Notes: generated by a model not told the origin, from the sequence alone. A DNA stretch of 64,000 nucleotides from Yuukianura sp. NJ FZ-2021 (GCA_046563655.1 CM102284.1:2046001-2110000), one strand, 5' to 3'; shown: positions 1 to 64,000, numbered from the stretch's first letter. Numbers and translations: made by a program.

Positions 1-200
1 CTAACTGCGCACCAACTGCGCACCATCTGCGCACCATCTGCGCACTAACTGCGCACTAACTGCGCACAAATAGCGCACCAACTGCGCACTAACTGCGCAC
101 AAACTGCGCACAAACTGCGCACCAACTGCGCACCAACTGCGCGCCAACTGCGCACCAACTGCGCACTAACTGCGCACTAACTGCGCATAAACTGCGCACA
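1..200. repeat. 11-bp tandem repeat, consensus AACTGCGCAC(C/T), truncated by the window edge
   Basis: Directly visible run of aactgcgcacc / aactgcgcact / aactgcgcaca units. Confidence 0.95.
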
Positions 201-765
201 TAAACAATTTTCCAATTTGACATGTTGTTGAATTTAACAACAGTTTAATTTTCTTCGTGCAAGCTGTGCAATAAGTTCCGTATTTCATATTTCCGCTTTG
301 TATTTCGGTTTGAAATTACTCTATAATTCGAATTCTCAACTCAGGTTGTGTAGGAACAGGATTTCCTCCATAGTTTGAGTTGTTACCATGGAAACAAATT
401 TAGGGTGTGCAGGTTTTCGTGGCACTCTATAATTGTACAGGCATGCTACCCCATTTTTTTTAACATAAGAGTAGCAGCCTTGCGTGACCAGAAGCTCAAT
501 TACGACAATTTTGCTAAACGTTGCATTTCCCTTGAAAATTGGGCTACAAAGTTTTGGTGAAATATCAGGCTGGAAATTGGAAATAGTTGTTTTCAGTTGA
601 ACGTTGAACAAACGGGATTTTATGCGCGTGCATAAAAATGTTGTTTTTGTAAAAAGTCAATTAAAATTGTTATTTTGGAGTCTAGTTGTATACCTATGGC
701 GTTGTATTTTGGTTGGAATGTTTCTTGTGTCAGTTAACTAAGTTTAAACCAAAGTAGGCTAAAAA

Positions 766-2761
766 ATGGGTGCTGCGGTAATACTGACCTTGGCTTTAGC
801 TTTACATTCCTCAGCATCTATTGTTTCGTTTTCAACAAGTCTGGTACACGGATTTTGCAACTGTGACATTTTTGTCATTTTTGACCAGTCGGAACTCGGA
901 GTAGTAGAATTTGAAAAAGTCGACCAAGTTCCTATGTCACTGTTACAATTTGACAAACAGGACAACTTTTACCGTAGCATCGATGGACTCTATCGTCATC
1001 GCTACTCTCGTCGACTTCCTTGCCATCTAATTCTTTTTCAATTTTATCCAACAAAACCAGCAACAGAAAAGCTGGAAAAGGCTCTAAATTGGATGGTCAC
1101 ATGCCAGGTCAATCCCCGAGTGCTTCAGCTATGCTTTTGTCGTCATTCGTTGTCACATTTCATATGGATTCATTCCGAAGTGGATAAGGAACTATTAATG
1201 AATTTAATGCATCCACAAATCTTTCACATGCTTACGTTTCGTACACATTACGAAGTGCGAATCTCAACGTCAAAGGTCATCACGCTGTATCTTACAATCC
1301 GAGGTCCCTGCGACACTGCAATGATGGTCCAATTTTCATCAGATTTGGTGCAAACTCGGTTGATCCGAAAGTTTCTGGAAGAATTCCATCGTGTTACGGC
1401 CCACTCCAACTGTTACGACGAAGTCGAATTTTTCGGAACATTTAATGGATTCCGGAAGAGAGGATCCCAGTTTGGTCCACCGATGGATCAGTTTCTGCTA
1501 GACAATATTTTACCTAATGGAAATCACACTGATGATGCTGGAATGGCTCCATTTTCAAAATATATTTCAAAATTGATTAGGTTCAAGAGAAGCCCAGAGG
1601 AAGCCTTGGCACTACAGGAGAATGGAAATCTTATGACGACTCGCGTAAAAGCAGCCCACCCTACTACGGATGCTGTGTATTGGTGCGATGAAACAAAGTA
1701 CTTTGTTGTTATTGCAGATGTCGAATTTAACTTTTTATCTTGCGACAACAGTGAGTCTACCTCCTACTTGTCGTTTAAAGCCTACACAAAACCATTTGAC
1801 ACCAAAATTTGGATTTGCACACTCGCAGCTTGCTTGCTAATTACTCCAATTGTCAAGCTTTGGTTCATGTTCAAAAAGGAGCCACATTCTGCATGGCTCT
1901 TCGCGCCAATCATAATTTTTGAACAGGAACTCATCGTTTCTGGAAAAGTTAAAGGAAGCGGATTTTTCAAAATTTTTGTTGCTATAACTCTTGCTATATG
2001 GATTTGCGCAGTTGACAAACGACTACCGCTGTTATGTTACAACTGACTTGACCGCGCCAATGCCAAAAGAAACAATTCCCAAGGTTGATGATGCTTTGAC
2101 CTTGGGATTCAAAATACAATTTTATATGGAACAAAGTGTAGTGGACACGGTTGTTCAAAATGGAAAGCATCGCAGAAAGCTCTCCGCTCGTGAAATTGGG
2201 TTGGGATCTTTTCTATACAGAGTTCTGTACTGGGAATACGATCATCTCATGGACCCAAAGTACAAGAATTGGCTTAATCGACTGGATTTTGGTACTCCAG
2301 AAACAAATCCAGAATTAAGCTACGCTGATTATGTGTTGTCGGAATTTACAAAATGTAACAAAACTATTTACCTCCACGATAGTTCGAGGTTGAACGACTT
2401 TTATTTGAGAGCATATCGCAGAAATACTTCTGCTCAGATCTACTATGGACAAGAATCTGGATTTTTGAAGAAAAATATCTTCTGGGCTATTGGAGTAATG
2501 AGTGAAGACAGAGACAGGAAAATTTACTTGCGAATTCAATCAATCATTCATTCAGGAATTTTATATCATAAGTTCAATGGACGAACGGAAAAAATCTTTT
2601 TGGAAAACTTTTTTCAGCGCACCTTTAAATACGGTCCACTTGACTTGCAAAATTCGATAATCTCTTTATTTCCCATTTACGGAGGGTGCCTTTCGGCAGC
2701 ATTTTTGGCTCTAGTTTACGAAACTGGAAGACATTTCATATTTAAAATGTATTTTAAATAA
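766..2761 (+). pseudogene. Divergent ionotropic-receptor-like gene split by a frameshift near 1984-1996
   Basis: ORFs 766..2046 and 1991..2761 together align collinearly with the intact paralogue 4765..6762. There are 13 nt between GCT and TAT-GGA where the paralogue has 9 nt, a net +4. Confidence 0.75.
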
Positions 2762-3450
2762 ACCCTTGCACATAAATTTATCGAAGTGAAAAAAAATGGA
2801 AAATTGTTTCATTTAATTTTTACTCAAATACTTAAATTAGAGTTTTTTCTGTTTTCGTTTCATATTGCTAAAGCTAACAATCGTTTCCCAGAATCGATTT
2901 TATTACTGTATGCTTTAAAAGTCTAGACAGAATTTTATGAAATGGTCCGAAGCCATTTCCCTGTTTTTGAATTTTTTTTTTATTTTTTGTTGTTAAAATT
3001 TAAATTTATATCTTAGCATTAGTATTGACAGGTTGAGGCGTCATGCTAACGGCGTGTTTCTGACATGAGTTTTGAAGCAAAACTGTTTTTCAGTAAGGAC
3101 AGAGAATATTGTTAAAAAATTGTTTAAAAACAGACAACTTTCACGTGAAAAGTGGTGTGGAATTTTGATGCAGTTTGTTTTTCAACAAACAAAAATTTAC
3201 TTCAACTTGTGCATGTGCTGCATGTCATCTCCGTGACTCGCTACATACTTTCAAATTTTGGTTGGTAAAAACGCGGCCTTCAGAATAGAGTTTAACACAT
3301 TTGACTTAATTAATCCCCTTATAAAACCCGTTATAATAATTGTGCAATTAATACTATTACGTAATACGTTAATGCGCTAATTCAAATCTTCGAAAAAAAA
3401 GGCAAACCTGCAATAAGCTTTGTATATCTTCTTACGCGCAATGCATAGTA

Positions 3451-4413
3451 CAGAGGGTGTTCGGTCCTATTTTACACACTTGAGAAACCAGTCTCATTTG
3501 AATACGGGTAAAGTTTGATTAACTTTTTTTGGAGGGGTTCACTCTCAACCCCTTTCCAGACACTGTCAATTTTTTTGGAAGTGCCAACATACGTAATGCC
3601 TAAGCATTTAGCGCCGGAAGTGGTGGCATTGATAAAACTGTTTTCCAGAGGCAAAAATACACAAAAAGTTGATTTTTAAAAAACGGAAAAAAGTTATCTA
3701 TTTTGTTTCTGCCATAGAAGTAGGTATTTAGCCAGTTCTGTTAGACGAAATTGAATTTACAATTTTACGTGACGTCGTTTGCTTGAAATCTTAATTTAAA
3801 AAAACGCAAAATCGCAAAAATTCGCCTAAATTGCAAGTTTGGTGAATGGATTTTGGTGTTTTGCGCTTGGACAACTGCCGACGTTTTTTCTGTACCTCAA
3901 ACGTCTCCAAATTCAAAAACTAGGCTTCTGCAACTCGTGGACGATATTTATGACCCTTTGTTTCAACGAAATCAGACCTCGTTTAACTTCAGCAGGCTCG
4001 ACGAAATTTTTTCTCCAAAATTTTTCCCGTGATCACGACATCACAACAATTAACGCAGTACACTTGGGTTTTGGAAAAAAAACAAGATGTCAAGGTCACT
4101 CCCAATTTGGAAGTGTCTGTTGAAAGCCCTGGCCTACTTACAATTCAATTTTTTAGCTTTGGAGTACGTGAAACACGACCTTGTTGTCAAAAACTCAAAA
4201 CTTAAAATAGGTTTTGGAAACTTTTTTTTTGAGAGGGTAATCTGATATCCTCTAAAACTTGTCGAAACGTTTCCAAAACGTAGACCCTGACACTTCAATT
4301 ACATAGCAAACTGGTTGATGAACAAACTGAGAGCAAAAAATAAATTGAAATACGTAAATTTTCTAAGAAATAAATTTTTGAAAAGTGTGTAAAATAGGAC
4401 CGAACACCCTCTG
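3451..4413. mobile_element. Non-autonomous Tc1/mariner-type DNA element
   Basis: 31-bp perfect terminal inverted repeat CAGAGGGTGTTCGGTCCTATTTTACACACTT at 3451-3481 and 4383-4413. TA flanks both ends. No transposase ORF is present. Confidence 0.9.
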
Positions 4414-4764
4414 TAAATCTTAATAAAAACATAAAAGACATATACGATAATCGTTGTGTAACATGAAACTATGCTTGCAAGACTTGAATACTAATTATAG
4501 TCAATTTTGCTAAGCGTTGCGCTTTGCCTGGAAAATTTTTGAAGGATAAGGCGGAGAAAAATATAGGATTGGAAATATGTAATTCGTCCTGAAATGCTCT
4601 ACGATCAGGATGTTCGTTGCATGCATGAAAGTTTTACTTTTGGTAAATGTCAGAACAAAAATTGCTAACTTGGGTGAATATAAATAAATACATAAGCTCT
4701 GCCATTTCGGTTTGCAACATTTCTGTAGTGTTTGTAAAGTAAGCAAAAATATACTAGCTGAACA

Positions 4765-6762
4765 ATGGGTCCTATTGTACTGCTGATATTAGTTTTAGCT
4801 GTACTATTGTCAGCATCTATTGTTCCATTTTCAACAATCCTGGTACAAGAATTTGCCAACTGTGACATTTTTGTCATTTTTGATCAGCCGCAGATAGGAG
4901 TTGTGGAATTTGAAAAAATCGATAGAGTTCCAATGTCACTTCTCCATTACAGCCACAATTATTTCAAAAAGAAAAAGTTTGACTCATGCGTCGCAGGACT
5001 TGAACGTCATCGCTACTCCCGTAGATTCCGCTGCCATCTAATCCTGTTCCAAGTGAACCCAGAACTAACAGACCCTGGAAGCGTTGATATCGCTCGGAAG
5101 TGGATTGCCAAATGCGACTGCCACGATACCAGTCCTGACCCATGCTTTTGTCGTACTTCGCAGTCGCATTTCATTTGGATTCATTCCATAAAAGCAACGC
5201 ACCCGCTTGTACAGTCGGCTCAAACACATTATGAAGTTCAAATAGACATGTCAAATGTCAAGGTCATCACGGTTTACCTTGAAATCAAGCGTCCTTGTGA
5301 GACTATAATGATGGTCCAATTTTCTTCAGAAATGACAAAGACTCAATCGATTCGACAGTTCCTGGAAGAACTCCATCGTGTTACGGCGTACTCCAAATGT
5401 TACGACGAAATTATAGTTGAAGGGCTACCGAGTAACTACAGGAAGAGGGGATCCAGTGATGGTCATCCTCTTGACAACTTTCTGTTAGACAATATTTTAC
5501 CAAATGGTAACAACACTAACGCAGGCATGGCTTCGTTTTCAAAATTTGTTTCAAAATTGGAGCGCATTCGGGAAACGCGTGGACCTTCTGAACATAATGG
5601 CGAAAATGCCGCTCGAGTATTAGGAAAGCAACTTGTCGCAGAAGCTGTACATGTTGGAGTAACGTACTTCGTTCTTGTTAGTGACATTGAATTTAACTTT
5701 TTGTCTTGCGATAACAACCAGTCCATTTCCTACCTGCCATTCAAAGCGTACATACAACCGTTTGACTCCAAAACTTGGATTTGCACACTAGCCGCCATTT
5801 TGTCAATTTGTCCAATTGTCAAACTTTGGTTCATGTTCAAAAAAGAGCCTCATTCTGCTTGGCTCTTTACACCAATCATAATTTTTGAACAAGAACTTAT
5901 CATTTCTGGAAAAGTTGGAAGAAGCGGACTTTTCAAAATTTTTCTTGCTACCTTTCTGTTTGGGTTTGTGCAATTGACAAACGACTACCGCTGTTATGTT
6001 ACAACTGACTTGACGGCGCCCATGCCAAAAGATACAATTCCAAAGGTAGATGATGCTGTGAGCTTGGGATTCATAATTCAATTTGATCTGGATAAGAACG
6101 TACTCGCTACCATTACTAAGATAAAGAAAGTACTAGATTCAAGCGCGTATGCACAAATTACAAAAGAAACTGTTATGCGCAAAATTCTTGAGCAGGAAAG
6201 TATGAATGCCTCGAATGAAAAATACTACAGGAAATGGATAGAACAAATGGATAAGAATTTCCCAGATTCAAACTATGCAGAATATGTCGTGTCGGAATTT
6301 ACAAAATGCAACAAAACTATTTTCCTCCACGACAGTTCGCAGCTGAACGACTTCTATTTGCGGGCATTTCGTAAAAATTCTTCAGTTGATATCTACTACG
6401 GACAAGAATCTGGACTTTTAAAGAGAAATTTTTTCTGGGGTATTGGAATGATGAATGAAGACCGAGATGGAAAAATTTACCGCCGAATTCAATCACTCAT
6501 ACACTCCGGAATTGTGTATCACAGGTTCAGCGGACGAACAGAAAAAATGTATTTGGAAAATTTTTTTCATCGCACGTTCAAATATGCTCCACTCGATTTA
6601 CAAAATTCAATCATTTCCTTATTTCCAATCTACGGAGGGTGCCTTTCGGCAGCATTTTTGGCTCTAGTCTGGGAAGCTGGACGGCATTTCATTTCTAAGT
6701 TGATTAGCAAATATTCAGGATTTTTCCGATTTTTATTTCAAACGAAGATGACTATAAAGTAG
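4765..6762 (+). CDS. Divergent ionotropic receptor (IR)-like membrane protein, single exon, 665 aa
   Basis: Signal peptide; pre-M1 'FNFLSC...YIQPFDSKTWICTL'; a degenerate M3 'LTNDYRCYVTTDLTAP'; 'QSLIHSGI' and a C-terminal TM ending '..LVWE'. This matches the topology of divergent arthropod IRs. Confidence 0.7.
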   Translation: MGPIVLLILVLAVLLSASIVPFSTILVQEFANCDIFVIFDQPQIGVVEFEKIDRVPMSLLHYSHNYFKKKKFDSCVAGLERHRYSRRFRCHLILFQVNPELTDPGSVDIARKWIAKCDCHDTSPDPCFCRTSQSHFIWIHSIKATHPLVQSAQTHYEVQIDMSNVKVITVYLEIKRPCETIMMVQFSSEMTKTQSIRQFLEELHRVTAYSKCYDEIIVEGLPSNYRKRGSSDGHPLDNFLLDNILPNGNNTNAGMASFSKFVSKLERIRETRGPSEHNGENAARVLGKQLVAEAVHVGVTYFVLVSDIEFNFLSCDNNQSISYLPFKAYIQPFDSKTWICTLAAILSICPIVKLWFMFKKEPHSAWLFTPIIIFEQELIISGKVGRSGLFKIFLATFLFGFVQLTNDYRCYVTTDLTAPMPKDTIPKVDDAVSLGFIIQFDLDKNVLATITKIKKVLDSSAYAQITKETVMRKILEQESMNASNEKYYRKWIEQMDKNFPDSNYAEYVVSEFTKCNKTIFLHDSSQLNDFYLRAFRKNSSVDIYYGQESGLLKRNFFWGIGMMNEDRDGKIYRRIQSLIHSGIVYHRFSGRTEKMYLENFFHRTFKYAPLDLQNSIISLFPIYGGCLSAAFLALVWEAGRHFISKLISKYSGFFRFLFQTKMTIK

Positions 6763-6864
6763 GCACCGACACAGTAACTTATCCATATAGGGAAAAAATT
6801 AAATCAAAGTTTAACGTTGTGAGGACCGGTAATACCAAACACCTATACGTAATAAGATCCCAAG

Positions 6865-7249
6865 CAGTGTTGCTGGACAGTTAAACGTCCAGTGGCTTAA
6901 TTGCGACTTCACTGGACAACCACTGGAAGAAATGCACCCGAAATGGATGAAACTTTGTGCATGGAAGAAACTAAGAATTTAGCGCAAAATGCAAAAAATT
7001 TCAGATTTAAAATTACAAAGTAATATCAAAAAAAAAGTATTCTTTCATCGTCAAAATTAATTATTTATTTAGAACTCATACAAAAACGATATTTACTTTG
7101 CTTTTGTACCGTATGAGCTTTTTGTTTTAATTAATTCAAGCCCCGCGGGCAAAGCTCCGACCCTTTGGATTCATCCGTTTCGTCCATTTTCTCCACTGCA
7201 TATCCAGCCATGGACGAAATTTCGAAAAAGTGCATATCCAGCAACACTG
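6865..7249. mobile_element. hAT-type MITE
   Basis: 13-bp TIR CAGTGTTGCTGGA / TCCAGCAACACTG and an 8-bp target-site duplication ATCCCAAG at 6857-6864 and 7250-7257. Confidence 0.9.
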
Positions 7250-7577
7250 ATCCCAAGGCACTGGAGAGAATGTAGTTCAGGTTTAATTTAATTTATTCGA
7301 AGTAATTTAAAAACTATATGTTCCTCTTCCTGCACACTGTTCAATTAACTTTGTACATATTAAAAAATTTGCGCATAATCCCGATATTATGTATTGGCAG
7401 TGACAAATGTTCTGTTAAAATAAATTGGGGATGCAGCCAGTTGCTCTCTGCTACTCTCTAAGCAACAACAAAAGTTCTACAGTCCAAGATGGTTCAAGCG
7501 TCGTCATGTGACTTCGTTTTCGTACTTTCTATAAAAATCTCATTTGAGATATGGGTTTTCATTCTTCGTTTGTTAAC

Positions 7578-10500
7578 CTATGCTGCTGGTATAGAGGTAT
7601 TCCGTACCAACCGGAATCCAATGAATGCGTACTCGTAGTTCCCTTGGTACCAGTTTCTGAAGCTGCGACGTTCTGCAATCTTTGGATGTGTAGCCCAAGA
7701 AGCTCCAAGGCAAACGTAGTGGTTCCCTTCAAAAAAGTCGGAAGAGTATCCCGGGTAGATTTGGGAAGTGACGTACCCGGAACTCAGCGGTCCGAATTTC
7801 GTGTTCGTCCAATCCCAAAGTGCTCCTGGCCCTTGAAACTCCGTCCACTCGGTATTATCTACCGGATGTTCTGACAGAGACGGTTGAGGGTACCATGCTC
7901 TGAAACCGTAGTTGCAGTTCAGCAAACCGTTGACTGAACTGCTTTTCAGCTTGAACGTAACTGCCAATTGTTCTTCGGTAGGAAGGGAGTAGGTGGTGCC
8001 TTGTGGATCAATCCAGGAAATGTAAGCAAGGGCCTCCTTTCTGGAGCACGAAACTGACCAATTTTTGGCCACGGACATTTCAACGGCGCCAAAAACGGAC
8101 CGAATAGTGATCTTGTCGCCGTCAATTTGCCAAGATTTCGGGTAATTTTTGTTCCCGGTTGACTGAAGAAACTTGAGATACTCTGCATTTGTCACCTAAA
8201 AATTAAAAACTACATTTAAAGAAATTCAATTTTTTTTACAACAAATTCGTTCAGAAAATGTTTCCAATCATTCTTGTTTTTGAAAAAGAATTAGTACTCA
8301 ATGTAAATTTCGCTTACTTGGCGCGTTTGAATTTGAAATGGGTCCATTTTGCCACATTTAACACTGGGATGTTCGTTGTCCCACCCAAAGGGAGTGGTCA
8401 AATCGGTCCAGTTTTGGTCATCTTCCAGCTCAGGGTCATTGTGTCCAAGAGTCAAAAGAGAATCCAAAATAGCCGACGGGTTGACAGTAATCCAGGATGC
8501 ATCAGTTGCTGGTTCCTTCTGCGCAGACTCTCCTTCTAGCCATGGGCATCTGATGCCTGTTGGTCGATTAGTCAGATTCGACTGAACGAGCATGTAGAGA
8601 ATGGTTTCCAAATGCATTGCCTGATGCTCAAAAGTCATGAACAAAATTCTGGCGCGTCTGCGCGTGAGGTCTTTGTTGTTCATGAGAAGGCAGTCGAGTC
8701 GTTTCCGAACTTCATTTCTATAAGTGATGATGTCTGGTAAAGCGGGCCAACTTTCAGGCACTTTGGAGTGCTCGTGACACTTTGTCGGATTTTCCACTTC
8801 GGGGTCAATGCCCCTCTCGAAAATTTCGGTAAAGTAGGCCGGTTCGGTTGGTGCAAGATCAAATGCCCTTGATAGTTGAATATCCAGAAAAGCCGGAATG
8901 TGTCCAATGTAAAAGATGAAGGGATGACGAAGATCAATTGGTTTTTCAAGAAGCATATCTGGATGACGAATCATGTCCATTGTCACGAGATCCCAAGCAG
9001 CCCATAATTCATTCCAATCTTCACTCGTAGGAATTGCCAATCCTGTTCGGTTTTCTCCAGCAGTTGTTCGGCTCCAGTCGAATTCAATCGGAAGACATGG
9101 CTGGAAAAACGGAACTTTGCGAAGCATGAACAAGTCGTAACGCTTGCTGGGGCTGGGCCACTGCCCAATTTTTGCCATTTTCGTGTCTTGGAACAACTTG
9201 GACGATTCTGCCAGCGACCACTTGTATGAGTACTCCACATTGATAAGTTCATCCTTCACGACGGAAATCTTCGTTATGTTTCCAGTAGCAGTTTCATAAA
9301 GCATGTCATGTGACTCCAGTACTTTGTAGTAAGCCTCATGCCTTCCAATGTCTTCATTGTATCTTTAAAAGAAAATTTTTTTTTTGCTTTTCGATTAAAA
9401 ACGTTTTCTTATTAAGAAGAACCTCAGTATTTTTTTGAATTTCTTACCTGCCAAAGTAATCGAACTTTGAGTAATCGAACAGCTGTTGGCCAACGACGGT
9501 ATTGACATGATGAAGCCCGTTCATAATAAATTCACGCGTGACACTGGCAGGATCGTTGTACGCAAGTGTAATGTCTTCTGCTGCGTTTCGTCGATCGATT
9601 CCAATAAGCCAGTTATCTCCGACGTTTAGTTTGGATCGATAAGAAGAAATGAATTCCGTAGCCTCTGACCTTGTCATGTTCCCAATAGAAGATCCCAACC
9701 AAAGCAACGTTTTGGGAACGTCAGCTGGAAATGAACCGATGAAGGCCATGCCCTCGTCGTAAGTGCCCCATAACCCAGCAGTCGTCACGTTTGTGTACCC
9801 ACCAAGGTTGACCAAGCTCTAATTTTAAAAAACTCAATTTTTTTTTCTAATTTTAGAGTTTATCTTAACTTAATCTGGTTTTGTCTAACCTTTTTGAGCT
9901 CATCTCGCATCAAGTCAAGAGCATAGTACCGGATATTCTTTCGCCTTCTCTCCAACGCATCCAGTAGAACACGCGTCTTTCTCAGTGACCTGGAAAAGTT
10001 CAATCAGAAAGTATACTTATTAAGATATCAGACTTCTCATTTGTTAAGATATGTTATTTATGGATTTCATTTATCATGTGGAATATTCCGTCACAGCAGG
10101 TTTGTAAGATATGTCACATGTCACCAATGTTCCGTGAAAATGCCTTTTTTAAAGGAGACGCTTTGCGTTTTTTTTTTTTTTACAAATTAAGGGAATTAAC
10201 AACTTTACTTTTTTTTGCTTCAAAAGCAAAAATACTGCTGTGAAAGGACTGCTGGCTTGCATTCCTTTAGCCCAAGTTACCGAATCCATGTAAATTTAAC
10301 AAATTACACATCCATTTATATTTGTTAGATTTACGTAGATAATGCCATTATTAGTTAGTTTTACCTACAAAAATGTAAAATTTACCGTAAAAAGCTAATT
10401 AATTGATAACTTTTAAAACAGCAGTAAAAAGTAAAAACCAGACATCACGTAATCCGATGCTCTCTCGTTTTACTTAAAATGCAAAAAAAATGAAAGCTAA

Positions 10501-11488
10501 AGAAAGCATTTGCTTTCAAGAGCCTCGGAACACTGGTTGTAACTAACCCAGATCCCAATTCGACAACAACGCTGTTATCCGGGATGGAGTCTACGATGTT
10601 ATCACTGTCCTGGACGAGGATATCGATTTCTTCCTGGACCAAGTAGTACTCTTCCAAGTAGGTGATGCGATCATAGATTTGGAGTCCTTTATCATCATAC
10701 AGAACTACAGTTGGAATGACCTTGGGTTGCCCGTCTGCTGGAGTCAAGCCACTGATTATGTCAGACGTAAGTCGAACATTATGACCTGTGTCGTCATCAA
10801 CCCCTCCTCCTTGGCCTTCCCCCTCAAGATGGCATGGAGCTTCTAGGTCTGGCTTGACCGTGACCTCTGACCTGGCTTCTACATGTGTGTGAGAGATTCC
10901 CTCGTTGCTATCAGATGGTGCGGAACAGGGACTCTGGTCGTTCCAGGCAAACGGAGGCGTGGTGGGTCGGTTGCGTCGAATGTCGATGATGGTGGGGGAG
11001 TAGGTTTTGGTGGAGCAAGGAGAGCGTCCCATGGTGGAGAAGCAAAGAAAAGAAGAGTGGTCTGTAATTTCAAAAATACAGAAATTACAAATGAATTTAA
11101 GTTTTGACTTTTTGGAATCACAACTTCTAAGAAACTGATTTATAGCTTCGATGAAAAAAAAAATGTAAAAGTAAACACTGTCATTTGAGTCGCTACATTT
11201 GTATTGCTTTGCTGGTTGCAAAAATTATTTTACATGCATCTACTTGTAATTTGAGAGCAGAAAAAGAATGACACAAAAAATCACCTTTGACTTTTCCCCC
11301 CATCCATCCCTAAAAATAACCGAAAATGAAAGCAAAGCAAGCGTTATTTGATAAATTTTTTCTTAAGAAAATTTTTTGAGAGAAAAAAAAACTAACAACC
11401 AAGATCAGAATTCGTTTCTGAAAAAGTGGTTAAATATCGAATTTCAAAGGTTCAAAATTCACTGACCTGTTGGCGTAAGAACTTCCAT
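7578..11488 (-). CDS. egt1: Fungal-type ergothioneine biosynthesis protein 1 (histidine trimethylase EgtD domain + DinB_2/FGE-sulfatase sulfoxide synthase EgtB domain), 889 aa as spliced
   Basis: Exons 11488-11467, 11061-10548, 9989-9890, 9818-9448, 9362-8318 and 8195-7578 are joined by GT-AG introns and stay in frame (2670 nt). Motifs: PTVVLYDDKGLQIYDRITYLEEYY, ELGSGSLRKT..YYALDL, LWLGSSIGN, AYNDPASVTREFIMNGL, PIDLRHPFIFYIGH, FERGIDP, HQAMHLE, FGWDNE, GASWATHP..SFRNWYQ..GFR. An alternative start ATG lies at 11032. Confidence 0.93.
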
Positions 11489-12322
11489 TTTGCAGAGGTA
11501 TTGCCAAGATAATCGCTCCTCTTGTGCTGTTTTACGCAGAAGCGTTAATGATGTTAAGTTAGGTTATGAGTGTCGTTGGCGAAGTGACAAGTGAAACTGA
11601 AAAACGCACGCACCGGGACAGCGATTTTGGATTCTGACAAATTGTAACACAATTTATGGCTTTGCCGATTATTAGGAAAAGAAGAGGCAGTGCGATGCGG
11701 TTCAAGGCTGTTCAGTTTTAAATTTGGGCCATTTGGAAAAGTACAAAATCTACAAAAGTAAATGAATTATAATTATCAAGAGGACTCATATACAGACAAA
11801 CAGGAGCACAAGAACACGGGATATCTGTGATGTAAAATGGAAAGAAAGTCAGACCTTTGACCTTGAGTTGCAAAATCGATCCACAGCTTGAGAATAGAAG
11901 ACCAGAAAGAAGGCGTTCAATCCATAAACTCACGAACTGTAGCAAAGTAAGGACACACATAAGGACACACAGCAATCACTCAGAAAAACCTGGAATGAAT
12001 TTTTTTTTCAAAAGCTCGAACATTTTTTTAACAGTTGTAAACGACTTTATGAAATTAAGACACGAATTGATATGGAAATCCGAATTTCAAATTCGATGAA
12101 AGTTTCACAACTTCTTCAACTCCACGCAGAGGATCAGGCACGAGCTGAAAAAAAAACTGAAAAAAAATTATAAGTTTCCAGGCAGAAAAAAACTATGCCA
12201 ACTAATTTACTGGTCTAAATTCTGCACCTAATCAATGAGGCGAATTAGTTCATGAATTAATTAGTAATTTAGAAACCCAACAGTACAACAAAGTGAATAA
12301 GAAAACGTACTTGGCTTAGTTT

Positions 12323-14465
12323 TCAGAAAAATGGATTTTGAAGTTTGTAGCCAATCATGTCACTATATCCAACTGGAGCCATGTTTGGGTCATCCGCTGC
12401 CATCCAAATCTGACTTGCCGGATCCTTCGTTGGCCATCCATCGTACCGCAGAAGAAGCAAGTGCTCCACCATATCCTCAACAGTAACAGGAGCCAAGAAT
12501 CCCGGATCGTTGATATCCAAAACCTCAAAAGTGTGTCCAATTTTGAAGTTATGCTCAGGTTGCTAAACACAAAAAAAAAGTTATGTTATGTATGTTATGC
12601 CGCTTGTATCGCCATTTAAAAATATGTTTAGAACCGTTTTTGTTTTAACTCACAGGAGGCAACAGGTGAAGTGGCGCAGGAACGACGGTGGAATACTGCT
12701 TTTTCGACTTCCAGAGCGTGATGTCATTCTTCTTTGCGAATCCGGCTGGAAGGATGTATGGCGACATGATGTGATAATTGTACCTAACAGGAGTACGCAG
12801 TTCATTTGCTGTCACTCGAAAAGCAACTTGGAAGTATCCATGTTGGAAAACGGCTTCAACCTCAGCTTCACAGATAGCGAAGGGATCCATGGGATGCCGA
12901 GCCTCCAGAATTTGTCCAACTTCGACACGAACAGTACTAGGGTATGCCGGCAGTAACGTTTTTGGAATAGTAGTTTGAGGTTCTACTGGATCTAGGATGT
13001 CAACTCCAACAGTGTTTGCCCAACCCAGTGGATGGATGTGCTCGGAGTTTACATGAAACACGAACCCTGAAACACTCGCGCCAATGAAATTCGAAATCGT
13101 GTGCGTAAAACAAACCGACGTCGACTTTACCCTATCAATACTGCGATTACTGTTAAGCCTATGCCTAGTAAGATGAATACTTGCGATTTGAGAAACAAGT
13201 GATGAGGATGAGGATACCTTTATGGTTAGACGTCGGCTTGGTTTCATAGGTGACATGAACAAGATTTCCAATCAAACCTGTTACGGTAGCAACTCTCATC
13301 CGCGAAATAAAGGTGCTGTCGAGGACTTCTACCTTCGTACCAAGAGGAAACCTGTAAACGATTTCAAGCAATTTCAGTTAAAAACAAAATACTGACAAAT
13401 CTTTCCGTAAGTCCTCCATCATCGAAATAGGATGTGTTATTACCGCTGTTGAATATTCTTCATTTTGGTGTGTAACTCAAAGACGAGGTCATAGGACAAG
13501 GTTTGGTACATCGGGGTCACTTCAGTCAGTAATTTCTTTAGAAATCTCGGAAACCTCTTCGCAACGTCTGGAAGAATAAAAGATTATAGTAAAATGAGGA
13601 TGTAATTCTAATTCTAGTATATAGGTTTGCAGAATCCTCGGACGATCTGAGGACGTAGCAGAACGTTACGGCTGACTTTGAGCTTATGATTGAAACCGAA
13701 ACAACTACCTAAGTAGGTACTACACAGTAACTTGTGATGGTTCTACAGCATAACGTTTGTTCCAAGATGTATGCACTCACCTAACTGGGGATGAAGTCTG
13801 AAGTTGTTTGCAATGCTAAATCCAACCGGATACGCTAAACAGCTACAGAAGTTCACCCAAAGGTACTGATCTGGTTGGAGCCCAAATCGTTCAAACTTGA
13901 CACAAGCACTGTACCCTATAAGACCATAAATGAACAAAATGCCAAATTAATATAGTAGTTGATTTAGCGGGACAACCGACTCTAGTTCGATCAGACTTCC
14001 ACTTCCACTTGCTATCCTTCCAATTGATTATTATGGATGTGTCTTACCTGCAAACTTCGTGATCGTACCTACCCACATAATAGGGTAACCATTCGGAACT
14101 TTTACATATGGATTTTGTAGCTCCGTCATAGCACCAATTGAGCTACTCAGTACTTCTTCCCAAATATCAGCGTATGGAGCCTAAAACGTAAAATGGTACA
14201 GAAAGCTTATGTTAACAGTCAATTGATTAATAAATTACAGAATCTTGGTCCGATTCATCTACCCCTATTATACTGATTTATCGCTTACGTGTTTAAACCA
14301 GCTGACGGGTGGAATTAAGGCCAGTTTTTCAGGATCATCCAGAAAAGTTTCCCAGTAGCTGTCTTCTCTTAGAATAGTAGCACCCGAGTCAGCATCGCCG
14401 CTACTGCCAACGCTGGGCTGTTTAATTGTGCTGCCAGTCCTTGAAGTCTTGCGCTTCCTGTGCAT
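12323..14465 (-). CDS. MBT-repeat protein (Sfmbt/MBTD1/L3MBTL2-like, divergent), multi-exon, boundaries approximate
   Basis: Exon fragments show MBT repeat signatures: 'FKHAPYADIWEE', 'WVNFCSCLAYPVGFS', 'GTKVEVLD..RMRVATV', 'HIHPLGWA', 'GQILEARHPMDPFAICEAEV', 'YILPAGFA', 'LLLRYDGW..QIWM..DPNMAPVGY'. Confidence 0.8.
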
Positions 14466-14933
14466 CTCTCACGAAGATTCTTCGATTCTTGTATTAGGTA
14501 CGGGGCGGGGCTAGAGTAGATAAGATTCTGATTATAGGAATGTAACAGGTGACTTGACAGAATTTAAATGTTTACGTTACTATTGGGCATGAGCGTGCTG
14601 TCAAGGCCGTTTGCCGGTTGAACGAAGGTTGGTGACTACTAATTGTATCCACGTCTAAGTAATTGTTTAATTTGGGGACCTGAGATGATGAAAACAATTA
14701 AATTCTCATCAATTTGCTCATTCGAAGTGATGCTAAAATGTGGTTCGAATTATACATGTCTGCGTTTACATGACAGATGACAGCTTGTCGCATTTGAGTT
14801 TATGCCAATCCTTGTATTGATGAGCCCTTGGCTTCAATTAAAACTTTTTTCAATAATTGGAAACTGGTAAAGTGATTTAATTAGTATATTAATAAATCCA
14901 AAATCTTGTAGCACACACAGTAGCCAAGTCACG

Positions 14934-16448
14934 ATGAGCAGTGAGGCCTGCCGCGATTCAGTGTTACATTGCATTCGTGTAACAATTGTAGTGTCTTCAT
15001 GTTTGGTTTCCAATATTCAATCGCACGTATATTCACTATCAAATGTTCGAGAAATTCTGGCGGGGAAACATTTTCGCATAACAGCGTTCCACATGCCACC
15101 GTACATAATTTTGGATAGTGACAACAAAAGCATTAGCGGCTCACATTTCCAAATAGTTTCCGCAGCATCTGAGGAATTTAATTTTACTACACAATGGGAT
15201 GTGGCTGACGAAGCGAATGCACTGGCGCGTACTTCGAGAGTTTTGGCCAATGGAGAGCCAGCTGGTGTCATGGCGGACATCTATCAAGGAAAAATGGATT
15301 TTACGGTAATTACAGTTGCAAATTTGGCGCGCTACAAGTTTTTGGATTTTACGGTTTTTACAGACGAGGACGTCTTAGTGTTCTATACGGCCCATCCTCC
15401 GCCAGCCGTCCTAGATTGGACTTCAATTTTTAGTTCATACGACGCAGTTGCGTGGATGTCTATTTCTTGCGCCACTTTGGCATTTACTCTGATTTATCTG
15501 CTGGCAGGAAAGTTATTGGCAACATGGTACAGCCCTTATTTCACAGAAAGAACAGGATGCCTAATCCCAAACATACCATATGACCTGCCCAACGAAAGAT
15601 CTTCACAAACGGCGTCAAAATTTAACGTAACAGCAACTCTCACAACGGTTTTTTCGGTTGTGGTAGACCAGAACCTAGGAGAAATTGCAAAAGGTCAACG
15701 ACTTTTGACCTGTCTTTGGCTGTTGTTTGTGCTCGTGCTAGGAAATGTGTACAAGTGCAATTTAGTTTCACTAGCATCCACGCCAGAATCGGCTCGCGTA
15801 CCACAAACATTCACTGAATTGGCGGATCGTTCTGATTACTCCATCGTTTTAAACCAAATTGGTCAAACGTCTCTCCAATTTTTTAATACTTCGAAGAATC
15901 CAGTGTACTCAAACATTGCCGCCCGTTTTCAAAATTCTCTTGAAAAGAGCTCAGTAAGGTGCACCACTCTAGTCATTTCTACTCCAAATACAGCATGTAT
16001 AGGATGGGACTTTACTCTGAAATCAGCCATCTTTAGTCATTTGACCTTGGCAATTGGAGCTAACCTTTTGTCCAAGTCAAAACAAAGTCCTGCTTCCTTC
16101 ACACCAAGTTTTGGATTTCCAAAAAAGTCAATTTATACGGGGCCGTTTAACAAAATTATAACCACCTTGAGGGAAATGGGCATCACGCGGAAGTGGAATC
16201 GAGAAATTCTAGAATCCTACAGACGCAAAGGAATTCAACATCACGCTACACATGACAGCGACTTGCGGCGCATACTCGCATCTATACAACAAACAATGTT
16301 ATACCATGACAGCAGCCTTTTTGCCATGGGAAATCTATATGGCGTTTTAGTTGGCTACATAGTCCTTAGCATTGTCGCTCTTTTCATATTTCTAGTTGAA
16401 ATGACATATAGTCGCAGTGTAGATGAACGGTTGGATACTATTGGGTAG
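14934..16448 (+). CDS. Divergent ionotropic receptor (IR), single exon, 504 aa
   Basis: 'HMPPYI', 'ARYKFLDFT', pre-M1 'IFSSYDAVAW', M3 'VLGNVYKCNLVSLA', 'FNKIITTLREMGITRKW' and a C-terminal TM. This is an iGluR-family architecture without the ATD. Confidence 0.8.
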   Translation: MSSEACRDSVLHCIRVTIVVSSCLVSNIQSHVYSLSNVREILAGKHFRITAFHMPPYIILDSDNKSISGSHFQIVSAASEEFNFTTQWDVADEANALARTSRVLANGEPAGVMADIYQGKMDFTVITVANLARYKFLDFTVFTDEDVLVFYTAHPPPAVLDWTSIFSSYDAVAWMSISCATLAFTLIYLLAGKLLATWYSPYFTERTGCLIPNIPYDLPNERSSQTASKFNVTATLTTVFSVVVDQNLGEIAKGQRLLTCLWLLFVLVLGNVYKCNLVSLASTPESARVPQTFTELADRSDYSIVLNQIGQTSLQFFNTSKNPVYSNIAARFQNSLEKSSVRCTTLVISTPNTACIGWDFTLKSAIFSHLTLAIGANLLSKSKQSPASFTPSFGFPKKSIYTGPFNKIITTLREMGITRKWNREILESYRRKGIQHHATHDSDLRRILASIQQTMLYHDSSLFAMGNLYGVLVGYIVLSIVALFIFLVEMTYSRSVDERLDTIG

Positions 16449-17396
16449 TTTAGTAAGTAGTAAATTTAAAACACATATTGGTTGCCACAACCCAGCGAAG
16501 CAAAACAAAATTAAAATTAAATTATGGCTTAAAAAACACTGAGGAAAAACACAGTTTGACTTTTCGAAATAGAGAAAAGAAGCTGTTTTATGCCTCGACC
16601 TTATGTCTGTCTGTCTGGCCGGCTATTTCCTGGATCTGTTTTTATTAGTAAGCATCTATATAGTGACCTATGACCCAGAAATGTTGTAATACCATTTCAG
16701 AGGTCAACTAACAACAACAACAAAAGTGGTCAAACGTGAATTCACTTACACATTAATGTCTACAGATTTGGTCTCCTATAACTTGGAAATTGATTTCTAC
16801 AAGTTGCTCATCTCATCAACAACTTTTGTTTATAGCACACGACCTCCAATGACCTCCTCAGTCCTTAGTCTAAAGTTAATTTTTTTCATTTTAGCGTTTA
16901 ATCTTGCCGATACGTATGGTAGTGTACGACTTTGTCCGCCTCATGGTTCTCATAGTTATGAATAATTTCTGTCACTTAGAAGTGACGAATGGTGTAAATG
17001 GAAAAAGCAAGTCCAAAAATCTTTAAGTTATTCATGTAAAAACCAAGCATGAAAATACATTCAGCGAAAAAACATAAATTAAAAATTAATGTACAATCAC
17101 GAATTCCTATTCGTTTAAGCTTAGCACCGAAACTTACGAGAATATGCATGATAAATTTTTTTTGGGGGTTTTTGAAATATTTTAGTATTTGCGTAACGCC
17201 GAAACTTTTTTTGCTTTTTGTTTTTTACACATTAAAAGTAAATGGATTTTTCAAGGTCTTGACGAAAGATAAAGAAAGTTTATTAAAAAAAACCAAACTA
17301 TGAATTGTCGGTGCTCAATTTTGAACTTCTTTGTACTTTGGATAGCTTGATTATTCTATACAGCCTCAGTAAATCTCTTTGGAAAAAAAAATCAAA

Positions 17397-19110
17397 ATGA
17401 TTTCAAAAGAAACGCTACGCGCCTCGGGAGTAGCCACTAAATTCTGGTGCCTATTGATGCTGTGTCCATTTCAATCGACTAAAAATTTGGAATATTTTGA
17501 AAAACCGAAATCAGTTATCACTGTTGGAAACAAAACTTTATATTTTTGGGAAGGATTCATGTGCCTCAGCATATTCTGTCATGGTACAGGACTCACTTCC
17601 TTTGTGTGGGTTCTCTTTATGACACCGATGGCTCCACCTGAAATGGTTTTGACGGTGCTTGTTAGCGTATTGGCAGTACTCATCATTTCCGTTGAACTGC
17701 TGTACCTCACTAGGTACGAATATATTTTGTGCTACGTCAACGGTCTCTTACTTCTTAACAAAAGATTAGGTAAACAAATAGCAATAACCTAACTTATTCA
17801 ATTTTCTACTCATATTACTAACTAGCGAAAGCTACTTTAGGCATCGACCTTGTTTGTCTGTCTGCCTGACATGTCACTGCCGGAATTATCTCGGAAACGG
17901 CTCAGCATTTCCAGGATCTGTTTTGACTAGTGGAATCTGATCAGATCTGTTTCCAGGTCAAAGGTCAAGGGCAACCGTGTTCAACTTTTGTTATTGTCAA
18001 CAACAAAATTATCTCTACAAAAGTTGCTCATCTCATGTAGATTAGGTAACAACTTTTGCGAATGTCATGCATGTGACCCTAAGTGACCTTCTTCCGGATC
18101 AAAGGTCAACTTTTTTTTTATTTTATCGTTCATAACCATAGTACATTAAAATCCATCATGGTTCGTCCTCTTGACCAGTCGTTTGAGAATGAAGCAACGT
18201 CTTTCGCTACTTTTGTAAATTCACGTTTTACGGCTTATTGCAATATTTTTTCACTTTTTTCAGAAAAAAAATTTAAGAAAAAGCGGATTGAGCGAGATGG
18301 ACTGGAACTGATTACATGGCTGGTTGTCGTCGTACCACCGTTGGCATCTCTGTCATTTGGACCCGGGTATTATCTGATGCTGCAAGGAGACTGGAAAATC
18401 ATGGTCGTTGCAAAATACTTGCAACTGTACATTTGGCAATTTGATGTCCTCTCAAGCATTGCATTTGGGTTCACATGTTCCACAAGTTGCTTCTATTTGC
18501 TGCTCTTCTTTCTACAAATACTGATCGATATCAACTCGGTGAGCAAGTGGATGGCCTACCAGAATCAATGGTAAGCTGGTATGAAATTTGATTTTCTCAT
18601 TTTATTTTTGAATTTAAAAAGGAAACCAATTTGAATTGAAGGATTGCAGATGGGAATCTACACAATGACAAAGTGTGGAATGTCCAAATTGCATATCGAG
18701 CTCAGCAAATTTTCCACTCAGTCTCGAACGACATTGTGTTCTACATGCTACCAATCTCTGTATCCTGCGCAGCGGCAATTATGATTAGTTCCTGCTTCTG
18801 CTCAGTTCGCTTCGGACGGGATATGAGTACACCTACTTTATTTGGTGCAATTTTGGTAGGTGGAGCTTCATTTTTATTCTGCTGGAAAATTTACCCACTG
18901 GCAGTAAAACACACCGAATCCTCGGAAGACTTTCCAAAAATTTACCGTAAGTTTGGAAATCCCGAGAAATCGACGCTCAAATTTCTGCAGTCATGTCGAC
19001 CATTACGCTGGGAAGTTGGGAATGCTTATGCAATCAAGCAAACCACGTTCATCACAATGCTAAACGACACTGTCATTGGCAACATCATCAACTTGCTACT
19101 CACTTTTTAA
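17397..19110 (+). CDS. Gustatory-receptor-like multi-pass chemoreceptor, copy 1 (exons 17397-17769, 18264-18570, 18642-19110)
   Basis: In-frame GT-AG joins, several hydrophobic helices, and a C-terminus 'CRPLRWEVGNAYAIKQTTFITML..VIGNIINLLL' resembling divergent hexapod 7TM chemoreceptors. Confidence 0.65.
17820..18250. mobile_element. Helentron-associated (HINE/DINE-1-like) element in GR intron 1, with a second copy at about 20950-21410
   Basis: Short inverted pair TAGCGAAAG (17823) / CTTTCGCTA (18201), an internal GTCT microsatellite and T-rich ends. Related sequence occurs near 16590-16870 and 19710-19970. Confidence 0.45.
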
Positions 19111-19252
19111 ATGTCGCAAAGCACAAGGCTACACATAAGAAATTTCAACGTATTACCTACATATGTATAACATCGCCAAACTGCTAAGACGCAGCTATAT
19201 CTTCTTGACGTTGGATGGCGGTAACATTTTCTCTAAAGCTTAGCGAGCACAG

Positions 19253-19412
19253 GAAAACAATGTTGCACCATGACAGCAGCCTTTTTGCCATGGGAAATCT
19301 ATATGGCGTTTTAGTTGGCTACATAGTCCTTAGCATTGGCGCTCTTTTCATATTTCTAGTTGAAATGACATATAGTCGCAGTGCAGATGAACGGAAGGAT
19401 ACTATTGGCTAG
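19253..19412 (+). pseudogene. 3' fragment of the IR gene at 14934..16448, at a duplication junction
   Basis: Near-identical to about 16290-16448 (..HDSSLFAMGNLYGVLVGYIVLSI..DTIG*) with no upstream coding part. Confidence 0.9.
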
Positions 19413-20526
19413 TTTAGTAAGTAGTAAATTTAAAACACATATTGGTTGCTACAACCCAGGAAGCAAAACAAAATTAAAATTAAATTATGACTTAAAAAAA
19501 CACTGAGGAAAAACACACTTTGACTTTTCGAAATAGAGAAAAGAACTACCATCATCATTTTTGCAAAAGTACTAATCCAATATCATAGATTTTTTCCGTC
19601 TAAATTAACATCATACGTACGCAAGCTAGTTTAAACTCTATTTGAAATGGACACAATCATGGCGTGTGCTTGTGAATCGTTTTTCCCTCCACTTTGGCGC
19701 TCGTTCAAGCTGTTTTATGCCGCGACCTTCTGTCTGTCTTCCTGGCCGGCTATTTCTTGGATCTGTTTTTATTAGCGAGCACCTATATAGTGACCCATGA
19801 CCCAGAAATGTTTTAATACCATTTCAGTGGTCAACTAACAACCGCAACAAAAGTGGCCAAACGTGAATGTCTACAGATTTGGTCTCCTTTTACATGGAAT
19901 TTTGATTTCTACAAGATGCTCATCTCATCAACAACTTTTGTACAGCACACGACCTCCTCAGTCCTTAGTTAGTCAAAAGTTAATTTTTTTTTCATTTTAG
20001 CGTTTAGTCTTGCCGAGACGTATGACTACTCAAGAAGACTTTTGGTAGTAGGACTTTGTCCGCCTCACGGTTCTCATAGTTATAAATAATTTCTGTAACT
20101 TAGAAGCGACAATGGAAAAAGCAAGTCCAAAAATCTTTAAGTTATTCATGTAAAAACCAAGCATGAAAATACATTCAGCGAAAAAACATAAATTAAACAT
20201 TAATCATGAATTCCGATTCGTTTAAGCTTAGCATCAAAACTTACGAGAATATGCATGATAAAATTTTTTTGGGGTTTTGAAATAATTTAGTATTTGCTTA
20301 ACGCCGATTATAACCTTTGTTTGCTTTATGTTTTTTTTACACACTAAAAGTAAATGGATTTTTTAAGGTATTGACGTAAGATAGAAAGTTTATGAAAACC
20401 AAAGTATGAATTGTCGCTGTCAATTTTGAACTTCTTTTCGGATAGCTTGACTGTTAGATAAACCACAAGTTTGTTATAATCCATAGTTCTATACAGTCTC
20501 AGTAAATCGCTTTGAAAAAAATCAAA

Positions 20527-22266
20527 ATGATTTCAAAAGAAACGCTACGCGCCTCGGGAGTAGCCACTAAATTCTGGTGCCTATTGATGCTGTGTCCATT
20601 TCAATCGACTGAAAATTTGGAATATTTTGAAAAACCGAAATCAGTTATCACTGTTGGAAACAAAACTTTATATTTTTGGGAAGGATTCATGTGCCTCAGC
20701 ATATTCTGTCATGGTACAGGACTCACTTCCTTTGTGTGGGTTCTCTTTATGACACCGATGGCTCCACCGGAAATGATTTTGACGCTGCTTGTTAGCGTAT
20801 TGGCAGTACTCATCATTTCCGTTGAACTGCTGTACCTCACTAGGTACGAATATATTTTGTGCTACGTCAACGGTCTCTTACTTCTTAACGAAAGATTAGG
20901 TAAACAAATACAATAACCTAACTTATTCAATTTTCTACTCATGTTACTAACTAGCGAAGGCTACTTTATGCATCGACCTTGTTTGTCTGTCTGTCTGGCA
21001 GGACACTGCCGGAATTATCTCGGAAACGACTCAGCATTTCCGGGATCTGTTTTGACTAGTCAACCCCAGGTGACCCGGCGGTTTTTAGTGTTATTGAATA
21101 TCATCCCGATCGTTAATCTCATTCCGGGTCAAAGGTCAAGGGCAACCGGGTTAATCTTTTGTAACATAAAAAAAATTATCACTACAGAAGTTGTTTATCA
21201 TATTTAGATCATTTGCGAATGTCATGTGAGCCTAAGTGACCTCCTTCTGGATCAAAGGTCGTCGTTTTTCATTTTACCGTTCATAACCATATAGTGCATT
21301 AAAATTCATCATGGTTTGTCCTCTTGACCAGTCGCCTGAGAATGAAGCACCATCTTTCGCTACTTTTTTAAATTCACGTTTTATGGCCGGCTTATTAAAA
21401 TATTTTTCACTTTTTTCAGAAAAAATTTTTGAGAAAAAGCGGATTGAGCGAGATGGACTGGAACTGGTTACATGGCTGGTTGTCATCGTACCACCGTTGG
21501 CATCTCTGTCATTTGGACCCGGGTATTATCTAATGCTGCAAGGAGACTGGAAAATTATGATCATACCACAATACTTTCGACCATACATTTGGCAATTTGA
21601 CATCATCACTAGCATTGCCTTTGGATTCGGATGTTCCACAAGTTGGTTCTATTTGCTGCTCTTCTTTCTGGAAATACTCATCGATATCAATTCGGTGAGC
21701 AAGTGGATGGCCTATCAGAATCAATGGTAAGCTAGTATGAAATTTGATTTTCTCATTTTATTTTTGAATTTAAAAAGAACACGAATTTGAATTGAAGGAT
21801 TGCAGATGGGAGGCTACACAATGACAAAGTGTGGAATGTCCAAATTGCATATCGAGCTCAGCAAATTTTCCACTCAGTCTCGAACGACATTGTGTTCTAC
21901 ATGCTACCAATCTCTGTGACCTGCGCAGCGGCAATTATGATTGGTTCCTGCTTCTGCTCAGTTCGCTTTGGACAGGATATGAGTACACCTACTTTGGTTG
22001 CTGTAATTTTGGTAGGTGGAGCTTCATTTTTATTCTGCTGGAAAATTTACCCACTGGCAGTAAAACACACCGAATCCTCGGAAGACTTTCCAAAAATTTA
22101 CCGTAAGTTTGGAAATCCCGAGAAATCGACGCTCAAATTTCTGCAGTCATGTCGACCATTACGCTGGGAAGTTGGGAATGCTTATGCAATCAAGCAAACC
22201 ACGTTCATCACAATGCTAAACGACACTGTCATTGGCAACATCATCAACTTGCTACTCACTTTTTAA
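20527..22266 (+). CDS. Gustatory-receptor-like chemoreceptor, copy 2 (three exons)
   Basis: Near-identical to 17397..19110 with the same splice sites. Confidence 0.65.
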
Positions 22267-22414
22267 ATGTCGCAAGGCACAAGGCTGCACATAAGAAATT
22301 TCAACATATATTACATTCCATCGCCAAACTGCTAAGACGCAGCTATTTCTTCTTGACGTTTTACGGCGGTAACATTTGCTCTAAAACTTAGCGAGTACAG
22401 GAAAACTTTCAAAA

Positions 22415-22530
22415 AAAAAATCAAAATGATTTCAAAAGACAAACTACGCGCCTAAAGCATAGCCACTAAATTCAATTCTTGTGCTTTTTCATGAAATGTC
22501 CATTTCAATCGACAAAAAATGCAATTTTTT
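22415..22530 (+). pseudogene. Degenerate 5' stub of a third GR-like copy
   Basis: 'aaaatcaaaATGATTTCAAAAGAcaaactacgcgccTAAagcatagccactaaattc' matches the start of the GR genes but has an early stop and then breaks off. Confidence 0.75.
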
Positions 22531-22816
22531 TTTCAAAAAACAAAATTAGTTGGTACTCATAAAATCAAATAGGTTTATAGAGAGATGTGATTTTGTGACT
22601 AAAAGTGACGCTAAAATTGGATTCGAATTACATGTGCATACTGTAGAGTTACATGACAGCGGACAGCTTGTCACATTTCAATTCATGCTAATTCTTGTAT
22701 TGTATGAGTGCTTTGTTTTAATTAAAAATCTGTCAATAGTTGGAAAGTGATGACGTGCTTTAATTCGTATTTAATAAATCCAAAAACATGTTGCACTGTT
22801 AGAAGTGAAGATGACG

Positions 22817-24307
22817 ATGAGCAGTAAGGAGTGTCGAGTTTCAGTCTTACGTTGTATTGGTGCAGCAATTGCATTAGCTTCATGTTTTCTGAGCAACGTT
22901 CAAGCTAACGTATATCCACTATCAAATGTTCGAGAAATTTTGACAGGAAAACATTTTCGAATAACAACGTCACACATGACACCGTACATAATTCTGGATA
23001 GTGACAACAAAAGTATCAGTGGCTCACATTTTCAAATTGTTTCCGCGGCATCTGAGGAATTTAATTTCACTACACAATGGGATGTGGCTGACGAAACGAA
23101 TGCACTGGCGCGTACTTCGAGAGTTTTGGCCAATGGGGAGCCAGCTGGAGTTATGGCGGACGTGTACAATGGAAAAATGGACTTTACGGTAATCACTGTT
23201 GCGAATTTGGCGCGCTCCAAGTTTTTGGATTTCACGGATTTTATAGACGAGGACGCCTTAGTATTCTATACGTCCCATCCTCCGCCAGCAGTCTTAAACT
23301 GGAGGTCAATTTTTAGTTCGTTCGACTCAGTTGCGTGGATTACAATTTTGTGTGTAACTTTGGCATTTACGCTGATATATCACGTGGTAGCAAAGTTGTT
23401 GGAGAAATTGGACAAGCGTTATCTCCCTGAAAGTACAGGAAGTGCAACCCCAAACATAGCATTTGAAGTCCGCCGTGGAATTTCTTCAAAATTTGACGTC
23501 GCAGCGACTCTCGCAACAGTTCTTTCGGTTGTGGTAGACCAGAACCTAGGAGAAATTGCAAAAGGTCAACGACCTTTGACCTGTCTTTGGATGCTGTTCG
23601 TGCTCGTGCTAGGAAATGTGTACAAGTGCAATTTAGTTTCATTAGCATCCACGCCAGAATCGGCTCGCGTACCACAAACATTCACTGAATTGGCAGATCG
23701 TTCTGACTACTCCATCGTTTTAAACCAAATTGGTCAAACTTCTCTCCAATTTTTTAATACTTCAAAGAATCCAGTGTACTCAACCATTGCCACCCGTTTT
23801 CAAAACTCTCTTGAAAAGAGCTCAGTAAGGTGCACCACTCTAGTCATTTCTACTCCACATACAGCATGTATAGGATTGGACTTTGCACTGAAATCAGCCA
23901 TTTTTAGTCAGTTGACCTTGGCAATCGGAGTTGAGCTTTTGTCCAAGTCAAAACAAAGTCCGACTTCCATCACGCCAAGTTTCGGATTTCCTAAAAAGTC
24001 AATCTATTTGGAGCCATTTAACAAAATTATAATCGCATTCAAAGAAATGGGCATCACACGTAAGTGGAATCGAGAAATTCTAGAATCCTATAGGCGCCAA
24101 GGAATTCAAAATCACGCTACACATGACAATGACTTGCGGCGTATGCTCATATCCATACAACAAAAAATATTGCACCATGACACCAGTCTTTTTGCCATGG
24201 GAAACCTCTATGGTGTTTTCATTGGCTATCTAGTTCTCAACATTGGCGCTATTTTTCTATTTTTAGTTGAAATGACACATCTGTGTAGCAGAAATGCGCA
24301 GAAGTGA
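22817..24307 (+). CDS. Divergent ionotropic receptor (IR), paralogue of 14934..16448
   Basis: Intact ORF with long identical blocks shared with the first copy. The upstream 200 bp or so is also homologous to about 14725-14930. Confidence 0.8.
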   Translation: MSSKECRVSVLRCIGAAIALASCFLSNVQANVYPLSNVREILTGKHFRITTSHMTPYIILDSDNKSISGSHFQIVSAASEEFNFTTQWDVADETNALARTSRVLANGEPAGVMADVYNGKMDFTVITVANLARSKFLDFTDFIDEDALVFYTSHPPPAVLNWRSIFSSFDSVAWITILCVTLAFTLIYHVVAKLLEKLDKRYLPESTGSATPNIAFEVRRGISSKFDVAATLATVLSVVVDQNLGEIAKGQRPLTCLWMLFVLVLGNVYKCNLVSLASTPESARVPQTFTELADRSDYSIVLNQIGQTSLQFFNTSKNPVYSTIATRFQNSLEKSSVRCTTLVISTPHTACIGLDFALKSAIFSQLTLAIGVELLSKSKQSPTSITPSFGFPKKSIYLEPFNKIIIAFKEMGITRKWNREILESYRRQGIQNHATHDNDLRRMLISIQQKILHHDTSLFAMGNLYGVFIGYLVLNIGAIFLFLVEMTHLCSRNAQK

Positions 24308-25250
24308 GTTTAGTTAGATGCATAGTCATTTAGTTTAGCTGTAAATGAAAAAAGTAAATTGTAGAAATCACTTGATTGTTGCACTCCAACAAGCATAAAA
24401 AAATAATTAAAATTTTGAATTTTTTGTTTTAAAACTACTTCAACATTGAGGAAAACCGCACTAGACCTAGACGTTTCAAAATAACAGAGAGAAGGAAGTG
24501 AGTCTCTATTTTTGAGCAGTGGAAATTTATTCGTAAGGGAAATCTTTAGCACTTTGTGGTTGAACTTCTGTGTGGTTTCCTATTCGAATTTTTTTTTGAA
24601 TGCCATAGTTCAGGGTAACACCAGCTTATTTTGAACGCGACATTTTAGAAAGCTATTATAAGTGAAAGTTTAGTAAACTTTTTAGACAACGCAGGGAGTT
24701 TTTTAAAAAAATGTTTCAAAATTGTACAGTTTTACTTTTGCTCATAACTGCAACTTTGTCTGTCGGAAGTAAACGAGAAACGTATCACCTGGTTTTCATG
24801 GATGTTCCAAGTGGAGCTTCAGGTAATCACCAAAGCATTCAATTTTTCATAAAAAAGACATTTTTTGAAATTAAGTAACAATTTTTGTTTTAAAAGGTCA
24901 TGCGTTCAGTTTATTTTCCGGCCGCTGTGCTTACTTGCCGCAAGGAGTTGACTGGGAAAACTACAAAATCACAACACCGAAGGCCGCTTGTGTGGAAATT
25001 TGCGAAAAACCAAAATGTGGAGGATATTGTTTTAAAATTCCGGCGGGCTCCAGGGGATTGGTTTACAAATTAACTCAAAGCATAGGACCATTCAACTCAA
25101 TGCGTCTATGCTGAATTTTGTTTTTAAAACGTTGAAACATTCTTAAAAATAAAAATTTCTAAAAAATATCACTTCAACACTTTACTTTAACAAGACTTTC
25201 GTGTTTCAAAAATTTGTAACTGTGTTTCGTCATGTTATCAAAAAATATGA

Positions 25251-26594
25251 TTGTTGTGGCTATGTTGTGGCTGTGTTGTGGCTATGTTGTGACTATGTTG
25301 TCACTATGTTGTGGCTATGTTGTGGATATGTTGTGGCTATGTTGTCACTATGTTGTCACAATGTTGTGGCTATGTTGTGGATATGTTGTGGCTATGTTGT
25401 CACTATGTTGTGGATATGTTGTGGCTATGTTGTCACTATGTTGTCACAATGTTGTCACTATGTTGTCACAATATTGTGGCTATGTTGTGGATATGTTGTG
25501 GCTATGTTGTCACTATGTTGTGGCTATGCTGTGGCTATGTTGTCACTATGTTGTGGCTATGTTGTGGATATGTTGTCACTATGTTGTGGCTATGTTGTGG
25601 ATATGTTGTGGCTATGTTGTCACTATGTTGTCACTATGTTGTGGCTATGTTGTGGATGTGTTGTGGCTATGTTGTGGATATGTTGTGGCTATGTTGTCAC
25701 TATGTTGTGGCTATGTTGTCACTATGTTGTGGCTATGTTGTGGATATGTTGTGGATATGTTGTGGCTATGTTGTCACTATGTTGTGGCTATGTTGTCACT
25801 ATGTTGTCACTATGTTGTGGCTATGTTGTGGATATGTTGTGACTATGTTGTCACTATGTTGTGGCTATGTTGTGACTATGTTGTGGCTATGTTGTGGATA
25901 TGTTGTGGCTATGTTGTGGCTATGTTGTGGATATGTTGTGGCTATGTTGTCACTATGTTGTGGCTATGTTGTGTATATGTTGTGGCTATGTTGTGGCTAT
26001 GTTGTCACTATGTTGTGGCTATGTTGTGTATATGTTGTGGCTATGTTGTCACTATGTTGTGGCTATGTTGTCACTATGTTGTGTATATGTTGTGGCTATG
26101 TTGTCACTATGTTGTGGCTATGTTGTGGATATGTTGTGGCTATGTTGTCACTATGTTGTGACTATGTTGTCACTATGTTGTGGGTATGTTGTCACTATGT
26201 TGTGGCTATGTTGTGGATATGTTGTGGCTATGTTGTCACTATGTTGTGGCTATGTTGTGGATATGTTGTGGCTATGTTGTCACTATGTTGTGGCTATGTT
26301 GTGGATATGTTGTGGCTATGTTGTCACTATGTTGTGGCTATGTTGTGGCTATGTTGTCACTATGTTGTGGCTATGTTGTGGATATGTTGTGGCTATGTTG
26401 TCACTATGTTGTGGCTATGTTGTGGATATGTTGTGGCTATGTTGTCACTACGTTGTGGATATGTTGTGGCTATGTTGTCACTATGTTGTGGCTATGTTGT
26501 CACTATGTTGTGGCTATGTTGTGTATATGTTGTGGCTATGTTGTCACTATGTTGTGGCTATGTTGTGGATATGTTGTCACTATGTTGTGGTTAT
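25251..26594. repeat. 11-bp satellite TATGTTGT(GGC/CAC/GGA), roughly 120 units
   Basis: Directly visible, with a constant 8-nt core and a variable trinucleotide. Confidence 0.97.
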
Positions 26595-26996
26595 TGTATT
26601 CTCATTGCTTACCGTATTTTGAGCTTTACAAAGTAATTAAAGCAGTGTGTATCTATTTCCCGCGCAGACGTAATAATTGAAAGCACCGCACAGCCGGAAA
26701 CGTTTGTTGTTGTTTTTTTTTCGGAATACTTTGAAAAAGTGGTCTGAAAATTCAGATTCTTGCTGTGGTTTCCTGTTGTTTCTTATCATTTTTTTGAAAG
26801 TACATAATTTTTCAATTAGACCCAAACAGTAACGCTTGGTTGGATTGTTTGAACATTCCAGAAGCTTTTAGTTGATTGGAAGTGTAAATCAAAATATCGA
26901 TTACTTTAGTTCCTGCTTCTATCAGCATCACTCTCTCGACACCGGAATTTTTACTTGATTTGACAATCCAGACTAGCACAGATAACCCAGTTTTCA

Positions 26997-29900
26997 ATGG
27001 ATAAACTAATTCAACCAACGTCAAGCTATGTCTCCATAGACACTGACACTACAAGTGACACAGAGGAGAAACGCAGACAAAGGTCAGATTCACTCTCGTT
27101 TCAAGACAACTTTGAAGTGTTCAACTCTGCCGTTGAAAATGGAGACAAAACGAAATTTAAACTTTTACTCCAAATTTACCCAGAGGAAGATTTTGAAATT
27201 TTGTCATGCAAAAACGAATATGGTCAAAATCTATTGCACATGGTAGCAATTTCAAGTAAGTCAATTTAAAAATTTCGAAAAAAAAAAAGAAGCAAATTGA
27301 AACAGAATTTTTTCGCTGAAAATATAGACAATACTTCTGAAAACTGTGAAACTTTAGTTTTAACTGTCAAGTCTTATCTGAAAAATTTCTGAAAACCCGT
27401 ATATTAGGTGATTGTCCAAACAATGATCGTTTGTTCATCACCGAAATGATTTGCGATCGTTTGAGAAAAGCGCGGGAACCGTTGGAATCTGTTTTACGAT
27501 ACTGTTTGGACGACACCCAAAGTAGCCCGCTTCATTACGCCGCTAAATACAAACGGAAGCCACTGCTGAACTGGTACGTGCGTACGCGTCTACTCGACGG
27601 CATACTAGACGAAAATGTGGACGGAATGTCACCATTTCACTTTCTGGCTGGCGGTAAGGTGTAATGCCAAGGTTATACGTCAACTTCAATGGAATAATTT
27701 TTTATCTAGTTTTGAAAAAATTTTGTAGCGAAAAGTAAGGACTACGTTACTCTGGCTCTGAATATGTGGCAAAGCGTAGAACGGAAAATAGGCCCAATAC
27801 CTACAACAAATTGTACGAAATTTACTCCGCTTCACACGGCGGCAAAAGATGGCCTCCTTGAAATGCTGCAGTTTTTAGTAGAACGTGCTCACTTTTCGCC
27901 CAATACTTTCAGTCTTGATGGAGAAGACACTGGACTTTATCCTATTCACTATGCAATCAAATATTGCGGTAAAATTTAAAAAAAATGTTTTCAAAAAGTA
28001 CGCTAACAACACTACTGAATTTATCAGTAATTTACTTTTCCTCAATTGTGAAGACGATGAAAGTCCGATTTCTTTGTTGAGAGTCAAGTACCTTCTGGAA
28101 CAAACAAATCCAGAATTCTACAGCACACATAATTCAAATGACAGTCCAATTCATTTGGCAGCTAAATATGGAAAGCCGAATATTCTCAAATACTTGCTAA
28201 GTATTGACGAAAGCACAAGTAAATGTAAAATATAAATTTATTTTACATCACAAATATGCTAAGAAGTCGAATATTTTACTATTCTTTGTGCTTTATGTTA
28301 TAATATAATAATAATAAATGAAATATGTAATGTAATATATTTTATATACAACGTGGTATAATCTATATATTGCTGTTTTTTTTGCCTGGATAGGGGTTGG
28401 AGATTTCAGTTTCCGAGGTCAGCTGTTTTTCATGCCCACAACACTCAACGTACATCAGCGAACATGCCTTCATGTCATCCCTAATGAGAGTAAGACAAAT
28501 TGTTTACGATACAGCGTATGCTAAATATATAATACAATGTTCATTCAGTTGTGGGTTAACGTTCAGCAATTTCAGAGAAGTGCGTAGAGTGCGTTCAGAT
28601 CATTTTGGGACAGCCTCACTTAGGCTACGCCCGTTACCGAGAAGAGTTTGTGATGCGACTAGACTCTTTCGGAAAAAGTGCACTCGACTACGCAGCAGGA
28701 TTTGAAGCCGTCGAAATTTGCCGCGAAATATTGAGAATGCTCAAATGTGACGTTGCCTCCAAATGGTAAGCTCGATTTCAGCTGTAACGTCCAATACGCA
28801 GAGTTACTTACTCATTTTACCATAATACGTTGGGATGTCTACATTAATAGCTATTCCATGATATACTCCAATTTTGTAAGGTTGATCCATGACAAACTGT
28901 CTCTTCTATACGAACGTGTTCCGGATGCCCTAATACCAGTGTTTGAGAGCTGCTTGACACGAAAGAACGTATTACGGAGACGCGAGTATTTCATAACTGG
29001 TGACCTTGCACCGATACTTGGTGAGCGGAGATACAATGACCCCAAGGCCATGCAGAAACCAGAGTCCTACTACCTTCAGAAAATCAACGCCCTTGATAGT
29101 AAGCTCAGAAACAAAGTTCTGAGAAACGCGCTAGTAGAAAAATTTATCCAACAAAAATTCGCCGTCATCAGCAACTTCCTACTGGCAGGATGTATCTTCC
29201 AGGTATAACAGATATTTTAGAATACATATTTGGCGGTAAGGTAATGTTTGTTTTACACAAACTCTGTCAAAGATCACGTACATCATTTTCTACACGGCAC
29301 TTGCGTATCTTTCATTTGAGAAATGTGGCAGAGCGGAAGAAAACGACGGTGTAACTCCTAGCATTTCTCAAACTGACGAAGGTTTAATTTTTAAAAAAAA
29401 TTTTTTTGAATACATCACATTCAACAAATTGCTGTATTTATTTTCAGACCGAGCACCCACCCCTCATCACTGTGAAGATTTGGATTTTTCTGAGAAAGGT
29501 TTCGGAGTGATCGTTTTGGTTTGTGCAAAGATTCTGCTAGCAAAAGAATTTTATCAGTTGGTTAGGAGCAAAACGTGGCAGTTGCATTTTCGCCAATATT
29601 CAAACTGGATGCAACTCCTTTTTACCGTAGTTACGCTAACTACTACGCTCTCCTTCATCACGGACAATAGAGACAATGTCATGGAATACAACTTTCACAG
29701 AATCCTTACAGTGGTGAGCAGCAAATTTAAAAACAAAATTTTTCTTTTGGTTTTACTTGTTCCAAAAAATATAAGCTAAATTTGACAAAGCTATGAAAAA
29801 TTTTCACAGGGGTTATGTAAATTGTTATTGTTGTTTTCAAGTGTGGAGTCCTACTTGGAGGAATTTTGAGTCTGTACGAGTTTAAAAAGATTTCAAAATT

Positions 29901-30842
29901 TGGAGAGTTTTCAAGAATTTTTTGGAAGGTAAATTCATTAATGAATTTAACCTAATTAGGTGTTTCCAGCAAAATTTGAGTTTAGAGCATTTAGTTTAGA
30001 GTTTGAGTTTACATTTTTGAAAAAGGTGGCCAAAAAATCTGCTCTACTATTTGCGTACTACTGCATGCTCATTTTCGCCTTCATGGTGTCTTTTCGAATC
30101 CTAACGCCAGAAGTAATCATTTTATACATTAGTTATTATATTTTTTTTTCTAAGCTCATGTTATGCAAATTTACATTACGCAAGCTAAATTATATGCTTA
30201 ATTTTTTAGAAAGGTGATTTTTTGCTGCCATTTGGTTTGGTAAAAGTGATTGCGATGATGGTGGGAGAATATGAATTTGACGGAAATTTTGAACGGAGTG
30301 GAACATCCACAGATTACCTCATCTTTGGAAAACTCGTTGTCTTCACGTTGTTCATCTTTGTGGCGGCAATTGTTGGGTTGAATCTGCTCATTGGGTTGGC
30401 TGTAGAAGACATTCAGGTGGAACATTTCAAAAGTTCAAAATTCAAAATTTTGGTTTTTAATATTTTTTGTTTTGAAACATTCTGTACTTTACAGGCCCTG
30501 AAAGCGGATGCTCATACTGAAATTTTGGCAACACAGTTAGAGCAAATTTACATGACAGAAAAATTTATAATTTCGCTCCGTCCTTTCATTGGCACAAAAT
30601 CCTTTGAACGGATTCTCAACAGAACAAATCTTATTATCAAGTAAAAAATTCTTTGAAAAAAAAATTGAAAACCGTAATATTTTGTAATTTCAAATTTCTT
30701 TTTTGTGTTTTTTTCTGTTTTGTACTTTAGTAACAACCATGAACATAGTCGGAGGTTTTACTACACTACATTTGAATTCCCAGTACCCAGTGACATGCCA
30801 CCAGATAAGATTAAAAAGCTAACACCACAGCTCAGTTTCTAA
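26997..30842 (+). CDS. Ankyrin-repeat TRPA-family cation channel (divergent; pyrexia/water-witch/painless-like), multi-exon
   Basis: Ankyrin motifs (SPLHYAAKY, TPLHTAAKDG, YPIHYAIKY, SPIHLAAKYG), TM segments, pore helix 'VIAMMVGEYEF', and S6/post-S6 'IVGLNLLIGLAVEDIQAL'. The last exon ends in TAA at 30842. Confidence 0.85.
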
Positions 30843-32119
30843 ACGTAACTAGAAATATTAAGTTATTAAAAAAACATAAAAATTGTTATGGTAGTTTTAC
30901 CTTAATTGTAAATACTAAAAATATTAATTTTTCATGTTTGAAAACTCCGCGTATGTGCGCGTACGTATGTGTACATGTATTTTCTATTGTCTGATGGGGT
31001 TAACTTTTCAATGAATCAACACACGCAAAAAGAAGGCTTTTTGACACACTTTCTCTTGCCCTCTTCATTCTACAAACAAACACTAAACAAACTGCATCTA
31101 CTCATTTTCACTCCTTCACAAGTTCCGTTATTCGCAAATCTCGACACATCTCTTACTTATTCCATCCAATCGGCTTCTGTCGTCACATAAAATTTTATGA
31201 AACAAAAACTTCTTTTTAAGAGAAAATATTGTAGAAAATTAAAAAAAAATAGAAAGGAAATTGGACCAAAAAATTAAATCATGCAGAAATTAACTCGACA
31301 TTTTCTCTTAAATTAGGAAATTGAAAACTTTTCATTTGTTTCAATTTTTTGCTAATTTTTTTTGAATGTGTTGAATTACTTTTTTCTTTGGCAAGCATAA
31401 AATCTTGATGTTAGGCTCCACGGTCATGGTCGTGGCGTAACTAATTGTAGCCTTCATCCACTTAACAAATTAACATCAAACATTACCTTCGCACTTGACC
31501 TCGTTCAATTAAAGATAAACCAAAGATTAATACAATGTTCAGCAATTGATAAATTGTTCTAAAAATGATTAATTAATGAAATAATTAATGCAGAAAACCT
31601 GCTACCACCTAATTAATTTAAGAAAACTTGCTGAAATTTTTCATTTTTAGGGCAACTTAAACGTTGTTTAAGAAATTTCAAAATTTCAACACCAGGATTT
31701 TTTATACCAAAGATTGAAAAATAGCATGAACTTTTGGAGGCACATTGTTGACACTTCGGAAACGCCTAGTAAGTCCCCTTGTCGTTAATTTTGCAAGTCA
31801 CTGCAGAAAATGCAGTTGGAGTTCGGCTTATGCGTCACAAAAAGTGGAAGTGACTCTGAAAGTGAGAAGCACCCAGAGGGTCATTTCTTACTTCATTGCA
31901 AATTGCAATCTCAATTCGCAACAAGAGTGAAAGTTTTGACTCCTCTCCATTAAGATCCGTATCGTAAGATGTACATGCTCTTCATCCAAAGCCCAAATAC
32001 CACCAACAAATTTAGTCTTGAACGTGTTCACTTCAAGTGGCCATGAATCGAAAGTTAAAATTCTTAAGACAATAGCACCTAAGCTATTGTCCTAAATAAG
32101 TTTCTCAAGTTGCCCCAAA

Positions 32120-35100
32120 ATGAATTTGTGGAGAAACGTCTCCCTGGTCACGGTCCTCCTCTTGTTCCAGTGTACAGTGAGTTCCGATGGGTTTCTCCTT
32201 GCACTATTAGTGAAGATCATTGCTCTCAAGGGGGCGCTGTTCATCGGGACCCCGATAGCCCTTGGCTCATTTGTGGTAGGACAAGGGCTGGGCTTTTTGG
32301 CCGGAAATTTGGCGGGAGGTTACGCCGTGCTCAAATCTGCTCAAAAGTATCATGAAAAAGAAAAGACAAAGTGGCAACAAAATGTCAAAGGTCATGGATG
32401 GGGGTGGCAAAGCCAAAAATATTCAAAAGGTTACAAGAAAGGTTACGGCGTGGGAAATGCCATTGCAGAGTTCGTCAACTACGTGAAGACTAAGCCTAGT
32501 CACCATGATTACCATGACGATGGTTACGGCTATGGTTACCCTAGTTACAGTTATGGTTACCCACAACATTCTTCTAGTTACGGTACACCACATGACTCAT
32601 ATGGCGTTCCAGTTGGAGGTTACAGTCGTTTCGACGTCCCAATTGCTGCAATATCGCATGCCGCAATGGGATCGTATACAGAGCAGCCGTCTTTACTCGA
32701 CCGACTCACGAGCAAACTTCCATCATTTTTAGGCGGGAAATCCAAAGGTGATCAACATCCAACTTATGTTCCTGCTCCGGGATTCGTTCCCATGCCTGAC
32801 TACTACAGTCCAAGCCCTTACTCCACTGGGCCAGAGTCTGCTTACTATGACTATGGGATGATGTACGCTCCTGTGCATCCTATGGAAATGTACTATCCGC
32901 AAACCGGAGGAGGGCACGTTCCACAGCAGAGTTTTGCACCGCCTCAAGACTCTTATGGAATTCCTCCAGCACATGCTCCGCCACAGGACTCGTATGGTGC
33001 TCCCCCAGTACATGCACCACCACAAGTACATTCTTATACTCCACCGTCAACTTCTTACCTTCCAATACAAAGCAAAGAACCTGAAAAATTATTTGAAGAC
33101 AGCGAGTACACTTACTCATCATCACCTTACGCCAAACCAAAACCGAAGCGCCCTCTACAGCCAATCAGCCATCAAGATATGTATCCTGGAGAGGCAGCGT
33201 CGTATGATGGGCCGGCCAAGGAATACACTGGTAAATTTTTAGCACACAATAGCATTCAAATTTTGAAAAGAAAAAAAATGTTTTATTTGGTTCAGTTTGC
33301 TTTCGAAATTTCACAAAAGTGTAAACATAAAAGGATACATGGGAAGAATTTACTTGCTTCAAACCTAAAAATATGAAATGGCAAATTCTGTAACTTTTGA
33401 AAATTTTGAAATTTCTAAGCTTGAAATTTTTAGGTGTGATGACCGACATCTACCAGTCGATTCAAAACATGAAAAGAAAGCCCTACGGTGGGAAACCTCT
33501 TGGTCCACCAATGGGAATGGATGAATTTCAACTTTCTGTTTCAGAAGACTACGCAAGTCCAAGCGACAAAGATGAACAAATACTTGACTTGGCTTCATCG
33601 CTACACAATGCACAACGGCGCAAAGACACCGCCAAACCCAAACTGACACCAAACTACATCATGGAAAAATATTTAGAAAAAAAGTTAAAAGAAAAGGCTG
33701 AAAAAGCCAAAGATGAGCAACAACGAAAAGAAGTGAAGCAAATCATTTCGCTTCTACGCAAAGCCTATTTGCAACAACTAGCTGAATCTATGATATCAGA
33801 AAACGATGATGAAGTAGAAAACGACACAGAGGCTCCGAGTGCTGCCGAACCAACTTCTCCGAGTCCTTCCGATGACAAGGCCAAATTTGTTCCGTTTGTT
33901 ACAATGTCTCCCAACAATCGTTTTAAACGAGAGGAAATGGAAACGAGTTCTGAAAATCCCGCCAATAACAATCCACTTTTGAATTTAAGTTCAGACCAAT
34001 TGGAACAAGTCAAAATGCTCTACTCCTTCATGGAAGAAATCAAACAGTTTTTTACACTTGTTTCTGTGCTGGATGAAGATACTTGTTTACAGAAAATGGT
34101 CTGTGACGTTCACGCGCAGAAAGCTGCAGGTCAAGAGGCAACCTCTAGCAACTACGTTTCCAACATGATTTCAACTTTTGCGTGAGAAGAAAAACGAAAA
34201 TTTTTTTGTTAAATATACAGAAAATATGGAATTTAATGAAAATTTCCCAATCCCACTAACCAATAGCCATAAAATTTCAAAATTTACATTTTTGTTGCAT
34301 AAATGTACATTTTGAAAGGAGTGGTCGTGATTATCGAAATTGAAAATTTATGTCTCAGTTGGCGAGTGGAAAATTCACTTGAGTTAGAGACTTTCCCTTT
34401 CATTGGACTCAAAAACCTGTTGATTTGATAATTCAAGAATAGTTACTCCCTTCATTTCAAAGATTCTGAGTCAGTATGACGTTTTTGTTGATCTTGCACT
34501 TGAAGTCAAGATTTCTATCATTTGGGTGTCTAACAAAGGAGAAAGTTTTCGACAAAACGACAAGTTTTTGTTTGTGTCTGGCGGGAAAATTTAAAAATGA
34601 AAAAGGACGTAGCCGAAATGAAACTTCTTTTGAAACATCACAATCACAACTACAAAATGAACAACGTTTTCTTTAGCTTTTTCTTTAAACTTCAAAAAAA
34701 CTAACAAAAAAAAATTAAACTTTTTTTTAGAATCATGGATGTGCTGGTACCTTTTGACCCTTCAGCACCAGAAGACAGCACAACTAAATATCGCTTAGCA
34801 GCTAAAATTGGAGGCATCGGTGCTTCATCGGAAGTATGTAAAAGTTACTATTCTACGTGCGCCTACACATCAGAAGAAATTATTAACCTTGGTACACAAG
34901 TTGCAGCAACAACTGAACCACCACCTCAACAACAACAACCCCAACAACAGTCGCAGCAACAACAGCAACTACAATCACAACAGCACCAATCGCAACTACA
35001 ATCGCAGCAACAACAGCAACTTCAACAAACTGTATTCGAAGAATCAGAGGAATTTCCGACCACCGCTCCTTCGCCTGCATTCGGAGACAGAATACAGCGG

Positions 35101-35139
35101 ACGCTGGAAGATCCAGAACTGAGCATGCCAAAAGTTTAG
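32120..35139 (+). CDS. Secreted Tyr/Gly/Pro-rich protein with a DM4/DM12-like Cys domain and poly-Q tail (exons 32120-33230, 33434-34181, 34731-35139)
   Basis: Signal peptide; DSYGAPP-type cuticular repeats; 'TCLQKMVCD...YRLAAKIG...CKSYYSTC' pattern; in-frame splice joins. Confidence 0.7.
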
Positions 35140-35527
35140 AAGTTTGCGCTGCCAAATCACAGCTCGGCCAAACATTTGAAGTTTTCAGGAAGGCTCACAA
35201 ATACGCCGTATTTAATCTAATTTAAATTGTTAATGTTGTTGGAATTTAAAAACTTAGACAAAAAGTTAAATGTTTCATGCAAACATACACCACACCAATG
35301 TTAAACTTCTGTTAACATAAACTTACATTTATGTAAACGTGTTTATACAGAAAAGTTGTTGAAAATGAGGGCAGAAGGGTTTTCAAAACGGCTCACGCGC
35401 AGCTTCTACTGAACGGGGGCTAATCCAAGCGATTGGAAGAGAATGGAGCTAAATGAAAAACAAATAAATAAATTAATAATATATAAATCGATTAATTACT
35501 AATTATTTTTTCATTAGTATATTATAC

Positions 35528-38230
35528 TTACTCAAGCGATGTATTCTGATCAAGTGTGCCCTGACGGTGGAGCCCGTTGCCATTGTAGCGAATTGGAAAT
35601 GTCAAATGTGTTGGCGGGAGAACCGTATGTAAATTTTTGGTGGCACCGTACTGATTCTGATTCGAAGTAGAACCGTAGTTTGGGGCACTGTGAGAAGCGT
35701 AATTTGAATTTTGCGGGGACGTGTATTTTGGTTGGCGGTAAAAATTGTTAGGATTTTGAGGCTGAGTGAATTTTGAAATTTGATTGGTATTGCTAGTCAC
35801 CGGGGAAAAATACTGTGATTGTTGAGAAGATCCGCTACTGTAACTTCCATAATTTGAATTTGGCGGGACGTTGTTGAGGTATCCTCCATAATTCGAATTT
35901 TGCACAGGAGAATTGGGGGAAAGGCCATATGATGAAGGATTGTTGGAATACCCGCCATAGTTTGAACTTGGAGCAGCTGTGTTTGGATACCCGCCGTAAT
36001 TCGACTGTGCAGAAGTAGCGGTACCGTAGCCACCGTAATTTGAAGGTGGCTGAGCGGCGGTACCACTATAGCCACCGTAATTTGAAGGTGGCTGAGCGAC
36101 GGTACCACCATAGCCACCGTAATTTGAAGGTGGCTGAGCGACGGTACCACCATAGCCACCATTATTTGAAGGTGGCTGAGCGACGGTACCACCATAGCCA
36201 CCATTATTTGAAGGTGGCTGAGCGACGGTACCACCGTAGCCACCATAACTTGAAGGAGGCTGAGATGCGGTACTGTAGCCACCATGATTTGAAGGTGGCA
36301 ACACTCCGTAAGGTTCTGGTTGTGGGAGGTACTGGTTTTGCCAGGGCGGTTTCGTTGGATATGACGGCGGTAGGTAACCATAGCCTGGTTTCGGTGGCTC
36401 CAGCTGACTTCCTGGTAAGGTACCTTCTTCACATTCCTTCGGCGGGTCCGGGTACCCTCCCGGTAAAACTTCTTCAGTCGGATTAACGGGAGGAAGGTAC
36501 TGTGTCGGTTCGGTAGTCAGTTCTTGCCCTGCCGGTAAAATTTCTTCTTCGTCTTCATCTGGCGGTAAGTACTCATCGCCTGGACCTGGTTCCGGTTCCT
36601 GCCCGCCCGAAAAAACTTCGTCTTCTTCTTCATTTGGTGGAAGGTACTCGTCTGGCGGCTGAGTTGGATACTGACCCGCCGGTAAAATTTCCTCTTCGGA
36701 TTCGTCTGGTTGCGGTTGAGGTGCAATCGTCGGTTTTGGATATTTGTACGGTTTCTTTGTCGGTTTGGTTGGAAACTGACCTCCCGGTAAAACTCCCTCT
36801 TCGCTTTCCTCTGCTTCCGGATAAGGCGCACTCGTCGGTTTTGGTGTTGGCTTCGGATATCTGTACGGTTTTCGTGTCGGTTTCGTAGGAAATTGCCCTC
36901 CCGGTAAAACTTCCTGCTCAGATTCATCCGGTAGAGGAGTCGTTGTAGTAACCTTGTATCGGATAAAGAAAACGTCTGGTTTTTCCGTCGGAGTTCGAGC
37001 TGGAAGTGGGACGGTAATGTTTGGCCGGTCTTCCGGTTTTTTCGCAACGACGTAAATAAGCGTTTTCTGTTCCGGTGCAGGTTGTAGTTGCGGAAAATTT
37101 GGAATAATTGGGGGTTCCGGTTCTGGTGCTTTGATAAAAATTACTTTGTATTCTTTCTTTGGTGGAAGTGGCGGTTTCGGTTGATACGGTTTCGGCCGAC
37201 TCGGGGCAAACTGTTTCGGTGGTTCGTAGAAAAACAGTTCGCGGGAAACTTCTTGTTTCGGTGTTACCGGAAACTGCCCGCCCGGTAAAACAGCTTCCTC
37301 GTCTTCATCCGGTCTAAACATTGACGGATTTTCAACGGCCGGGTACTGTTCATACACCGGTTTCTTTAATTTCGGCCGTTTGTTCGGTAATTTTGCAGGC
37401 GAATGTGGTAACTTCCCATGAGGCGCAGTATATGGTCTCGCCGGCTTCTTTGCTACCGGATACGGTGGCGGTCTCGGCGGTACCAACTTTTTGGGTGGAA
37501 TTGGCCCACCCTTTGGCGGCTTATACAATGGTCGCGTAGGTTGTTTAGCTTTCAGCTTTTGCGCTTTTACATGTTTCGGCTTGAGTGCAAAAAACGTTCT
37601 GGGCATGCGCGGAGTCCTTGACGTTCCATTTTCACTACTTTCTGATTCGTTCTCAAAGAGCCAATCATGGATCGACGGAAACTTATTTTTTAGTTTGTTC
37701 ATGAATCCAACAGATGCAACTGCTTCTGACGATTCTTTGGTTGTGGCCGTTTCCTCTTCTGACTCGTGCTGATACTCTTCAAAACTTGGTGGTTCCGAAG
37801 TTGTCGTTTGAATTGGGCGCCGCTTTGTTTTGACCTTTGACAGTTTGGATTGTTGTTGTTTGTGTCCACTGAAGGGAGTTGTTTCTTCTACACTTTCTGG
37901 AAATATCATTGGACCAAGTGACACTTGGAGCGATAGCTTCGTACGCTGTTTTTTATTGCGACCAGACAAACCGAAAAAGTCTGTCCTACGTGTAAAGGAT
38001 CTTCGAATTGCATTGGTCACTGGAGGTGATGGTGTGGTTCGACTTGAGAAAAAATATGGAAACATCGTTGACAGCGTTGCCAATGCAGATGACACAAAGG
38101 TCAACATGCACAGTATCTGAAAAAAAATTATGACAACGTAAAAAAAATATGTAAAAAAGAAGTCTACACTTTTTCCTATGAAAACTCTAAACTGTAATTT
38201 GGCAAATTAACTTACCAAAATAAGTCGCAT
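35528..38230 (-). CDS. Tweedle-family (DUF243) cuticular protein with long repetitive extensions (exons 38230-38216, 38116-35528)
   Basis: Signal peptide MRLILILCMLTFVSSALA and the DUF243 blocks 'LFFYEPP', 'KEYKVIFIKAP', 'EQKTLIYVVAKKP' and 'KPDVFFIRYK'. Confidence 0.88.
36030..36300 (-). repeat. 42-bp coding minisatellite (QPPSNYGGYGGTVA)n inside the Tweedle gene
   Basis: About six tandem units are visible in both DNA and protein. Confidence 0.9.
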
Positions 38231-39161
38231 TTTTTCTCTAATTCTTGTCAGGAATTCTAACCCAGAATTTCAAAAAAAAAAAAAAAAGTTGGGTGAAATC
38301 TAGAACATGATTTTTGGAAAATTTGCAAAGGTTTTGTGCATTTAGTTAATTTTAGCCTTCCCCGAGGCGTTGCTACTTCTGAACAGTGTCGCAGTTAAAC
38401 TGAAACTGAAATTAAGTAAACTTTTTTTTAAACTAAAGAAAACAGAAAGTTAATTACTAAAAGTCTTTTGTTTTAATGTTGTAAAATCATTGAATAAATT
38501 CCCTACCTGATTAATTTGTCATTTGGTTTTAAGTTATTTTGTATCTACCAATTTTCAATTTTTAGAAATTCTTTTTACTTAATTTGCACACAATGCTTTT
38601 GCAATGCCTCATCTCATCATGCAAGATGTGAAAGTGATTGTGACATGTTTGAATTTGAAATTAAAATTGAATTAGACAATTTTCATTAGAAATCGAACTG
38701 AAGAAAGCGGAATTTGTTGAGAGTATTGCCCTTTCCCAATTAGTAATCAACTCATGGCCTGCTTTCTATTAAAAAAAACGCAAAATGAATTTGAAGTAAT
38801 ACCATGTTTGAAAAAAAAATCTATTTTTTTTTTCAAAATTCTACTTCAAATAAGTAACGCTGTGCATCTGCAAGCGCAGCACTGGTGTCACTTATTTTAT
38901 TCAGTACTAGAATGAACTTACCAGTCAATAGAAAAACAGCCTTTTGTTTAACAATTGGTGAAGATGTTTGAGCCTCTAGGAACTTTAACTATGAAAAGTC
39001 GTCAGGGAAGTTAAAAAAATTAAAACTTAAGAGTCAATTACCGGTTCGATTACCGATAGTATTAAAATTAGACGCAATAGCAATTGCTATTAGCAATGCA
39101 TGGTATTGGTGCACCTAGTGCACCAATCAGATTACATCTATAAAAAATCAAGGAATCACAA

Positions 39162-42137
39162 TCAAACAGGAAGATTGTAGTCCCTGCTTTCGTCCATATC
39201 TTCTAACAACAAACTTTCAGACCCTGGAACACTTCCAGTTCTTTGCAATCCCAAAGTCTTAGCCAATTTTTTCACTCCATGTCCATTTCCATTTTGGAAG
39301 TCAATTTCCAATGTCTCTGGTCTTTGCGGTTGTGATGCATCACCACGCCCATCATTTTTAGTCGGATCAAAACCAATACCGGGCGGGGCTGACCTCGGTA
39401 TTTCGTCAGCTTGACCTCTGAGTTGATTCGCTCGATTTGTTGAAGTGCCTGGAATGTCAATGACTTCCGTTGGAGGACGAGACGGGGAAGTTGAGCAATG
39501 AGCAAAAATGTCTTTTGCCATTGGTTTACTGATGTCGGGTTTTGTAGAAGTGATTGTGGTCATATTTTCATCGAGTTCAGGTATCACGTCTTCAGCTATG
39601 TTATGTGATGGTGCCATTGCCGGCATACTCCCAAACACATCCGGTCTGACTGTAAAGTGTTGAACATTTCGAACTTCAAATAAAAGTTTTGTTCAAACTC
39701 AAAACAACAACTATTAACATCAAACCCAACGTACTGGTATCCGGTGTTGAAGGTTCCTTGTGACCGTGAGTCGTAAAAAGGCGTTTAAAAACTGAAGTAA
39801 TTGAGCCGGCTCGACTCGCTTTGTCTCCCAAACTTCCAGTGAAAGTGCTTTGACTTGTCGTTGAGCGAATACTTGAGGGTCGTTCACGCCAAACGAAACT
39901 TCCATTGGCTCTTCGTCTGGACGCAACAGATCTTTGGCCATCCTAATAAACAAAATATGCATTTTATGAAGTACTTCTAAAAAATGGTACTAAGAAAGAG
40001 GTAGTCTTACAAGACATTCTCCCATGTCGTCCAATTTGATCGAAGGCGGTGAAACGGTCTCACTGTCTAGCCGAGTCAAAAGGATTTTGTCAGTTGAGTG
40101 AGCTGGCGGTTCATCTCGATATTGTTCAGAAGCCACAGTGTACGGGAGCTCCGTTGGCAATACTTCGTCCCAGTATTGGTCTCTGATCAGTTCTGGATGC
40201 TCGTGATGCATTTCGTCAACTATTAAATAGGAAACCTAAAAAAAAGTTTAAAAAAAAAATTTTTTTTTGGAGTTGAATTTCTTTAGTAGTGTTTCGCATA
40301 ATATAATCAGTCAGTACCTGCAGATTCCGGTCAACGAGCCAGTTGAGTTCAAAATCATCATCATCATCGCCAAATGGATTGACAAGAGACTCCGCAACTT
40401 TTAACCAACCCATATAAAAGAAAAACTAAAAATTCAGACAATTTTTCAAAAAAAAAAAATCAGAATATAAAAGGTTTTCTTTGTAGTCACTTTTTAAAAA
40501 GTTTTTATAAAAAATTCATTTGGATTTTACTTCAAGTGTGGTAAATACTGGGAAAATTATGTCCAACTCCTCCAAAGTTCCATTTTTTGAAGCATGTTCG
40601 CGGTGGTTGGGATTCAAATACTGGCGTCCCATAATGCAGGAGAGGAAATAAGTGTATACTGCTAAAGTAACAACCTGTGAAACAAAAACGAGATACCTTG
40701 CACATAATCGCTGCAACAAAACAATAAAGTTCGGCGATAATAACTCTACAGTTGTTAGGTCATTCATGGCTGTTAACCTGAGTGTAAACGAGAGGCACAC
40801 TGATCCAGTCATAAGAAATTAGCAAGCCACATTGAGCCCTGAATTTGTTCAATTCATCCAGAAGTGTTTTCACAGCCAAGTCATCACGCAACTTCCCCTC
40901 CGTCCTGGCTCTAGTAACAAGCCCTGAGGCCCATACAATTGGTAACCACGTTTTGGAGTATCCAGGCACACTCACATTCAGCGCCTCTATTATTTTCCTT
41001 TCTCCTTCCTGCAGAAGTCCTTCAAAAAATGAACAAACTTATCAGTCCACAACTTTCAAGGAAACGATCATTGAAAAAATCTCACTTTTGTTCCGATGTA
41101 AGTTTTTGCACAAAAAGAAAAAAAATCGAATCAGAAGACTGTCGCTTAAGACAAAATTGAAAACCAACAAAAGAATTTACCCGCATCTACGAGATGTTCC
41201 AAAGTTGGGAACCGTTTTTTAACCCGCGGGCTGATGAGAGTGAAGCACATTGTCAGAGACAGGCAGCAGTATCGCATAATTGTTCTCCGAAGTAATCTCC
41301 CTTTTTCGTCCTGGAAAATTGAAAAATAGTATTTTCCAAAAACGCTTCGAAATATGTTTTTAAAAAAACATTTTTAAGCGTGTTCTAAGAAGATAAGGGT
41401 GATACGCTGAACTTACCGAGCACGTCATGTGATTAGTTCGGATAAAATGGTTCAACAGGGAAATGCGCCCAATCACGTGGTTCAAGCTTAAGTTACATTT
41501 GATTGAACAGATTCACCTGTTGAACCAATTGTATTTGACCCAATGAAATGAAATCATGACTGGAACTCAACTGACCTGACCATGAATCCCAGCACTGACA
41601 AACAGAGCAATTCCATCTGGCCATGGAATAGTCTTGTACTGGTCCCACCATCTTCCCACGACAATGGACACATAAAAACCAAGAACAAAAGAGACCGGGA
41701 TCAGGCTTCCTTGCTTCTGGCAGTAAATTGCAAGTTGAGCAAATGTTCTGGAAAAAAAGAAGCAAGCTATGAATAGGGTAATCCGAATCATAATTTTCAT
41801 GATCTTGTTGAATTTTTTAGAAATTGTTTACTTCTGCTCCTCTGGCGAAAGGTAGAATCTGTACAGTATAGTCAGAGCAAAGTAGGAGCCCAGAAAGAAG
41901 AACAAATCCGGCCAAACTAATTTGTAGATACTTCCTTGCCAACTGGAACACACAGAAAAAATCCAACCAAAAGGAAGTGAGGGAATGAATGCTAATCCAG
42001 TAGAGACTTTAAGTTTATGCTCCAATTCCACTTTATGACACCCCAGTGGAACCTGATTCAACGTACCGAAAAAGGAGTTTGAGAAAGCATCCAAAGCCCT
42101 TGCACGTAGAAACCTCGGCGGTGTATGAAACCGTCAT
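39162..42137 (-). CDS. Best1: Bestrophin chloride channel, multi-exon
   Basis: [93 protein letters not shown]. The paralogue number is uncertain. Confidence 0.93.
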
Positions 42138-43593
42138 TTCTCCAGAGATCAATCTAGTTAGTGGATTCCTCTTTCACTTGTCAGAGTTTTATGTCCAGAC
42201 CTTTCGTGGTATCTTCTTCATCTCTGTGTGGGTAACAAAAAATACACCGTTTTTAACCTAGACACATCAGCGACGAGGGATTAGACTTGGAAATTAAATT
42301 ACAACTCTCAACAGAACCACAAATCGTTAACTTTTAGCACTCAAACCAGTTCGATCTCAATATTAGGCTAACGTCGGTCGACTTCCTTTTGTCCAACTCA
42401 TTCAGTGAATTATAAATTAGAAACAACTTACAACAACGATGTACTTTGTAGTATACAGCGTAAATTGGCATCGTAAGTGTACTGTGTACTGTGTACGCGA
42501 ATGGAATACTTGAAATTCTACAATAACAGAGGTCTGTTTCAGCGTTCCATTTCTTGAACAACGGATATTCCTAACCGCAAATAAAAACGAACTGTAAGAA
42601 ATAAAGAAAGAACGCAAATCGTACGACACAAAAAAGTACACTAATTTCAGATTAAAATGTGTTAAGACCTTTTGTGGTTACTTGGACAAGGTCACTTCGG
42701 CAAGGTTCGTTTTGTTGTTGAACAAAAGAACAATGGATGGACAAAAACAAAGGGGCGCCTGTGCTGTCTGCAAACAAAAGTGACCAAATTAATGAACTTT
42801 TTTAAGTGTGCCTGGTCAATGACCTGGTGTAAATGAATTAGTGTTAGGCTTCGTTGACTTACCACAAAGTGATGCAATTGAACTGCAAAAGACGAAAACA
42901 GTCAAAGGTCAAGGTCACCGGCTCACCACTACGCTATGTTACGCAGATGATGAAGGATGAGAACACAACACAGTACGCTTGGGTGCACAACACAAAAAGG
43001 TGAATAAGACAAAGGAACTGATAAAAACCGGGGCAGTCTGTGTCCTGTGGCTTTTCTTTTGATTTGTGAGAAGTTCAAGGACTTCTCCTTTCCTTGCGCC
43101 CTTGAAAGTTCTCGTACACAAGAGAAAAGTGATCCTTTGGACCATTAATTACATAAATCAATAACTAAACTAATTTGTTCCTACCTTTTTAATCACATTT
43201 TCAAAGCTCCGGACTAAATGGCACACCAAAGACTTCTTTCACAGAAACGTCCGCAATAATTGTAATCCAATTCGCCAAGAAACATTATATTCGCGGACGC
43301 TAAAATTGGAATTACTGGGCGCTAGTGAACGCAAACTTATGTACCGGCAGACTAAATGATGTTAATCCCGTAGTAAATAAATATTGCATTAAAACTTAAA
43401 AGTATGTTTTGGTAACGGTCGAGCATTAGTGTCAGTTCGTTAGTGCAACGGACACATTCATGCCCGTCCGTGATCGTCCGGAACCACAATGTCGTAGTCA
43501 TTTTCAAACGCTTTTATTATTATTACTCAATTTTTAGCTAACATTTGGTTTAGTTTTAACAAAAAGTTTAATTTGCCAACGGTTGTAACGTTT

Positions 43594-43998
43594 TCAACCG
43601 TAGTGACAGTAGCAGACTTTCGGATAGCACCAGTAGACCGGGTAGCCCAGAGCGCCGCATCCCTTTGAACACTGGGAAGTACTCAAACCACCGCAAGACG
43701 CTACGTAACAAAACTCAATTAGTAATTTGCCAATAGTTAACTTTTCAAAAATGGTTAACTTTTTCAAAATTTTAGAATTACCGCCCGGTGAATTGATGTA
43801 GTAGATGCCCATGTCAGCGGGGCCTTTGACCTTGTTCTTCATCCGAGTAGCTCCGAAGTCCACTTGCGGTGGACTGTCCAGGTCATCGACATCAGTAGCC
43901 ATGATGTCATTGGATTCAGCCGTTCTCGGTGCAGCAGTTGACGCTCCTGCGCAGTAGATGACTGCCACGAACAGAACCAAAGCAAATACTTGAGCCAT
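43594..43998 (-). CDS. Secreted CSab defensin-like prepropeptide (exons 43998-43782, 43700-43594)
   Basis: Signal peptide, an acidic pro-region, and a C-terminal C-x7-C-x3-C-x9-C-x4-C-x-C. One 81-nt GT-AG intron. Confidence 0.75.
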   Translation of the reverse strand: MAQVFALVLFVAVIYCAGASTAAPRTAESNDIMATDVDDLDSPPQVDFGATRMKNKVKGPADMGIYYINSPGGNSKILKKLTIFEKLTIGKLLIEFCYVASCGGLSTSQCSKGCGALGYPVYWCYPKVCYCHYG

Positions 43999-45356
43999 TT
44001 TGGACAAGAAGGCGGTTGTTTTTGTTGTGTTTTGTTCAAGATTTGGATATGAACTGACACAAAGATTTGAAAAGTTATGATTTTTGGAGTGATTCATCAT
44101 TTGTTGGTTCTTGGACACCTAATCTGTTCCAGATTCTATACTGTCCACTTACATCTCTACTTCCTTTCGTGTTAACTTTAAGTGATGGAGTTCTTGTCAT
44201 GACAGGATATGTATCTTTTGATAACAACAATCGTTATAGACATTTGTTGACTCAGAGATGGTCCACTTTCTGCAGTTACATCATTATCACATCAACCAAG
44301 TTTTGGTATGGACACGAACAAAACTTGCAATAGGTTATAAAAGTTATTGTTAGCAAAAACTAATTACGGATAAAAGCCTCAGACAACAAAAGATTTTGGC
44401 CAATCAGACGATCAAGTCAACGACCCCGCGAATTCTCAAATTTTCGCAAATTAGTTCAAATCATGAATGAAAATTAAGTAAGGGCAGTCGGCAACCACAA
44501 AACTTTTAACCAATCATAAAAAAGTACAAAGTGAAGTGAACATATTTCAAACTGTTTTTGATGAAAATTATGTAACTAACCTGCAGGAGTGCTGTTTTAT
44601 TGGCGTACTTGACATGAAACTACCGCGGCGTTAATGTTTAACTTCAATGCCTATTGTAAAATTTCGAAATTCGAACTTAACCTAAAACAGTTTGTAGTCA
44701 TGACCATGAGTAAGTAAACTTAGTCCAATGTATGGTGACCTTCCATAGCCTTTGAACCAAGGTTCCTATAGCAATGAAAGATACTTTATCAACAAGAGTT
44801 TAGGCAATAACTCCTGTTTTCCAAAAATCTCGCTACAAACTTTTTTTTCACCCAAGTTTCACCCAAAGTTGTCACGTTTTTTCCTAATTTCTTTAAAAAA
44901 AATTTTCAGTTGGGATTGTGAAATTTAAAAAAAATCCAAGGAAACGAGTGCCGCCGTGATGCCTTTTCATTTCGAAATTTTGGGTGTAAAAATAGAAAAA
45001 CCGACTTAATGCCTAACCTCATTTTCACCAACCTTGCTTTGAACTGTGCACAATTTCTACCAATCAGCTAAACTTTTTTGAAAACAAAGATTAAAAAGGA
45101 CAAAAAACTCTTTACGGGCTTTGGGCCCGAAGGGAGAATCACCTATAAATAAAAAATAAAATAAAAAAAAGGGCATAAAATTGTGAAAACTGAGTCGTAT
45201 TTACGCCAACAAAATTTTGAGTTGTGACAAAAGCTGAGATTGGTAATTTACGTGCATTGTTTTTTTTAAACAACATACTGGTTCACAATTTAACATAGTC
45301 AACAATTAGCCGATTCTTCGATATTTTCAGAAGCAGTTTAAAATAAACCAGAAAAA

Positions 45357-46340
45357 ATGGCTATGAAAGCAATTATTTTAATTGCAATTAACTTTATTGC
45401 AGTTTCGTCTGCAACGCGCATTACACTCTTTGCCAGGTAACTAAAATGGTCAAATTTTTAATTCTAGGGTAACCTTTTTATATTCCAATTTTTGTTTCAA
45501 AATTTCCATTCAAACTTTTTTTTATCAAGAAACTTGACGAACACTGACAAGGACGGCGGAGGTCCAGACACTTACGTAAAAATTTTCTACGCGCCAAACG
45601 CAAACGCTCCGTTGCAATTTATTGCCGAAACACACACAAATAAGAACAATCGCAACCCGGATTGGGCCGAAATTTACACCATTCCAGACAGTGGTGACAG
45701 CTCACAGGTACCAAACACTAATTCGCACTACATACACTCAACATACATAACGATACATCCATGCAACTCAAACATAATTTAACACTTTGTAAGAGCTTGT
45801 ACGTACTAATCAGTCCATAATGTGTATGCAACTTTTATTTTTATTGCTAGTGTATAACATTTTTCAATACGCCTGCGAATATTTTATTAGTATATATTTT
45901 GCCAATTTTTTCGTTTTTAACTTTGTTTTAAACTTGTGTTTCAGTACCTAAAATTTTCCGTTGTGGATGCAGATGATGCAGACGATGGTGACCAAGGTAT
46001 CGGAGAAGTGAAAGTGACGTTGGCCCGAGTTCACCAACAAGCTGACCGTGTAGTGTGGACTGACATTTTGAATGGAGGTGCCTGGAATGGTAACTTGGTC
46101 CTTAAGATACAAAAAGAGGAAGCGGGCGCTGGCGACTGTTCCGATGTAACCTGTCCGGAAGACATAAATGACCAGTACTTCCCGCACCCTTCAACCTGCG
46201 CCGTCTTCTGTCAGTGCTCCAACGGAGTGCCCATTGAACGTCCATGTGCTCTTGGAACAATCTTTGACCCAAACCTAGATGTCTGCGTCCTCCCAGATAC
46301 TTACATCTGTCCGTACGGATTGAAAATTGTTGCCTACTAA
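45357..46340 (+). CDS. Secreted C2-domain + CBM14 (peritrophin-A) chitin-binding protein, 217 aa (exons 45357-45436, 45530-45707, 45945-46340)
   Basis: Signal peptide; C2 motifs 'ARNLTNTDKDGGGPDTYVKI', 'NNRNPDW' and 'LKFSVVDAD..DQGIGEVKVTL'; CBM14 'CP..YFPHPSTCAVFCQCSNG..CALGTIFDPNLDVC..C'. Confidence 0.82.
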
Positions 46341-47060
46341 AACGATTATCACATAAAACTTGCTGTAGTATAACACTTCCTTAATTTCCTAATTTACCTG
46401 CTTAAGCAGGTATTTTTGTCAATGTGGTTAAAAAATTAAGCGTGAGGAGCAGCACAAAAATGGGTTTTTATTACTATTCTATTGAGTAGTATTCTATTAA
46501 GTAAATTATAATACAAAAAATAAAATAGAAATTGTGTAAAGTGAGTTATGTATAAATCCGACGGGAAGATGCCATGGCTGCAAAATTATTATTGCCGCTG
46601 TAAACGGCAGGATACGGGACGCCGATCCTATTCTTTTATGTAAGTTAAATATGAATATCTCTACGAAATATATTTCTTCACTACGATAATTTGTTTAGTA
46701 AATATTAATGGCAATGTTATTGGAGACATATTTAGCTTGAATCCGTGCCTGTTTGGCGTCGTTTATAAAATTTTTGTATTCACCTATAGTTGAGAATGCG
46801 TTTCTTTTTAAACCCAACGTGAGCAATGGGAGGGAAGGAATAATTTCAGAAGTACACGAACATACAAAATCTGTTTTTGTGATTTTCAACTCTATTTTAT
46901 CAGCTGTGCTGCTGTTTATCAACAGGAGAGAGTCATAAATAACCGATAAGCGTTATTAAACGCTGCGCTGTTAAAAAATTAATATTTTTCCTGCTTTGCG
47001 CGAAAATTATTCCATCACTTCGAGTTCAAATCTGTATAGAGGGAGTAGCCTGCACCTAAA

Positions 47061-48956
47061 ATGGACACCGCGAAACCATCACAGGATTCAACACAACAAA
47101 GATCAAATTTCGACGTAAGCGAAAAATAATCATAACAAGTAATTCGTGCGCAATATGGTGAATTTCAATAAATATTAAGGATTTGTAGTTTCAAAATATT
47201 TTCTTAACTTTTTAGGCTTTTAACCAGGTTCACTCCTATTCGTTCGAGGTACCAAAACGACTTCGGAATTTTTTGATAGACAGATGTATGCGGATTGGTA
47301 AACAAACAAATACCGACATTAAAATACGAACTGATGAAGGTAAGAGTTTTATTTTGAACGGATATGAAGTATCGAACAACTTTTTGCCGAAAGATTTAAC
47401 ATTTTTTTTTCTTTAGATAAGTTGCGAAAATTGACTCGAAAACAAAGAGAAAGAGCTCTCTGTGCGAATTTACAATTTGAATGCCAGATTTATGGTCCTA
47501 CGTTAAACCATATCCAGCAGGCACATCATGAGATCACCACAGCTTTATATTCCGAAAAATCGAAAACGGATTTCGTCGAAAGACAAATAGCGCGTGCAAA
47601 TTATTCCTTCGGCCAGAAACAGAAGAAGGTGAGAGTTCGTCCTCTTGATTAACTTTGGCTAGTAGCAACTAAATGAATCGAAAATTCATTTAAATAGTAA
47701 ATGAGTACTGTGTTTCCAGGAAAATACTACTGATGAGCCGTCAAATAGCCAGGGAAAGAAGAACAAGAAGAAGCCACGGAAGGAGAACAAACAGGCAAAT
47801 TCAAAGAAAACCCGCCAGAAGAAGGAGCACAGCGAAGCAAATCCAAAGAAAACCAAAACTGCGAAACTCGTTGTTCCACTGCCAGGAAAGATCAAAATCG
47901 AGAAATCTAGAACCTTCCCAAACAAATCTTTCAGGGTAAAGCCGCTTTCGGATTTGGAAATCCGAAAGTTGTGCCGTAAAAATGAAGTTACCTTGAAAGT
48001 ATCAAAAGATCACAACAAATGGCTTTTACGCAAAGAACTCAAATTCACATTTCGCACGACCATGGACAACTTTGTCAGTTGCCACCGCTGTTTGCGTGAA
48101 TACTCTACACATAGCGGTCTTCTTAGCCACTTACGCAACAAGGGTTGTGTCGCAAGATGCATCAAATCACCAATTAAGGTGAGAAAAACTGATACCAAAA
48201 AATCACTTGATCAAAAAATGTACTTGCTGCTTTAAAAAAAGTGTTTTGCTAGAGATGTAATTTTTCAAAATTTTAAGGTTAAACATTTTGTGTTTGAATG
48301 TCGCAGTTGAGAGCAGACAAACAAGTTTTTCTGTATTCCTGCTACAGCTGTAGTTTGCACTTTACGGATCTGAGGACATACAAAGCTCACGTAGAAGACC
48401 GTGGCTGTACGTTCGTTTGCTTGGACTGTGAAAAGAGCTCGAAAAATTTTGCAGACTTTTTGATTCATCGTGCTGTAACGCACCGTCGTCAGGAATTGAA
48501 ACCCCGCCGTGACGATTGCTGTTCCAGAGTATTTCTGACCTTTTCTAAGATGGGGCAGCACAAAAACAATTGTCAATCGACTAATTCAATTGCACCACAA
48601 TATGTGCCTATGCCAGAAATATTAGATCGTGATTTTGTGAAACTGGAAACCAACGTTCTCAGCGTTATACAAACAGAAAATGTAATTTGCTCCTTTTTTA
48701 AGCTTTTTAGGACAAAAATATCTGAATTTTAGATGTTTGTGTTTTGATTTTTTAGACAATCGTGATTGGTCCACCCGGAATTACAAAGATTGACATTGAA
48801 AAACAAAAACAGAAGAATGAGGAACAACCTACTAGGATGACGTGCTGTACAAACAATTGCCAAACACAAAAGCCACCCACAAATCGAAAACAAAAACGCA
48901 CGAATAATAACAAAAACCTTCGATCAATCAAAAGCCACGGGCTAATTAAGAAATAA
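47061..48956 (+). CDS. C2H2 zinc-finger protein, multi-exon, 3' end uncertain
   Basis: CHRC..HLRNKGC, CYSC..HVEDRGC, CLDC..HRAVTH and CCSRVF..HKNNC fingers, a Lys-rich linker, and short GT-AG introns. Confidence 0.6.
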
Positions 48957-51003
48957 CTACAATGCTTCCGAACATTTTCCAGCGTTTAGAATGAGAAATC
49001 AAGATAAACGCCAATATAGGTATTGATTTTTCTTTTTAACACTTGATTTTCAAACCTTGTAGATTAGATCCACAATTAACATCTTCTTATGAACTCGTTT
49101 TTGACCTTTATGCGCTTGTAACCACTCAGAGGATTTCGAGTTTCACTGGAAAACGTCCATAACACATGTTGTCTACTAATTACAAAACATTCTACACAAA
49201 AAACTACCGTGATAATATTTTTTTTAATTAATTTTGTAACAGTGAAAATGAAATCATAAATTGCTTGTGGGATTTTGTGTTACTCCGTTGAAGCCGTATT
49301 GGAATTTTTTCAGAAATCTGGGGTTGAATTTTTTTTTCTTACTTTCACTTCTTTCTTTCTTTTTCATTCTCTTTTTCTCGTTCGTTTTTCTTTTTACCAG
49401 ACCTCTATATGACAAGGACGAACAAAAAGATTTGAATAGAAAGCGTCTGTGTGCCGTTCATTCAATTCCACAACTTCCCTTCCCACTCACTTTCACTCTG
49501 TGAATGAGTTGGAGTCTATTCAAGTCATCACGAAATTGCACTTCACTTTCAATTCATCATCTTCTACTTCATTCCTTGAACCATATCACTCTCACTCAGA
49601 AATAATTTAAGAATAGGCTTTTAATCTTGTCAGATTACAAAAATTCTCAATTTGAAATGTCAAATTCGAAGAAAGTTGTTTTAAAAAAATTCCAGAAGAA
49701 AATGTCTTTTAATTTTCAGGATCCAATTGAGTTGAATTAACTTTAATCAAAGTTTTACTGAACTGAAAATGAAGGAATGGGCGTGGTCGCTCCGTCTGCA
49801 CTACTAAAACCTACAGGCACCAAAAAGAATGGCGAAATCTGCTAAAAGATTTACGAATTCTTGACATGAATGGAGATATGTGTAGTCGTAAAGATTCGCT
49901 TTTAAAACCCTCTAATTTAAAATTTATCCAACAGTATGTCTAAAAATTATAGCACGGGTCTTACCGATAAAAGCAAGTCCAACAAACTTCAATTCCAACT
50001 CGGTGTACTGAAAAGTGACAATACAAGTCGCTCCCAATTTGAAACTGGTTTTAAAGGGATAGAGTTTGGTGAAAGTAATTTCATATTAGTTATTTTATGC
50101 TAATCTGAATGTCAAAAGTTGGAGGTCAGTACGTTTTTTAATTGGTTTTCTTTTTTTTTTTAGCAATTTCATTTTAGTTTTAAATTTTGAACGCTTTTCA
50201 CTACCCCGTTTAATGGTCAAGTAACACATAGCTTACAGCATTCTTCTTATAATTTGAGCCGGTACTTGAAAGTATACCGTAACTAAAAGTCCAGTAATCA
50301 GAAGAAGCCTTTTGACCATGAGATTTATCCCCCCGTCGAGTTCACATGGTAGCACAGTAGTCCTGATTTCGGTGGGATTTCAGTTCATTAGGTTCTCTGT
50401 AAAGAGGCAGTGGGAAGCCCCAACGTCACGTAACGCTTTCCAAAAGAGAAGTTTTTGTAGCTTAGAAGTCAAAGGAAAAGCGTTGCAAATGGTCTCACTT
50501 TCTCCAATTACGTCTCGATTCCATTTTGAAATATTCTTGGAAACGGAATTTCCAAGTGAAAGCTTTTCTTTGTGAAAAGCAGCTTCCAGGAACGAATGGC
50601 GTCCCACCATGATGTCAACACATGAGGCAGACTGCTAATCCAACGAAATTCTCGGAAGTGAAAGTTCAGTCCAGCTCGCTTTGCTACTCAGATAAAGAGG
50701 AAAAGCGGATTATAACAATCATTCTTTTGGACAAATCGCTCAGAGAAATTAGAAACCAGGGACGATTTAATTTAGAAAACAAAAACAAGATTCTCAAACG
50801 GATTTGGAAATTTAAGTATTTTAATTTGGTAATACAATTAGTTAATCAATAATTAAATCACAAATTGAATTTTCAAATTAGCGTAAGGTGAATAAGTTCA
50901 TGAGTTGACGATGGCAGGAGAAACTACTGGATTCGAATAGCAGTCCACAAAATGTGACGAAATTCTGTGCTTTCTGTGTTTCGGTGCGGTGGGTCGGCAC
51001 GCA

Positions 51004-54000
51004 CTACCGTAATGGTTCATCACACTGGATCACCAATACTTCTGAATCAAACGAAACAACTTTTAGTGAGCTCTAAAAACTAAGAATTATGACTGCAGTT
51101 GACTATAAAACAAAAAAACAGCAACAGTGATTTCATTTTATGAAACCAAAAGCACAATTCTGATTTTACTGGTTTGACAGGTCGAGTCAAAAATTAATAA
51201 CTGTGGTTTATCATGTTCAAGGTTAACAAACAAAAGTGTTTTCTACACCAGGTTGTCCAATAACTCGACGTTTTTAATTTTGTTAAATAATTTGCCAAAT
51301 TTGCTTCGTTTTGCTTTGCCTGCTTTTCTATGGTAATGATTTGTATGTAATGCAGTTGGAACTGAATTGGTGCAGAAGTTGGTTTGAAGTAAGATTTTTG
51401 GAAACCTTGGGTTATTGGACAACCTGTTGTAGGAAATGCAATTTCGTTGTCAAGGAACCTTGATCATGTTATGGTTACTTACCAGACTTGTTAACTGTGG
51501 AGGCCGGAACGGCAAAAATGAGACTGTCATTAGCAGAGAGGTCACTGGGTCGCTCTATTGTCGGTATCGGGCCGAGTTTCTTGGGAAGTTGAATTGACTG
51601 AAACAGTTTGATAAAAGCGAACCGAAACCGGCGGTTCATGAAACAGTAAGTGATTGGATTTGAGCACGATGAGGAATACGCCAAAAGCTGAATGAGAGTG
51701 ACCCCCATGGGGCCAATGACCTTGTACACCGCTTCAGGCATAAATAAGTACCACAGATGCATAACATAAAGCGGAGTCCAGCAAATGAAGAATTCCGCCA
51801 CAAGGACGAACAGCATCCGAATCACTTTCTTTTTTGATTCAATACTTTTTTCGGTATAGCTCGACCGAATGGCGCGGGAAAGTTTTAAACCCTGACGAGC
51901 CACGGACCCCTGTACTCCAGTGCCTCCTGAGTTGTGCGCCGCTCCGTTTTTGAGTCGTGTACCGCCTTGTCTTTGAAGTTGCTGGGGAAACGAATGAGGA
52001 TGAAGAGTAGAGCCGGAACGTTGCGGGGGTTGGTGTTCGGCTGGGGTCGGATCAGCGGTAGATGGTGATTCGTTTTTACGTTTCCATCTGACGACCATTC
52101 CTTTCCCGCCGCGAAGCATAATAATTTCGTTGGAGCGAGCTGAACCGGAACCAAGTGCTTTGATACTGTGAGCTGAGTGACTCCGACTGCTGAATTCCAA
52201 TGAATTCTCAGAAGGAACACAGTTGTTTCCTAACGAAAAAAAAATCAAATGTTCAGTTCTGTTGTGTTAACAAAAAAAATCGAATTACAATAGTCTCTCC
52301 AACTTATGAAATTGCACAAAATACGAAACAATGGCAATTGAGAAATGCAAAACTTAAACCATTACCGTAATATTCCAAATAAAATGTATCCTTCTATTTA
52401 TGCGACATTTTTGTCGACATGAATGCAAACAAATAAATCCATCCTAAACTCAGCTTTGCGGTAAAGTGACAAAATGAAACATGAAATGGCAAATGAGACA
52501 TTTTTCAATGACAATTGGACCTCCGCTCAAGTAATTTTCTAACCTCAGTTTTTGAAATTGCCATTGTTTTGTATTTTGTACCGTACATTTCATAAGTTGG
52601 AGAGACTACTGTATTTAAAAGCAAATATTCGAAAGACTAAGTAATTGTATTGCAAAAGTAAGGTCTGTCTCAAATTACCCCAATCTGTGTTTGCTAAATT
52701 TTTATAGTGGGAATAAATATAAACTTTTGTTATTCATTGAAACAGGCAATTTGCAATGGGAAGCAACGCGCATAGACACACAGAAACAAGTAACTGTAAA
52801 TTTTCAGTATTATTCAGTATATGATATAATTTCATTTGACAGAAGTTTAGAACAATAGCAAATGAATTTGGAACAATAGTTATGGTAAATAGAGCCAACA
52901 AAGGAAAACAATTTCCGGATTTTGGTATGGGAAGAAAGGGTGCCAAAAGTTTGAAAGTCTTTAGAATTCGAGATTCTAAAGACGGCAGGCGTGTTCAAGT
53001 GTGATTTCAAATTTCGACATGCTTGTAAAGTTTTGGCGCTCTTTTCCAAAGTTCTTTCTTTTGTCTACTTTTCTTCTTCCGGTGGGATTGAGAAATTGAA
53101 AAGCGGAAGCCGCAAAACCCGATTGTCTGAAGAACTGAGTTTCTGAGTTTTGTGACTTTGATAAAGTAGTCGTTGAACCACATGGGAATGTCATCGCGCC
53201 CGAGAAGCGGGAAATTTGAGTTTTTCAAATACACAATAACAAAGCGGAGAAATATATTAAATTACACAAGTTTGCACGACATACTGAAACCGGATATTGT
53301 AGAAACCCACTTCCATCTTTTTGTATTCAGAGTCTGGAACAATTACTCATACAAATCACACTACTTTATTTATGTCGTTTGCAACTGTTGGTAGCATTAT
53401 GGCGTTGTTTTGGATTATAGCGGTTTGTAGCAGCGTATATGTGAAACCTTCGTACGTCGTTGTAATGGCGTTCAAATGGAAACCATTTCCCATTAAGCTA
53501 TTCAAAGGAAACCAGCACTTTTAGCCCCGAAGCTCCAACCAGAATAAATTAAAAGTGAATTCGGTCGAGCTAACCGCAGCGGTGAAATTTAACACTGCCC
53601 GGGGAAATAATTCACCAGTTGGAGTAAAAGCCCACGCTTATTTAAAATTCTATTTTCTAAATCTTCCCGCTCCATTTTTCCTTTGAACCTCAAATTTGAA
53701 GGAGCTTGGTTTAGTTTTTAGCCACTTTTAGGGATTTTCCTCAGCTTAATAAAATTAAAAGAAAAGTCTTTTGTGGGCTTTTGAAGTATTTTTTTTTCTT
53801 ACCTTGTTGTGAACGTCTAGCCCTAGAGCGCAAGTCTGTCCGTAATCCTTTCCAGAGCTTGGACACAATGAGGCTATAAGAAAAAACCATAACTCCTAGC
53901 GGCACGACGAGCAGGAGCGATCCCAGGACGACGTTAAACACTTTCTCACTCTCCAAACTAGGCCAAGATTCACGACATTTGGAACGACCTTGAAGAAAAA

Positions 54001-57000
54001 AAAATTCAACAATACGCTCTCATATGCCCCCAGGGGCGTCTAATCCTCAAAAAGATCAGATTTTATTTGTTGAAGTTTTCCCTGGTGAAAGTTAGTTTTA
54101 AAATGTTTACTTTACCTGTGTTGCCAATGGGTTGGAGTTGCGACACTAGTGTGATGGGGATGTTGAAGATGAGCGTCAGTATCCAGAGGACGATGATGAT
54201 TTTGTAGGCATGTGACTTGGTTTGCCATTTCCTGGAGTGAAGTGGTCTGCAAATGGCAAAGTAGCGTTCAATAGAAATGGCTACTAGCGTCCAAACTCCC
54301 ACGGAAACGGAGACAGCTAAACATGAAAAAGAGCACATCCTTACTGTCAGTTTCATTTCGAAAAAAAAAAACTGTTTTCTGAAGTGCATTTTTATTTCCG
54401 AAAAATTGCTTTCCAGTGTCCATTTTGAAAAAAAGAAGAAAAAGCGTTTTCTTTTCTAGCGACAAATTGCTGTCCATATTGGACTCTGTCTCGGGAGCCT
54501 CTCCCATTTTGCTCTTTTGGGCGTCATTTTCACAAGAGCATCTAACAGGATTAAATGTCACAATAACCCACATAGAGTTTCACGGCTCTCGACTCCCTGA
54601 CGACTCCGGAGTCGTGACTCCCGACTCGACTCCGACTCGACTCTTTGATGAAGAGTCGAGTCGGATCGTCGGCACCGGCTCTGACTCCCTGCAAAAATGA
54701 GAGCCGGGAGTCATTCCGACTCTGACTCTGACTCTGACTCTTTAATGCTTCAAGGGGCCGGGAGTCGCACATGTGTAATTAAGCGCGAGATTGGACATGA
54801 AGTTATTGAATTCTTAAAATAACAATATTAAAACAAAAGAATTATACACTCTGCCTTCCTGTAACAGCACTTTGCATAATGGATAACCGGTAAAAACAAT
54901 GGATTCTGAAACAAATGCGGTTCAGTTAGTGGATTCACACGTGTCATCTGAATACATTGATGTATGTACATTAAACTATTATAATAGTTTAATCTACTTA
55001 GCGTATTGATGTAATAAACTGACGTGCTCTTTAATGAATTGATAGAAAATTACATTTTAAAGGGATGAATCCCGGAGTCGCGACTCCCGACTCGGCTCTG
55101 ACTCTGACTCGACTCTTTGATAAAGAGTCGAGTCATTAAGTCGGCACGGGCTCTGACTCCTTGCAAAAATGAGAGTCGGGAGTCAGTTCGACTCCGACTC
55201 TGACTCGGCTCTTTGCCAAAGAGTCGGAGTCATGAAACTCTAAACCCACAACTCTCAGTCCAGGGTTAGTGAAATCGATGTATACAATTGGTTTGCTCCG
55301 ACTTTATATTGCAACAAAGAGGGAAGAAATCCATGGCTGGAGTGGGATTCGAACTCCCAATGTTACCATTCCGGCGTAATCGCTCTCACCATTGAGCTAC
55401 CCAGTTACTGTTCCTCCATGCCCTCAAATCTTGCCTTTTAACCTGAACAGCTAGCCAACCAACCGCTCCTCCCCGTATAATGGAAACGGAATGTAACCCG
55501 AGAAGAGTGTAATTGTCCCCAACCATGTTGGTGGACTGAGGTCAAGGTCAACTGAAGGGGGGGGGGCGGGGCAAAGGTCAAGTGGCGTTTATCCAGAAAC
55601 CCTGACCAAACATAGATGTGGTTTGACTTACACTATCCCCGGAGGGGAAGGGGGTAGCGGTCTACCACTCAAGCAGAATCGTCATGAATCGATGGACTCT
55701 GGAATCTCTGGAGCTTGTTTGGGAGAAAATAAAAATGAAAATAAAATTGGTCCCTGCATGCCTTCATCTTCAACTTTGTGCGTTTTCAATTTTCTCAAAT
55801 TTTTTCTACTTTTCTACTTTGTTGCATCCCGCAATTTTCTGGGTTGTTATTTCAGTTCATAGCTTCCCACCACTGGAACACTCAAATTAGATTCAAGTGG
55901 GCAAAAACCAAAACTTTAGCCATTTACACATTTTTTGTGTTATTATAACTTGTTTTTGCACAAAATGAAATTAGAACGTAGCGTGTTGTAGGCCCCCCTC
56001 CCGAGACTAATGACCTAAACTATAGCCTAAGCTTAAGCCTGAGTTAGTGTTTTGGAACGATAGTGCTAATGGGCGAGACTAAGCTTCCATTTACATGTAA
56101 GTGGGTTGACCCTATCATAAATCTCACTATATGATGTGACTGCAATGGTGCGTTTTTAGTTCCCGTTCATGAACTGAGTGAGTTGTGGGTTCAAATCTCG
56201 GTTGGTTCAGGCCTCTAAAAAATTTATATCATGCGTTAGACCATTTCTGGAAAAACTCGCGTTTTTCCTCCCATCGCTTTTGCAAACAGTGGAATCACTT
56301 TATGCTTTATTGAAAAAAAAAATGTGAATCTGTCACTGTAAATGGAATGTGAATTCAAATCAAAACTCAACAAGGAGAAATTTTTGAGCGGAAAGAAAAT
56401 ATTTGAGTTTGAAAATAGATGCAAACGTTTGATTTTCAATTTTGGCTCAAAGATGGATGTGGAAGATATTTGGTTGTTTAGATGCAAAAAAAACGACGAG
56501 AACTGACTTCTCGGGCAGCATGCCATTGCTCCGAATGAATTACTCCGAAGCGCATTCCTCCGAATAAAGTTTACCGAATTGCTCCGAATGAATTACCACG
56601 GAAGTAATTTCTCCGAAAGGTAAATTACCTTGAAAGACAAGTTGATCCAAAACTTAGATAACTAAACTTACATAAATGTGCTCAGCGTTAAATTACTAAT
56701 CGTAAGTTTATGTTACAAATCATAAGGTTAGGTTTGGTTAGGCTAACAACTATGAGATTTCACTTGGTTGAGTTATAAGTCACAAGGTGAGGATAGATTA
56801 GTATACTATTGTACTATTTTCGGCGTAATGTGACTTTCGAAGCAATTGGTTTCGTGGCACTTTATTCTGACCAATGCATTTCGGAGGAATTTATTCTAAA
56901 TAATGGCATTGAACAGACGACTTCGTCGTTATTTAAAAAAAAATGGGTCCCTCCCAAGTTATGTCGTTGTTGATCGAAACAAAAATGTTTTCTGAAAGAA

Positions 57001-59873
57001 AAAGAGTTTCAAAGACATAATGTTGCACAAGAGTTTTGTAACTTTTGTTATTACGTAACATTGTGTAGTAGTTCCAAAAGGAAAGTGAAATATGATACAA
57101 AAACGAATACTTTTTTTTAGACCGGAACATCAACTTTTTTCCTCTTTTTCTATGTCAAAAGCTGCAAAGGCTCTCAGATTCCATGAAAAGGTTGAAACTA
57201 AGGAAAGCATTTTTTTGAAGTTTCGGAATTTTATACAACTCGGAAAGGTTATTATAACCTACTTTCACGGACCGTTTATATTAATGACTTTTCTCCATGC
57301 GCAATTAATAGAAAGTAAAAGGAAAGCATTTTTAGGAATGATTTGGGAGAAAAAAAATCATCGACTTTCTTCTATCAAAGCCGCTTTTGAAAACACTTTA
57401 AAAGCTGTTAACCGAAATATCTGGCTCTTTTAACATTTTAATTTGGAAAAGTCGAAACCAGGCTCTCTTTTATCGAAAGGTTAACTTGAGAAGGGAAATG
57501 AAATTTTTTGACAGCGCGAACTAACAAGCTTTTGATCGAAGTGTGACAAAAAAGTAAGACTTTTAAAACGTTGTTTAATAGAATGCCTCTAGCGATGAAA
57601 CGCGTGCAACAGGTAAATTCAGAAACGTTTTTTTTTCAAAACGGACGAATAAACAACTTACTTTGAAGAACAATTTTATATTTTTTTTTTTGCTTGAAAT
57701 ACTCACCTTGGAAGTATGGAATGATTTTGCACATGAGAGATCCAAATATGAAGTTCTGGAGGAGTTGACCCACGAGAGTCGTTGGCATACAGAAAACGCC
57801 AAGCAACAAATCTGCAATCGCCTAAATCCAAAAAAAAATTTTCTTTTGAATTTGACAGATTTCGAAACTAAATTATTTAGTTGTATTCAACTTCTTGTGT
57901 GTATTCTCCGAATTTATCACTTTACTGAGAAAGTGAATTACGCCACAAGGTACTTCATTATTCATCTTCGCTAAAACACTCGTTCGATGCCTAATCAAAC
58001 CTGACAAGGCGCTCGAGCATGCGGGAAAAATCTCTCGTTCCAATTCAAACTCTCCCGCCCTGTCTAGTCTCCGCTCATCACACCGATTCAAAGTGAAAGT
58101 GAATTGGGAAAAGGAAATTTGAAATTAGTAGGCACTCGACTAACCTAACAAAATAACATCTTACACCGACACTTCATTAATACATTGGCAAATTGCAGGT
58201 TCAGGAGACAATTTCGTCAACTACAACTTGTGCAAAAGTCAAATTTCTCAACATGAAATAGAAGGATAAAGTCAAATAGTCAATTTCAGAATACAACTTT
58301 CACTAAGTTTTTAGATTGTTTCCGTTTTATTTTGTAGGTCCTTTTTCCTTACACCGAATTGCGTGATGTTGAGCCATTTGAAGCTTATTAGGCTATTCCA
58401 AGGCATGTATAGGGCAAACACGTGCTGCGGGCTGTTGCGTCTGTGGTTATTAAAGCGTCATGGTGGAATTGTAGGGATAGACCGCTTTTCTCATCTACTT
58501 TCTAATTTTCCGAAACTCCTCGTGGAGGGAATTATCCTCAAAAGCTGTGGTAAATGGACCCCTGTACATCTTCCGTTTCCTTCCAACACAAGCAGAGGCG
58601 GTTATGCGGTTAGGTGGTAACCTACCCAGCGGTTACGTTAACGCAGTTACACAAGATGGGCCTAATGGCCAGCTTCCCCATGCTATGGTTTCAAATGCGT
58701 CTTCCACTGTGTTTAATGAGTATGGTCTTTGGGGAGATTCGGTTCAGCCTCAAAGCAGAATAACAACCTAACATAAACCCAACTTTTACTACAGGAGAAA
58801 CCAGCGAGGAAGCAGAGAAAGCAGGAGTTCGTTCATTTAGAAAGCTCTTCTCATCATCGCATTAAACACTCTCACAAGAGGAGAAAAAAACGATTTCCCT
58901 CCCGAGCAGCAAATAATTACGAAACTTTTTTATTTCCTTCATCCATGACTTTTTAATGGTCCATGGTTTTTTTCTAGCCTCTCGGAAGAACAAACGCTAA
59001 AATAATCAAATGAATTTCAGGATCAAGTAAAGCTAAGGTCAAGGTCACGTGAGCAGAAATTTTTTAAAACAAGCATTAAAAAGCATGTTCTAAACGCAAC
59101 AGGCGGCCTAATTCTATCGCCATCTACATGGAAATGGCGATAGAATACATAGGAATGGAAAGTTCAAATGTGGCGTAGGATTGGTTGAATTAGTTTTGTT
59201 TATTCTAGCTGACCAAATTTAGTAGATGCTATTGGGCAAGGTTTGTTGACAACAGAAATACAACGAATTGTATTTTCTACAACAGGTTGTCCAATACCTC
59301 AGGATTTGCAAAAAAATCTTACTTCAAGCAAATTTCTGCACCAATCCCATTTAGATTGCATGCAAAAAATTACCATAGAAAGGAAGATTTGCTATTTGAA
59401 AACATATTTTAAAACTTCTATTGTACAACCTGGTGTAGAAAAAGTTTTTTTTGTTTACAAACCTTGCTACAAATTAATTTGATATAATGCCATACGTGTG
59501 GCATTGTGAGGACAAAATTTCTTCGCACCATGCGTTTTGTACTAAACCCATGATGTGGAGAAATTTCGTCTTATGTTGATTGAAATATTTTTGTACTTAC
59601 GAGGTTGAGTAGAAAAACGTTCGTGACGGTAACCATCCTTCGGTTTCTTGCCAAAGTCAAAATGACCAAAAGATTTCCAATGACAGACAGCAAGAAAATT
59701 AAAGAATAAAGTGGTATAATTAAAGGTTTTCCAGGGAACCCACCGGAGCCACCGGCCCCACTTGCCCCACCACCAGCCTCCGGTGGGACCAATCCTTCTT
59801 GACTTCCTGTGCCAACAACTAGTGTTTCATTTCCGGAGCCACCGAGTACCACTGACTCAATGTTCTGCTGCAT
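51004..59873 (-). CDS. CCKLR: Cholecystokinin-like / sulfakinin receptor, class A GPCR (exons 59873-59601, 57821-57707, 54316-54116, 53988-53803, 52229-51483, 51041-51004; an upstream exon is possible)
   Basis: GNLLVILTLARNRRMVTVTNVFLLNL|AIADLLLGVFCMP, ISIERYFAICRPL..WQTKSHAYK, SKKKVIRMLFVLVAEFFICWTP, SSCSNPITYCFMNRRFR. Confidence 0.92.
51218..51462. mobile_element. MITE with CAAGGTT termini and 8-bp TSD (P-element- or hAT-like)
   Basis: TSD ATCATGTT at 51210-51217 and 51463-51470. Internal inverted repeat CTACA(C/A)CAGGTTGTCCAATAAC. Confidence 0.85.
52288..52611. mobile_element. Tc1/mariner(pogo)-type MITE
   Basis: TIR CA(A/G)TAGTCTCTCCAACTTATGAAAT with extended imperfect subterminal symmetry. 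TA flanks both ends. Confidence 0.85.
54573..55242. mobile_element. hAT-type non-autonomous element with GACTC/GAGTC subterminal arrays
   Basis: TIR TAGAGTTTCA / TGAAACTCTA and an 8-bp TSD AACCCACA at 54565-54572 and 55243-55250. Confidence 0.9.
55334..55406 (-). mobile_element. tRNA-derived sequence (SINE head or tRNA pseudogene)
   Basis: The minus strand has A-box GGTAGCTCAATGG and B-box GGAGTTCGAATCCC at tRNA spacing. The acceptor and anticodon stems are imperfect. Confidence 0.6.
56505..56925. mobile_element. Degenerate foldback-type element with inverted arrays of about 15-bp TCCGAA/TTCGGA subrepeats
   Basis: ATGCCATTGCTCCGAAT.. repeats on the left are mirrored by ..TTCGGAGGAAT..AATGGCAT on the right, around a GGTTAGG-containing core. 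Confidence 0.5.
59237..59466. mobile_element. Second, inverted and diverged copy of the CAAGGTT MITE at 51218..51462
   Basis: The reverse complement aligns across termini and interior (AATCTTACTTCAA..TTCTGCACCAAT..TTACCATAGAAA). No clear TSD. Confidence 0.8.
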
Positions 59874-62800
59874 CCAAGCACTGCACGGTACAGGAACGAC
59901 GAGACGAGGAAATATGAAAATGTTTAATTTTTAAGATTCTCCGCTTTGTGAGTATAATTTTTTAGCCCAATTTGCTTCGCTTAAAATTTCACAACCGCAC
60001 AGTTCTTGTAGGTTTACGAGCGAAGATTCAAAGAAAAGTCATTTTCCTACGGTAGAATGCCGATGGCGGTGGTATTTTCAAATTTAGCACTTTCTTCGTT
60101 CAGAAAATTTTTCAGGTTAACCACTCTGCTTTCAAAAAATTTCATCTCCACATTCCTTCCGCTATTTGAATCCACAACACCCATTTTTTTCATTTTCTGT
60201 GTAAATGCATTAGACCTTGAAGCAGTTTCAGTATTTTTCAAAAAATTTTTGCACTCTCCAAAGTTTTGAGATTTTTTAAAAAGTTTTAAAAATCCCAGAG
60301 TTTTAAAGTTTTCAAAACCAGAAAATGGGATATCAATGTTTTGAAAAAAGAAAACTTTTCTTTTGAGTTTGAGAGGAAGGCACTTGGAAAAACTTGTTCC
60401 AAGAACTATTTCTTTTGGGGATTTGATTATAGTGAGAAAAACCTCACAAAAGTTTGAACAAATTTTGAAGGGCTCTCTTCCACCTTACAAAAAGTTGGTT
60501 TTCTCTGGGCAATTACGTTGAGATTTCCAAATTTTTAGATTTCTAGATGACAAAACGAAGTGTTCTTGAACTTCTTTGTGTAGAAGTGAAATCATTAGAG
60601 CTAACATTTGGAAGGACACTTTAGTCTCTAGGGCAAGTCCAATTACAGATTTTGTCCCTGCGTACTTCAATTATTTAACTTCTTTGCACAATTTAGTTTT
60701 CAAGTTTCGATATTGGCAAAAACCACCACAACTTTCACTGACGCCAAAATAATTAGGTTTCGCGGAGAACAAAGACACCAAATTGCACAAGCATCAACAT
60801 TTGTGACATTCATCGACACAAAAATGACTGGCTTCAACTGTCACCACAAAAAGTACCGTTGATGCGAAAGTAACCGGGTTTCATTGTCTTCAAAATTTCA
60901 AATGTGGCCAAAATCACGACCTTCGATAGTCCAAACTTTCACTCATGCCAATTTGCAGAGTTTTTCGTCCGAAAGTAATCAACTTTCACTGATGACAAAA
61001 AGTACACGCATGGTTGGCTGACCTTAAAAAGTCAAAGTTTTTACTATCCTTGAAGTTTTCAAATTTCACCAACAACAAAACTATCAAGTAACACCAACGA
61101 CAAACTTATCAACTTTCACTGACTCCAAAAGCATATAAATTTTCATTAACGTCAATAGGATTAGCTGTTAGCAGCTCAAAAAAAAAGTTTCGTAAGTCAT
61201 TTCAAAAATGGGGTTTTCTGAAGGTGAAAGTTGCAACGTGCAACTTTTGCATAACGTTTTGCTGGCACACGTCAAAAAGTTTTGCTGGCACAAACTTTTT
61301 GACTGACCAACTTTCGGTGAATACCGAAACAACTTTTTTGGCACTCGGCAAATAGATTTCACCGTACTTTCTTTCCGTTCACCGCTGAAATCTGGAACTG
61401 GCGTGGCGACGTCTGATCCTTGGCGATGACACAAAACGACTGTGAGAACCGGAGAAAAATAGAATGCGGAGCACAGCGTGAATAAAGATTTTGTGGGAAA
61501 GTTCAAAAAAGCGCCGAAGTAGAGGAGTCATAGTTTCCATTGAGAAATTTTAGTGAGAAACGAACGCTTCAACTCCACGCTGCGCTGCTGCCTTCTTCAG
61601 CCAAAGAAGAGAAAATGATTTGGAACCAACCGGAAGTTTACAAAAGTCTGCACAAAATAAATCAACACTTTGGATTCCTCCTATCCAAAGCCAGCTTCCA
61701 CATCTTCGCATACTCATCTCGAAAATGTATGGCTTTTTATTACAGAAAAATTCATTTGGAAATTCTTTTCGAAAGAATTTTGTGAGAATTAACAATATTT
61801 CTTAAGTATCAAATTATGCAGGGAGAAAACTTTCCCCGCTCTTCATCCACTCGAATTTTATGGTAATAGACTATCTGCAGACTTAGAACTTTTGCTTAAC
61901 AAATTAATTGTGAGAAGATAAAACTGAGTTATGTATAGCACAGCAAGTGGAAAGTCTTACACTGCTCTCTTTCAAAAATTTACATTCGTTTATTTCTTTA
62001 GCCCTCTTTTTTAAGCAAAAGTTACATTTTTGGCTAGACTCCCAACTTTTCGCAACATTACATATCCTCTCACAGTTTGTAAATTTGATTGATTGGATGA
62101 AGGTTCTGGTTAGGTTAGGTCAGATTTAGGCAAGAGCAGGTTCGCAATTTATCAATCTGCAACAAAAAGATACTTGATACGATACTGTTCAATTTTGACG
62201 CATTTTTTTTTATTTTACTTTTAGTTGTTCATTGATTTTGCTTAAATTCTTTCTTGACTTGAAAGATTGCGAGGAAAATTTTTTCAAAGCACTTTTAATC
62301 GTAATTTAGATTTTTTTTAGAAAAGTATTTAAGAATAGAAAACAAAAGTGTTTTTAATCTAAATATAATATTTGCATGTCTTGAATAATTATTGATTTTG
62401 AGAAAATCAATTTACTAACAATAACACCTCGACAAATTTATTGTTTTCAAAATTTTACTTTCAGGATTCTTTTTTTGTATGTTTTCGTTAAGTGATGATT
62501 CTAATCGATAAAAATTGACTAATATAAAGTATTCCTGTGTGGTTTCTTTACAGGTATACTTTTTACTTTTTCTGTACTAAAATGAAAGAGAGCAGAAGGG
62601 CAGGCAAAGCACGATAGATTATATATAGCTTGCTGTCTGTGACTTATTCTATCTTCTGCAAATGATTTTAACAGAAATAAGATAAGGGTAGGCAAACGTG
62701 GGACCAAATTTTGGGAAAAAATTTTTCCTGTCGCTAGAAGCCAATGGCACAATGTCAAATCAGTGGCATGGAAAAGTAGTATAGATTCAGGTTGACAACA

Positions 62801-63378
62801 TGTCACTCTATGTCAAGCTGAGAGCCACTCCTCTCCCGGGAGACGAAAACGCTTCACTATACCAATGCACTTAACGCAATGAAAATACTTTTGAAACAGT
62901 ATTTTTGCAAAGAAAAAAGATTGAAAATTCCATTTCCGCCGATCAAAAAGGATTTACAGAATTTTTTTGGAAGGAAATTTTAATACTCCAGTAGATTTTG
63001 CTTGCCAGGGTTTTGTTTTTAACTAAATCAAAACCCGCACTGAGTTTCGAAGTTTGAATTCCTGAAATGTAGAATGCTTGATGTTTGTGGTTCTAAATAA
63101 TCGATGATCGCTCCAGCGTCAAGTGGATTTGATTTTGTATTTATTTAAGTTAAATATTAATTGGTAATTGATGAAAGTAAGGAAAAGTTAAGATGGCTAC
63201 TCGATGACTCATTAGAATAGAAGACCTTACAGTAGGAAGATGAAACGAAGACTGTTCTATGAATGAATATAGTGGAGGAACACTCCTCCTTGCTTATGCT
63301 ATTAGTAAAGATACACCAAAGAGCGGCGACTTACACTATAGCAATGTGAAGAGAGCGGTTACTTGGAAATTACACTTA

Positions 63379-63626
63379 TGGCCAGTTCTACCATTGCAGG
63401 TTAAAGTTAAACGGAGTTTAGTGCAAACTAGTTCCACCTTTAAACTCAATTAACTTAATTATGCGTCAATTAATTTTGACATGCAAGGTATCAAAATTCT
63501 TGTATTCCTCCGCCGGTTAAAGTCCGGTTAAATTTAACCGGCCGATTTTCTCCAGTTAAATTTTTTAATCTCCGGTTAAATATTTAAACTCCGTTAAAAC
63601 TTAACCTACAATGGACGAACTGGGCA
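63379..63626. mobile_element. PIF/Harbinger-type MITE
   Basis: Imperfect TIR of about 40 bp (TGGCCAGTTCTACCATTGCAGGTTAA.. / ..TTAACCTACAATGGACGAACTGGGCA), with TTA on both sides. Confidence 0.8.
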
Positions 63627-64000
63627 TTACTGTACTATCTCACTGCGCAAGTCCTTACAGTAGTAAATTGCATGCAGAACCAGATTCACGCTTAACCCTT
63701 TCTCACTTCACATAAGTGGATCAAAATAAATGTAAATAGCACTAAAAGTAAATCTAACCCTTTCACTTTCTGTCTCATCTCTTCCAGAGTATTTCTAAAG
63801 TTAAAGTTAGTAACCTAATTCCCGTCTCTGCAAAACAGGAAGCAATTTCCCGAACAATTCCTACAATTTCCAAAATTCTGATTCTAACCTTCATTTTTTT
63901 AAATTTCAGGCATTTTTACAAAAACTAAAAATAAATTTCCAAAACTGATTCTTGACAGTTGGATGGCTGACGATGGATTTAAATAAATTACAATGACAAA

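What the first reader, a model, noticed from the sequence alone, without database searches (positions are those of the whole stretch)
7578..11488. Intact fungal-type ergothioneine synthase (egt1) in an arthropod genome
Seen: six exons splice into an uninterrupted 889-aa protein. It has an EgtD-type SAM methyltransferase (ELGSG) fused to an EgtB-type sulfoxide synthase with iron-ligand motifs (FYIGH; HQAMHLE, H-x3-H-x-E) and a C-terminal FGE-like domain. Its neighbours are animal-type genes (IRs, GR-like, TRPA, Tweedle). Established: this MT-DinB-FGE fusion order is the fungal Egt1 architecture (Neurospora, S. pombe), and animals are generally held to obtain ergothioneine from the diet. Inference: a horizontal transfer from a fungus to a soil, possibly fungivorous, hexapod, giving it endogenous hercynine and ergothioneine synthesis. 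I cannot check whether this has already been reported.
Basis: partly seen in the sequence, partly recalled or inferred. Interest (0 to 1): 0.93.

Follow-up and report, generated by a model that had tools for sequence, protein, structure and literature searches.

The report
Fungal ergothioneine synthase gene in arthropod
An arthropod genome carries an intact, intron-bearing copy of the fungal enzyme that makes the antioxidant ergothioneine, most closely related to soil moulds of the Mortierella group, so this animal may make a compound that animals are thought to get only from food.

Summary
On the minus strand, six GT-AG exons (11488-7578) give an uninterrupted 889-aa protein. Its domains run Methyltransf_33, DinB_2, FGE-sulfatase, which is the Egt1 order. 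The 22-nt first exon has no support; Met18 (11032) fits the homologues' starts better.

The gene lies between animal-type genes: MBT, ionotropic-receptor-like, Tweedle/DUF243, CBM_14 and rhodopsin GPCRs. In four DNA runs from two samples its depth matches its flanks. Its introns are AT-rich and its codon usage has shifted towards the host's.

The first 31 rows of 120 listed longer hits are all Mortierellomycota Egt1, at 48-53% identity. None of the 240 listed rows bears an animal name. Trees place the gene, with one unnamed metagenome gene (P0121/L001, 66% identical), beside Mortierellaceae and inside the fungi. A position outside the fungi is rejected (p-AU 5e-34).

The protein keeps 114 of 116 near-invariant fungal columns, including the SAM motif and the three iron histidines. 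Two introns sit at the same position and phase as in L001.

Fungus-to-arthropod transfer is well supported. Expression and ergothioneine synthesis are inferred, not shown. My paper searches found no report of an animal Egt1.

The parts
11467..11488 (-). Putative exon 1 (ATG + 19 nt, donor GTCAGT); unsupported, may be 5' UTR or not an exon at all
   Evidence: joins in frame to exon 2. No homologue has matching residues and no RNA data are available.
10548..11061 (-). Exon 2: unconserved N-terminal region, alternative start Met18 (ATG 11032-11030), first part of the Methyltransf_33 domain ending in the SAM motif ELGSG; phase-2 donor GTTAGT
   Evidence: (E 9.7e-19). The intron after it has the same position and phase as intron 1 of L001.
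9890..9989 (-). Exon 3, 100 nt, Methyltransf_33 profile positions 72-105
   Evidence: (E 7.1e-06). L001 has an exon of the same 100-nt length, 781-880.
9448..9818 (-). Exon 4, Methyltransf_33 profile positions 112-224
   Evidence: (E 2.9e-28). Its 5' boundary (phase 0 before Ser213) is shared with L001. It coincides with the point where the Podila epigama model P0021 becomes homologous.
8318..9362 (-). Exon 5: end of the methyltransferase domain, linker, DinB_2 domain with the three iron-ligand histidines (H490, H582, H586), and the start of the FGE-like domain
   Evidence: (aligned to the histidine motifs of EgtB-IV 8vih and OvoA 8khq).
7578..8195 (-). Exon 6: FGE-sulfatase-like domain and stop codon TAG (7580-7578)
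   Evidence: E 3.9e-16; EgtB-IV 8vig, E 1.1e-18.
6569..7302 (.). High-copy repeat directly 3' of the gene; breaks the short-read contigs between egt1 and the upstream IR-like gene
   Evidence: summed word depth 1655-19179 against 30-290 in neighbouring bins of X1-X3, with many loose ends at 6865-7126.
4762..6762 (+).
   Evidence: ORF and paralogue. Pfam found no family for it, so the label is unconfirmed.
12645..13271 (-). Flanking host gene exon with MBT repeats, 1.2 kb upstream of egt1
   Evidence: PF02820, E 4.9e-17, 62.4 bits (cut-off 22).

Best explanation
This is a single-copy nuclear gene of an arthropod that encodes a complete Egt1-type bifunctional enzyme. The enzyme has an N-terminal SAM-dependent histidine N-alpha-trimethyltransferase (EgtD-like), which would make hercynine. 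That is fused to a non-haem-iron sulfoxide synthase (EgtB-like, DinB plus FGE-like domains), which would join cysteine to hercynine with O2 to give hercynylcysteine sulfoxide.

The gene was acquired by horizontal transfer from a fungus on or near the Mortierellomycota lineage. It was probably transferred as genomic DNA that already carried at least two introns. It has since been domesticated: AT-rich and lengthened introns, two or three new introns, partly ameliorated codon usage, and conserved catalytic residues.

The last step to ergothioneine needs a PLP-dependent C-S lyase, Egt2 in fungi. That partner could not be sought here. In S. pombe the step also proceeds at a low level without Egt2, so one transferred gene could be enough to give the animal some endogenous ergothioneine.

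Shown: the gene structure, the domain order, the conserved residues, the fungal placement, and the linkage and depth. Inferred: transcription, splicing, enzyme activity, the product in vivo, and the donor's exact identity.
For: Structure: six GT-AG exons give 889 aa with no internal stop. Domains are in Egt1 order.

Function-related conservation: 114 of 116 columns that are at least 98% identical in 51 named fungal Egt1 rows are kept. These include E175, L176, G177, G179, H490, H582, H586 and E588; the two changes are P731S and E760Q. Against its nearest relative L001, pN is 0.24 and pS is 0.80, which is saturated (853 codons). Both coding differences between the window and the X1 contig are synonymous.

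Fungal origin: the first 31 of 120 listed 'longer' hits are all Mortierellomycota, at 48-53% identity and E 1e-109 to 3e-100. The next hit is a Glomeromycota protein at 6.5e-84. In an exhaustive HMMER scan of 1.84 billion representatives the best two are P0121 (62%) and the Mortierellaceae representative P0007 (56%), and the third is at 46%. In the full-length tree, window plus P0121 has SH-aLRT 99, inside a 22-row clade with 19 Mortierellomycota rows at 100 with stem 0.52. The same result holds on the EgtB part rooted with 10 stand-alone EgtB-type proteins. AU rejects a position outside the fungi (delta lnL 182, p 5e-34).

Integration in an animal genome: animal-type domains lie on both sides within one 64-kb stretch. 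They are MBT 1.2 kb upstream, DUF243/Tweedle, CBM_14 and 7tm_1. The nearest Atlas clusters of a neighbouring receptor ORF are Arthropoda, which is a lead only. Depth of gene against flanks is 30.7-53.9 against 32.8-65.7 in X1, and 177-358 against 154-299 in X2, with X3 similar. A second sample under another organism label (X4) holds an identical 1367-nt piece spanning exon 5, intron 4, exon 4, intron 3 and the end of exon 3.

Domestication: intron GC is 0.20-0.31 against CDS 0.48 and the rest of the window 0.36. GC3 is 0.507, between the pooled host value 0.408 and L001 at 0.629. RSCU correlations are 0.53 with host, 0.29 with L001, and -0.07 between host and L001.

Donor introns: window introns 2 and 3 share position and phase with L001 introns 1 and 2, and both genes have a 100-nt exon between them. 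The NCBI model of Podila epigama (P0021) becomes homologous exactly at the exon-4 boundary.

Sufficiency of Egt1: in S. pombe the egt1 deletion lacks all pathway intermediates. The egt2 deletion still contains some ergothioneine, which the authors attribute to PLP or unrelated PLP enzymes (PMC4020840, passages read).
Against: No RNA evidence exists, so splice junctions, the start codon and expression are predictions.

No whole genome is held. I could therefore not look for an Egt2-type lyase, for paralogues, or for an ergothioneine transporter.

The listed short-read contigs do not physically bridge from the gene across the repeat at 6865-7126 into the IR-like ORF. Linkage on that side rests on the assembly itself plus equal depth.

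The window's tip branch is about twice that of P0121 (0.40 against 0.26; 0.52 against 0.25). That could mean relaxed constraint or a changed function.

GC3 is still above all 16 neighbouring ORFs measured (0.316-0.489).

The host of L001 is unknown. If it is another animal, the shared introns say nothing about the donor, and the Podila hint rests on one mis-started gene model.

Both trees are 'quick' searches with SH-aLRT only, and the AU group was named after seeing the tree. The host taxon below 'arthropod-type' is not established.
Confidence: 0.78

Rival explanations
1. The gene is integrated and of fungal origin, but it no longer makes ergothioneine in the animal. It might be silent, on the way to decay, or neofunctionalised, for example stopping at hercynine or hercynylcysteine sulfoxide or using another substrate.
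For: There are no RNA data, and no Egt2 could be sought. The window's branch is about twice as long as that of P0121. Two near-invariant columns in the FGE-like domain are changed, P731S and E760Q.
Against: The 2.67-kb frame across five introns has no stop or frameshift. 114 of 116 near-invariant columns are kept, including all metal and SAM motifs. pN is far below pS against L001. A 1367-nt stretch is identical in a second sample whose flanks differ by 2-7%. Egt2 is not strictly required in S. pombe (PMC4020840).
Confidence: 0.15
2. Fungal contamination or a chimeric assembly: a piece of Mortierella-like DNA was stitched into an arthropod contig.
For: The gene's best hits are all fungal. The listed short-read contigs break at the repeat 3' of the gene. 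GC3 is higher than in the neighbours.
Against: Gene depth equals flank depth in X1, X2 and X3, and roughly so in the independent X4. The introns have 0.20-0.31 GC and reach 558 nt, unlike the 80-94-nt, 0.28-0.40-GC introns of the nearest relative L001. Identity to any known fungus is only about 53%. Codon usage correlates better with the host than with L001. Listed contig pieces tile 7126-12013, running from the gene into host intergenic DNA.
Confidence: 0.03
3. Vertical descent: an ancient eukaryotic Egt1 retained in this animal lineage and lost in nearly all others.
For: Egt1-type genes occur outside the fungi, for example in non-flowering green plants (PMC13358676, passages read).
Against: The gene is sister to, or within, one fungal phylum, nested under three starred fungal nodes when rooted with stand-alone EgtB-type proteins. 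A position outside the fungi is rejected. None of the 240 listed hit rows carries an animal name.
Confidence: 0.02
4. The transfer is older and shared: L001/P0121 belongs to a second animal lineage rather than to a fungus, so the event predates their split. The shared introns would then have been gained in animals and not inherited from the donor.
For: Window plus P0121 form a 99-supported pair set apart from all sampled Mortierellaceae. They share two intron positions and several indels.
Against: L001 has GC3 0.63, short 80-94-nt introns, and a root-to-tip path of 0.56. That path is like the sampled Mortierellaceae, which I computed by hand from the branch lengths as about 0.44-0.49, and unlike the window at 0.83. 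Its codon usage is uncorrelated with this host. The Podila epigama model hints that one shared intron position is fungal. None of this is decisive.
Confidence: 0.2

Closest known systems
Fungal Egt1 (N. crassa NCU04343, S. pombe SPBC1604.01; PMC4020840, passages read)
   Same: Same three-domain order in one polypeptide (Methyltransf_33, DinB_2, FGE-sulfatase). The SAM motif and the three iron histidines are conserved, as are 114 of 116 near-invariant family columns.
   Different: It is encoded in an arthropod-type genomic neighbourhood. It has AT-rich introns up to 558 nt and host-shifted codon usage, and it is about 53% identical at most to any named fungal protein. I did not align the two characterised enzymes themselves; the family comparison used the hits.
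Mortierellomycota Egt1 proteins (e.g. P0001 Podila minutissima, P0014 Actinomortierella wolfii; names as given by NCBI)
   Same: Nearest named relatives: 48-53% identity over exon 5, in a common clade with SH-aLRT 100.
   Different: The window gene and P0121 form their own long-stemmed pair (stem 0.25-0.31). They share indels that the Mortierellaceae lack. A Podila-like ORF (P0122) indicates an intron about 10 nt away from window intron 4, so that intron is not shared.
L001 / P0121: unnamed 3.4-kb metagenome contig with a complete four-exon Egt1 gene
   Same: Closest sequence known: 564 of 853 aligned residues identical. Two introns share position and phase, with an identical 100-nt exon between them.
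   Different: GC3 is 0.63 and the introns are 80-94 nt. It has one private intron (after MNGL) and none at window introns 4 and 5. Its host is unknown.
OvoA (5-histidylcysteine sulfoxide synthase), the thiohistidine enzyme known in marine animals including arthropods (review PMC9103826, passages read; PDB 8khq)
   Same: Shares the DinB plus FGE-like sulfoxide synthase core with the same histidine motifs (E 4.8e-08).
   Different: As I recall it, OvoA has its methyltransferase at the C-terminus and of another family. Here a full Methyltransf_33 domain is N-terminal. This is therefore the ergothioneine type and not the ovothiol type.
Carotenoid biosynthesis genes of fungal origin in aphids, adelgids and phylloxerids (PMC5636080, title and start of abstract seen)
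   Same: A fungus-to-arthropod transfer of a small-molecule biosynthetic gene, giving an animal a metabolite that animals are generally held to obtain from diet.
   Different: A different pathway and, presumably, a different host group. For the carotenoid genes the product in the animal is established, whereas here it is not.
Plant EGT1/EGT2 (PMC13358676, passages read)
   Same: A recent precedent that ergothioneine synthesis is not confined to bacteria and fungi.
   Different: That paper reports EGT1 homologues spread across the green lineage (passages). I saw no statement there on vertical or horizontal origin, and the term 'horizontal' has 0 occurrences. Here a single gene nests inside one fungal phylum.

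Membership tests
Egt1 (fused histidine N-alpha-methyltransferase / hercynylcysteine sulfoxide synthase) | Complete EgtD-type methyltransferase domain (Pfam Methyltransf_33) at the N-terminus | tested here: met
   four exon pieces match profile positions 2-71, 72-105, 112-224 and 226-303 of 304, each above the 23-bit cut-off (68, 25.7, 99.2, 27.2 bits).
Egt1 | SAM-binding glycine-rich motif (E-L-G-x-G) and other family-invariant methyltransferase residues | tested here: met
   ELGSG at aa 175-179. E175, L176, G177, G179 and all the other near-invariant columns of the methyltransferase part are kept. That the motif binds SAM is recalled knowledge.
Egt1 | DinB-type domain carrying the three-histidine iron site (one His, then H-x3-H) | tested here: met
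   DinB_2 at 31.1 bits against a 24.8 cut-off. H490, H582 and H586 are kept in columns at least 98% invariant in 51 fungal rows. They align to the corresponding motifs of EgtB-IV 8vih and OvoA 8khq. Their assignment as iron ligands is recalled from EgtB structures.
Egt1 | C-terminal FGE-sulfatase-like domain | tested here: met
   59.9 bits against a 23.3 cut-off. EgtB-IV 8vig, E 1.1e-18.
Egt1 | All three domains in one polypeptide in the order MT-DinB-FGE | tested here: met
   the exons join in frame through canonical GT-AG introns. The joining itself is predicted, not seen in RNA.
Egt1 | Groups with Egt1 proteins in a phylogeny | tested here: met
Egt1 | Catalytic activity: histidine to hercynine, then O2-dependent C-S bond formation with cysteine | not testable with these tools
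   Needs recombinant enzyme or in vivo labelling.
Complete fungal ergothioneine pathway (Egt1 + Egt2) | A PLP-dependent C-S lyase (Egt2) in the same genome | not testable with these tools
   No whole genome is held for this window. No such ORF was noticed among the 54 ORFs of at least 110 aa in the window (only 20 of its ORF pieces were scanned with Pfam).
OvoA (ovothiol synthase) | Sulfoxide synthase core first, methyltransferase at the C-terminus (recalled architecture) | tested here: not met
   the methyltransferase is N-terminal and of the EgtD family. OvoA 8khq matches only the DinB region at E 4.8e-08.
Horizontally transferred gene in an animal | Physically linked to bona fide host genes and present at host copy number | tested here: met
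   The window carries animal-type genes on both sides. Depth is equal in four runs of two samples. The listed short contigs do not cross the 3' repeat.
Horizontally transferred gene in an animal | Nested within the donor group with strong support; absent from other members of the recipient group | tested here: met
   None of the 240 listed rows has an animal name. Only the best 120 of 823 and the best 120 of 539 hits were listed, so weaker animal hits cannot be excluded.
Horizontally transferred gene in an animal | Transcribed and spliced in the host | not testable with these tools
   No run on record as RNA was offered.

The most novel reading that the evidence does not exclude
An arthropod lineage makes its own ergothioneine with an enzyme taken from a Mortierella-like soil fungus. 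This would break the rule that animals depend on diet and a transporter for this compound. The gene would have arrived as fungal genomic DNA, and at least two donor introns would still be spliced by the animal. The only closer relative known (L001) would mark either the unsampled donor lineage or a second recipient.
Probability: 0.5. Interest if true: 0.85.

Novelty: new member of a known kind. Interest (0 to 1): 0.78.

Why it matters
Reviews state that animals do not synthesise ergothioneine and take it up from the diet. I saw this in the abstract of PMC7653990 in the listing, and in the introduction of PMC13358676. An animal with an intact, conserved Egt1 would be a natural exception and a tractable model.

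It would allow asking what endogenous ergothioneine does for an animal, such as tolerance of oxidative stress, desiccation or metals. It would allow asking whether a single transferred gene is enough, using host PLP enzymes for the last step. It would also show how a fungal gene with its introns is domesticated.

It adds a second class of metabolite, after carotenoids, to fungus-to-arthropod biosynthetic transfers. The donor group it points to is Mortierellomycota, which I recall as common soil fungi.

Tried and rejected
RNA evidence: the look-up of sequencing runs with kind 'any' listed 5 DNA-type holders and no holder on record as RNA, so expression could not be examined.

Contig bridging: among the listed pieces, none crosses 6950-7126 (the high-copy repeat) and none covers 12014-12381. 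The tool lists only the longest pieces (1258 not shown), and all 30 bins have depth in all four runs, so these holes prove nothing.

Host identification: a protein search with the MBT exon found no hit at E <= 0.001 among 791 candidates. No whole genome is held. The sequencing-run organisms are coded. Rfam found nothing in the window. The host therefore stays at 'arthropod-type'.

Atlas search with exon 5 gave only weak DinB clusters (scores 0.75-0.76), which is uninformative.

The scan's earlier findings gave nothing by place, relatives or sequence. Two multi-word look-ups gave 0 findings. The word 'ergothioneine' alone gave 142 findings; the 8 shown are all bacterial operons and irrelevant here.

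Poly(A) signal: AATAAA on the gene's strand at 7297-7292, 281 nt past the stop, lies inside the repeat. The motif is rarer in the window than in shuffles (91 against a mean of 114), so it is not evidence.

dN/dS against L001: synonymous sites are saturated (pS 0.80), so no ratio can be given.

Only indirect hints came from mis-started protein models.

Structure prediction and complex prediction were not run. The spliced protein cannot be handed to those tools, and single exons cut domains.

'ergothioneine' with 'springtail' gave 0 papers. With 'Collembola' it gave 2, both irrelevant by title and abstract. With 'horizontal gene transfer' and 'arthropod' it gave 6 papers holding all terms, 5 of them listed; I read passages of two of those, and none of the 5 listed, by title or abstract, reports an animal Egt1. 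Searches likewise returned none.


Full report
**1. The observation.** The stop-to-stop ORFs on the minus strand between 7578 and 11224 already show the pieces of one protein. I read the strand and joined the pieces at canonical sites. The exons are 11488-11467, 11061-10548, 9989-9890, 9818-9448, 9362-8318 and 8195-7578, in total 2670 nt. This gives 889 codons and a TAG stop, with five GT..AG introns of 405, 558, 71, 85 and 122 nt.

Pfam finds the EgtD-type methyltransferase Methyltransf_33 split over exons 2-5. The pieces are collinear and cover profile positions 2-303 of 304. DinB_2 follows in exon 5 and FGE-sulfatase in exon 6.

One correction concerns the 22-nt first exon, which is only a possibility. 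Homologues start 10-20 residues before the conserved PTIIDIR box. This matches Met18 (ATG at 11032) within exon 2. No RNA is available to decide.

**2. Is it in an animal genome?** The same 64-kb stretch carries several animal-type domains:
- an MBT-repeat exon 1.2 kb upstream (E 4.9e-17)
- a Tweedle/DUF243 protein (E 7.9e-17)
- a peritrophin-A chitin-binding domain (E 1.3e-11)
- rhodopsin-type GPCR exons (E 4e-12 and 6e-16)
- ankyrin repeats
- a glutamate-receptor-like ORF, which matches Lig_chan only below Pfam's cut-off

A language-model look-up of that receptor ORF returns arthropod ionotropic-receptor clusters, which is a lead only. That DUF243 is confined to arthropods is my recollection. 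'Hexapod', 'soil' and 'fungivorous' could not be checked.

Four public DNA runs hold the stretch: three from one sample, and one from another sample, study and organism label. When laid on 4000-15000, the gene's bins have the same word depth as single-copy flanks. In X1 the gene is at 30.7-53.9 and the flanks at 32.8-65.7. In X2 the gene is at 177-358 and the flanks at 154-299. X3 is similar, and X4 is low throughout.

One X1 contig of 4220 nt covers 7126-11342. X4 holds a 1367-nt piece (8536-9902) without a single difference. That piece spans two introns, while X4's flanks differ from the window by 2-7%. A high-copy repeat at 6569-7302 breaks all listed contigs 3' of the gene, so linkage on that side rests on the assembly and on depth.

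The introns have 0.20-0.31 GC, against 0.48 for the CDS and 0.36 for the rest of the window. GC3 (0.507) lies between the pooled neighbours (0.408) and the nearest relative L001 (0.629). Codon usage correlates better with the neighbours (r 0.53) than with L001 (r 0.29). Contamination or a chimeric contig is therefore very unlikely.

**3. Where does it come from?** I searched with exon 5 (348 aa) against 5.8 billion proteins. The first 31 of the 120 listed longer proteins are all Egt1 proteins of Mortierellomycota genera, at 48-53% identity and E 1e-109 to 3e-100. There is then a gap to Glomeromycota at 6.5e-84.

Among proteins of similar length the best hit is an unnamed metagenome protein, P0121 (59%). 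No row of the 240 listed carries an animal name. The one plant-labelled row, an Anthurium transcriptome sequence, falls among the Glomeromycota in the tree.

An exhaustive HMMER pass over 1.84 billion cluster representatives gives the same order: P0121 at 62%, the Mortierellaceae representative at 56%, then 46%.

I built a 64-row tree on the full spliced protein (786 columns, quick search, SH-aLRT). It pairs the window with P0121 (99). It puts both in a 22-row clade with 19 Mortierellomycota rows and the Podila-like P0122 (100, stem 0.52). The order within that clade is unresolved.

On the EgtB part alone, rooted with 10 stand-alone EgtB-type proteins, the pair is sister to the sampled Mortierellaceae (90) within a 100-supported clade. 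That clade is nested under two further starred fungal nodes. Forcing the pair outside all named fungi costs 182 log-likelihood units, p-AU 5e-34 (the group was named after seeing the tree). Vertical descent is thus rejected. The donor was a fungus on or near the Mortierellomycota stem.

**4. The nearest relative and the introns.** The contig of P0121 (L001, 3400 nt) carries a complete four-exon gene of 888 aa with introns of 80, 94 and 80 nt. It is 66% identical to the window protein, 564 of 853 aligned residues.

Its first two introns lie at exactly the position and phase of window introns 2 and 3. These are after ELGSG in phase 2, and before the serine that opens exon 4 in phase 0. The exon between them is 100 nt in both genes. 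Its third intron is private, and it has none at window introns 4 and 5.

Exact coincidence of two positions by chance is improbable, so the common ancestor of the two genes had these introns.

The NCBI model of Podila epigama (P0021) has nine unrelated residues and then becomes homologous exactly at that serine. This hints that the acceptor exists in Mortierellaceae too. A Podila-like ORF (P0122) points to an intron about 10 nt away from window intron 4, so that one is not shared.

My reading is that the gene was transferred as intron-bearing genomic DNA and later gained introns 4 and 5, and perhaps a 5' intron. This is inference. If L001 belongs to another animal, the shared introns could have been gained after the transfer.

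L001 looks more fungal than like this host, though not decisively. It has high GC3 and short introns. Its root-to-tip path is 0.56, close to the 0.44-0.49 I computed by hand for Mortierellaceae, and unlike the window at 0.83. Its codon usage is unrelated to this host.

**5. Does it work?** Of 116 alignment columns that are at least 98% identical in 51 named fungal Egt1 rows, the window keeps 114. These include the SAM motif residues, H490, H582, H586, E588 and the conserved aromatic and glycine positions of the FGE-like domain. The exceptions are P731S and E760Q.

The histidine motifs align with those of solved EgtB-IV and OvoA structures. Against L001, non-synonymous difference (0.24) is far below the saturated synonymous difference (0.80). 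The only two coding differences between the window and the X1 contig are synonymous. An intact frame through five introns, together with this conservation, argues for a gene kept by selection.

By homology the enzyme would trimethylate histidine to hercynine, then couple cysteine to it to give hercynylcysteine sulfoxide. The last step in fungi uses the PLP lyase Egt2. In S. pombe the egt1 deletion removes all intermediates. The egt2 deletion still leaves some ergothioneine, which the authors attribute to PLP or unrelated PLP enzymes, and they regard egt1 as the regulatory step (PMC4020840, passages read).

A single transferred Egt1 could therefore suffice, at least partly. Whether this genome also has an Egt2-type gene could not be checked.

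**6. Comparison with what is known.** The protein passes every sequence-level test for Egt1 membership. It fails the domain-order test for OvoA, the thiohistidine enzyme already known from marine animals including arthropods (PMC9103826, passages read).

The closest precedent in kind is the fungal origin of carotenoid genes in aphids and their relatives (PMC5636080, listing). The closest precedent for widening the range of ergothioneine producers is the 2026 report for green plants (PMC13358676, passages read).

Reviews state that animals do not make ergothioneine (PMC7653990, abstract in the listing; PMC13358676, introduction). Nine full-text searches found no report of an animal Egt1 (one search was for the carotenoid precedent). 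Supplementary HGT tables, and the annotation of this genome if one exists, could not be seen.

**7. Verdict.** The gene is real and intact, of fungal (Mortierellomycota-like) origin, and integrated and domesticated in an arthropod-type genome. As an enzyme it is an ordinary Egt1, and what is unusual is the host. I rate it a new member of a known kind. Interest is high because it contradicts a textbook statement and is directly testable. Expression and product are still unproven.

Noticed in passing
window 6569-7302: High-copy repeat immediately 3' of egt1. Summed word depth is 1655-19179 against 30-290 for neighbouring bins in X1-X3. There are many loose ends and alternative joints at 6865-7142, and weak 24-nt inverted arms at 6792-6815 / 7275-7298. 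It may be a small transposable element. No link to the transfer is shown.
   Followed up: partly
window 25252-26594: Tandem array of a 22-nt unit (77-nt higher-order unit), 61 copies, 85% matches, strong GC skew (+0.24). It produces spurious long ORFs in three frames.
   Followed up: partly
window 763-2761 / 4762-6762; 14871-16448 / 22778-24307; 17373-19110 / 20506-22266: Three pairs of tandemly duplicated, receptor-like genes with near-identical translations. Pfam recognises only Lig_chan, below its cut-off, in 14871-16448; its copy 22778-24307 was not scanned. It finds nothing in 763-2046, in 4765-6762, or in the three pieces tried of the three-exon unit (17373-17792, 18083-18574, 18640-19110). 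They may be divergent chemoreceptor families.
   Followed up: partly
window 35528-38206 (-): 892-aa single-exon proline-rich ORF with a DUF243/Tweedle domain (E 7.9e-17) and long GGY/PPS-type repeats. It accounts for the local GC rise to 0.49.
   Followed up: no
window 8536-9902 versus flanks, run X4: The run labelled as another organism differs from the window by 33 of 483, 21 of 632 and 24 of 1134 letters in flanking pieces, but by 0 of 1367 inside egt1, introns included. Part of the flank divergence may be cross-mapping of paralogues. Otherwise egt1 is unusually conserved between the two samples.
   Followed up: no
L001 3280-3310: The 3' flank of the metagenome Egt1 gene contains two and a half copies of CCTAA, the complement of the TTAGG unit that I recall as the arthropod telomere repeat. 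This is too short to mean anything on its own, but it is relevant to whether L001 is animal or fungal.
   Followed up: no
P0062 in the tree: A protein labelled as from the plant Anthurium amnicola (transcriptome) sits inside the Glomeromycota Egt1 clade next to Rhizophagus. It is most likely a mycorrhizal-fungus transcript in a plant data set.
   Followed up: partly
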